Source: Planctomycetota bacterium (lineage in GTDB: Bacteria > Planctomycetota > GCA-002687715 > DRQF01). Taken from it: 41,955 nt of DNA. The notes beneath the pieces were generated by a model, which saw only the letters and a program-made list of their open reading frames with translations, did no database searches and was not told where the DNA came from. A program made the position numbers and the translations under genes. Where the stretch lies: the NCBI GenBank assembly GCA_036479435.1, contig JAZGFI010000084.1, positions 1 through 41,955 of the forward strand, in the 5' to 3' direction. Each line of letters opens with the position of its first letter. The first letter of the stretch is position 1. Below, piece after piece: positions 1 through 41,955 of this stretch.

Positions 1-1011
1 TTGGGTATCCCAACGCTCCGTGACCGAGTCGTGCAGACAGCTGCCGTCTTGGTCTTAGAGCCGATCTTCGAGGCCGATTTCAAAGACACATCGTACGGAT
101 TCCGACCCGGGCGGAACGCCCACCAGGCTCTTCGAGCAGTGAAGGGCCACCTTCAGTCGGGAAAACGCGAGGTCTACGATGCGGACTTGAAAGGGTATTT
201 CGACACGATTCCCCACGACAAACTGATGAAGGTCTTGGAGATGCGGATCGTAGATCGCAGCGTCTTGAGCCTGATTCGGAGGTGGTTACGAACTGCGGTG
301 GAAGAGCCCGACGGGTCAGGAGGCAAGCGGTTACGCAAGCCGACGGCAGGCACGCCGCAAGGCGGCGTGGTTTCGCCGCTGCTGGCAAACGCCTACCTCT
401 ACTGGCTCGACAAGCTATTCATGGCAGCAAGTGGACCGGGGACGTGGGCTGGTGCGCGGATCGTGCGGTACGCCGATGACTTTCAGGTCTTCGCGCACCG
501 TGTGACACCGCAACTGAAAGCGTGGATTGCAGACCTCGTCGAAGGGCGAATGGGTCTGACGATCAACGCGGAGAAGACCAGTGTTCGCAGGGTTGAGCCA
601 GGTGGCGACACCTTGGACTTCCTTGGGTTCCGGATGCAGTGGGACAAAAGTCAATGGCCAGGTGGAAAACCGTGGCTGTCGACAAAGCCTTCACCGCATT
701 CGAGACAACGGTTTAGGGATCGAGTGCACGAACTGACGGGCCGAAACCGAGGTTCCGTCCCAATCGACCGCTTATGTGCCCAAGTCAACCGATACCTCAT
801 TGGTTGGATGCAGTACTTCGGCGAGTTCCATCGGGGCAAGACCATAGGCAAGGCCGATGGGTTCGTGTACGACCGCATGGTTCGTCATCTCAGGCGTCGT
901 TCGCAGCGTGGCGTCCGCCCGCAAAGCGAGAGTAGTTGGTATCGACTCATCTATGAGCACCTCGGTATCCATCGACTCTCAAAGCCGCGACCTTCGACAG
1001 CTCGCCGATGA
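1..1011 (+). CDS. ltrA: Group II intron reverse transcriptase/maturase, 5'-truncated by window edge, no endonuclease domain
   Basis: [52 protein letters not shown] and FLGF motifs, then X/thumb region ([11 protein letters not shown]); ORF ends after the X domain. Confidence 0.95.
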
Positions 1012-1019
1012 AGATGGTC

Positions 1020-1094
1020 GGTAAGCCGGATGCGGGAAATCCGCAAGTCCGGTTTTAGGAGGGGGGCGGGCCATAAGGCCCGTCCCTACTCGCC
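1020..1094 (+). ncRNA. Group II intron domains V and VI (3' end of ribozyme)
   Basis: DV AAGCCGGATGCGGGAAATCCGCAAGTCCGGTTT with AGC triad; DVI GGGGGCGGGCC-ATAA-GGCCCGTCCCT-A-CTC with bulged A at 1088. Confidence 0.9.
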
Positions 1095-1147
1095 GTAAGC
1101 GTGCGTCACGGCAAGTTTTTTGAGACCAATTGATGCATGACAGGTAG

Positions 1148-1177
1148 CCCCCGTGCCGGCAAGAGCGGCACGGGGGT
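1148..1177. terminator. GC-rich hairpin downstream of tnpC
   Basis: CCCCCGTGCCG-GCAAGAG-CGGCACGGGGG inverted repeat just past the tnpC stop. Confidence 0.5.
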
Positions 1178-1199
1178 TCGCGATTGTGACGTCGGTGAA

Positions 1200-2894
1200 T
1201 TACTTTTTGTTGAGGGCCGTGGCTTTGTCGGCTTCGAGCGTGTCCAGAAAGTTCCAAGGCATCCAGTTTCCTGGAGCCGTTGCCACAGCTTCAGCGTTTC
1301 GTTGCAGCGCAACGAGGTACTCGAAGGTGTTAACGCGACCAAGCTCTGCGGTGTGAATGAGGCTCATGTAAAGGTCACCGATTCGCGCGCCTCGTCGGGT
1401 TCGGTAGAAATAGGCGTTTTTTCGGTGAAGGATCGACTTTTTGAGTATCCGCTCGCAGACGTTGTTGTCGAGCGGCGCTCCGGCAACTCGCAAAAAGACG
1501 GTGAGCTTTTCCCAGTGCTTTTGCATGTACTTGATTGCGTCTCCGAGGCTTGAGTTCGGTTCGACGACCTTGTTTTTAAACTGCTCGTCGAGCCACACGC
1601 GCAAGGCCGCCATTTTGGGACCGCTTTGTTGCTGATGGTTTTTGAGCCGCTCATCGGCCGACAGCTGGCTCTCGGCCGATTCCGCATCGACTTTGTAGAC
1701 CTCACGAAGGGTCTCGATGACGAAGCGACATGCTTTGGGAAAGTTCTCGGCCACTTCAACGAATTGCCGCCGGGAGTGGACGAGGCAGTGGCTTAAGATT
1801 GTGTCGAAGTCGCCGCAGAAGTTTTTCGAAAGAGCATCGCACATCTGGATGGGCGCGCTCAGATCTTCCGCGCGTTGAGCCAAAACCTCGGCAAGATTCT
1901 CGCTCGTGTGTTTTGTGCCGGTGAAAAAGAGTGCGATCTCGACGCCCTTATTTTTTGAGAGGATTCCCGAAGTGAAGATTCCAGCCCGTTGATCGGGGTC
2001 GATATCACCCGCGGCGATGGCCTTCTCCCTCCTTTTGCCGATGAGGTCAAGGATCTTCATCGTCGTGTCGTCGTTGTGAATGACCTCGCCTTGAGCCGCG
2101 TGCCGGGCCAGTTCTTGATAGGCGGGCAAAAGCTGCTCAGAAGCCTTCGCGACGAGTTCCCACTGGGTCGAAGCGGGAAGCGGAATCCCCAGATTCTTCT
2201 GCAGCTTCTCGATCCGATAAAAGGGCAGTCCTGCGCCATATTTGAGCAGCGCCACCATGCTCGCCGAACTCTCATCGTACTTTTTTGGTCCATACTCCGG
2301 CGGCCTTTTTGCGCTGAAGATGAAGTTGCAAAGATTGCAGCGCAAGCGCTCAAGCTCGACGACCTTCGCGCCAAGAGGCGCCATGCCCGTGACCCGCACC
2401 AAGACCGACGGTTTCTTCAGCCGATAGACCTTGCCGGTGGGGCACTTTGGGCAAGGATCGCCGGGCCTAAGCGTTTCATGCTTCACCGAAACCTTCGTCG
2501 CCGCTTTGTAGGAAGCTGCGGCATTTCGGCCGTGTCCTTTTCGTTTTGCTTTCTCAGTGCCTTCCTCAGCAGACGCCGATGACGCCACTCCGGTTTCCAG
2601 TGGGGGCGATTCGCCCTGGCTTGGAGGGCCGAGGACTGCGCTCGATTTTTCGGAGGAAGGACCGAAAATCAATTGGCGCAACCTTTGTACGGAAACGTCC
2701 TTGGCTTCGAGTTCGAGCGTTAAGACACCAAGGGTGTCGACGGCAGCTTTGAGTTTTCCGTGCTGCTCATCCGACAGGACCGACTTTGCTTGCTCCACGA
2801 TCGAAAGGAGCTCTTGAAGATCCACGTCTTTTACTTGAGAAGGCTTTCGAAAAGCGCGACGGCCCTTAGAAGTTTTTCGCGACGACGCCATCAA
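1200..2894 (-). CDS. tnpC: IS66 transposase TnpC
   Basis: Coiled N-terminus with LRQLIFGPSSEK, zinc ribbon CPKC...CNLC, HNDDT, CLVHSRRQF, PLDNNVCERILK. Confidence 0.93.
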   Translation of the reverse strand: MMASSRKTSKGRRAFRKPSQVKDVDLQELLSIVEQAKSVLSDEQHGKLKAAVDTLGVLTLELEAKDVSVQRLRQLIFGPSSEKSSAVLGPPSQGESPPLETGVASSASAEEGTEKAKRKGHGRNAAASYKAATKVSVKHETLRPGDPCPKCPTGKVYRLKKPSVLVRVTGMAPLGAKVVELERLRCNLCNFIFSAKRPPEYGPKKYDESSASMVALLKYGAGLPFYRIEKLQKNLGIPLPASTQWELVAKASEQLLPAYQELARHAAQGEVIHNDDTTMKILDLIGKRREKAIAAGDIDPDQRAGIFTSGILSKNKGVEIALFFTGTKHTSENLAEVLAQRAEDLSAPIQMCDALSKNFCGDFDTILSHCLVHSRRQFVEVAENFPKACRFVIETLREVYKVDAESAESQLSADERLKNHQQQSGPKMAALRVWLDEQFKNKVVEPNSSLGDAIKYMQKHWEKLTVFLRVAGAPLDNNVCERILKKSILHRKNAYFYRTRRGARIGDLYMSLIHTAELGRVNTFEYLVALQRNAEAVATAPGNWMPWNFLDTLEADKATALNKK

Positions 2895-3051
2895 AAAGCC
2901 TCGATGCGGATCGAGAAGAGGCGGCTCACAGAGTTCGCGTGCAGCGACCGCTTAAGTAAGGTGGCTGCTTGGTGATGCACAATATTCGTCATGGAGATTT
3001 CTATCGCAATGACGGTGCAAAATCTAGCCCCAAAAAAAGAAAATTGTCAGC

Positions 3052-3405
3052 TCACTGCAGCGCGCGCCAAGGTGGCGACCCCTTCGCCACGTTCGGATCA
3101 CCCCCTCGTAGCAAGACGCTTAGTTCGTGTCCTTCGAGAGTTCCGTGCGATGTCGTTTCGCCGTTAATCCAATGTCGAAAACGCCCCGACGAAAGACGTT
3201 TTTGGCACAGCCAAAATCCCTGGCCGTCGTAGGCCAAAATCTTCACGGCCGTTCGCCGGCGGTTGCGAAAAACGAAGAGGGCTCCGCAAAAAGGGTCACA
3301 GTCGAGTTCCTCACGAGCAAGCTTTGCCAAGCCGTCGATGCCCCGGCGGAAATCGGCTGGTGCTACCGCGACGAAGATGCGGGTTTGCGCGGTAAGCTGG
3401 ATCAT
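3052..3405 (-). CDS. tnpB: IS66 accessory protein TnpB (Orf2)
   Basis: MIQLTAQTRIFVA..DFRRGIDGL..LFVFRNRRR..KILAYDGQGFWLCQKRL; ATG at 3405 overlaps the tnpA stop (ATGA). Confidence 0.92.
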   Translation of the reverse strand: MIQLTAQTRIFVAVAPADFRRGIDGLAKLAREELDCDPFCGALFVFRNRRRTAVKILAYDGQGFWLCQKRLSSGRFRHWINGETTSHGTLEGHELSVLLRGGDPNVAKGSPPWRALQ

Positions 3406-3833
3406 CGAGACGAGGCCCAGATATGTTGGACCAAAGCCGCGAGGTCGGCGAGCGGCGTATTCCCGATCTCCAACTTCATCCTCACGTGACTCGTGGATCC
3501 GATCCCGCTCTCCATTTCGATGGAGCAGGTGGCCAGCGAAGAAAGCGACGAGCCTGAAATTTCCACGAATCGAGGGCGTTTGCCGCCATCTGAATCCGTC
3601 CGCTTCGATGAGGACCGACGAAGGTCGCGCCGCTTTTTGAGCGCGTAGTAATCCAGACGAAGCGCTTGCGACGTCTTGCTGACCCCGTGAGCCTCCGCCA
3701 ATGAGACGGCCACCCTCCAAAGAGTCTCGGGGATCCTGGCGCCTCGACGTCGACTTCCTCGCCATTCCCTAAACGCAATCGCGCCCGAAAGAAGTCCGGC
3801 GGTACCCACCTTGCTCGTCTTGCTTGACATCAT
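3402..3833 (-). CDS. tnpA: IS66 accessory protein TnpA (HTH)
   Basis: First ORF inside the IS, RIPETLWRVAVSLA..HGVSKTSQALRLDY HTH-like segment and FVEI motif; coupled to tnpB. Confidence 0.8.
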   Translation of the reverse strand: MMSSKTSKVGTAGLLSGAIAFREWRGSRRRGARIPETLWRVAVSLAEAHGVSKTSQALRLDYYALKKRRDLRRSSSKRTDSDGGKRPRFVEISGSSLSSLATCSIEMESGIGSTSHVRMKLEIGNTPLADLAALVQHIWASSR

Positions 3834-3903
3834 CGATCCTCCGCTACGAAAAATGAGCGGTGGACTTTACGAGGGCGATAACCACTAATTCAGGCACGCT
3901 TGC

Positions 3904-4098
3904 CGAAAGGGCACTGAAATCGAGGGTCTTTTGTCGTTGCGGCGCTTCATGGATGGCACTAAGCAGGACTTGGCTATTCGCTTGTCTTCATCGAGGCAGA
4001 TCCTCGAAGAGCTAACGACCGTTGAAGGGAAGACCTACCGCCTCCTCACTCTTCCGTACTACCTTGTTGGACAAGTTGAGGCTTATGTCAGGGTATAA
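3904..4098 (+). pseudogene. C-terminal remnant of an AAA+ ATPase (COG1373/DUF4143 type), cut by IS66
   Basis: Open frame without a start: ...LLSLRRFMDGTKQDLAIRLS...TVEGKTYRLLTLPYYLVGQVEAYVRV*, resembling the DUF4143 C-terminus. Confidence 0.55.
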
Positions 4099-4171
4099 GG
4101 CCTGAAGAGGCGGCCGATCTCTGAGTCCCGCAAACTAAGTGGTCTCGCAGTTTCGGCTCGCGGCTAGGCGG

Positions 4172-5836
4172 TTAAGCGGAGGGGTTGGCGTGCTGGTCTT
4201 GCTCTGGGGCGCTGGGAGTCTCGATTGCCTTCAGGACAGAGGTGGCCAGTTGGATGCCGACGTGGGTTTCTTCGTCGTGAACAACGTGTGCCCCCGCGTC
4301 GCTGAGTTCACCGCAGTAGCGATTGTAGCGCGAGCGTGCCACGATGAACGACTCTGGAGCGATGATCCTCACCAGCCGAACAATGTCGATCGCTGCCGCG
4401 GAAACGGGGACGGTGACCACGACGGCGCAGGCATCGCGCACGCCGGCGTGCAGCAGAATGTCCTCGTGTTGAGCATCGCCTAGGAAGGCTGTGAATCCCA
4501 CTTGGCGCGCGCTCTCGACACCTTTTGGATTGAGGTCGAGGATGGTGACTTGGCCTCCGCCTTCGCGTACTTGTTCGGCGACTTCGCGGCCCGCCGGGCC
4601 AAAGCCAATCACCAGCACATGGTCTGACGTGCAAGCGGATTTTGTTCGGCTAGCGGCCACGGAGCCACTTGATGGCGACAGCTTGCCGGCCACTTTGGGG
4701 GCAAGGGCCACAAGGTAGGGCGTCAAGAGCATGGTGATGACGGTGGACGACATCAATAGGAGGAACACTTCGTCCGAGAGCAGGGTTCCGCGCGCGATTT
4801 CGGCCATGATGAAGGAGAACTCGCCGATCTGGGCGATGCTGATTCCCGCCGCCAGAGCACTCACGCTTCCTGCGCCAAATAGACGAAGAGCGCCCCATGC
4901 AATGCCGCTCTTACAAACCACAATCGCAACGACCAATGGGAGCAATACCTGCCAATGCGCCAGCATCCACCCCGGGTCACCGAGCGCACCTATTGAGCTG
5001 AAGAATACCGTTACAAACAGAATTCGTAGAGCCGACATGTCGGCGCGGACCTGGGCCGCAAAGGGAGAGCCGCCGAGCAGAATTCCCGCAATGAAAGCAC
5101 CCAGCCCGGGCGACAGCCCCGCTTGGTGAGCCAGGAGTACGGCGCCGAGAGCCGACACGATCGCGGTTAGAACCGACAATTCGCGGCTAGCACTCACAGA
5201 TCCGATGCGCAGGATTTTGGGGACAACGTAGGTGAAGAGGATGTACAAAACGATGGCCGCGAGCCCGCCAAGTAGAAGGGTCTTGCCTAGGTTCAGCGCA
5301 ATCGAATCAGCAGAGCCACCCTGGGCGAAAACCGTTACCAGCAAGACGAAGGGAATGACGGCGAGGTCTTGCACCAGCAGAACGCCGAGCGCGTGACTGC
5401 CGCGGACGCTCTCGAGCTCTCCTCTTGATTGAAGAGTTCTCAGCACGCAGGCAGTGCTGCTCAGAGCTAGGATCATCCCAATGACCAGAGCCTCTTTGCC
5501 AGAGAGCCCCAAGGCCGCCGCGCAACCCGCGCCGATGGCGGCGGTCCCGAAAACCTGAGCCATGCCCCCGCCTAAAGAAACGCGGCCCAAAGCGCGCAAG
5601 CGCCGCCAAGAAAACTCGAGGCCGATCGCAAAAAGAAGCAGTGCTACACCGAGTTCCGCGAGGAGCTCGACTTCTTCACCGCTGCTGACGACCTGGAATG
5701 CGTTGGGACCTAAGAGCATCCCCGCAATGAGGTAGCCCACGATAGCGCTTTGCCGAAAGCGCTCGCACAGTGCGCCCAACAACAGAGCCGCGCCCAAAAG
5801 CAGGCTAAGATCGATAATGATGTTCCAGGATTCCAT
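4172..5836 (-). CDS. CPA2 cation:proton antiporter (Kef-type) with C-terminal TrkA-N domain
   Basis: Many TM helices, ELGVALLLFAIGLEFS, ALSST, VLLVQDLA, AQIGEFSFI; C-terminal VIGFGPAG and GDAQ. Confidence 0.92.
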   Translation of the reverse strand: MESWNIIIDLSLLLGAALLLGALCERFRQSAIVGYLIAGMLLGPNAFQVVSSGEEVELLAELGVALLLFAIGLEFSWRRLRALGRVSLGGGMAQVFGTAAIGAGCAAALGLSGKEALVIGMILALSSTACVLRTLQSRGELESVRGSHALGVLLVQDLAVIPFVLLVTVFAQGGSADSIALNLGKTLLLGGLAAIVLYILFTYVVPKILRIGSVSASRELSVLTAIVSALGAVLLAHQAGLSPGLGAFIAGILLGGSPFAAQVRADMSALRILFVTVFFSSIGALGDPGWMLAHWQVLLPLVVAIVVCKSGIAWGALRLFGAGSVSALAAGISIAQIGEFSFIMAEIARGTLLSDEVFLLLMSSTVITMLLTPYLVALAPKVAGKLSPSSGSVAASRTKSACTSDHVLVIGFGPAGREVAEQVREGGGQVTILDLNPKGVESARQVGFTAFLGDAQHEDILLHAGVRDACAVVVTVPVSAAAIDIVRLVRIIAPESFIVARSRYNRYCGELSDAGAHVVHDEETHVGIQLATSVLKAIETPSAPEQDQHANPSA

Positions 5837-5963
5837 CGGTTTACCGGTCGTGACTCTTTTGGTGTCGAGGATTGTCCGTGGTCAAGGTACGAATGACGGT
5901 CTAACCGTTTCGCGGTCGAAGATCCCGGCCCTTCTTGAGGGCGTTGAGGATCTCAGGGCCATC

Positions 5964-7694
5964 TTAGCGCGGTGGCGACAGTGATTGAGGAGCCAACCCG
6001 GCAAGGCTGGCGGCGAGGATGCGCCACCCTGCCTTTGACCTTGGTTGGCGCGTCGACGTTGGTTCGCCAATGAGCTTGCGTAGGGCGGCGAGGGCTCCGG
6101 GGGCGAGGCTGCGGTTGCCGGAGGCGATGATCTCTAAGAGCGGTTTGATGGCGTTGCGATTCTTCATGGTGGCGAGGGCGGCGGCGGCACCAAAGGCGGC
6201 GTATTCGCAGTCGGTTTGTGCGATCGCCAAGAGACGATCTGTGAGCGAAGTTAGCTTGGCATCGCTGGCGGCGCGGGCGGCGAGCATGCGGACGGCCTCA
6301 CTGCTGTGCTTGAGCATGCGCCCGACGAGGGCTGCAAGCTGGTCATCGGGGAACAAGGGCAAGACCAAAAGGCCGGCGCGTTGGGCGTAGAAATCGGCGT
6401 CGTCTTGTTGACCCTGAACTTTGCGAACCGATTCGCGAACGTCCTCTTTGAGTTTTTTCAGGTCGATGCTTGGAGGCAGTTCACCCTTGTCGCGACGCCA
6501 ATACCAGGCCGTAGCCAAGCGAGTCTGGGGAGACCGATCTTCTTTCAGGCCCCACTCATAGAGTTTTTCTCTCAACTTGCCGCGTTCGCCCTCGGGCAGT
6601 TCGCCGAGGTTGTCGACGGCGGCGCAAAAGTAAAAGTAGCGCGCAAAACTCAGATCGTGCTCGGCGAGCTGAGCGGCGGCTTCGCGGATGAGTTTTTTGG
6701 AGGGGAGTCGTCGCAGTAAGTGAGCGGCGTTGTAAAGCTCGCGGTCGGTGTAGCCGTAGCCCAAAAACTCTCGGGCACAGGATCGAAGCGGCTCTTCAGC
6801 TCCTTTTTCGGCGCCGCCGGGAAGGGTGTAGAGGTAGTAGAGTCCGGCTTCGATAAGGTGACCGCTGAAGGCGTCTTCTCGGACAAAGCGCGCCACGCGG
6901 CGAATGAGCTCCGGGCTGTCGGGGCCCTGCAAGGCCGCGGCGTAGAGTAAAGCCATCTTGAAATCCGAGGGATGCTCGTTGTCATCGCCGTCGAGGATGC
7001 GCCAGGCCGGCGCCTTGGCAATCTTTTGGCCGCCGCCGACTCCCCAAAAAGCAGGCGCGTCGAGCCGGCCAAATACCATCGCGGCGAGGCAGCGAGCTGG
7101 GGTCGAGGACTTCGCCCCTTCAGCGGTCAAGATCGGGATGAGGGCCGGTGCGGCGTAGGGGCCAAGGGACGCAAAACGACCTAACTTGCGATGATTGGTC
7201 CAGCGGACACCGCCCAAAGAGAGATCTTGAATTTTGGCGCGGACAAAGCTGCAAGCTGCGGGAGTAAGGGCTTTACGAAATTGAGACCTTAGGATGGCCT
7301 CGGATTCCAGGCCGCTGCGAAAAGCACAGCTCATGATCGCGGTCGCGAGACTTGAGCGGACGAAAGCATCCGTTTCTTGGTCCCAGGCCCTGAGGAGGGC
7401 AGAGACTACGGCTTTGCCTTGGAAGTGCTGGCCGAGGGTTCGCGCGGCACCCGTCCTAAGATCGGCGGACTTGGATGGGAGCCTTTGGAGGAGGGGATGG
7501 GGCGTCTTAAGTAGGCGACCGAGCTCATTGACAGCCGCGTCGCGTTCGCCGGCGTAGGGACTCGACAGATTTGCGAAGGCTCGGTCGATGGAGCCCGGAC
7601 TTTGAGCCATCGTCGTGGCGCTCGCTAGCCCTAGGGCGACCGTGATCAAGATCATGATCGTGACCGCGAACTTAACTTTCCAGATCGTGCGCAT
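5964..7694 (-). CDS. Exported HEAT-repeat protein
   Basis: Probable ATG at 7694 after GGAAGG; hydrophobic N-terminal signal; alpha-helical HEAT-like units (ERDAAVNELG, LRTGAARTLG, VRMLAARAA, AAAALATM). Confidence 0.65.
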   Translation of the reverse strand: MRTIWKVKFAVTIMILITVALGLASATTMAQSPGSIDRAFANLSSPYAGERDAAVNELGRLLKTPHPLLQRLPSKSADLRTGAARTLGQHFQGKAVVSALLRAWDQETDAFVRSSLATAIMSCAFRSGLESEAILRSQFRKALTPAACSFVRAKIQDLSLGGVRWTNHRKLGRFASLGPYAAPALIPILTAEGAKSSTPARCLAAMVFGRLDAPAFWGVGGGQKIAKAPAWRILDGDDNEHPSDFKMALLYAAALQGPDSPELIRRVARFVREDAFSGHLIEAGLYYLYTLPGGAEKGAEEPLRSCAREFLGYGYTDRELYNAAHLLRRLPSKKLIREAAAQLAEHDLSFARYFYFCAAVDNLGELPEGERGKLREKLYEWGLKEDRSPQTRLATAWYWRRDKGELPPSIDLKKLKEDVRESVRKVQGQQDDADFYAQRAGLLVLPLFPDDQLAALVGRMLKHSSEAVRMLAARAASDAKLTSLTDRLLAIAQTDCEYAAFGAAAALATMKNRNAIKPLLEIIASGNRSLAPGALAALRKLIGEPTSTRQPRSKAGWRILAASLAGLAPQSLSPPR

Positions 7695-7837
7695 GGATCG
7701 AACATCCTTCCCGGCAGGGAAAAGACCTTGCTCGAAGATCATAGCAGACAGCGCCGCCGGGAATAGCAAGAGCGGCAAACTCAATCGCTAGGGATTGAGT
7801 TTGCCGCTCCGGGCAGTGTGCTTAGAGGGCTATAGCG

Positions 7838-10093
7838 TTAGCCGGCTGACTCTGAGATCGAAAGCGAAGGAGAGACCTTAATCGAGACGATCTTGTAGGT
7901 CGAGACTCCGCCCGGCAAGGTGACTTCTGCCGTATCGCCCACCGCTTTGCCCAGCAAGGAACGTCCCAGCGGAGCCATGTAGGAGATGATTCCCTTTTCC
8001 AGGTCGGCATCCCAGGGGCCGAGCAAGGTATAGGTCTCTTTGGCGTTCGTGGCGGCGTTCAGCAAGAGCACTTCACATCCGATTTGAGCCGACTCGGAGC
8101 GAATGCTCTCTTCGTCGATGACGCGTGCCTTTTCGAGGGCCTCGCGCATTTCATCGGCCTTTTGCGTGAGCGCCGATTGCTTCTCGATCGCCGCGGTCCA
8201 TTCTGCGTTCTCGGAAAGGTCGCCAAAGGAAGCCGCGATGCCGATTTCTTTGGCATTGAGCGGGATGTCGTCGTTGACGAGGCGGTTGAAGTCGGCTTCG
8301 AAGCGCTCGTAGCCAGCAGCGGTCACGTAGATGATGCGCTCGTCCACGATGGGGGCATCGTCTTCGGCGGCGCGCGCTCGGGCCTTCGCGATGTCGGGGC
8401 TTTTCCGCAACAAAGCCGCGACGATGGTGTCTTTGACGTCATCGGGAATGCTGCGGCTGCCGCGGACAATGTTGTAGAAGTCGACGGCTTCTTCGAGGCT
8501 CGAATCTTCCACCGTGCGTTTCACGAAATCGCAGCTCTTAGCCGTCAGCAGCTTCTCGATGTTGCGCGTTTCTTTACGCAACTCGGGATCGGCGGACTGG
8601 ATGAAGCGGTTTGTAACGTGCGAGTGCAAAAGCAGCGTGCGTTCGAGCAAGGTCGCAAGACGCGGGCTGGGCAGAGCCTTGTGCTGTTTTTTCTTCAGGC
8701 AGAGTTTGACGAGCCACATGAAGGAACCGCGGTGATCGCGGAATCTTTTGAGCAAGTCGTAAATGACATGCGTTAGGCGGTCATAGGCACCCACGGCGGA
8801 AAGCTCTTTGAGGCAAAAGTCGTTGATGTCGCTTTCGCCGACGTACATCAGCTTCTCGAACAAGGCCGGCCAGTCTTCTTCAAAGTTCTTTTGCACCCGC
8901 GTGAGGATTTCCTTGCGGTCGGCGGCAATCGGGACGGTGTCGATCACGTCGACGAGGTTCCAGGGGTCGAGAAGGACGTCCTCGAGTTTGAGTTCCGGGG
9001 GAATCTCGTAGTCGTCCTCAATCGAGGCGACTTTTTCGAGCATGAGCGACACGCTCAAGAGCGCACCCGGGTACTTTTCTTTTTCAGTGTCGGCCGTCTT
9101 CGCAAGCACACCAGCCGCAACCAACAGCGCGGGGCGTGTTTCCGGATGGGCGTCGAGCTCAAGGAAGAGCTCGCGGACGTATTTGATCTTGCGGGGCAAG
9201 TCCTTGAGCGATGCCATGTTGCTCAGGGTGTTGTCAGCAAAGTCCTGTTCGGCGGCCGTGACCTGGATGGTCGGGTTGTTTCCGGTCGACAACTTGACGT
9301 TGGGGTCGCGCTTCACTTTGGTGCGCGCCTTAGTCCACCACTTGCTCCAATCCTTCATGGGGATGACGCCCTCGGTGAGGGTCTGTCGCATGTCGCGAAC
9401 GGTCGTGGCTCGGGTGCGGCTGCGCACCACGCACTTCACCAATTCGACGGGATTGTTCGCGGCCATGTCTAAGAGCTGGTCGAGGCGGTCGTACTTCATC
9501 GCTTTGAAGTCGTCAGTCTCAAGGTGTCGCGTGATGTTGCTCGCGACATCCATTTCGAGCTCGTGACCCTTTAGGTCTGCGAAGTCAATCGTGACGGTAG
9601 CGTCTTCGGCGTTGAGTTTGACCACGGTGCCCACGCCCCAACCCGCAGGGTGGTCGACGTAGGCGCCCGGACGGTAGGCGAGGTAGCTCTCGAGTTTCGA
9701 CGCGGCGGCACCGATGTCGGTCGCCGTTTCGAATTGAGCCTTGGCGATGAGCGCTTCCAGGCCGTCGTGATCAGCTTCCTTGCGGCGGTAAACCGTGAGG
9801 TACTGATCGCGGACCTTGCGGTCGCGCGGGGTGAGGGCGGCCATCCGACGCAGCGCTTTTAGGGCGTGGTCGTCGTCGGCGGACTCGACGTAGCCGTTCA
9901 CTAAAAGCTGGAGGAACTGGCTCGCTTTTTGGGAGTGTCCCTGCGACTCCACGGCGGTGATGGCTTCGAGCAACCCGTCGACGTCGGAGGTGTCTCCGCT
10001 GAGCGCCTCGACCCAAGCATCCTCGAAGGCCTTTAGTTCGTGTTTAGAAGCGAGAGTTTGGAGGCGTTTAAGGGTGGCAGAACTCAAGGCCAT
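7838..10093 (-). CDS. greA: Transcription elongation factor GreA with about 590-aa N-terminal extension
   Basis: C-terminal Gre domain (AASFGDLSENAEW, YTLLGPWDAD, ISYMAPLGRSLLGK); ATG at 10093 preceded by GGAGAG. Confidence 0.88.
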   Translation of the reverse strand: MALSSATLKRLQTLASKHELKAFEDAWVEALSGDTSDVDGLLEAITAVESQGHSQKASQFLQLLVNGYVESADDDHALKALRRMAALTPRDRKVRDQYLTVYRRKEADHDGLEALIAKAQFETATDIGAAASKLESYLAYRPGAYVDHPAGWGVGTVVKLNAEDATVTIDFADLKGHELEMDVASNITRHLETDDFKAMKYDRLDQLLDMAANNPVELVKCVVRSRTRATTVRDMRQTLTEGVIPMKDWSKWWTKARTKVKRDPNVKLSTGNNPTIQVTAAEQDFADNTLSNMASLKDLPRKIKYVRELFLELDAHPETRPALLVAAGVLAKTADTEKEKYPGALLSVSLMLEKVASIEDDYEIPPELKLEDVLLDPWNLVDVIDTVPIAADRKEILTRVQKNFEEDWPALFEKLMYVGESDINDFCLKELSAVGAYDRLTHVIYDLLKRFRDHRGSFMWLVKLCLKKKQHKALPSPRLATLLERTLLLHSHVTNRFIQSADPELRKETRNIEKLLTAKSCDFVKRTVEDSSLEEAVDFYNIVRGSRSIPDDVKDTIVAALLRKSPDIAKARARAAEDDAPIVDERIIYVTAAGYERFEADFNRLVNDDIPLNAKEIGIAASFGDLSENAEWTAAIEKQSALTQKADEMREALEKARVIDEESIRSESAQIGCEVLLLNAATNAKETYTLLGPWDADLEKGIISYMAPLGRSLLGKAVGDTAEVTLPGGVSTYKIVSIKVSPSLSISESAG

Positions 10094-10206
10094 GGGGCTT
10101 GTTCTCTCCGAAAAGCGATGTCTGGTGAGGGAGATTCTAAGAAAGCGAAGACGTTTTTCCATGGGGCGCGAAGCAATCCGCTTCGCGGCCGATCTGACGG
10201 CGCAAC

Positions 10207-11328
10207 TTAGGAAATGGCGCGGTCGTAGAGCCGGTGGACGCGATCCAAGTTCGCGTTGAGCTTGATGAGGGCATTGTGCATGACGGTGTTGTTTTCGAGA
10301 ACCCAGCCCAACTCGCTCCAAACGCGTCCGCCCTCGACAGAACCCTCAAAGGAGCTTTGGTAGAGCAAGGCGTCGATCCCGCGCTTGTGGAACTCCTCAG
10401 ACACCCCCATGGCCAGCAAGCGGACGCCGGGGACCCTTTTGAGGCCAAAAAGGAGGCGGAAGATCCCAAAGGGGAACAGGCGGCCTCCCAGCTTCTTCAG
10501 GATGCAGTTGATATCGGGCAGCACGAGCGCAAAACCCACCGCACGGCCCTCAATCTCGACGAAACTGGCGAGTCTAGGATCGATGACGGGCTTCATATCC
10601 TTGGCCATGTGCTTGAGTTCCGACTCCGTCATCGGCACGAAACCCCAGTTTTTGGTCCAAGCTTCATTATAGATGTTCAAAACCCGCGCGACTTCTTCGT
10701 CGTAACGGGAAGGATCGAATTTTCGGACGGTGGCGCCTTCGCGCTTTTTGATGAGTCGGATGATGCGCTCAGTGCGTTCTAAGGGGAAATCCATGACCGG
10801 CATGTAGTAAGAATTGAGGTCCATGGCTTTGGAAAAGCCGCAGGATTCGAGCAGATCGGCGTAGTAGGGCGGATTCCAGGGCGTGAGCATGGTCGCCGGC
10901 CGGTGAAATCCCTCGATGAGCAACCCGCATTCGTCGTTGAGGCTGAAACTTGCGGGTCCCCGCAGGGTGTCGCAGCCTCGCTCGCGCAGCCAGCTCTCAG
11001 CCGCCGTAAACAACGATAGCGCGACTTCAGCGTCGTTTTCGCACTCAAACCAGCCGAAAAAGCCAACCCGGTCCTCATGAAATTCCTGGTGGCGGCGGTT
11101 GAGGATGGCGGCAATGCGGCCAACGGTGCGTCCCGCACGCTCCGCGAGGAAATAAATCGCTTCGGAGTGCTCGAAGAAGGGGTTCTTTGCTCGATTGAGA
11201 CGATTTTTGACGTCGAAGTTAAGCGGAGGAACCCATAGAGGGTCATCGCGATAGATCGCAAAAGGTAGCCGTCGGAATTTTTTGAGGTCAGCCCGGCTTC
11301 GGACTTCTCGAATCGCGATGTCTGTCAT
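10207..11328 (-). CDS. GNAT-fold N-acyltransferase, probable bacterial ceramide synthase (bCerS-like)
   Basis: DPLWVPPL, NPFFEH, GRIAAI, GFFGWFEC, LRGP, GLLIEGF, WNPPYY, YNEAWTKNWGFVP, ELGWVLENN; directly downstream of spt; ATG at 11328 after GGGGAG. Confidence 0.75.
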   Translation of the reverse strand: MTDIAIREVRSRADLKKFRRLPFAIYRDDPLWVPPLNFDVKNRLNRAKNPFFEHSEAIYFLAERAGRTVGRIAAILNRRHQEFHEDRVGFFGWFECENDAEVALSLFTAAESWLRERGCDTLRGPASFSLNDECGLLIEGFHRPATMLTPWNPPYYADLLESCGFSKAMDLNSYYMPVMDFPLERTERIIRLIKKREGATVRKFDPSRYDEEVARVLNIYNEAWTKNWGFVPMTESELKHMAKDMKPVIDPRLASFVEIEGRAVGFALVLPDINCILKKLGGRLFPFGIFRLLFGLKRVPGVRLLAMGVSEEFHKRGIDALLYQSSFEGSVEGGRVWSELGWVLENNTVMHNALIKLNANLDRVHRLYDRAIS

Positions 11329-11395
11329 CGACTCCCCGCTCCGGGGCTCAATTTCACGAGCACCTGCGGCCACCTTTGAAAAAACGGGGCAGGGC

Positions 11396-12586
11396 TCAAC
11401 CCGCGGTAGCGTCAACGCGGTGAGCGAGCTTGCGGAAAATAGCCAAAGCTTGGTCTAACTCGGCGGCCGAGTGGGTCGCCATGTAGCTCGTGCGCACCAT
11501 GCCGATCGGGGCGCCGGGTGGCACCACGGGGTTTACGAACACCCCCGCCTCATAGAGCTCTTTAGCAAAGGCGAAGGTTTCTGTTTCCCCCCCGATCTTG
11601 ATGGGGATGATGGGCGTCGTCGAATTCATGGTGTCGTAGCCGAGCGCGTCCAAGCCCGTTTTCATCTTGTCGACATTGGCCCAAAGCCTTTTCAGTCGTT
11701 CGGGTTCGGAGCGGATGATCCGCACGGCTTCGAGGGCGGCCGCGGTATTCGACGGCGAGCAACTTGCGCTGAACATGAGCGATCGGGCGACATGGCGAAT
11801 GAAGTGGATAGCTTCCGTATTGCCAACTACGAAGCCACCCAGGGACGCCAAAGATTTGGAGAAGGTGCCACCCACGAGGTCGACGCCGGAAGACGCGCCA
11901 CGCATCCCGAAATGCTCGATCGTGCCGCTGCCGGTCTTACCCAAAACGCCTACAGAGTGCGCGTCGTCGATCATGATGCGTGCGCCGTACTTTTTCGCCA
12001 AGGCGATCAAACCCGGAAGATCAACGATTTGACCGACCATCGAAAAGACGCCGTCGACGACGATGAGCTTGCCGGCTTCGGGTTTGGCGAGCTGCAGTTT
12101 CTCTTCGAGATCCGCGAGATCGTTGTGGCGGTAACGCTTGGTGTCAGCGAGCGACATCCGGCAGGCGTCGAGAATGGAGGCGTGATTCTCCCGGTCGCAG
12201 AAAATGACATCATTTTTGCTGGCGATGGCCGAGATCACGCCGAGATTTACTTGGAATCCGGTTGAGAAGATCGCACAAGCCTCGAAGCCGAGGAAATCCG
12301 CGAGCTCACTCTCCAGTTCTTCGTGAAGCGACAGGGTTCCGTTTAGAAAACGCGAGCCGGTGCAGCTCGTGCCGTACTTGCGCGTGGCTTCTACGGATGC
12401 CTCGACGACGCGGGGGTCGTGGGTCAAGCCGAGATAATTGTTGGAACCGATCATGACCAGTTCGTGGCCATCGATCGTGACGCGCGTACAGTTAGACTCA
12501 TCGATCGCACGGAAGTAGGGATAGACCCCGGCGTCGATCAGGTCCTTCGCTCGTCTGAATTTCCCGCACTTGTCGAAGAGATCCAA
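11396..12586 (-). CDS. spt: Serine palmitoyltransferase (alpha-oxoamine synthase family)
   Basis: AGVYPYFRAI, GSNNYLGL, GSRFLNGT, NHASI, DDAHSVG and PLP lysine in GTFSKSLAS; the YPYFR and SRFLNGT signatures favour SPT over BioF/Kbl. Confidence 0.8.
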   Translation of the reverse strand: MDLFDKCGKFRRAKDLIDAGVYPYFRAIDESNCTRVTIDGHELVMIGSNNYLGLTHDPRVVEASVEATRKYGTSCTGSRFLNGTLSLHEELESELADFLGFEACAIFSTGFQVNLGVISAIASKNDVIFCDRENHASILDACRMSLADTKRYRHNDLADLEEKLQLAKPEAGKLIVVDGVFSMVGQIVDLPGLIALAKKYGARIMIDDAHSVGVLGKTGSGTIEHFGMRGASSGVDLVGGTFSKSLASLGGFVVGNTEAIHFIRHVARSLMFSASCSPSNTAAALEAVRIIRSEPERLKRLWANVDKMKTGLDALGYDTMNSTTPIIPIKIGGETETFAFAKELYEAGVFVNPVVPPGAPIGMVRTSYMATHSAAELDQALAIFRKLAHRVDATAG

Positions 12587-12771
12587 ATCTCTACCTTCCG
12601 AGGGGACCTAAATGAACACCTGCCCGAGCAGCTTCCGCGACCGCTCCTGGTAGAGCACTTCATAACGCAGGAGACCCACGGTCGTAACCTTTCCGCAAAA
12701 GCGAAAGGCGCTGTCATGTTAACTCGCGCGGCGCTGTTTGGACATAACTCTTTTATTGAAATGGACTTGAG

Positions 12772-13824
12772 TTGTTTGAGCTATTAAGTGACGGCTCGCA
12801 GTTTTCTGAGCGCGAATCAAAGTTCCTGGGGAAGAAAATTGCCTTGACGGGAGCCAGTGGTTTCATTGGTCATCGTCTGGCCCAAGCCCTCGCCAAGATT
12901 GAGGGGAGTCAGATTCGTGCCTTGGTTCGTCCCGGCTCGGTCACAAAACTCAAGGAGCTCGCGTCGCGACTCGATGTCATTGAGGGCGGGCTTGAGGACG
13001 CCGATGCCTTGGCGCGTCTCGTGGAGGGCGCGGAATTCGTGTTTCACCTCGCCGGCGCCACCCGTGCCCGCAATCGAGCTGAATTTCAAAGCCTCAACGC
13101 TGACGGCACCGGGGCGGTGGCAAAGGCAGTAGCCGCTGCGTCCGCCAAAACTTGTCGGCTTGTATATGTCAGCAGTTTGGCTGCCGCGGGGCCGACCGCA
13201 GAGGGGGCAGAGCCCCGCGATGAGGATTGTGAACCGGCACCCGTGAGCCACTACGGGCGCTCGAAGTTAGAGGGCGAGGAACAGCTGAAATCGGCCATGG
13301 GAGCCCATTCGTGGTCGATCGCGCGCCCGCCTGCCGTCTACGGGCCCGGCGAGCGCGATTTCTTTGAGATGTTCCGAATGGTGAGAAGGCGCTTTGCACC
13401 TCGTTTGGGATTTCAAAGCAAAGAACTCTCGATGGTGTACGCCGACGATTTGGTGCAGGCGTTGTTGGTGCTGGCATCGAGCAAAAAAGCCGCGGGACGG
13501 ACCTATTTCGTGGCTCACCCCGAACAGAAATCCGACCTTGAACTCATGGAGTACATGGAAGACGCCATGGGACGTTGGGCTTGGAAACCACGCATTCCCT
13601 TTTTCGCCGCGAGGATTCCGGCGGCGTTTTCCGCCTTGGGCCAGGCTATTGGCAAACGACCCGCCTTATTAAATCCCGACCGTTTGCGCGAGCTGGCGCC
13701 CACGCGCTGGGTCTGCAATTCGGATCGTCTTGACCGTGAGTTGGGATTTCGCTGCACGACGCCGCTGGAGATAGGAATTCCCCTCACCGCCGCGTGGTAT
13801 TCCAAATCTGGTTGGTGGAAGTAG
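12772..13824 (+). CDS. NAD-dependent epimerase/dehydratase (extended SDR), probable ceramide reductase (CerR-like)
   Basis: TGASGFIG, HLAG, SSLAAAGP, YGRSK, RPPAVYGPGE; divergent from spt; start codon uncertain. Confidence 0.7.
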   Translation: MFELLSDGSQFSERESKFLGKKIALTGASGFIGHRLAQALAKIEGSQIRALVRPGSVTKLKELASRLDVIEGGLEDADALARLVEGAEFVFHLAGATRARNRAEFQSLNADGTGAVAKAVAAASAKTCRLVYVSSLAAAGPTAEGAEPRDEDCEPAPVSHYGRSKLEGEEQLKSAMGAHSWSIARPPAVYGPGERDFFEMFRMVRRRFAPRLGFQSKELSMVYADDLVQALLVLASSKKAAGRTYFVAHPEQKSDLELMEYMEDAMGRWAWKPRIPFFAARIPAAFSALGQAIGKRPALLNPDRLRELAPTRWVCNSDRLDRELGFRCTTPLEIGIPLTAAWYSKSGWWK

Positions 13825-13945
13825 TTAGGAAGGCCGGTCTTTTTTCGTCGCGGCGCGCCTGAAGATTCTAATTCGAAGAGCGTACTGTGTAGACTGTCCC
13901 TGCCTCGCGCCGTTCGCATCCGTATTTCCATCCCGGAGTTCTTAG

Positions 13946-15559
13946 ATGATTTCAGTGAAGAGTGTTGCGCTGACCCTGCTGCTTGCCAGTTTTTGTTGTC
14001 TGCCCTCCGCCTTCGCCGACGAAGGAAACGGCGTCGGCTCTGCCTATGTCGAGCACACCCCGGCGCGCATTGGCGGTGTCATTCAAATCGACTTCGGGTC
14101 CCCAGGACTCGCGGGCGCCCAAGCTCTCTTCATCATCTCGGATGGCCTCGGTCTCACGACTTTTCCCGGCATCGGACCGATTTGCCTCGACGTGTTCTCG
14201 CCGGCGGCCCGTATTGCCGTCGACACTTTTTTGGACGCCAACGGAAATGCGTCGCGCACCGTGGGCATTCCGAACATGCCCTCCCTTTCGACCTTCGATC
14301 CGATCTATGCCTTGAGCTTGGTTGTGGACTTCACGCAGCCGACTTTTTTCAGCTTGAGCAAGACCGTCGCGATTTACTTTGAGAACGGCGATGGCTACAT
14401 GGCGACCGGAGTGATGGGAGAAGCTCGTTCTCTTCACACTGCGACGGCGTTCAATGGCAGCGATCGCGATCAGAACGTAAAAGTCTTTGTCGCCGGTGGG
14501 GGTGCGGGCAATGTCCTCGGGCCGACGGCGTCCGACACCACTGAAATCTACAGTCCCCTCACGCGCAGTTTCTCAGCGGGGCCCGCGATGAGCGTGGTCC
14601 GCGTCTTCCACCAGTCGGTTCGTCTCGACGACGGCCGAATTTTGGTCACGGGCGGTTTCGACAACATGGGGGCCGGGCACGACAATTGCGAGATTTTTGA
14701 TCCCGCGTCCGGAGTGTTTAGTGCCACGGGTGCTCTGAACACGGGCCGTGGCGCTCACCTCGCCACCAAACTGCCGAATGGCAATGTGTTAGTGACGGGT
14801 GGCCTACCGAGTTTTGCGGGCGGTCTGGGCACCTCGATGCTCGCCGCTTTGTTGAATCAAACGCTCGACACGGCCGAAGTCTACGACGTCGTCACCGGTA
14901 CTTGGAGCGCCACCGCCAACAACATGAGTGCCCCGCGATTCGGGCACGCTCAAGTCTTGCTCGGCAACGGTGACGTGTTGGTCACCGGGGGCATCGATGG
15001 CGCGGTGACGATCCCCTTCGCCGGTGTTGATGTGCCGACCTTCACGGCTACTTGCGACTTGTACGTTTCCGCAACGAACAGTTTTGTCGCCACCGCGTCG
15101 CTACCCCAGGCCGTGGCGGCTCATGGCCTGTCAGTCCTCGGTAACGGCGATGTGCTCGCTACCGGCGGTCTCGTTAGCCTCAGCCTGTTCCTGCCGCCCG
15201 GAATGACCGCGGACTGCAATGCTTTTGATGGTGTGAACTGGAACTCGACGGCGCCTTTGGCGACGCCCGTGGCCCTTCACACCCAAGTCAGTGCAGATGG
15301 CAACGGCGACGCTTTGGTCCATGGCGGGATTGCCGGGTCGCTCTTGGCGCCGGTGCCCGTCGATGCCGCTGGTCGCCACGACGGCACTGCCTTTTCTTCT
15401 TTGGGCTTGATTGGCCTCGACCCCGGGGTGCCTGCGCAGCCTTCCTTCCTTATCAGCACCCACACCATGACGCGAGTCTATGAAGGCTCGTACCTCATGC
15501 TCGGTGGTGCCGATGCCAGCGTCGCTCTCGACACGGGCTACGTTTATCTCGAGGGCTAA
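13946..15559 (+). CDS. Secreted kelch-repeat beta-propeller protein
   Basis: Signal peptide ending AFA; repeats of R..H....L.DG.VLV.GG......E.YD. Confidence 0.85.
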   Translation: MISVKSVALTLLLASFCCLPSAFADEGNGVGSAYVEHTPARIGGVIQIDFGSPGLAGAQALFIISDGLGLTTFPGIGPICLDVFSPAARIAVDTFLDANGNASRTVGIPNMPSLSTFDPIYALSLVVDFTQPTFFSLSKTVAIYFENGDGYMATGVMGEARSLHTATAFNGSDRDQNVKVFVAGGGAGNVLGPTASDTTEIYSPLTRSFSAGPAMSVVRVFHQSVRLDDGRILVTGGFDNMGAGHDNCEIFDPASGVFSATGALNTGRGAHLATKLPNGNVLVTGGLPSFAGGLGTSMLAALLNQTLDTAEVYDVVTGTWSATANNMSAPRFGHAQVLLGNGDVLVTGGIDGAVTIPFAGVDVPTFTATCDLYVSATNSFVATASLPQAVAAHGLSVLGNGDVLATGGLVSLSLFLPPGMTADCNAFDGVNWNSTAPLATPVALHTQVSADGNGDALVHGGIAGSLLAPVPVDAAGRHDGTAFSSLGLIGLDPGVPAQPSFLISTHTMTRVYEGSYLMLGGADASVALDTGYVYLEG

Positions 15560-15570
15560 TCTTGAGAGCG

Positions 15571-15605
15571 ACCGGCACACCGCGGCTTTCGCGGTGTGCC
15601 GGTTT
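15571..15605 (+). terminator. Hairpin/intrinsic terminator after the kelch gene
   Basis: ACCGGCACACCGCG-GCTTT-CGCGGTGTGCCGGT followed by a short T run. Confidence 0.65.
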
Positions 15606-15667
15606 CCCAAGCTGACCCGTCTCACTCGCATCGTCCGTTCGACCCTAGGCTGCGGTAGGCTCTCGGC

Positions 15668-16624
15668 ATGAATTCAGCCCCGGCTATCGCGGTCGTGCTC
15701 TTCGAGAGTCGCGGCTATCTCGACGCCTTGTTGAAGAGCTTGCGCGCCCAAACCGTCGTCGCTCAGCCTTGGGCGTTTTGCATCAACGGGCCCGACGATG
15801 GTGCGGCGGAATTCTTGCGATCCCAGGCAGAGCAGATCTTCGTGACGGAGCGTCCGGACAACCCTGGTTTCGCGGGCGGGGCCAACGCGGCCATGGCCTT
15901 GCTCGAGCGCGATGGCGCATCGCCTGAGTTTATCTTGCTGCTCAATCCCGACGTTGAGCTAAGCGCTGACTACCTCGAACACGGCCTTGAGGTGTTCAAT
16001 CACCACCCCGAAGTTGGCGCCGTCGGCGGATTGCTTTGGCGTGAGAATGCGACCGGTGCAGAAGTCGTCGACTCCGCGGGCTTTGCTTTACAGCCCTGGC
16101 TTCGAATCGTGGACCGCGGAGCGGGCCGCGATCTGGCGAGTTGGCGAGAACCCTCTGGTTCCGTTATTGGCGTGTGCGCGGCCGCAATCCTCATGAGAAG
16201 CGCAGCGCTGCGTGATGTCGCCGAAGACGGAAAAGCCTTCGACGAGTCCTTTTGGATGTACAAAGAAGACCAAGATCTGTGCTTGAGATTGCGGGGCCGC
16301 GGCCATCAGGTGTTTTTCGAGCCTGCGGCCCGCGCGCGTCACCAGCGGGGTTGGGCACCCAAAATTGGGGCCAGGGCGGGCATCGCTGGGAAATTGCGGC
16401 AGCATTCACTCAAAAACCGATACTTATTGATGGCGAAGCACTGGGATTGGCGGCAACTGTGGCGGTTTCCCCTGATCCTCGTCTTTGAGCTTTTTCTTGG
16501 TCTTTTGCTGCTGGTTTCGGAACCTAGGACCTTGCGCGCCTACCCAATGGCCGCGCGGCTGTGGCCAACCGCCTGGAGAAAAGGGAGAGCTTTCGCAAAG
16601 CGACGGCTTTCAACTGCATGGTAA
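15668..16624 (+). CDS. Glycosyltransferase family 2
   Basis: NPGFAGGAN, LLLNPD, FDESFWMYKEDQDLC. Confidence 0.9.
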   Translation: MNSAPAIAVVLFESRGYLDALLKSLRAQTVVAQPWAFCINGPDDGAAEFLRSQAEQIFVTERPDNPGFAGGANAAMALLERDGASPEFILLLNPDVELSADYLEHGLEVFNHHPEVGAVGGLLWRENATGAEVVDSAGFALQPWLRIVDRGAGRDLASWREPSGSVIGVCAAAILMRSAALRDVAEDGKAFDESFWMYKEDQDLCLRLRGRGHQVFFEPAARARHQRGWAPKIGARAGIAGKLRQHSLKNRYLLMAKHWDWRQLWRFPLILVFELFLGLLLLVSEPRTLRAYPMAARLWPTAWRKGRAFAKRRLSTAW

Positions 16625-17526
16625 TGGATCTTTCGATCATCATTGCGAGCTTTAATACGCGCGATTTTCTGCGCGATTGCCTGGACTCCATCTTCGCGTC
16701 CGAAGGCGTCGGCTCTTTTGAAATATTCGTCGTCGACAACAACTCATCCGACGGCTCGCCCGAGCTTGTGAGAGAGCTTTTTCCGGCCGTCGAGTTGTTG
16801 ACGAATTCCGCGAACGTCGGCTTCGCCAAAGCCAACAACCGAGCCCTCAAGCTCTCAAGCGGTCGCTACATCTTGTTGCTCAACCCCGATACCCGTCTTG
16901 AGACCACGACGCTCGCGGAAGTTGTCGGCGTTATGGACGAACGCCCCGAAGTCGGGATGACGGGCCTTAAGCTCGTGAGGCAAGACGGCAGCATGGATCT
17001 AGCCTGTCGCCGGGGATTTCCGACTCCCACCAATGCCGTCGCGAAGTTCGCCCGGCTCGACAAGATTTTTCCCAACAGCCGGATCGCCGGTGACTACAAC
17101 CAAACCCACCGAGATCCCGATAGCGACTATGAAGTCGACGCCATTGTGGGTGCCTTCATGTTTTTCCGCCGAGAAGTGCTCGAACAAGTCGGTTTGCTCG
17201 ACGAGCGCTTTTTCATGTATGGCGAGGACCTCGATTGGTGCTGGCGCATTCGAAAAAGCGAGTGGAAAGTGCTCTACCTCGGCAGCAAAGAGATCTTGCA
17301 CGTCAAGGGCGCCAGTACGAGCCAAAACCAACGGCTGATGAACGGCCATTTTCATCGCTCGATGTACATGTTCCACAAAAAACACCTCGTGAGCCGCTAT
17401 CCCTTCTTCGTGAACTGGGTGGTGCAAGCCGGCATCGGAACGCGTTGGGCGGCCAAGGCGCTGTTCTTGCGGCTGCGCGGCGAGTCAGAGCCAGCCTCGC
17501 ATTCAACCTCAAAGCCGAGGACTTAG
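16624..17526 (+). CDS. Glycosyltransferase family 2 (WbbL-like)
   Basis: MDLSIIIASFN, VVDNNSSDGS, NVGFAKANN, LLLNPD, LDERFFMYGEDLDWC; ATG overlaps the upstream stop (TAATG). Confidence 0.92.
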   Translation: MDLSIIIASFNTRDFLRDCLDSIFASEGVGSFEIFVVDNNSSDGSPELVRELFPAVELLTNSANVGFAKANNRALKLSSGRYILLLNPDTRLETTTLAEVVGVMDERPEVGMTGLKLVRQDGSMDLACRRGFPTPTNAVAKFARLDKIFPNSRIAGDYNQTHRDPDSDYEVDAIVGAFMFFRREVLEQVGLLDERFFMYGEDLDWCWRIRKSEWKVLYLGSKEILHVKGASTSQNQRLMNGHFHRSMYMFHKKHLVSRYPFFVNWVVQAGIGTRWAAKALFLRLRGESEPASHSTSKPRT

Positions 17527-17589
17527 GCGCCCAACTATAGTTGCTCCGTATTGGTATACTCCCTCGATCAAAGAAGTAAGGAGCGCTTC

Positions 17590-18357
17590 ATGGAGCAGCC
17601 GGTCCGTTACTACGGAATCACTGACGTCGGAAGAAAACGCGATCACAACGAGGACGCGTTTTACATTTCTGCAGTCGGAAATTTCGGCATCCTCGCCGAT
17701 GGAATGGGTGGCCGGCATTTTGGCGAAGTGGCGGCCAAGATGACCGTCGACATTATCCGCCAAAAGTTCGAGACCTTTTTTCCGCCGTCCTACGCCAAGT
17801 TGCGCATCACTGACCAAACCCACTGCGGTGACATGGTGATCAACCTGCTAGACGAGTGGGTTCGCGACGCCAATTTTCAGGTGTGGAAAAAAGGACAAGA
17901 AGACGAGAAGTACCGCGAAATGGGTACCACCGTCGTGGCCGCCTACACGATGCCGAGTTACGTGGTCTTGGCCCACGTCGGTGATAGTCGTGCCTATCAC
18001 ATCCAGGGCGACGAGATGACCCAAGTTACGGTCGATCACTCGCTCGTTAACAGTCAGGTTGAGTCGGGAATGCTCACCGAAGAAGAGGCGGCCCTTAGCA
18101 ATCAGCGCAACATTATTACGCGTGCGGTAGGGACCTCGAAAATCGTCAAGCCTGAGATCAACACTTGCCACACCAAGCGGGGAGATCGCATCGTCATTTG
18201 TTCCGACGGTCTTTCCGACATGGTTGCCGACGAAGTCATCCTCGAGCTTGGCCGGTCCGCAGACCCGCAGGATGCGATTCAATCTTTGGTCAACGAAGCC
18301 AATGCGAACGGCGGCAAGGACAACATCACCATCGTCCTTATCGACTTTAGCGGATAG
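17590..18357 (+). CDS. PP2C-family Ser/Thr protein phosphatase (Stp1-like)
   Basis: TDVGRKRDHNED, ADGMGG, MGTT, HVGDSRAY, CSDGL, GGKDNIT; ATG after AAGGAG. Confidence 0.93.
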   Translation: MEQPVRYYGITDVGRKRDHNEDAFYISAVGNFGILADGMGGRHFGEVAAKMTVDIIRQKFETFFPPSYAKLRITDQTHCGDMVINLLDEWVRDANFQVWKKGQEDEKYREMGTTVVAAYTMPSYVVLAHVGDSRAYHIQGDEMTQVTVDHSLVNSQVESGMLTEEEAALSNQRNIITRAVGTSKIVKPEINTCHTKRGDRIVICSDGLSDMVADEVILELGRSADPQDAIQSLVNEANANGGKDNITIVLIDFSG

Positions 18358-20059
18358 GTTTGGCTAGGGCGCGGTACACCGTCTCGCCCGCGACCACCGT
18401 TCGTAAGACCTTGGTGGCCTTGATCGCAATCTCTGGACAAGTCATCAAATCCTGATTCAAGATGACGAAGTCCGCGAGCATGCCGGGCAAAAGGCGTCCT
18501 TTGATCTTCTCTTCGAAGGACGCGTAGGCGCCCGCGGTCGTGTAACTGTTGAGCGCTTGCCAGCGCGTCAGTCTTTGCTCGGCGTGATACCCCGATTTAG
18601 CTTTTCCCTCTCCAAAGTCGCGGAGGATTGCGGCGTCTAGATTGTTGAAGGGAGATACTGGTTCCACTGGCGTGTCGGTTCCGTTGCAGAACACCGCTCC
18701 GGTGGCGATAATTTTTTGCCAGGCGTAGGCACCTTCCTCCACGCGCTCAACTCCGATCCGATCCTTGGCCCAAGCGAGGTCGGAAGTGCCGTGACAGGTT
18801 TGCATGGAGGCGATGAGACCCATCGGCGCGAGTCTCGGGATGTCCTTACCGTCGAGCATTTGGACGTGCTCCATGCGAAAGCGAGCGTTTTTGCCCTCGG
18901 GCTGCTCCGCGAAGAGTTCGTCCCAGGCGTTCAAGACCATGTGGTTGCCGCGGTCGCCGATCGCGTGGACGGCCACCTGCCAACCTCGCTTAAGAGCTTC
19001 GCGCGACAGTTCCAAAAGGCGCTCTTTGCTCAGCAAGGTCAAGCCGCGATGACCGGGGCGATCGGCGTAGTCTTCAAGCAAGGCCGCCCCCCTCGAACCG
19101 AGTGAGCCGTCGACGCCCAGTTTGATCGTGCGCAGGGTTAGGTGATGGTCATATTCTCCGACCGACGGTTCTCCGAGTCGGTCGAAGTCGATCGCGATCG
19201 TGCCCGAGCCGCCGTACATCACGAAAAGTCGGATCTTGAGATCGGCGGATTTGTAAAGCTGCCGCATCTGCTCGATGGTTTGGTAACTCGCGCCGCAGTC
19301 GTGAAAACTCGTCACCCCGTGGCGGAAGGCCTCTTGCTGCGCGCTCAAAAGATCTCGCCTTACCTCCTTGGTCGTTGCCGCGGGCATCGCTCGATGAATG
19401 AGGCGCTCGGCGAGATCGACAAAGACCCCGGTCGCGTTGCCCCTAGCATCGCGGATGATCTCGCCGCCCGAAGGATTAGGCGTTTCGCGCGTCACTCCGG
19501 CGATCTTCATGGCCACCGCATTCGCCAGCAAGGCGTGGCCATCTACCCGAGTGAGGAGCACCGGGTGATCAGGTGTCTGTTGGCTGAGGAGTTGGTGACG
19601 CGGGAAGGTCTTTTCGGCCCACAGGTTTTGGTCCCAGCCTCGACCCTTTAGCCAAGTTCCCTTCGGGGTGTTCTTCGCCGCTTCACCCACCCGGCGGACG
19701 ACCTCTTCGTAGCTAGAGGCTCCGACGAGGTCGACCAAGCGCTTCATCTGTCCCAGGCCGCGAAAGTGCCCGTGGCTGTCGATGAATCCGGGCATCAAAA
19801 AGCGGCCTTTGGCGTCGACTCTTTCGGTCTTCGGCCCGACCCATTTTTCGATCTCAGCGCTGCTGCCGACGGCCATCACGCGGCCATCGCGGACGGCAAG
19901 GGCTTCGACGCGGCTTTGGTCGTCAGCCATCGTGAGAATCGAGGCGTTGACGACGATGAGGTCGGCGTGGTCGCTGACTATGGGTGTGCTGCAGGAGCCG
20001 CCGCCGATGGAGAGCCCTAAGACCAAGCAGGCACTAAAAACTTTGAAGAATCGAGACAT
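18347..20059 (-). CDS. Amidohydrolase family 3 (YtcJ-like), probably exported or a lipoprotein
   Basis: PGFIDSHGH, GWDQNLW, RVDGHA, HAIGD, RMEHVQ, GTDTPVE, GMLADFVIL; N-terminal hydrophobic stretch ending GGSC. Confidence 0.9.
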   Translation of the reverse strand: MSRFFKVFSACLVLGLSIGGGSCSTPIVSDHADLIVVNASILTMADDQSRVEALAVRDGRVMAVGSSAEIEKWVGPKTERVDAKGRFLMPGFIDSHGHFRGLGQMKRLVDLVGASSYEEVVRRVGEAAKNTPKGTWLKGRGWDQNLWAEKTFPRHQLLSQQTPDHPVLLTRVDGHALLANAVAMKIAGVTRETPNPSGGEIIRDARGNATGVFVDLAERLIHRAMPAATTKEVRRDLLSAQQEAFRHGVTSFHDCGASYQTIEQMRQLYKSADLKIRLFVMYGGSGTIAIDFDRLGEPSVGEYDHHLTLRTIKLGVDGSLGSRGAALLEDYADRPGHRGLTLLSKERLLELSREALKRGWQVAVHAIGDRGNHMVLNAWDELFAEQPEGKNARFRMEHVQMLDGKDIPRLAPMGLIASMQTCHGTSDLAWAKDRIGVERVEEGAYAWQKIIATGAVFCNGTDTPVEPVSPFNNLDAAILRDFGEGKAKSGYHAEQRLTRWQALNSYTTAGAYASFEEKIKGRLLPGMLADFVILNQDLMTCPEIAIKATKVLRTVVAGETVYRALAKPIR

Positions 20060-20229
20060 GGCTTTGAAGGGCCCCGAGAGCGGAATGAAAAGAGCTGCTG
20101 GCGACATGCGCCTACCCGGCCGCATTGCACCAGTTAAGCGAAAACATACCAAGCCCTGCATCTTCGGATGAACCTTGAGCGAGAGTTTGCGTTTTTTGGT
20201 CTCATTGCCGCCAACCCGAGGAGATTGAA

Positions 20230-20940
20230 GTGGCCAAGAGTCCGGGCGAAAAAGCCGATGCCTTGATGAAAAAAGCCTCCGAGGCTTTCGCTCGGGGCAA
20301 AACCCAAAAGGCCTACGATCTCTATGGCGACGCCCTCCAGCGTTATGTCGAGGCGAGTCTTAGCGAAGCGATTTATCTGCCGCGGCATGTGCTCGCCCAC
20401 TACACGCGGGCCCTTCTCAGCCTGAAAGGCCAGGCTGAGGGCGATAGCAGCGCCGACATTGTGGCCGGGCTGCGCTTGGTGAAAGACCACGGCGATCCGC
20501 AAATCCGCCGCTTTGAGGGCCTCTTTTTCTACCTCGATGGTTGCAAGGCTCGCCTGGATGACGACTTTTCCACCGCCGAGATCCAGCTCAAAAAGGCTCG
20601 CAGCGTTTTCGCCACCCACGGGCAAGCCTTGGACAAGTTTGAATTGGAAAGAGAGGCGGCTCAGCTCGCCGCCGATCGTGGTGATTGGCCAGCAGCCCTT
20701 TCGCGATCTAAGCAAGCGGTGCTTGTCGTCGAGGGCAACCCGCGAGCTCTCATTGACGCCAAAGTCGCGCTGGCCGAGTTACTCGAGCGCCACGGCGATT
20801 TCGAATCCGCGCTGAAAGTTTTGGATTCAGCGGAAACGAGCGCCTTCGACTTCAACCTGAGCAGCCTTCGTTACGAAATGCAGGACCGCATCAAGATCTT
20901 TCGGAGCAACCATCCGGGTATCGATCTGTCAGATGCCTAA
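20230..20940 (+). CDS. Hypothetical alpha-helical (TPR-like) protein
   Basis: 236-aa ORF with GGAG RBS before GTG; helical repeat pattern. Confidence 0.6.
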   Translation: MAKSPGEKADALMKKASEAFARGKTQKAYDLYGDALQRYVEASLSEAIYLPRHVLAHYTRALLSLKGQAEGDSSADIVAGLRLVKDHGDPQIRRFEGLFFYLDGCKARLDDDFSTAEIQLKKARSVFATHGQALDKFELEREAAQLAADRGDWPAALSRSKQAVLVVEGNPRALIDAKVALAELLERHGDFESALKVLDSAETSAFDFNLSSLRYEMQDRIKIFRSNHPGIDLSDA

Positions 20941-21920
20941 AGAGCAAGCTGGGCGCGGTGCAGGATATCCATGACGGCAAGGGCGTGACGGCCATCGGTG
21001 AGCGGCAGCTCCCGCGTGCGACAGCAGTCGAGAAAATGTGTGAGTTCGAGCCGCAGTGGTTCGGCGCTCGAATGCGGAATTCCTGTGGGATCACCGCGCC
21101 GCGGTTCCGGGTGGCCACCTTGCGGTAAGTCGATTCCCGAATCCAGTAATGTGAGTTTGTCTGTGGTGACCAAGTCGTCGAAGACGGCCATCTTTTTGCT
21201 GCCGACGACGACGAGTTTTTGCTCTTTGTAGGGGTGGAGCCAGGACACGAAAACGTGTGCCTTGGCCCCGCTCGGAAAGTTGAGATGGGTCACGGTGACG
21301 TCCGCGACGTTGTGGTGAAGCCAACAACCTCCTTGGGCCACAACATTCGTCGGGTGTTCCTCTAATAAGTGGAGCATGACGGCGATGTCGTGAGGTGCAA
21401 AAGACCAAAGAATGTTCTCTTCTTTGCGCACGCGACCAAGGTTGAGTCGATTCGAGTAGAGGTAGCGCAGTTCACCGAGTTCACCTTTGCTGATCAAGGC
21501 CTTTAAGGCGGTGATCGCCGGATGAAACAGCAACAAGTGCCCAACCATCAAGATGCGCTTGCCCTTTGTTGCCGCAGCCTCCAAACGCTGGGCGCCCGCC
21601 AAAGACAGCGCGAGTGGCTTTTCGACGAAGAGGTCGAGGCCTTTTTCGAGCATGGCGATGCCGACGTCTTCATGGGTCGCCGCGGGCGTGGCGATGGCGG
21701 CGGCGGTCAGGTTGCTCCGGGTGGCCGCGGGCAGGTCATGGAAGTTGGCGGCGACGGGTACCGATGTCAAAGCGCCGAGTTCCCGGCGCGCATCCGCGTC
21801 GGTTTCGACGACGGCGCCCAGCGATTCGAGCTCGCCGAAAACGCGGATGAGGTTGCGTCCCCAGGGACCAGCCCCCATGACCAAGACTTGCGGATGAGAT
21901 TGAGCGGGAGAGGATGTCAA
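20937..21920 (-). CDS. Gfo/Idh/MocA oxidoreductase (nucleotide-sugar dehydrogenase-like)
   Basis: GAGPWGRN, IATPAATH, VEKPLA, MVGHLLLFHP, SFAPHDI. Confidence 0.9.
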   Translation of the reverse strand: MTSSPAQSHPQVLVMGAGPWGRNLIRVFGELESLGAVVETDADARRELGALTSVPVAANFHDLPAATRSNLTAAAIATPAATHEDVGIAMLEKGLDLFVEKPLALSLAGAQRLEAAATKGKRILMVGHLLLFHPAITALKALISKGELGELRYLYSNRLNLGRVRKEENILWSFAPHDIAVMLHLLEEHPTNVVAQGGCWLHHNVADVTVTHLNFPSGAKAHVFVSWLHPYKEQKLVVVGSKKMAVFDDLVTTDKLTLLDSGIDLPQGGHPEPRRGDPTGIPHSSAEPLRLELTHFLDCCRTRELPLTDGRHALAVMDILHRAQLAL

Positions 21921-22012
21921 TCGAGGCTCCGGGACGAGGAAGCCGAATTATCCCTGGCGAGGCGAACGCTGACAAGGACCCGTGGTCTGGCCCTGGAGTG
22001 GGGCGGGCGGGC

Positions 22013-22993
22013 TTAGAATTGTTCGAGGAGCTTCTTCTGCTCTTCTGGAGGCAGCTCGGACACGACCATCAACAGGTGAGAACCCTTGGGCATCAAGCTG
22101 ATAGTGCAACCTCGGTAGTTGTCACAAAGCTTGGTGGGGCGACTCGAAGCGATCTCGAAACTGGCGTTCTGCGAGCGCAATTCTTCTTCGACCAACTGCT
22201 TTTGACTGCCGCATATCAGGTGAACCGAAAGCCGGCGATTGTTGTGCGTCACGAGAAAGTGGGGCACCTGTAGCTTGGCACCCGATGGCAATTCCATTTC
22301 GTAGACGCGGAAGGCGTCGATGACCGCTTCTTTTGGGAAGGGCGGGATCGAAATGGGGTTGGTGCTGCAAGACGAAAGCAACTTTTGGCAGGTGTCGCGG
22401 CGCAATTCGCGCCCCACGAGTTTCTGACCAAAAAAGCACTGAAACACCCGTTCGGTGGCCAAGGCGCTTTCGACGGACTGTTGGTAGGCCTTGGCGTCCG
22501 GGCTGGAGGTTAGTTGGCTGCGCAAATCGCCCTCAGAAACGAGGACCGCGTCGACGACGGTTGATTCTCTAAACCAGGGGCGGTCTTTGGCCTCGGTTTT
22601 GGCGCCGTCAAAAACACCGCTTACAAACATCAACAGGGCCGCGGCAACGGCGGCGATGGGCAGCGCGGCGAAACGCCAATCAAAGCTAAATCCACCAGGC
22701 TTTTGTTTTGGTTTGCGCGTTTGGGTCTGGCGGGCGTCTTCAAAAGAATGGATCGGCGCGTCGTTTTGTCCATCGGCGGCAACGGCGGCATCGAAGCGGC
22801 TCCAGATGGAGGCCCGGTGCCCGGCGGAGACTTCTTGGTGATGAGCCTTTGTTACCCGGTGCTCCAGTTGGCGGGATCTTTCAAGCTTGCGAGCGAGTTC
22901 CGGCGAAGCCTTCAGCTCGGCTTCCACTTGAGCGCGTTCCTCGGGCGAGGACTCGCCGTCTAGGTATCTGTAGTGTCGTTCGTACACGCTCAT
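22013..22993 (-). CDS. Putative membrane-anchored anti-sigma factor
   Basis: N-terminal YLDGE..ERAQVE anti-sigma-like segment, single TM helix, Cys-containing C-terminal domain; downstream of an ECF sigma gene. Confidence 0.7.
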   Translation of the reverse strand: MSVYERHYRYLDGESSPEERAQVEAELKASPELARKLERSRQLEHRVTKAHHQEVSAGHRASIWSRFDAAVAADGQNDAPIHSFEDARQTQTRKPKQKPGGFSFDWRFAALPIAAVAAALLMFVSGVFDGAKTEAKDRPWFRESTVVDAVLVSEGDLRSQLTSSPDAKAYQQSVESALATERVFQCFFGQKLVGRELRRDTCQKLLSSCSTNPISIPPFPKEAVIDAFRVYEMELPSGAKLQVPHFLVTHNNRRLSVHLICGSQKQLVEEELRSQNASFEIASSRPTKLCDNYRGCTISLMPKGSHLLMVVSELPPEEQKKLLEQF

Positions 22994-23206
22994 CCCGCTC
23001 TTAGCGCCATAAATCCAGGGCTGACTTGTTCTTCGGAAAACGGCAGCACTGGTCTCGACCCTTTTTCGTCACCTTGGTTCGGGAACGACTGGTCCGACAG
23101 TGGTGTAAAGGCAAAAAAGGCCCGATCTATTCCCCAGATTCCCAAATCCTTCACGGAGGGGCTCAGGCTCGGGTTTTCATCCATTGCCGTCTTGGGGTCG
23201 TAGGGT

Positions 23207-23791
23207 CTAACCACGAAGGTAGCCCTCTTCACTCGCATAGTGTTGCAGGCGTTCTTTGAGGAGCGCTCGGCCGCGGAACAGCCTGGACATCACCGTGCCG
23301 ACCGGGCAGTCCAGGATGTCGGCGATCTCTCGGTATTTGAGGTCTTCTAAGACCGAGAGCGTAAACACGGTGCGGAGGTTTTCCGGCAGGTCCATGACGG
23401 CTTGGCTGACGCGTTCGTCGACCATGTCGAGCACGCCTGCGAGTTCTTCTTCGCCGCCATCTTCCAACAGGCCACTGACCACGGGCCCGGCGTTGGACTC
23501 TTCCGCCTCCGGTTCCAGGGCGTTTTCGAGCTCCACTTCGATGCCGCGGTGCTTCTTTTTGCGGTAGCCGTTGATGAAGGTGTTCATCAAGATCCGAAAG
23601 ATCCAAGCCTTGAAGTTGCTGTTGGCCTGAAAGTGGTGGATCGACCGGAAACTCTTAAGAAGGGTCTCCTGCACCAAATCTTCGGCTTCGTTGGCATCGC
23701 GCGTCAGCCGCACCGCGGTCCGGTGCAGAGCGTCCAGGTGCGGATCGACCAGAGCCTGGAAGTCCGAGGTATTGGCGTCTGAATCGCTCAT
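23207..23791 (-). CDS. ECF sigma-70 factor
   Basis: AEDLVQETLL, FKAWIFRILMN (region 2); YREIADILDCPVGTVMSRLFRGR (region 4). Confidence 0.93.
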   Translation of the reverse strand: MSDSDANTSDFQALVDPHLDALHRTAVRLTRDANEAEDLVQETLLKSFRSIHHFQANSNFKAWIFRILMNTFINGYRKKKHRGIEVELENALEPEAEESNAGPVVSGLLEDGGEEELAGVLDMVDERVSQAVMDLPENLRTVFTLSVLEDLKYREIADILDCPVGTVMSRLFRGRALLKERLQHYASEEGYLRG

Positions 23792-23948
23792 CTGCTGCGT
23801 ACATGACCCCTGGGCGAACTGTCGAAGCCGAATAGTAGGAAGTTTAGGGCTAGGGGGGAACGGAAGCCTCCGAAATCGCTGGACCTCGGAAAATACCGTT
23901 TCCGCGGTTGAGATGGCTCTCGCGGCCTCTAAAATGCCAGCCAGACGA

Positions 23949-24022
23949 GCACCCGTAGCTCAACTGGATAGAGTACCTGGCTACGAACCAGGCGGTTCCA
24001 GGTTCGAATCCTGGCGGGTGTA
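23949..24022 (+). tRNA. tRNA-Arg (anticodon ACG)
   Basis: GCACCCG/CGGGTGT acceptor stem, D arm AGCTCAACTGGATAGAG, anticodon arm CCTGG-CTACGAA-CCAGG, T arm GGTTCGAATCC; CCA not encoded directly after the discriminator. Confidence 0.95.
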
Positions 24023-24091
24023 TCCAAAGATCCCAGCCCTCCCCCCGGGGACGGCAACCCACGAGAGTGCTCGTCGGGGGATCTCAAAGTC

Positions 24092-24139
24092 AAAAATAGC
24101 CGTCGGCAGTGATCCACGATCACGACCGGCGGCTTTTTT
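24092..24139 (+). terminator. Intrinsic terminator downstream of tRNA (possibly bidirectional)
   Basis: AAAAATAGCCGTCGG..GTGATC-CAC-GATCAC..CCGGCGGCTTTTTT. Confidence 0.7.
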
Positions 24140-24225
24140 CATGGCGCTTTTCACCTGACGGGACCCACCGGAATTGCTGATGGGGGCGTTGCGCCGAACC
24201 CCCATTCGCCGTTCTTGACGCGCTC

Positions 24226-25386
24226 TTAGCCCTCAGTGCCTTCGCTCAACAAGTCAACATAGTCCCGATAGACGAAGACGCGGTCTTTCTTCCGGCCGTC
24301 CCGTGGGCACAGGATTTCGGCTTTCTCCAAGATGCCGATCGCCTTGGCCGCGGCCGGGCGAGAGCAGTCCAAAAGCTCAAGGGCTCGGCTGGTGTTGAGG
24401 ACGAGCGACTTGGGCAGCGCTTCAAAAAGCCGGAGGCTCAAGACGGTGGCTTCCGAAAGTTTGACGAGTTTAGCGCGGTGCCTACTGACGATGGCGTGGA
24501 GGCTCTTGGCCGTGGTCACGGATTCATCGGCGACGCTCGCGATACCTTCGAGAAAAAAGGCGAGCCATTCCTCCCATTGACCGTGGCTCCGAATTCGGTC
24601 GAGGCGTCGAAAATACTCATGACGATGCGTCTTCAGGAATAGGCTGATGTAAAGCAGAGGGCGACTGAGAAGACCCCAGTACTTCAGAAGGAGAGTGATG
24701 AGCAGTCTGCCAAGGCGGCCGTTGCCGTCGAGGTAGGGGTGCAAGGTCTCGAATTGCGCGTGGAGGAGCCCGACTCGAACGATGGGATGGAGGTCGCTCG
24801 GAGCGTGAACATATTGTTCAAATTCGCTGAGTAGCTTTGGCAACTCCTCGGGAGAGGGGGGCACGAAGGAAGCGTTGCCGGGCCGAGTGCCGCCGGTCCA
24901 ATTTTGGGAACTCCTTATTCTCCCCGGTTGTTTGCCTTGACCCCGGGAGTTGCTCAGGAGCCGTTGATGTGTTTCCGACAGCAGGCGCATGCTGATCGGC
25001 AGCCCGTCCTTTTTCTCCAGCTCTTGCCAGCCGCAGTTGAGCACGTCGAGGTAGCAGCAAACCTCTTGAAGGTCCGCGTCATTCGGGGCTTCTCCCTTCG
25101 AGTCTTGCTGGAGTAAGTCGGTGAGGGTGGCCTGAGTCCCTTCGATCTGAGCGGACAAGAGGGCCTCTTTGCGAACAAGGGCATAGACAAACCACTCGAT
25201 GGACGGAATCAACTCGCCCGCGAGATTGAGGAGTCGCAGGCTTTCGTCGGCCTGCCGGACCATGTCTTAGAGCCCTTCAGCAAAATCCAGCGCTGGGCTT
25301 TTTGGCGGCAGCGGGAGTGGACTGAAGGCCTTGACGCTTTCCTCGGCGATTCTCGTCGTCTTGTAAATCCCGGACTGTCGGTCCAT
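24226..25386 (-). pseudogene. Fic family protein with C-terminal HTH and an in-frame TAA at 25267-25269
   Basis: HPYLDGNGRLGR Fic motif and SAQIEG inhibitory motif; upstream in-frame MDRQSGIYKTT..KAFSPLPLPP is separated by one stop from the 345-aa ORF. Confidence 0.8.
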
Positions 25387-25394
25387 TGTTTTCC

Positions 25395-25450
25395 CTAAAA
25401 GCAGCGATCGTTTCTTTTGATCGGCTAAAACAAGCGATCGGTTATTTTGA
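25395..25450. promoter_or_regulatory. Two tandem imperfect palindromes upstream of the Fic gene (candidate operators)
   Basis: CTAAAAGCAGCGATCGTTTCTTTTGA and CTAAAACAAGCGATCGGTTATTTTGA, 30-bp period, each centred on CGATCG. Confidence 0.55.
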
Positions 25451-25560
25451 GAAGATCGCGATAGGTGGATTTATCTATCGACTTTAGAGTCCTTCGCCGG
25501 GAAGGCCGTGCCGACGGCTTTTGCCCAACGCTTTTCGCCTGACGGTCGGGAGCCCGTGGT

Positions 25561-25851
25561 TCACGCGACAGATTTGAGATTCTCGCGAATGACCCTTGGA
25601 TGGCGGGCGGCGATCCGAAGCAACGCGATCGCAGGCCCTTCAGGTTTGCGGCGATCTTGCTCCCAGTTTCGAAGGGTGTGGACACTAATTCCCATCGCTT
25701 GCGCGAAGCGAACTTGCGTCAGGCCGACGAATCGACGAAGCGCTGCGACGTCTTCACCGGTCTCGAACTTTCCGGCCATCAAGCGTTTTCGAAGACGCGC
25801 CGAGATGGCTCGGGCCATTTACTTGGAGCTGAGCTCGGGAATGTCGGTCAT
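25561..25851 (-). pseudogene. XRE-family HTH antitoxin with in-frame TAA at 25819-25821
   Basis: GLTQVRFAQAMGISVHTLRNWEQDRRKPEGPAIALL; RBS GGAG then MTDIPELSSK*MARA; re-initiation at 25818 is possible. Confidence 0.7.
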
Positions 25852-25936
25852 CGTTGCTCCTCCATAAACCTCTGGCTTTCGATGCCATATCATAAGCCAA
25901 TGGCGCACTAAGTCAGTGACCTGCTTGGTCTTCCGA

Positions 25937-26308
25937 TCAAAAAGTTATCGTCTCTAACGATGCCATCACTTCGTCGCGAAAAACACCTGCGAGTGATTCG
26001 TTTTCGTGTGTCCATCGGTCTACTATGCCGCCCCAAGGAGAGCGGCTCTGGCGACTGACGATGGGGTGAATCGTGTAGTACAAGTGGTAATGGCTTCGAC
26101 CTAATAGAACTCGTTTCAATTCCGGGACAACTTTGGATTGAAAGGGTGCGCCTGAACCAGGAAATGTAGCGAGTCTCTCGATGGCGCGCGTAAGTTCGTC
26201 GCCGAACAAACCTGATGAGGCCCCGCGATTCATCACCCACCAGCTATCCACTGTCTCCACCTGACTTGCGGCACCCATCGTGAACAGCACCGTCCATCGT
26301 CTTGTCAC
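25937..26308 (-). CDS. ParE/RelE family toxin with an atypical C-terminus
   Basis: WW..NR....LF.DEL..AIERL..FPGSG, RVLL.RSHYHLYY; start overlaps the antitoxin stop (GTGA). Confidence 0.7.
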   Translation of the reverse strand: MTRRWTVLFTMGAASQVETVDSWWVMNRGASSGLFGDELTRAIERLATFPGSGAPFQSKVVPELKRVLLGRSHYHLYYTIHPIVSRQSRSPWGGIVDRWTHENESLAGVFRDEVMASLETITF

Positions 26309-26535
26309 TGCCTTGGCCGAAGGCCTCGTAGCACTTCGTCAGCTAGCAACACTCGACCAGCCGCCGCGTCTTGCTCAGAACGTGCAAGAACGCTTTCGAG
26401 CCGCCGCCGGTCGTCGTCAGACATGTCGTCCCACCAGTCTGCCGGAACCAAGTCGATCTCGGTACCATCCGGCAGGTCCGTGGCCTCGTCTAGCACGAGC
26501 CGCCCGTTTTTTACGTGTGCTTTCATCTCTGACAT
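26305..26535 (-). CDS. Putative antitoxin paired with the ParE-like toxin
   Basis: KAHVKNGRLVLDEATDLPDGTEI..acidic helix..DAAAGRV..ADEVL; small acidic ORF directly upstream of the toxin. Confidence 0.7.
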   Translation of the reverse strand: MSEMKAHVKNGRLVLDEATDLPDGTEIDLVPADWWDDMSDDDRRRLESVLARSEQDAAAGRVLLADEVLRGLRPRQ

Positions 26536-26599
26536 GCACCCATCTTATCGGAAACTAGGATGTGTCCGAAGGAAAACCAGATCAAGATGAAGCGCGCCT

Positions 26600-26685
26600 G
26601 TCAAACGTGTACGGCATCAGCTGCGGCATGTAAGGGCGTCGGCACCGCCGCATCTTGTCCGGTCGCATCGCAGCCATGGTCGGCA
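26600..26685 (-). repeat. Degenerate attC site after tpm
   Basis: Minus strand ...GCCGCAGCTGATGCCGTACAC-GTTTGAC right arm and R'-like box; left arm poorly preserved. Confidence 0.35.
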
Positions 26686-26696
26686 CCTTCTTGTGA

Positions 26697-27335
26697 CTAT
26701 TTCTGCCTTAGGATCCAGACATCTTCCGCCGCCGGGCATTTCCCTTTGAGGCCGCCAGCGACTTCTGCTCTTTCCAGCAAGTTCAGGTCGTAGCTGGTGC
26801 CGTAGAGGCGACGCACTTCCGCCTCGTCGACGCTGAAGGGCGGTCCGTCCATGACTTTTTGCTCGTAGTCGAAACAAATCAACAGCTGCGGTGCCGAGTC
26901 CGTAATTTTAGCAACGTGCAAGGCGTAGTTGTCCCTCAAGGTTGGAGGGAGAGCGACCAAGGCCGCCCGGTCATAATGAGCGTCGACAGTTCCAATCAAC
27001 TCGCTTGACACCTCGAACAAGTTGCCCTGAAGTATCTCAATGCCCTCAGCGCTGTAGCGTACCAAGGGTCCGTCAGACTTTAGGCGCGGCCTTAGGCCAA
27101 GTTCTTCGAACAACTGCTCAACCGCCGTCTTACTCAGCTCAACGCCAACCACCTCGAAGCCTTGCTCCATGAACCAACCCAGGTCGCAGGTTTTTCCGCA
27201 GAGCGGCACAAAGACTCGTGCCCCTTTCTTGAGCCCCAGCTGACCAAGGTGTTTGACGAGCAAGGAGTTGGGCTTGCCTTCGTGAAATCCGATGTTGTTG
27301 TCTTTCCATCTTTCGTGCCAGAACTCGGCTTCCAT
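26697..27335 (-). CDS. tpm: Thiopurine S-methyltransferase
   Basis: MEAEFWHERW..IGFH, RVFVPLCGK, GVELS, YDRAALVALP, GPPFSV; ATG after AGGAG. Confidence 0.93.
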   Translation of the reverse strand: MEAEFWHERWKDNNIGFHEGKPNSLLVKHLGQLGLKKGARVFVPLCGKTCDLGWFMEQGFEVVGVELSKTAVEQLFEELGLRPRLKSDGPLVRYSAEGIEILQGNLFEVSSELIGTVDAHYDRAALVALPPTLRDNYALHVAKITDSAPQLLICFDYEQKVMDGPPFSVDEAEVRRLYGTSYDLNLLERAEVAGGLKGKCPAAEDVWILRQK

Positions 27336-27631
27336 AGTTTTTCTCCTGCGTGCTGCGGGCATCTTAATTGTCGCGGATCGGGTCCTCGGCTCATTCGCTG
27401 GATGGAACGAGCCTCGACCTTCCGCTCCAGAGCCTGTATTTTTCATGAATGACAAACAACGGTGCGTTCGTATTCTCGAATTTCCATCTCCTTTGGAAAT
27501 CACAAACGCGTCCTTTTCCCCGGACCTGATCAACCCACACAAGTAGTGTCAGCAGTCAACCCAGATGAGGGCAGTTCGGCCAATGATTGCCACCGATGTT
27601 TTCAAGATGGGCCTGAATTTCGATCATGTTT

Positions 27632-27695
27632 GCCGGGCAGTCCTGCCAATCAGCGGTCGCGCGAAGAGCCGTCAGCCTGGATCGCCTTGTTGCTT
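27632..27695 (-). repeat. Degenerate attC site
   Basis: Minus strand AAGCAAC-AAGGCGATCCAGGCTGACGG..CCGCTGATTGGCAGGACT-GCCCGGC; imperfect palindrome with decayed R boxes. Confidence 0.5.
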
Positions 27696-27975
27696 GCGTC
27701 TCGATTCTTCAGAGCCTTCTCGACATCCCTGGCGACTTTCTTCGCCTCGGCGTAGCGGGGGGCGACTCCCAACGCTTTTTTGAAGTACTGAATCGCCTGT
27801 CGGTAGTTTCCCTCAGCCCGCATGATCAGCCTCAGGTTATAGTAAGCCTCCTCGGTGGCGCCGGTGCGAAGTCTTACCGCCCGACGGTGATGCTTCTTCG
27901 CATTGTCAAAGTCCCCTCGCCTTGGCGAGAAGGGCTCCAAGGTAGATGTGGTAGCTGGCGCAGCCGCTGGTTGCC
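27650..27975 (-). pseudogene. TPR protein fragment, frameshifted
   Basis: ASYHIYLGALLAK and GDFDNAKKHHRRAV..EAYYNL..GNYRQAIQYFKKAL..PRY lie in two frames joined near 27920. Confidence 0.55.
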
Positions 27976-28331
27976 ATCGCTGGGTAACCGGCTCCTTGGG
28001 TGTCGTCGTTGCGAACATCATTTCGAGCGTTCTCGAGGAGCGCAGAATACTCCAATCCGAAGGGTCGCGGCAATCGCTTCTCAAGCAAGGAATACAAGCA
28101 CAAGCCCTTCGTATTTCGTGGGGCCCAAGGTGATGGTCGGTTTGTACTCGCTCCTTTGACCCTCGCCGCCGGGCTAACCCCTGGCGAGATCAACTTGTCG
28201 TCGCCCAATGCCGCGCCGATGGCGCGAGAAGAGGAGCCGTTAGGCCAATGACGGTGAGGGGCGCCGCTCTGACGCTCCTGCAAGATGCGTTTTCGGGCAG
28301 ATACGCGCCCGAACATGCTAGCTCGCGAACG

Positions 28332-28703
28332 TCAGGCCGCGACGTTCTTGGGGTTGGGTCCATACCGGTTACTTCTAGTCTCGCTGTCGCTCGCCAAGAA
28401 GACGATTAGCACGATCGTGCCAATGATTGGAATTAGGCCGATCAGGAACCACCACCCGCTTCGGGTCGTATCGTGCAGTCGTCGGACGAAGACAGCGAAG
28501 GTTGGAACAAAGACCGCCAGAGCATAGAGCCCACCAAGGAGTCCGTACCCACTACCGTTGTCGACGAGACCGGTGAGGACGTCGACAAGGCCAAGGGCGA
28601 ACGAAAAAACCATGCTGAAGAACGTAAAGAGCCAGTACTCCTTGCGACGGGCTCGGCCACTAAAGACCGCGTACTTCTTCAACACTTTGATGTACCAGTG
28701 CAT
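28332..28703 (-). CDS. DUF805 inner-membrane protein (YhaH/YhaI-like), cassette gene
   Basis: KYAVFSGRARRKEYW, VRRLHDT.RSGWW, NRYGPNPK. Confidence 0.92.
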   Translation of the reverse strand: MHWYIKVLKKYAVFSGRARRKEYWLFTFFSMVFSFALGLVDVLTGLVDNGSGYGLLGGLYALAVFVPTFAVFVRRLHDTTRSGWWFLIGLIPIIGTIVLIVFLASDSETRSNRYGPNPKNVAA

Positions 28704-28728
28704 CCATTTTCCCTTCGGGTGGTTCGCG

Positions 28729-28795
28729 CATTAAGCAGTTGGGCTGATCAGCGACGGCCGCGAAGCCGCCGACGGTCAATAGTAGCTGGCTAGAT
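28729..28795 (-). repeat. Degenerate attC site
   Basis: R''-like ATCTAGC contains the stop of the upstream ORF; central hairpin CGGCGGC-TTCG-CGGCCGTCG; R' decayed. Confidence 0.5.
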
Positions 28796-29254
28796 GTCGC
28801 CAGCGCGTGCACTGCGGGATTCAAGAAGCACGCTGTGGGGTGCGCACACCGTAACGATCTGCTGAGAGTGGGCTTTCCCGTTGCGATCGATGAGCGTGGC
28901 CGTGCATGAGACAGGTTGCCCCCGGGCGTACTCGGAAAGAGATCGAGGTGGCGGGACATCGATGTCGAACTTGACCTCGATGCTGGCGTCTTGCACGGCA
29001 TCAGGCGCGACCTTTGCGGCGGCCAAGAGGCGATCGAGCATCGCAGAATAGCGATTCGTGACATCTTCGAGGAGAGGGAGCTGATTGGTATTGGGAGCAG
29101 GCCTGAGTGTGATGAGGATCTGATCGCGGCTTGTCTTCTTTGCCAGACTATACAGCAGACCCAGGGCCCAATAGCCGCCCGTGTCGTTGTTCCGGCTTGC
29201 GAACGATTCGGCCAAGCCGTCAGCCACGTTCTTCAGAGCCTTGCGCTGTGCCAT
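28790..29254 (-). CDS. Hypothetical protein (cassette gene)
   Basis: 154-aa ORF with GAGG RBS, bounded by attC-like sites; FASRNNDTGGYWALG motif. Confidence 0.7.
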   Translation of the reverse strand: MAQRKALKNVADGLAESFASRNNDTGGYWALGLLYSLAKKTSRDQILITLRPAPNTNQLPLLEDVTNRYSAMLDRLLAAAKVAPDAVQDASIEVKFDIDVPPPRSLSEYARGQPVSCTATLIDRNGKAHSQQIVTVCAPHSVLLESRSARAGDI

Positions 29255-29268
29255 GATCTACCTCGTGC

Positions 29269-29328
29269 ATCTAAGGCTTTGCCGCTCAGCCGCGGGCGGA
29301 ACCCGTCGGCTGCAGAGGCTCGCTAGAC
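29269..29328 (-). repeat. attC site (R boxes mutated)
   Basis: GTCTAGC-GAGCCTCTGCAGCCGACGGG-TTCCG-CCCGCGGCTGAGCGGCAAAGC-CTTAGAT; palindrome with extra unpaired bases. Confidence 0.7.
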
Positions 29329-30041
29329 CCCGGTTGTGCTGGGCAACAAAGATCCTCGCGACCATGCCACTCGTGGTGAATGTCCCGCATGAGCAACGCA
29401 CAATCGAACTCGGTTGATCCGGCTGGAAACAGAGCCTCGTTCTCGAAGAAGCTGGATTCCACACGATCAACTGCCAAGGGCTCGACGTTCCAGTTCCTGC
29501 AGACTAATTCCAAACCGTCATAGCGCCCGCTCGTTCGCGTCGTCGAGTACCCCAACGATCCGTTCTCGAAGAACGCGGACGCGACAGCTATGGATGGAAA
29601 CACCGACGACTTCTGAATGCGGTCCGCAACCACTCCGGAAACGCAGGCCTGAGCTTGGCCATCGTCGCTTCGAAATGCAAGCGAGAACCGCTGCTCAGAC
29701 TCTTGAACCGAAAAAGTCGCGTGATGGTGGATGCCGGGGAAGATCGTTCCGCCCGCGAGAGTGTTGAGCCTCGAATCGCTGTCCCGGCGGGGGATGTAAA
29801 CACCCTCCCGTGTACGACCACCGTCTTCCCATTCGACCGCGATGCGGTGCGCGGCGTTCTCCGATCGGATCCCGCAGGGCAGAGGGAGGAACCGGGGGCG
29901 GACCTTCTTGAGGCGGATAAGACAGATCCCGCCGATCGCGTAGCCATTCACTAACTTCGGGCGAAACGGAGGTGGAAGGAACTGAGTCATCACTTCAGCG
30001 TCGATACGGAAATTCACAAGAATGCGTCGATCGATGATCCC
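29286..30041 (-). pseudogene. DUF2071 (YqjF-like) protein lacking its normal first residues
   Basis: GIIDRRILVNFR, GICLIRL, SENAAHRIAVEW, GVYIPRRD, FDCALLMRDI.HEW; no nearby start codon and reads through into the attC. Confidence 0.7.
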
Positions 30042-30235
30042 TATGAATCTGTAGTGCCGCGACTGAAGACGAAGAACGTCGCGCCAAGACAGAGGCTTGA
30101 CACTCCCAGTACGACGTACACGAGATTGCCGCTGATCAGACCCAAGGTGCTCCATGTCACGCCCCCGAATACGAAACCAATTGTGGCGATACTGTAAAAG
30201 AAATTCGTCATGTTTGTGTTTTCCGTTGAGTCCAT
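30041..30235 (-). CDS. Small two-TM membrane protein or fragment
   Basis: Two hydrophobic segments in a 64-aa ORF. Confidence 0.4.
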   Translation of the reverse strand: MDSTENTNMTNFFYSIATIGFVFGGVTWSTLGLISGNLVYVVLGVSSLCLGATFFVFSRGTTDS

Positions 30236-30266
30236 CCCGAGAGTTCGATGCCAAATTCGATCCCGC

Positions 30267-30824
30267 TCACCTTGTCAGCCCATCGCTTTGTAATGCAGAG
30301 CACTGCTCCGAAACTTCGAGGCATGCCACATCGTCGCCTCCGTCATAGGCCTTGACAAACTCGCTTTTCTGTAGTGTGTTTGTCTCTGGCGGCTGGCTGG
30401 AGTCGACCATCTTCAGCAAGATCAGGTCATCATCGGTAGCATCAACCACGAGCATGATGTGCCACTTTTCTCCTCCGAGCGGCTTGTTGGCAATTGAGAC
30501 GAGAACCGGCTACCGGCTGGCGAGGCGCTTCTCGACAAACGCGAGCTTGTCGGCTCCCTTTCCGGACGCAAATCCGACACGCCGAAAGTCAAGGCACGGG
30601 CATTTCTTGCGGATTTTGGCGGCCATCGATACGAAGTTATTTCTCGGTTGCCCGCTAGGCTTCAGGCTTTGGTTGAGATCGAGATCATTTTGGAACGACG
30701 GAAAGTCGACGCCCCCGGCGCCCACCGCCCGGAGGATCATCTTGTCTCCCGTGGGGATGCAGCTCGACTGAGGTCGGCGTTGATGTACCGCGTACTTCTG
30801 CCAATCAGGAAAGACGGAATTCAT
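30267..30824 (-). pseudogene. C39/papain-like peptidase-like protein with in-frame TAG at 30510-30512
   Basis: HQRRPQSSCIPTG (Q/C) and, in the same frame after the stop, PVLVSI..WHIMLVV; AGGAG RBS. Confidence 0.5.
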
Positions 30825-30869
30825 CGTTGGCTCCTGCCTATTCTACTGCGGGTGGATCTTCATGCATAA

Positions 30870-30901
30870 GGTGGCCGTCCGTTTGCATCAGCTTGTTAGG
30901 C
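30870..30901 (-). repeat. Left half of an attC site
   Basis: R'' GCCTAAC (contains the ORF stop) followed by AAGCTGATGCAAACGGACGGCC; the matching right arm is missing. Confidence 0.6.
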
Positions 30902-31300
30902 GGCACCTTCCCAAAGTGTAAGAATAACACCCATTGAGTTCTCGGCGAGGAAGTCGCCAAAGCTAATCCAGTCATAGTGAACATGATAGGAAACGCCTGA
31001 GGCAGTCGAATCGGACTCGGTAGGTAGGTTGCTTGCCAAGTTGCTCAGGAAGTCGTCGTCGCCGTTGACCACAAGGCAGCTGGCCCGCACCGAGATCATG
31101 TTGGCCTTGGTTCTCCCGATCTCGAGGTGAGAGAGAACGGACTCGTAAGGAGCGGGGTCAAATTCAATGGCCGCCTTGCACAGCATCCGAACTTCCGCTC
31201 CATCTAGCAGCGCGAGAATCCTCCGTCGAAGAGCGAGCCAATCGCTGGCATCGCCCTCGATATTGGCGTCCTCATTGGTCGTATGTGAGATACGAAGCAT
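30896..31300 (-). CDS. Hypothetical acidic protein (cassette gene)
   Basis: 134-aa ORF between R' GTTAGAC (31312-31318) and R'' GCCTAAC. Confidence 0.7.
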   Translation of the reverse strand: MLRISHTTNEDANIEGDASDWLALRRRILALLDGAEVRMLCKAAIEFDPAPYESVLSHLEIGRTKANMISVRASCLVVNGDDDFLSNLASNLPTESDSTASGVSYHVHYDWISFGDFLAENSMGVILTLWEGAA

Positions 31301-31324
31301 CGGCCTTGTTCGTCTAACAGGGTT

Positions 31325-32591
31325 GAGTGTGGCTCCTCTGCGACGACACTTATGTCCTTACTAAACATGGATTTAGGTCTTTTTCGGGTTAGGAAATTTG
31401 GGCCATCCTTGATAGCTATGCGATGAAAACTGCAATAGGTCGGCACGGAGACCCCAAATGTCAACTGAACCATCATACCCTGTAACGGCATTCGGTTCAT
31501 CCCACGCTTTGTTCGAGACCCTTACTACGCGGCTGTGTTCCCGGGAAACAGCGTCGATGTCGCACAGCGATCTGGAAGACTTGGTCCGCGAGGACGGAAA
31601 CGCGATTCTTCGCGAACTGCTTCAGGATCACTTGAATCTTCGTTCGGCCAAAGAGGAACGGCAATCATCGGTAGAAGGCTCCGACGGTGTCAGGCGTACG
31701 CACGTCCGTTGGCGGAGCCGAGTGCTCAATACCGTGTTTGGGAAGGTGAAGATCCAACGCTTGGCCTACAGTCGTCGGGATACTTCGAGCCTGTGTCCGA
31801 TGGATGCAGAACTGAATCTTCCTGTGACTCAATACTCCGATGGCTTGAGACGATGCATGGCGGAGGAGTCGTCGCGAGGTTCGTTCGACGAGGCGGTGCC
31901 GAACCACGGCGACGACGGTGCCAAAGCGGCAAGCTGAAGGACTGGCGTCGATGGCGGCGGGAGACTTCGACGCGTTCTATGCGCAACCTAAGGTGGATGC
32001 TCTGGAGACGACGCTGGGTCCGTTGATCCTGACGGTGGATGGAAAGGGAATCATCATGCGCCGACAAGACCTTTCGCCGGAGACCAAAAAGGCGGCGGAT
32101 CGTATCGCGAAACAACGGCGTTGGAAGCCTCGAAGCGAAGAAGACGGGGGTTGGCGGCGCATGGCAACCGTCGCCTCGGTGTACTCGGTGGCCCGCCATG
32201 TGCGGACGCCCGAGGATGTCATGGCTGAGTTACGCGGCGGAACGACGGTGGCAACGAAACCGAAGCGCTCGTTGGCAGAAAACAAGCGCGTCTGTGTGAG
32301 CATTGCAAAGCCAGCGAAGTTGGCGATCGAAGATGTCTTCGAAGAAGCTCGTCGGCGCGATCCCGGCCTTGGGCGGAAGTGGGTCGTGCTTGTCGACGGA
32401 AACGAAAAACAGATCGAATGGATTTTGGAGGCGGCGAAGAGCCAGGGAGTCGAAGTCACGATGGTCCTCGACTTCATTCACGTGCTGCAATATTTGTGGA
32501 AAGCTGGCAACGCTCTTTGCGGAACCGGAACGTCGGATGCAGAGAAGTGGGTGTGCCACCGGGCCACGCTCGTCGCAAAGGAGCCACACCC
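31325..32591 (+). mobile_element. ISKra4-family element, internally deleted
   Basis: IRL GAGTGTGGCTCCTCTGCGACGA (31325-31346) and IRR TCGTCGCAAAGGAGCCACACCC (32570-32591), 20/22 match. Confidence 0.8.
31458..32570 (+). pseudogene. ISKra4 transposase, frameshifted near 31910 and missing the C-terminus
   Basis: RELLQDHL, TVFGKV..RLAY, PMDAELNLP, SFDEAV; then LTVDGKGIIMR, RMATVASVY, WVVLVDG, LDFIHVLQYLWKA; homology stops at the IRR. Confidence 0.82.
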
Positions 32592-32649
32592 TTCTCCTGT
32601 AGTGTCTTGGCCGCGGCGTTCATGATTCCGCATCCGGACCGGAATAGCT

Positions 32650-33290
32650 TAGGTCGCTGATTGGCGTAGTAAACTTCAAGCTTAGTGCAAAAGCAGCAAA
32701 GCCAATGCGTTTGCCCCGTAATTCTCCAGCTGGTTTCGTCGCAGTAACGCATCGAAGCCCGATCGACGACAGACATTGTGAATGTCGTCATACTCGCTCT
32801 GGAAAAGACCTGCGAGGCGTTGCCAGGACTTGACCAGCGCGCCTCCCGTTATCGCGAAGCCGTGTTGCTGCTTGAGAAGAAGCTCAACAATTCGAGAAAC
32901 CGTGATCCCGTGCAGGTAGTGCTGGACCGCCGTCAGGTTCACGACCTTCAAGCCAATGTGGTCCCCAGGCATCGCGTCGGTAACCGCTGACTCGACTCGC
33001 TTTCTGCCGCCGCCGCAGTACTGCCTAATTTCATTGAGCACCGTCTCCGGTCTTTCAAGGACGATATCTTCAATGAAACGTTCGCGATAGCTCGGCTTGT
33101 CCTCAGCTGTCCGGCAAGCCTTGAACTTTCCTTCGCAGTGAGGACAGCACTTTGCCGTGTGGACTTCTTTTTGGTCCCAAGTTTCAGGCTTTTTCCGAGT
33201 CACTCCAACGTGACCGCCTTTGCGACCTGGGGACTTTTTGCATTTGCAAGAAAGGGCCTTTTTGTAGGCAGGCTGCTGGCCGGAAGGGTT
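32650..33290 (-). pseudogene. IS66-family transposase internal fragment
   Basis: PGRKGGHVGVTR, CPHC, and a frameshifted DETSWR..HWL segment. Confidence 0.7.
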
Positions 33291-33529
33291 CGCGAAGACG
33301 GCCACAGGGAATTCGTTCGGGGCGTCGGTGGCCCATTCGACAACGCATGGCGGACTCAACAAGGGATCTACATGGCCGAAAGACCGATTCTCAAGCCTTC
33401 ACCGGGGGTGCACCGGCGCGGGATTGGCCAGACCCGAATGGGGCTACGGTTGCTGTGCTCTGAGTCTGCGAGAGTGCGGAGTTTTCGAGAAAGTAGGGGA
33501 CGCCCGAGCATCTCGCGCACCATACCAGC

Positions 33530-36500
33530 ATGACCAGATCTACCGACAAGTTCGACGCCGCCGAGATCTCGCTTCGGAGTGAACAACTTCGGTCGCTCGT
33601 GAGGTCGCTTGTTCGCGACCCAGAACGAGCTGCAGAGGTAGAACAAGAAGTCTGGTTGAGCGCTTTGCAAGGGCCTCTAAATCGGATCCAGTCCTGGCGG
33701 GCTTGGTGCCGCGCGGCGGCGCTCAATTTCCTGAGGGGCAGCGCACGACGGTCTGCAAGTCGCGAACTTGCGCCTCTTACGAGCGAGGTTGTCTCGAATG
33801 CCGGCACTCCCGAGCAAGTCGCTGAGCATTTGCAGGTCTTGCAAAACCTCAATGACTCACTGCGGAAGTTGAAGGAACCCTACAAGTCAGCCCTTGTGCT
33901 GCGCTTTCTCTCCGAGATGGAGCCTCGCGACATTGCTGAAATGATCGGCGTGCCTGCTTCTACGGTGAGGAGTCGAATCGCGCGTGGTCTCGATCAGCTA
34001 AGAGCCGAGTTGGATCGACGTTCGGACGGAACAAAATCTGCCTGGGCAGTTTCTTTGCTGGGTTTGTTGGGACCGCCAGCTCCGAAACCCTCAACCGCGG
34101 TATTCGATCTCATCGCTTCGGTGACGGCGTCGAGTCGCGTTGCCATGTTCACCCTCGGGGGTCTTTATGTGAAGAAGTTAGTTGTCCTGGTCGCCATTCT
34201 TGGCGCCATCGTCGCGGCCTTGAGCTTGTTGGACGTTGGTGATGGAGACGCAACAATGGAGCCGACGGTCGCTGAAGCCACCGAGGAGGTTTCTGGCCCA
34301 AGAAGAAGGGGGAAGACCGATTTCGCTTTCGCTGGTGACCTGGTCGGGCTTGCCCCGGACAGCGGGGAGGCCAGGGGTCATTTGCCAGAAAGCTCGGTGA
34401 CTCTTCGTGGATTGGTCATGAATCTGAGTCGCGAGCCGATCGGCGGTGCTCAGGTCATCCTTCGCCCTCATCGCTCCGATGCGACAGGGGCCATTGCGCT
34501 TAATTTGGATGAAAGATCACGGGCCGACCGTCGAGAAGTCGGGTCGAAGTCCGTTGCCGATGGGAGCTTCGCGCTCAAGGTTGGAGATCATGGACGTTTT
34601 GAATGTTTCTGCCATGCCCAGGGCTATCGGCCCCTTTGGAAGACGATCTTCATCGGTCCGAATGGGCCTGAGAGCTCGTGGCTTGAGATGAAGCTCGAGC
34701 CGCTGCAGAAAATGGTCTGCGTCGTCCTTGATGAGGGAGGTGTGCCGGTTGACGGAGCTCCCGTTCGCGTATGGCTTGACAGCAAAAAAGACTGGGAGAA
34801 GGCGCCCCGCTACCTCGAGTATCGCGCAATTACGAGCGCGTCAGGAACTTTCGAGGTTGAGAAGTTTCCCCGATCAGCCCTACGGCGTGATTCACCTGCT
34901 GGCGTCATCGTCCAGGTCGAGCATCCCTCTTTCGCCCATCTCCAATTCAAGAGCCTCGAGAAGCTTCCGCGTGACGAGGCGGGTCGGACGATTCTTCGGC
35001 TTGAGCGCGGTAGGAATGCTCGTATTCGCTTCCGCGAATTTGGATCCGGCAAACCAGTGCCGGGCCTCGAGTTCAAGTTGAACTCGGTCTTCGGGACTTG
35101 GAGTAAGACGGCAAGAGCGGGTGAAGATGGGGTCGCCGAGCTCTCTAAAATCTCTACAGCTTCGATATTCGAGATGGTGTTGCTTTCGAAGGACTGGACT
35201 CTATCTGGCGTGAAGGGGGAATCAGGTACATCCCGACGAATTTTCCGCGTAAGCGATCGCGAGGAGGCAGAGTTCGAGGTTGACTTGGGCCCATCATTGG
35301 TGGCCAAGGGGCTACTCATTGACGCCTCGGATGGACGACCCCTTGAAGGAGTTGTCCTTCGCGCCGACTTGGCCGGTGCTCATGACCCGAGCCTCTTGCG
35401 TGTTCGATCATCATCTTGTGTTACGAGCGTCGGAGGCGAATTCGAGCTTACGGGGTTGAGCGCCGAACTAACGACATTCTCGATCGAATCGGGGAAATGG
35501 GCGATGGTTGGCGTCGACGGTGGCCGCGAGCCGAGCAAGACTCTGAAACTCGATCGCGACAATTGCCGTGGCATACGCATTCTGGCCCGTCCTGCAGCCA
35601 CAATTCACGGAGTTGTGCGAAGCCCGAAGGGGCACCCACTATCCGGGGCTAGGGTGAGCTTGGTTGGATGTGAAGCTCGAGACAGCTCGCCTCGTGATCG
35701 CCGCTGGGGCGTTGGCTCGACGGATGCCGACGGGCGATACACACTCGATGGTCTCTCGGTGGGAGAAAATATCCGGTTGATCGCCGAGCATCCGGTATTT
35801 GCGCCTTCCAGCCAAACGTTGACTCTATCGTACGGCGACAAAATGAGACAGGTGGACTTCACCTTGACGCAGGGAGCAAGTCTTGAGTTGAGAGTGATCG
35901 ACGCCAGCGGTTCGCCCCTAAAGGATGTTCGAGTTGAAGTTGGCATCGGCGACGTGGCCGCGAATGCCATCTTGAATGCAAACGAAACGCCGACCAGGTC
36001 AGCACTGTCTTCGCGAGACGGTGCTGTCCGTTTTGAGCGACTGGCTCTTGGCTCAGCTCTCGTCGTTTTGCGTGATGACTGCTTGGACGGCGAGCGCTTC
36101 CTGAGGCTTCATAGGCGGGTCAAACTTAGCGAAGGAAAGCAGAGCGTCGTCATCAAGGTTGACAATGTGAACCTCATTCGAGGACTCGCCCGGCACCGTA
36201 GTGGCCATGTGATCGCTAACGCGCGGATCAGGTTTGGACTGCCAACCGGCAGCACGAGAGCGGAGGAAATCGTCGTGAAGACTGATGCGAACGGATGTTT
36301 CGCCTTCGAGGCGAGGAAGGCGGCGAAAGCGCTGCGAATCAAAGAGAACGTGAAATCACTCTCACAGCGTCTCGGTGGCTATGCGCGAGAGGGTGAGGCT
36401 GGCTGGTTTTACGACCTCCTCGGCGCCCAGGTTTGGGAAATGAAACACCCGAGTCGGATCACCGCATCGGACAGGATTCCCCTTGTTGTCATCGAGCCTC

Positions 36501-36553
36501 CTCGGATTCACCCGCGAAAGAGAATTTGGGAGTTTGTCTTTGACGACCGCTAA
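33530..36553 (+). CDS. ECF sigma-70 factor fused via a TM helix to carboxypeptidase-regulatory-like beta-sandwich repeats
   Basis: Sigma regions (AEVEQEVWLSAL; EPRDIAEMIGVPASTVRSRIARGL), TM LVVLVAILGAIVAALSLL, repeated G.V....G.P..GA.V units. Confidence 0.8.
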   Translation: MTRSTDKFDAAEISLRSEQLRSLVRSLVRDPERAAEVEQEVWLSALQGPLNRIQSWRAWCRAAALNFLRGSARRSASRELAPLTSEVVSNAGTPEQVAEHLQVLQNLNDSLRKLKEPYKSALVLRFLSEMEPRDIAEMIGVPASTVRSRIARGLDQLRAELDRRSDGTKSAWAVSLLGLLGPPAPKPSTAVFDLIASVTASSRVAMFTLGGLYVKKLVVLVAILGAIVAALSLLDVGDGDATMEPTVAEATEEVSGPRRRGKTDFAFAGDLVGLAPDSGEARGHLPESSVTLRGLVMNLSREPIGGAQVILRPHRSDATGAIALNLDERSRADRREVGSKSVADGSFALKVGDHGRFECFCHAQGYRPLWKTIFIGPNGPESSWLEMKLEPLQKMVCVVLDEGGVPVDGAPVRVWLDSKKDWEKAPRYLEYRAITSASGTFEVEKFPRSALRRDSPAGVIVQVEHPSFAHLQFKSLEKLPRDEAGRTILRLERGRNARIRFREFGSGKPVPGLEFKLNSVFGTWSKTARAGEDGVAELSKISTASIFEMVLLSKDWTLSGVKGESGTSRRIFRVSDREEAEFEVDLGPSLVAKGLLIDASDGRPLEGVVLRADLAGAHDPSLLRVRSSSCVTSVGGEFELTGLSAELTTFSIESGKWAMVGVDGGREPSKTLKLDRDNCRGIRILARPAATIHGVVRSPKGHPLSGARVSLVGCEARDSSPRDRRWGVGSTDADGRYTLDGLSVGENIRLIAEHPVFAPSSQTLTLSYGDKMRQVDFTLTQGASLELRVIDASGSPLKDVRVEVGIGDVAANAILNANETPTRSALSSRDGAVRFERLALGSALVVLRDDCLDGERFLRLHRRVKLSEGKQSVVIKVDNVNLIRGLARHRSGHVIANARIRFGLPTGSTRAEEIVVKTDANGCFAFEARKAAKALRIKENVKSLSQRLGGYAREGEAGWFYDLLGAQVWEMKHPSRITASDRIPLVVIEPPRIHPRKRIWEFVFDDR

Positions 36554-36586
36554 GCCGTGCACGACTTTTACAAGGAATTGTGATTC

Positions 36587-37088
36587 CAATGCCATTAACT
36601 TAACGCCAAGTCCAAGACCTGGCCGATCGCGCCTCGCAGCTCGCCCTCACTCCCGATTGTTAGAATCGGAAGTTGAAGAAGTGCCATCGCGATCCCCGTG
36701 CCGTACAATCCAAACTACGGCGCTATTTTGACAACCCCCCCCCCCGCCTACGTTGAAGACAAAAGTGGCGGTGAATCTCGTCATGAATTCAGTCGGACTG
36801 GGCCCTCCTCACCAAGGCTTTCTTTCGGCATCTTGCTCTACCCAATCGCCGACTCTGGACACCAAGGTTACAAGTACTTGCTCGATGAGTTTTGGGATGA
36901 GTGCGAAGACTTCGGGCTTGGTCTTCCCGACCGGGCAAGCTGTTTTAGCGGCGTCTTGCAAGGCGCGCAGAAAGCTCAGCCGGAGGTCGTCCGAACGCTG
37001 CTCCACGAAGTCGTTGACGGCTTTCAAAAGACACAGAGATCGTCCTATCAGTGGAACGGGAGGCGCGTTCTATCTTGCGATGGGTCGT
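36587..37088 (+). mobile_element. Truncated, decayed IS4-family copy (left end and 5' transposase)
   Basis: IR CAATGCCATTAACTTAACGC; similar to 39466-40080 with an internal deletion of about 100 bp and frameshifts. Confidence 0.8.
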
Positions 37089-37169
37089 TCAGCGGAGCGA
37101 CTCGTCGCAAGACGCGTTCGGAGGCTCAAAGAGCGCGGCGATAAATCGCCAGATTGCCTCCGTTGATGT

Positions 37170-37219
37170 TGGTTGCTGACACGCTGCGTGCGAACCTCGT
37201 GTTGGCCGACATCACTCAT
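37170..37219 (-). pseudogene. Possible 5' remnant of type I restriction subunit HsdR
   Basis: MSDVGQHEVRTQRV overlapping the stop of the AlbA-domain gene; resembles HsdR N-termini, but is very short. Confidence 0.35.
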
Positions 37220-38591
37220 GGCCGTCCTCCAAAACTTCCCAGTGTCCACCCTTGTCGGATCCCACGCGGCGTAGCGCCCCCGCGGCCTTGAGCTTGCTGA
37301 GCTGCCACTCGATACCCTTGGCGGTTATGCCGATTTCCTCTGCGAGTTCCTTCGTCGTCAAGGACGGCTGCAGCCTGATCAAACGAAGGACCTTCTCCCT
37401 AGTTTTCTCCCTAGTTTTCTCCCTAGTTTTCTCCCTAGTTTCTGGGATAGCCTCTCTTGGTGTTTCAGCTGTGAGGCTTGCGAGGTAGGCCGCCGAGAAC
37501 GGGAACTCGAACCACAGATCGCCCGGCTCCACTCGGATACGGGGTTTTGGCGTACCGGCCTCATTGCAGGCTTCGAAAACTCGCTGGATCCCGCGCCCCC
37601 ACGCTTCGATTTCGCCAGCTCGGAAAAAGACATTCGCCACGGAAGGATTGAACGGCTTGGAAGGGTGCCGCCCCAGCAGCTTTGCGCTCGACCAGTCGTC
37701 CGGCAGTTCGCCGGGGTTCCAGATCAACAGCCGGTCGGGATAGACCCGGATCTGGATGGGGGAGGGTACCGCGTAGTCTCGGTGGATGATGGCATTGAGC
37801 ACCGCCTCACGCAGAGCGGCGGCCGGCATGGGGAAGGACTCCACTCGCTGAATCCCCTCGTAGCTGATTGTTGCCTTCAGGTACTTGGTCAACAGGAGTT
37901 CCATGGTCTTGTCGACCTGTGTGAACAAGTCGCCCTGGATCTCGTCGTGATACCGCAGGTCGGCTTCGGTCGCGAAGTAGCCGATCTTGACCAGGGCGCC
38001 GGTGAAGAAGCGTTCCGGGTCGGGGTGAAAGAGCAGAGCCGCCGCCCGCTGTAGGAAGTCCCCTTCCACCAGGCGCAGCTTGTCGATCAGCCCGGCATCG
38101 TTATCGACGAGGGCCTCGGTGCTCAAGCGATCGCTCTTGGCCGCCTGCTCGCGGAAGCGCGCCAGCGCGTCTGCATCAAGGTCCTCCAACGACAGGCCGG
38201 GCAAGGTCACGCTGTCCCAGGTGCGGCCGTACTTGCGCAACAAAAAGCGGTCGAGGGCTGCTCCCTTGATCATCTGGTTAGTGCTACCGCTGCGGACAAA
38301 GTAGTCACCCTTGTAGCTAACCGGGCTGGGATAGGCTTCGACGCGAAGCTCCAGGAACTCCAGCCCCGCCTCCGTTCGCAAGTTGATCTCCACCAGGATG
38401 CCGAGCAGATCCCGCACCTTGTTGGGCAACTCCTCCAACAAACGATGGGCGTTCTCGATGCCAACCACCTCGCCCCGGTCATCCCGGCCAATCACGAGCA
38501 GCCCGCCCTCGGAGTTGGCGAAACCGCAGACCCACTTCAGGTACTCGTCGCGCCAAGACGCCTTCCACTCGGTGTTCTGGTCTTCGTTCAT
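37212..38591 (-). CDS. AlbA_2 (Schlafen-like) + HATPase_c_4 + HTH protein (RecG-like transcriptional regulator)
   Basis: MNEDQNTEWK.SWRDEYLKWVCGFANSEGG, ALREAVLNAIIHRDY, IWNPGELP, NPSVANVFFRAGEIEAWGRG, C-terminal HTH and RVGSDKGGHW. Confidence 0.9.
   Translation of the reverse strand: MNEDQNTEWKASWRDEYLKWVCGFANSEGGLLVIGRDDRGEVVGIENAHRLLEELPNKVRDLLGILVEINLRTEAGLEFLELRVEAYPSPVSYKGDYFVRSGSTNQMIKGAALDRFLLRKYGRTWDSVTLPGLSLEDLDADALARFREQAAKSDRLSTEALVDNDAGLIDKLRLVEGDFLQRAAALLFHPDPERFFTGALVKIGYFATEADLRYHDEIQGDLFTQVDKTMELLLTKYLKATISYEGIQRVESFPMPAAALREAVLNAIIHRDYAVPSPIQIRVYPDRLLIWNPGELPDDWSSAKLLGRHPSKPFNPSVANVFFRAGEIEAWGRGIQRVFEACNEAGTPKPRIRVEPGDLWFEFPFSAAYLASLTAETPREAIPETREKTREKTREKTREKVLRLIRLQPSLTTKELAEEIGITAKGIEWQLSKLKAAGALRRVGSDKGGHWEVLEDGHE
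37393..37440. repeat. 12-bp in-frame tandem repeat x4 (TREK)
   Basis: TTCTCCCTAGTT repeated four times, in the linker before the HTH. Confidence 0.9.
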
Positions 38592-38851
38592 GCGCTGGCC
38601 TCTGTTGGGCGCCCTTTGAATTCTTCGCGCCATTCCTTCAGGGATTCTAGGTTGTGCCGCAGCTCTGGCTCTTCGGGCAGGAAACTCGGTGTCTCCTGTG
38701 ATTGGCTGTGCTCGTAGCACGAGAACCTGGTCATTGGGTCATCGATGAGCTCTTGGTGACGCTCAAGGTTGTTGTTGATCGGTGGTAGCTCCGCAGACGA
38801 TGCACAACTCACCACGAGGAAAACGAGCGCTGCGGCGACTAGACGATTCAT
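38588..38851 (-). CDS. Small putative lipoprotein (cassette gene)
   Basis: MNRLVAAALVFLVVSC lipobox-like signal; AAGGA RBS just after R' GTTATCC. Confidence 0.6.
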   Translation of the reverse strand: MNRLVAAALVFLVVSCASSAELPPINNNLERHQELIDDPMTRFSCYEHSQSQETPSFLPEEPELRHNLESLKEWREEFKGRPTEASA

Positions 38852-38867
38852 GGGGTTTCCTTCTTTG

Positions 38868-38927
38868 GGATAACGACCTCTGCTTCTGCCACCGGCGGAT
38901 CCGGTCGACAGCAAGCAGCTGCTAGGC
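38868..38927 (-). repeat. attC site
   Basis: GCCTAGC-AGCTGCTTGCTG..ACCGG-ATCCG-CCGGT..CAGAAGCAGAGGTC-GTTATCC; palindrome with one extra base in the L'' arm. Confidence 0.8.
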
Positions 38928-38946
38928 ACCGATTGCCTACACATGC

Positions 38947-39435
38947 TCAGTTCCCTCCACCCGAATGAAGCGGAGGGGGCGCTCTATGAGGGCCGCTCGT
39001 GCCGAAGTGCCTTACTGTGATCTTCGAAAACACAACCTCGATCGTCGAGCTTGTCGACGCCAAATCCATTCGAAATAAGCCTATGTCGCCCAGGCTCACA
39101 CCTGCGTTGTCCCAAGTCGCCCTTACGCGCTCTATTGCGGGGTCCGAGTCCAAGCTCTCAGCGGCGCCGATCATCTCACCACCGGACATGCACTTGACTC
39201 CCCAGCTCATCTTGGTCTGAACATGCCAGCAGCCACCAAAAATCAACTCGACAGCTTGAGAGGTTTGGTTCTCCCAATCGCTGAGCAAATCGAGCTTCAG
39301 TATGACCTGATCCAACGACTCAGTGCGGACGAGCACGATTTCGTAGAGGACGCTATCGTGCCAGCATCGGCCGCCGAGATACGCTACGGCGTCCTTTGCT
39401 GATTCGATCTCGGTAGTCCGGTAGTCTGCATTCAT
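38947..39435 (-). CDS. Hypothetical protein (cassette gene)
   Basis: 162-aa ORF starting 20 nt after R' GTTAGGC (39456-39462); WHDSVL motif; followed by an attC. Confidence 0.7.
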   Translation of the reverse strand: MNADYRTTEIESAKDAVAYLGGRCWHDSVLYEIVLVRTESLDQVILKLDLLSDWENQTSQAVELIFGGCWHVQTKMSWGVKCMSGGEMIGAAESLDSDPAIERVRATWDNAGVSLGDIGLFRMDLASTSSTIEVVFSKITVRHFGTSGPHRAPPPLHSGGGN

Positions 39436-39465
39436 GTCTGCTATCGCCTTAGTGCGCCTAACGAG

Positions 39466-41003
39466 CAAGGCCGTTAATTAAACACCGCCCAAAACCGCGC
39501 CGATCGCGCCTCGTAGCTCGCCCTCATCTCGTGCCGCCCGCACTCCCGACTATTAGAATCGGAAGTTGAAGAAGTGCCATCGCGATCGGATCGATGGCGC
39601 AAAAACTGTGAGACCAAAAAAGAAACTCGCAACATGATTGGCCCCCCAATCGACAAGATTGGCGCTGATTCAATCGCGACGCGATCTCCGTGCCGTACAG
39701 TTCAAACTACGGCGCTATTTTGACAAAATGCCTGCCTTCGTTGAAGACAAAATTGACGACGAGTCTCGTCGTGACTTCAGCCGAAATGGGCCCCTATCTC
39801 CAAGGCTTTTGATCGTCATCTTGCTCTACCTCGTCACCGACGCAGGGCGCCGAGGCTACAAGCATTTGCTCGATGAGTTTTGGGACGAGTGCGAAGACTT
39901 CGGCCTGGAGCTTCCGACCGAGCAAGCTGTTTCGGCGGCTGCGTTTTGCAAGGCGCGCAAGAAACTCAAACCGGAAGTTTTCCGTGCCTTGCTCCACGAA
40001 GTCGTTGACGGCAGTCAGGAGACACATGGGCCATCCTATCGGTGGAAAGGGCGAACCCTTCTTGCTTGCGATGGATCGAGTATCTCGCTGCAGCGAAGCG
40101 CCTCGTCGCAAGATGAGTTTGGGGGCTCCTCGACTGGACATTGCCCTCAGGCGATGCTCTCGACTCTCTTTGATGTCCACGCGAAGATGCTGGTGGACCT
40201 GACGATCGCGCGTTACGCAGCGTGCGAGCGCAAGGAGCTTCTGAAGATGCTCGATCGCGTCAGGCCTGGCGACGTCCTCTTGTTGGATCGGGGCTACACG
40301 TCCTAGGGATTGATGAAGGAGCTGAAGGACCGGGGGATTGAATTCGTCATGCGGGCTTCGACCAAGCTCCCCCACAAGGCCGTCGGGGAGTTCATCATGA
40401 ATCAAGGCCGTGACCGCGTGATCGAAGTCGCGGGCACCAGAGGCTCATCGCGGCGCGACAAGCCCGTTTCGGTTCGGGCAGTTTTTCGCGAAAGGCGAAA
40501 CGACGACGAGTGCCTCGTCTACTTGACGAGCCTTCATCGCAATGAAGCAACGGCCTTAGAGGTTCACGAACTGTACGCGTTGCGCTGGACCGTCGAGGAA
40601 CACTTCAAAGTCGAGAAAGGCGACTACCTTGGGCAACGCCAACTTCACGCCAAGTCGCCAGATGGCATTCGCCAAGAGATCATTGCTTTCGCCTTGTTGA
40701 CCGCCGTTACGAGATCGGTCATGGCCGATGCCGCGGCGGCTCATGAGGTCAAGCCAAGCGACGTCTCCCAAAAGGCGGGTTACTTGGTTGTCGGCTCCTA
40801 CCTGACTCGAATGCTGGCTGATCCTGTGACCGAAGCGGAACGCAAAACGGTTGAACGCATGCTGCGGCGGATTACGGCCAAGCTTGAACCGCCACGGCCT
40901 GGACGGTCCTATCCGAGGCGATCGTTCAAGCCCTTACCGAAGTGGGGGGGGGCTCATGGGCGCCGATGGCGTGAGAAGAGGAAGCGTTAGGTTAATGGCA
41001 TTG
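39466..41003 (+). mobile_element. IS4-family insertion sequence
   Basis: IRL CAAGGCCGTTAATTAAACAC and IRR GCGTTAGGTTAATGGCATTG (14/20 match); single DDE transposase frame. Confidence 0.85.
39638..40990 (+). pseudogene. IS4 transposase with in-frame TAG at 40304-40306
   Basis: SAAAFCKARKKL, ACDGS, LLDRGY, Y..RW.VE..FK (YREK motif), RPGRSYPR. Confidence 0.88.
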
Positions 41004-41007
41004 GTAG

Positions 41008-41421
41008 TTAGGCATCGCTCGACATACGTTCGACTGCGCCGCCAAAGTCGTAGTCGCTCGATTTCGGAACGCAGACAACGAGGAGTCCTCCGAATACGCG
41101 CTCCCAATGCCCACCTTCCTCGACTACTCGCGAGAGGATCGCCTCCAGCTCCTGCGTATCTGGCGCGAGGAATTCATGGCGTTCCAGTGAGGCGCGTTCG
41201 GCCACGCGAATAAACCTAAACAGATCAGGTGCCACCCTCTCCACTGCGATCGTATCTCCGAAGTTCGGAAGAAGCTCAAGCTCTTCATCCGACTCAGCCA
41301 TCATCGAAGAGAGAGGATCAAGATCAAGGCGGTAGAGGTTTTCGCCGACCCTCGTAGCGAGAACTGCATTGTCGGTGACTCCGTTTGGATACTCGATGGA
41401 GAGCTTAACTTGATCGTTCAT
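41008..41421 (-). CDS. Hypothetical protein (cassette gene)
   Basis: ATG 7 nt after R' GTTAGGC; stop TAA inside R'' GCCTAAC (41007-41013); GGHWERVFGGLLVV motif. Confidence 0.75.
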   Translation of the reverse strand: MNDQVKLSIEYPNGVTDNAVLATRVGENLYRLDLDPLSSMMAESDEELELLPNFGDTIAVERVAPDLFRFIRVAERASLERHEFLAPDTQELEAILSRVVEEGGHWERVFGGLLVVCVPKSSDYDFGGAVERMSSDA

Positions 41422-41428
41422 TTTGAAT

Positions 41429-41494
41429 GCCTAACGAGTTCTCATTCAGCTGCGGTGCGCGGAGCGGACCGTCCGCTGCAATGAGCTGTTAGAT
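41429..41494 (-). repeat. Intact attC site (66 bp)
   Basis: R'' ATCTAAC, CTCATTGCAGC / GCTGAATGAG arms with an extrahelical base, R' GTTAGGC. Confidence 0.92.
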
Positions 41495-41955
41495 GTTGAG
41501 CACGGCCGGGAAAGCGACTCAAAAAATAACTACGCCAACAAAGATGAGGATGCCGAAGCCAAGACCAAATGTCCAGCGCCGGTTGCGCCTGAACGCAGCG
41601 ACACCGAGGCGCGTGCCCGGCCGACCCGCTGGGGCTTGGCGATTTCGTGGCTGAAGATCATGAAACCCGAACCATCAAGCTTGTGACAGAGTTCTTCGAG
41701 TGATGCCGTGAAACGCCTAGACCGACAGCAACTGAAGCGGAGTATCGGGCGCCGATGATTAGGGGCCTTTGACTGGCGACGGGTAGAAGACCAATGGGGT
41801 CGGCTTGTCCGGAGCGAAACGACGAGGGCCGTTGGTGAAGACAAAGTGAACCGCCGAAGAGCGCTTGGCCAACGGCGCCAGGGCCACGCGGTGGAGGCTT
41901 GGTTGCCGCAGCCGCGAAGAGTACCGCCCCTGATCAACCGGCACACACATCTAAC
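41495..41955 (-). other. Gene cassette without a convincing ORF
   Basis: Starts with R' GTTAGAT (41949-41955), exactly complementary to its own R'' ATCTAAC (41488-41494); only weak ORFs inside. Confidence 0.7.

Follow-up and report, generated by a model that had tools for sequence, protein, structure and literature searches.

Close to the right-hand end of the window, by which we mean the whole 41,955-nt stretch of DNA analysed here, an insertion sequence (IS) lies between two gene cassette ORFs and is bordered on either side by what reads as one outer end of an attC site (Table 1). The sequence runs GCCTAAC-GAG (39456-39465), IS (39466-41003, 1538 bp) and GTA-GTTAGGC (41004-41013): the two R boxes are fully complementary, each of them lies 3 nt from the nearest IS end, and no target duplication is present beside the element. 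This layout had already been described in the initial annotation of the region, and it holds both in the sequence itself and in exact junction contigs from independent sequencing runs (see below). Elsewhere in the window, positions 1-1094 carry a group II intron (reverse transcriptase, maturase and a domain V-VI match), followed by IS66-family genes (1200-3765), while the stretch 23949-33400, after a tRNA gene, encodes a Fic protein, an HTH antitoxin-like ORF, a thiopurine methyltransferase, and DUF805 and DUF2071 proteins. Hairpins resembling attC sites were recognised by eye at ~26600-26690, 28726-28800, 29271-29330, 30860-30901 and 38868-38927, all of them unmatched by the model of the 66-bp attC family described below, and four tandem 12-mers (37393-37440) lie within an AlbA_2/ATPase/HTH gene (37212-38590).

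Table 1. Coordinates of the IS, its flanks, the neighbouring cassettes and the related remnants in the window.
Feature	Position	Strand	Remarks
IS of the IS4 family, probably IS4 subgroup	39466..41003	+	1538 bp; near single copy; no target duplication
Left terminal inverted repeat (IR), partly decayed	39466..39483	+	13/18 nt match the right IR
Right terminal inverted repeat	40986..41003	-	Inner part R-box-like, GTTAGGT at 40986
DDE transposase gene with YREK motif	39659..40990	+	One stop at 40304-40306; start placed by the longer relative P0122
Left flank, attC nt 1-10	39456..39465	+	R' box on bottom strand (39456-39462) plus GAG; identical to 41429-41438
Right flank, attC nt 57-66	41004..41013	+	GTA plus R'' box (41007-41013); mirror-image 10-bp target window
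Intact 66-bp attC of the host family	41429..41494	-	Model for the lost site
Gene cassette ORF, 137 aa	41008..41421	-	No Pfam/NCBIfam match; stop codon within R'' box
Next cassette ORF, intact	38947..39435	-	ATG at 39435; no Pfam/NCBIfam match
Truncated, frameshifted relative of the IS	36587..37127	+	Retains the left end; 5' part ~77% identical in nt; no attC-like left flank
Degenerate right-end remnant	28213..28256	+	From the same IS family; contig C19 carries a related ~75-bp mini-element

Judged by its motifs, size and ends, the element is a member of the IS4 family, probably of subgroup IS4, as both are delimited by De Palmenaer et al. 2008 (PMC2266710). Its transposase (P0001) occupies a single frame that is broken by the internal stop, which is absent from the transposase of its sibling in the same genome (P0002). 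The catalytic triad is formed by D115, D187 and E290, with spacings of 71 and 102 that agree with the family pattern D(60-110)D(100-150)E, and the Y-(2)-R-(3)-E-(6)-K motif is represented by Y283, R286, E290 and K297. The protein scores 175.6 bits against the NCBIfam IS4 model NF033592 (cut-off 115), as expected of an IS4 element with a single ORF, and the length of the IS falls within the 1400-1650 bp of the subgroup. The subgroup end signature, -AATR--------WTW----, is complete in the sibling; in this copy the right end retains AATG and two of the three WTW positions, and the left end deviates at the T of AATR. The 10-13-bp duplication typical of the subgroup is missing here; it is seen in the sibling (89% identity) and in 16 of 60 complete copies of the clade, and we read its absence as a probable secondary loss. 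Only 1 of 84 highly conserved transposase positions differs from the sibling, which argues that the copy represents a lineage of its own that was inactivated recently, and not old debris; no mosaic step was seen along the protein. The inner part of the right IR (40986-40992) reads RYYYAAC, in the form ACCTAAC here and ACTTAAC in the sibling, like the R boxes of the host attC sites. The idea that an R box might mimic this inner IS end and so attract insertion beside a pseudo-end was rejected, as the geometry appears unfit.

The host encodes an integron integrase (IntI) on contig C63 (TIGR02249, 435 bits, above the NCBIfam cut-off) and carries a 66-bp attC family of which six full members were identified (C84:41429 in the window, and C63:11, 535, 1060, 1922 and 3253), along with more degenerate ones. 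The intact members fold with paired R boxes and a loop of 3 nt. All six have GAG at nt 8-10, in five cases after a starting R box, and the site at C63:1060 ends in GTA-GTT, exactly as does the right flank of the IS, so that the two flanks correspond to nt 1-10 and 57-66 of such a site. About 46 bp of attC interior are consequently missing if a single site was involved, and a larger stretch if each half derives from a site of its own; the L boxes and the loop are gone, as noticed in the initial annotation. The same annotation pointed out that the left flank equals the start of the attC at 41429, which is correct at every position, although this identity is mere family consensus. The lost site would have been a proper attC, with the order R''-L''-L'-R', a position 3' of a cassette gene and an IntI in the genome; the hybrid site as it now stands departs from this, having no L boxes, a loop of 1.5 kb and, in the model fold, no extrahelical base. 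The integrase gene (C63:3996-4937) points in the same direction as the cassettes of that contig (C63:11-3318) and lies upstream of them. We take this arrangement to be the 'inverted integrase' layout. At the edge of the window (41400-41955) the summed contig depth is ~10-35x that of the neighbouring cassettes, and variant alleles are numerous; both the 138-aa cassette (41530-41946) and the attC give the impression of a high copy number, which suggests that the real array is larger than the assembled one. One 407-bp contig of run X5 returns from 41949 to 41432, as a tandem or circular cassette would.

How the relatives of this IS insert was examined in 125 loci from genomes and metagenomes plus three from the bacterium's own order, 127 of them with a transposase hit; they provided 60 distinct complete copies with both flanks, and 165 distinct flanks in all. 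A duplication of 9-11 bp accompanies 16 of the 60 complete copies, being exactly 10 bp in 13 of these. Among contigs of at least 8 kb it is found in 7 of the 8 other complete copies (L009, L011, L030, L037, L039, L127 and G061:C6), the single one without it, besides the element studied here, being L002; most of the remaining duplication-free copies sit in short metagenome contigs, where mixed flanks can be demonstrated (L072/L074, L088/L089). The intact sibling P0002, 89% identical in amino acid sequence and with its ends on contigs C218 and C148, is bounded by a perfect 10-bp duplication, GCCGGTAGGT, in a site that is not an attC. Normal duplications at sites other than attC thus occur in this clade, an outcome that the initial annotation had named as speaking against attC targeting. 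The flank pattern that it proposed to look for in homologous copies, RYYYAAC-N3/N3-GTTRRRY, does not recur: RYYYAAC at 3 nt from the IS end occurs in 2 of the 165 distinct flanks, both belonging to this very copy.

In the host genome no second copy of the lineage remains, and the four other pieces of the IS family lie off R boxes, save for the sibling's partial match discussed below. One of them, the truncated relative at 36587-37127, lacks 99 bp between two CGCGATC repeats that are present in the full element at 39581-39686. The ~75-bp mini-element C19:2055-2129 consists of both ends of this IS, and the remnant at 28213-28256 is a more decayed copy of it; the two share a similar right flank of ~60 bp and both lie near cassette-like DNA. 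Beyond its own genome, the transposase was found in 1 of 60 relatives and in 1 of 22 genomes of the order (G012, 44%). A protein search of viral contigs gave none, and all plasmid matches were below 31% identity.

Further cases of an IS of this kind in an attC were sought by scanning for an R box next to the IS-end pattern. The pattern was present in 5 of 400 other genomes of the phylum (5 control hits), with no transposase within 1.5 kb; in 2 of 401 genomes of another class (1 control hit), with no transposase near and no attC recognisable by eye; and in 0 of 301 genomes of a third phylum (1 control hit). Viral DNA gave at least 120 loci, 40 of them with short flanks, and none of the matches listed had a transposase. 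One viral locus nearly identical to the right junction (L480) was set aside as a chance match, as it falls within an open frame of 206 codons and no transposase occurs in its 620 bases. The power of these scans is low: when the end pattern was relaxed, it matched 71 of 401 genomes, mostly by chance and with few true multi-copy elements. In low-depth contigs (X2 record 15, X7 record 28) the right 365 bp of a relative of ~84% identity lie between or beside attC pieces, and its alignment reaches 41010, that is, 7 nt past the IS end and into the R-box flank; partial matches can stretch such alignments, that of the C19 mini-element extending to 41007, and this relative is only a hint of a further R-box insertion. 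No confirmed second attC case of an IS4-family element emerged from these searches. With none among the 163 other distinct flanks at a fixed attC position, and with scans taken to be at or below control, attC targeting is no trait of the clade as sampled, power for the exact lineage being low, with one other full copy of >60% identity and known flanks. Nor did we find a report of an IS4-family element targeting attC in the literature searched, mainly openly accessible papers; the initial annotation, too, knew of no such targeting for IS4.

The spacing of the junctions finds an explanation in the target window of the clade, since 3 nt plus the 7-nt R box make up 10 bp, the length of the clade's duplication. 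Over 123 distinct target windows, from copies of at least 38% identity, a weak symmetric preference SSYYNNRRSS is apparent, and the half-site SCCY/RGGS occurs in 42/123 windows against 14/123 outer-arm controls and 3.3% of array windows. Both flanks of our element carry this half-site in register, the left one starting with GCCT and the right one ending with AGGC. Scored with the clade-wide matrix, the two flank windows fall within the best 4.5% and 13.4% of all array windows and rank 3-13 and 6-18 of 77 within intact attC sites; these scores are unremarkable, and clade-wide preference alone therefore does not force the symmetry. The duplication of the sibling, GCCGGTAGGT, matches N3-GTTAGGY at 6 of 7 positions in the same register as the R box, a level reached by 0.25% of genome windows and by 0/123 other clade windows; 7/7 windows make up 0.02% of the array region. 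At the level of sequence this suggests a lineage preference, N3-G(G/T)TAGGY, that coincides with the host R box, drawn from one independent site, the sibling's, and noticed post hoc. Against the same pattern, the truncated relative at 36587 reaches 4/7 and the C19 mini-element 5/7 and 1/7, and the targets at the nine ends of a multi-copy relative in genome G225 are GC-rich and only loosely defined. There is one G(G/T)TAGGY per 5 kb, and the stretch between 37.5 kb and the end of the contig contains it at no other places than 39456, 41007, 41429 and, within the end of the IS itself, 40986; owing to this local scarcity a second local event would find the mirror R box, if the preference is real.

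Palindromes were considered as targets in their own right. No dyad-centred targeting was seen in the close clade (4.77 vs 4.49 pairs of 12, 13 sites), whereas nine distant copies do show it (6.67 vs 4.18 pairs of 12). Of 59 complete copies, 5 have mirror flanks, compared with 2 among 3422 cross-locus pairs. Four of the loci with mirror flanks and no duplication (L069, L117, L120 and L115) lie in palindromic (GGCACG)n repeats or in a palindrome derived from an IS end, and in L069 two copies of one relative stand 45 bp apart in one repeat. L002 (G012:C7:640235-642755, a 44% relative) lies in the hairpin loop of the last of 13 CRISPR-like repeats; on the right, the flank picks up the repeat again nearly in phase, and the insertion is not symmetric about the hairpin. 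L013, a candidate for a second apex replacement, was rejected, having a 9-bp duplication with one mismatch at the hairpin centre. The mirror-flanked and CRISPR-hairpin copies fit either insertion and deletion in two steps or an attack on a cruciform, or, in the short contigs, mis-assembly.

The junctions themselves appear sound. Contigs of two runs from two studies (X2 and X7) cover 38500-39582 and 40636-41459, and hence both junctions, with 0 differences, no single piece spanning the whole 1538-bp element. In X2 the exact IS-interior contigs have a depth of 92-94 and the junction contigs one of 76-83, and in X7 the figures are 35 and 32-35, a ratio of ~1.0-1.2 with the caveat that contig depth is no copy number. 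Exact junction contigs in two studies, together with this near single-copy depth, make mis-assembly unlikely. A chimera joining two opposite-facing copies, each inserted at an R-box window, might be suspected in a short-read assembly with no piece across the element, the more so as mixed flanks are common among the relatives, but the depth ratio in both studies speaks against it, and so does the sole other full-length copy, whose flanks, marked as belonging together by their own perfect 10-bp duplication, cannot be swapped with those of the IS at 39466-41003; we hold such a chimera to be very improbable. The empty-site allele that the initial annotation proposed to look for did not turn up, no joint skipping the IS being listed in four runs, of which X10, lacking cover of both flanking cassettes, and X5, covering only the multicopy part, are uninformative on this point. 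Nor was any joint removing either flanking cassette at the hybrid site listed in these four runs.

The reading that we favour, and consider fairly probable, is that the IS entered one terminal window of an attC and that the mirror window was reached afterwards, either by IS-driven deletion or by recombination with a second copy located there. The clade cuts with a 10-bp stagger and favours an SCCY half at the start of the window or an RGGS half at its end, and the lineage may favour N3-G(G/T)TAGGY, which equals the host attC R box plus 3 nt. Insertion into one terminal 10-bp window would have produced a normal duplication and left a whole attC beside the IS; an adjacent deletion, or homologous recombination with another copy of like orientation, would then have ended at the mirror window 56 bp away, or at its counterpart in a further attC of the array, with loss of one duplicate and of the attC interior. 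The product observed is attC nt 1-10, the IS and nt 57-66, each flank being exactly 10 bp. The transposase would have acquired its stop codon later, and the hybrid site, presumably dead for IntI, would lock the two cassettes together. Support for these two events comes from the length of each flank, which is that of the clade's duplication, from the normal duplication of the sibling and its 6/7 match, from the half-sites in register, from the local scarcity of G(G/T)TAGGY and from the closely spaced copies of L069. The reading needs two rare events at one 66-bp site, and its intermediate, an IS bordered by the R box in duplicate and next to a complete attC, turned up nowhere in the material searched; the absence of a second copy of this lineage and of a mosaic step along the protein likewise speaks against it. 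There is a precedent in ISRm22, another IS4-family element, for which the relevant part of the original study describes 3 of 9 copies in REP hairpins with hybrid flanks, arising by recombination between copies or by adjacent deletion (PMC1525189). Of the three origins suggested in the initial annotation, ordinary insertion followed by adjacent deletion is the one that fits best; the deletion end, however, was probably not a matter of pure chance, given the half-sites in register at both flanks and the sibling's 6/7 R-box match.

That the deletion nonetheless ended without any preference, its symmetry being a coincidence brought up by a very large scan, strikes us as decidedly unlikely. Such a view is helped by the lack of attC association in the 163 other flanks and in the pattern scans, by the weakness of the clade-wide preference, by the tolerance of cassette arrays for IS debris and by the position of the other genome pieces off R boxes; both ends must then have fallen on two single mirror positions, however, in a region where complete matches are as scarce as stated above, which by our rough estimate would happen in ~1 in 10,000 array insertions without a lineage preference, and the sibling's match has to be accepted as a second coincidence. 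We also regard as unlikely a one-step attack on an extruded attC cruciform, in which a transposase dimer would generate the deletion, without duplication, in one event. Near the four-way junction, in the 3' arm of each hairpin, the enzyme would link one IS end to position 56|57 of the top strand and its partner to position 10|11 of the bottom strand, and after collapse the 46-nt 3' flaps would be trimmed. Exact symmetry would follow from the single event, and the strand polarity appears correct; short-loop attC sites extrude, according to the pertinent section of PMC8946536, and those of the present family have a 3-nt loop; RAG transposition is targeted to cruciforms in vitro, as set out in part of PMC1618415; and the excess of mirror flanks, as well as the duplication-free L002 in a terminal CRISPR repeat hairpin on a long contig, would be accounted for. 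Against this, the model has to treat as coincidence both the 10-bp register and the presence of half-sites at the outer edges, the bases adjoining the cuts (GTAG, CTCG) are poor half-sites, and the close clade has no dyad-centred targeting; RAG, in the experiments described in that part of the report, hits hairpin tips and not stems near the junction; the mirror cases come from short metagenome contigs with demonstrable mixed flanks, L013 has a duplication and L002 is asymmetric about its hairpin; and our literature search found no such mechanism.

The two remaining origins offered by the initial annotation fare worse. In one of them both arms of a single folded strand are cut and the apex is replaced, and attC bottom strands do fold, with the junctions at the unpaired central spacer of the fold. 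DDE enzymes join the 3' ends of the IS to 5' ends of the target. A cut in the 5' arm would on this chemistry join the IS end to the apex piece, and inverted IS copies around the apex would be expected instead of what is observed; the junctions, moreover, lie 1-3 bp apart in the fold and not at the clade's 10 bp, and we consider this origin highly improbable. In the other, the inverted repeats of the IS lengthen the R-box stem, so that a giant functional attC results. R boxes and IS ends do pair, at -14.8 kcal/mol in a model fold of the bottom strand with the IS interior omitted, but a longer stem would result from any IS placed on a dyad axis, and the hybrid stem has only symmetric mismatches, no extrahelical base and a 1.5-kb loop; long loops lower recombination by up to 4 logs under replicative conditions, as stated in the relevant passage of PMC8946536, and no joint excising either cassette at this site was listed in the four runs. 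A functional giant attC thus seems extremely improbable.

Taken as a whole, the scar at 39466-41003 is real, striking and single, and the IS a new member of a known family; known steps, aided by a target preference overlapping the R box, most likely produced it, rather than a new targeting system. That an IS4 lineage is drawn to attC R boxes, be it through a converged N3-G(G/T)TAGGY preference or through one-step replacement of the interior of a cruciform, we deem doubtful, although the sibling's 6/7 match, the mirror-flanked relatives, the duplication-free copy in a CRISPR hairpin and the ~84% relative near attC pieces are compatible with it. If the favoured two-step reading is true, an IS preference overlapping the R box kills the attC, spares the neighbouring genes and fixes the cassettes, which is of modest interest. 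If instead the lineage were attracted to R boxes, it would represent an attC-targeting IS of the DDE type by which cassettes are welded to one another. If the cruciform were the true target, a DDE transposase would be reading the structure of a four-way junction and deleting its target rather than duplicating it (a 'negative duplication'); attC attack would then have a third route besides group IIC-attC introns and IS1111-attC elements, and IS4 copies that lack a duplication would have to be read differently.

The element is not of the IS1111-attC type: its transposase matches DDE_Tnp_1/IS4 models, it has terminal IRs, where IS1111-attC elements have sub-terminal ones, and no Rfam match falls within it. 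IS1111-attC elements are reportedly the subject of papers by Tetu and Holmes (2008) and by Post and Hall (2009). Our comparison with these and other known systems is as follows. (i) Insertion sequences are often seen in cassette arrays and at attC sites, and the portion of PMC12444791 dealing with them cites only IS1111 papers. IS1111-attC elements such as ISKpn4 and ISPst6 resemble our case in being an IS in an attC site; in contrast, according to the sections of PMC11187229 that describe them, they are DEDD elements with a seekRNA that occur recurrently at one attC end, whereas the element here is of the DDE type, its use of attC is non-recurrent and the interior of the site is lost. (ii) Group IIC-attC introns are likewise mobile elements associated with attC, but, as characterised in part of PMC8876359, they are retroelements that split the gene from a site that stays whole. 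(iii) RAG transposition into cruciforms (Posey et al. 2006, PMC1618415) shares with the one-step reading a DDE enzyme that prefers extruded inverted repeats; it was described in vitro and at hairpin tips, and the part of the report concerned with it mentions no symmetric apex deletion. (iv) With the members of subgroup IS4, as portrayed in the relevant sections of PMC2266710, the element has in common the DDE triad, the YREK motif, the -AATR...WTW- ends, a length of 1400-1650 bp and, in its relatives, duplications of ~10 bp; this copy differs from them by its lack of a duplication, its stop codon and its decayed left IR. Marked specificity for a target arm is documented there for some IS4-family members. 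(v) Distant IS4 members are found in terminator-like hairpins, while the close clade has a weak SSYYNNRRSS window and no dyad-centred targeting. (vi) ISRm22 (Tobes and Pareja 2006, PMC1525189) is, like our element, an IS4-family member in a repeated palindrome with hybrid flanks; as far as the section on this IS goes, it hits the dyad axis in all copies, whereas here the outer ends of the palindrome are used and one copy is known, and it is ISRm22 that provides the closest working analogue of the scar described here.
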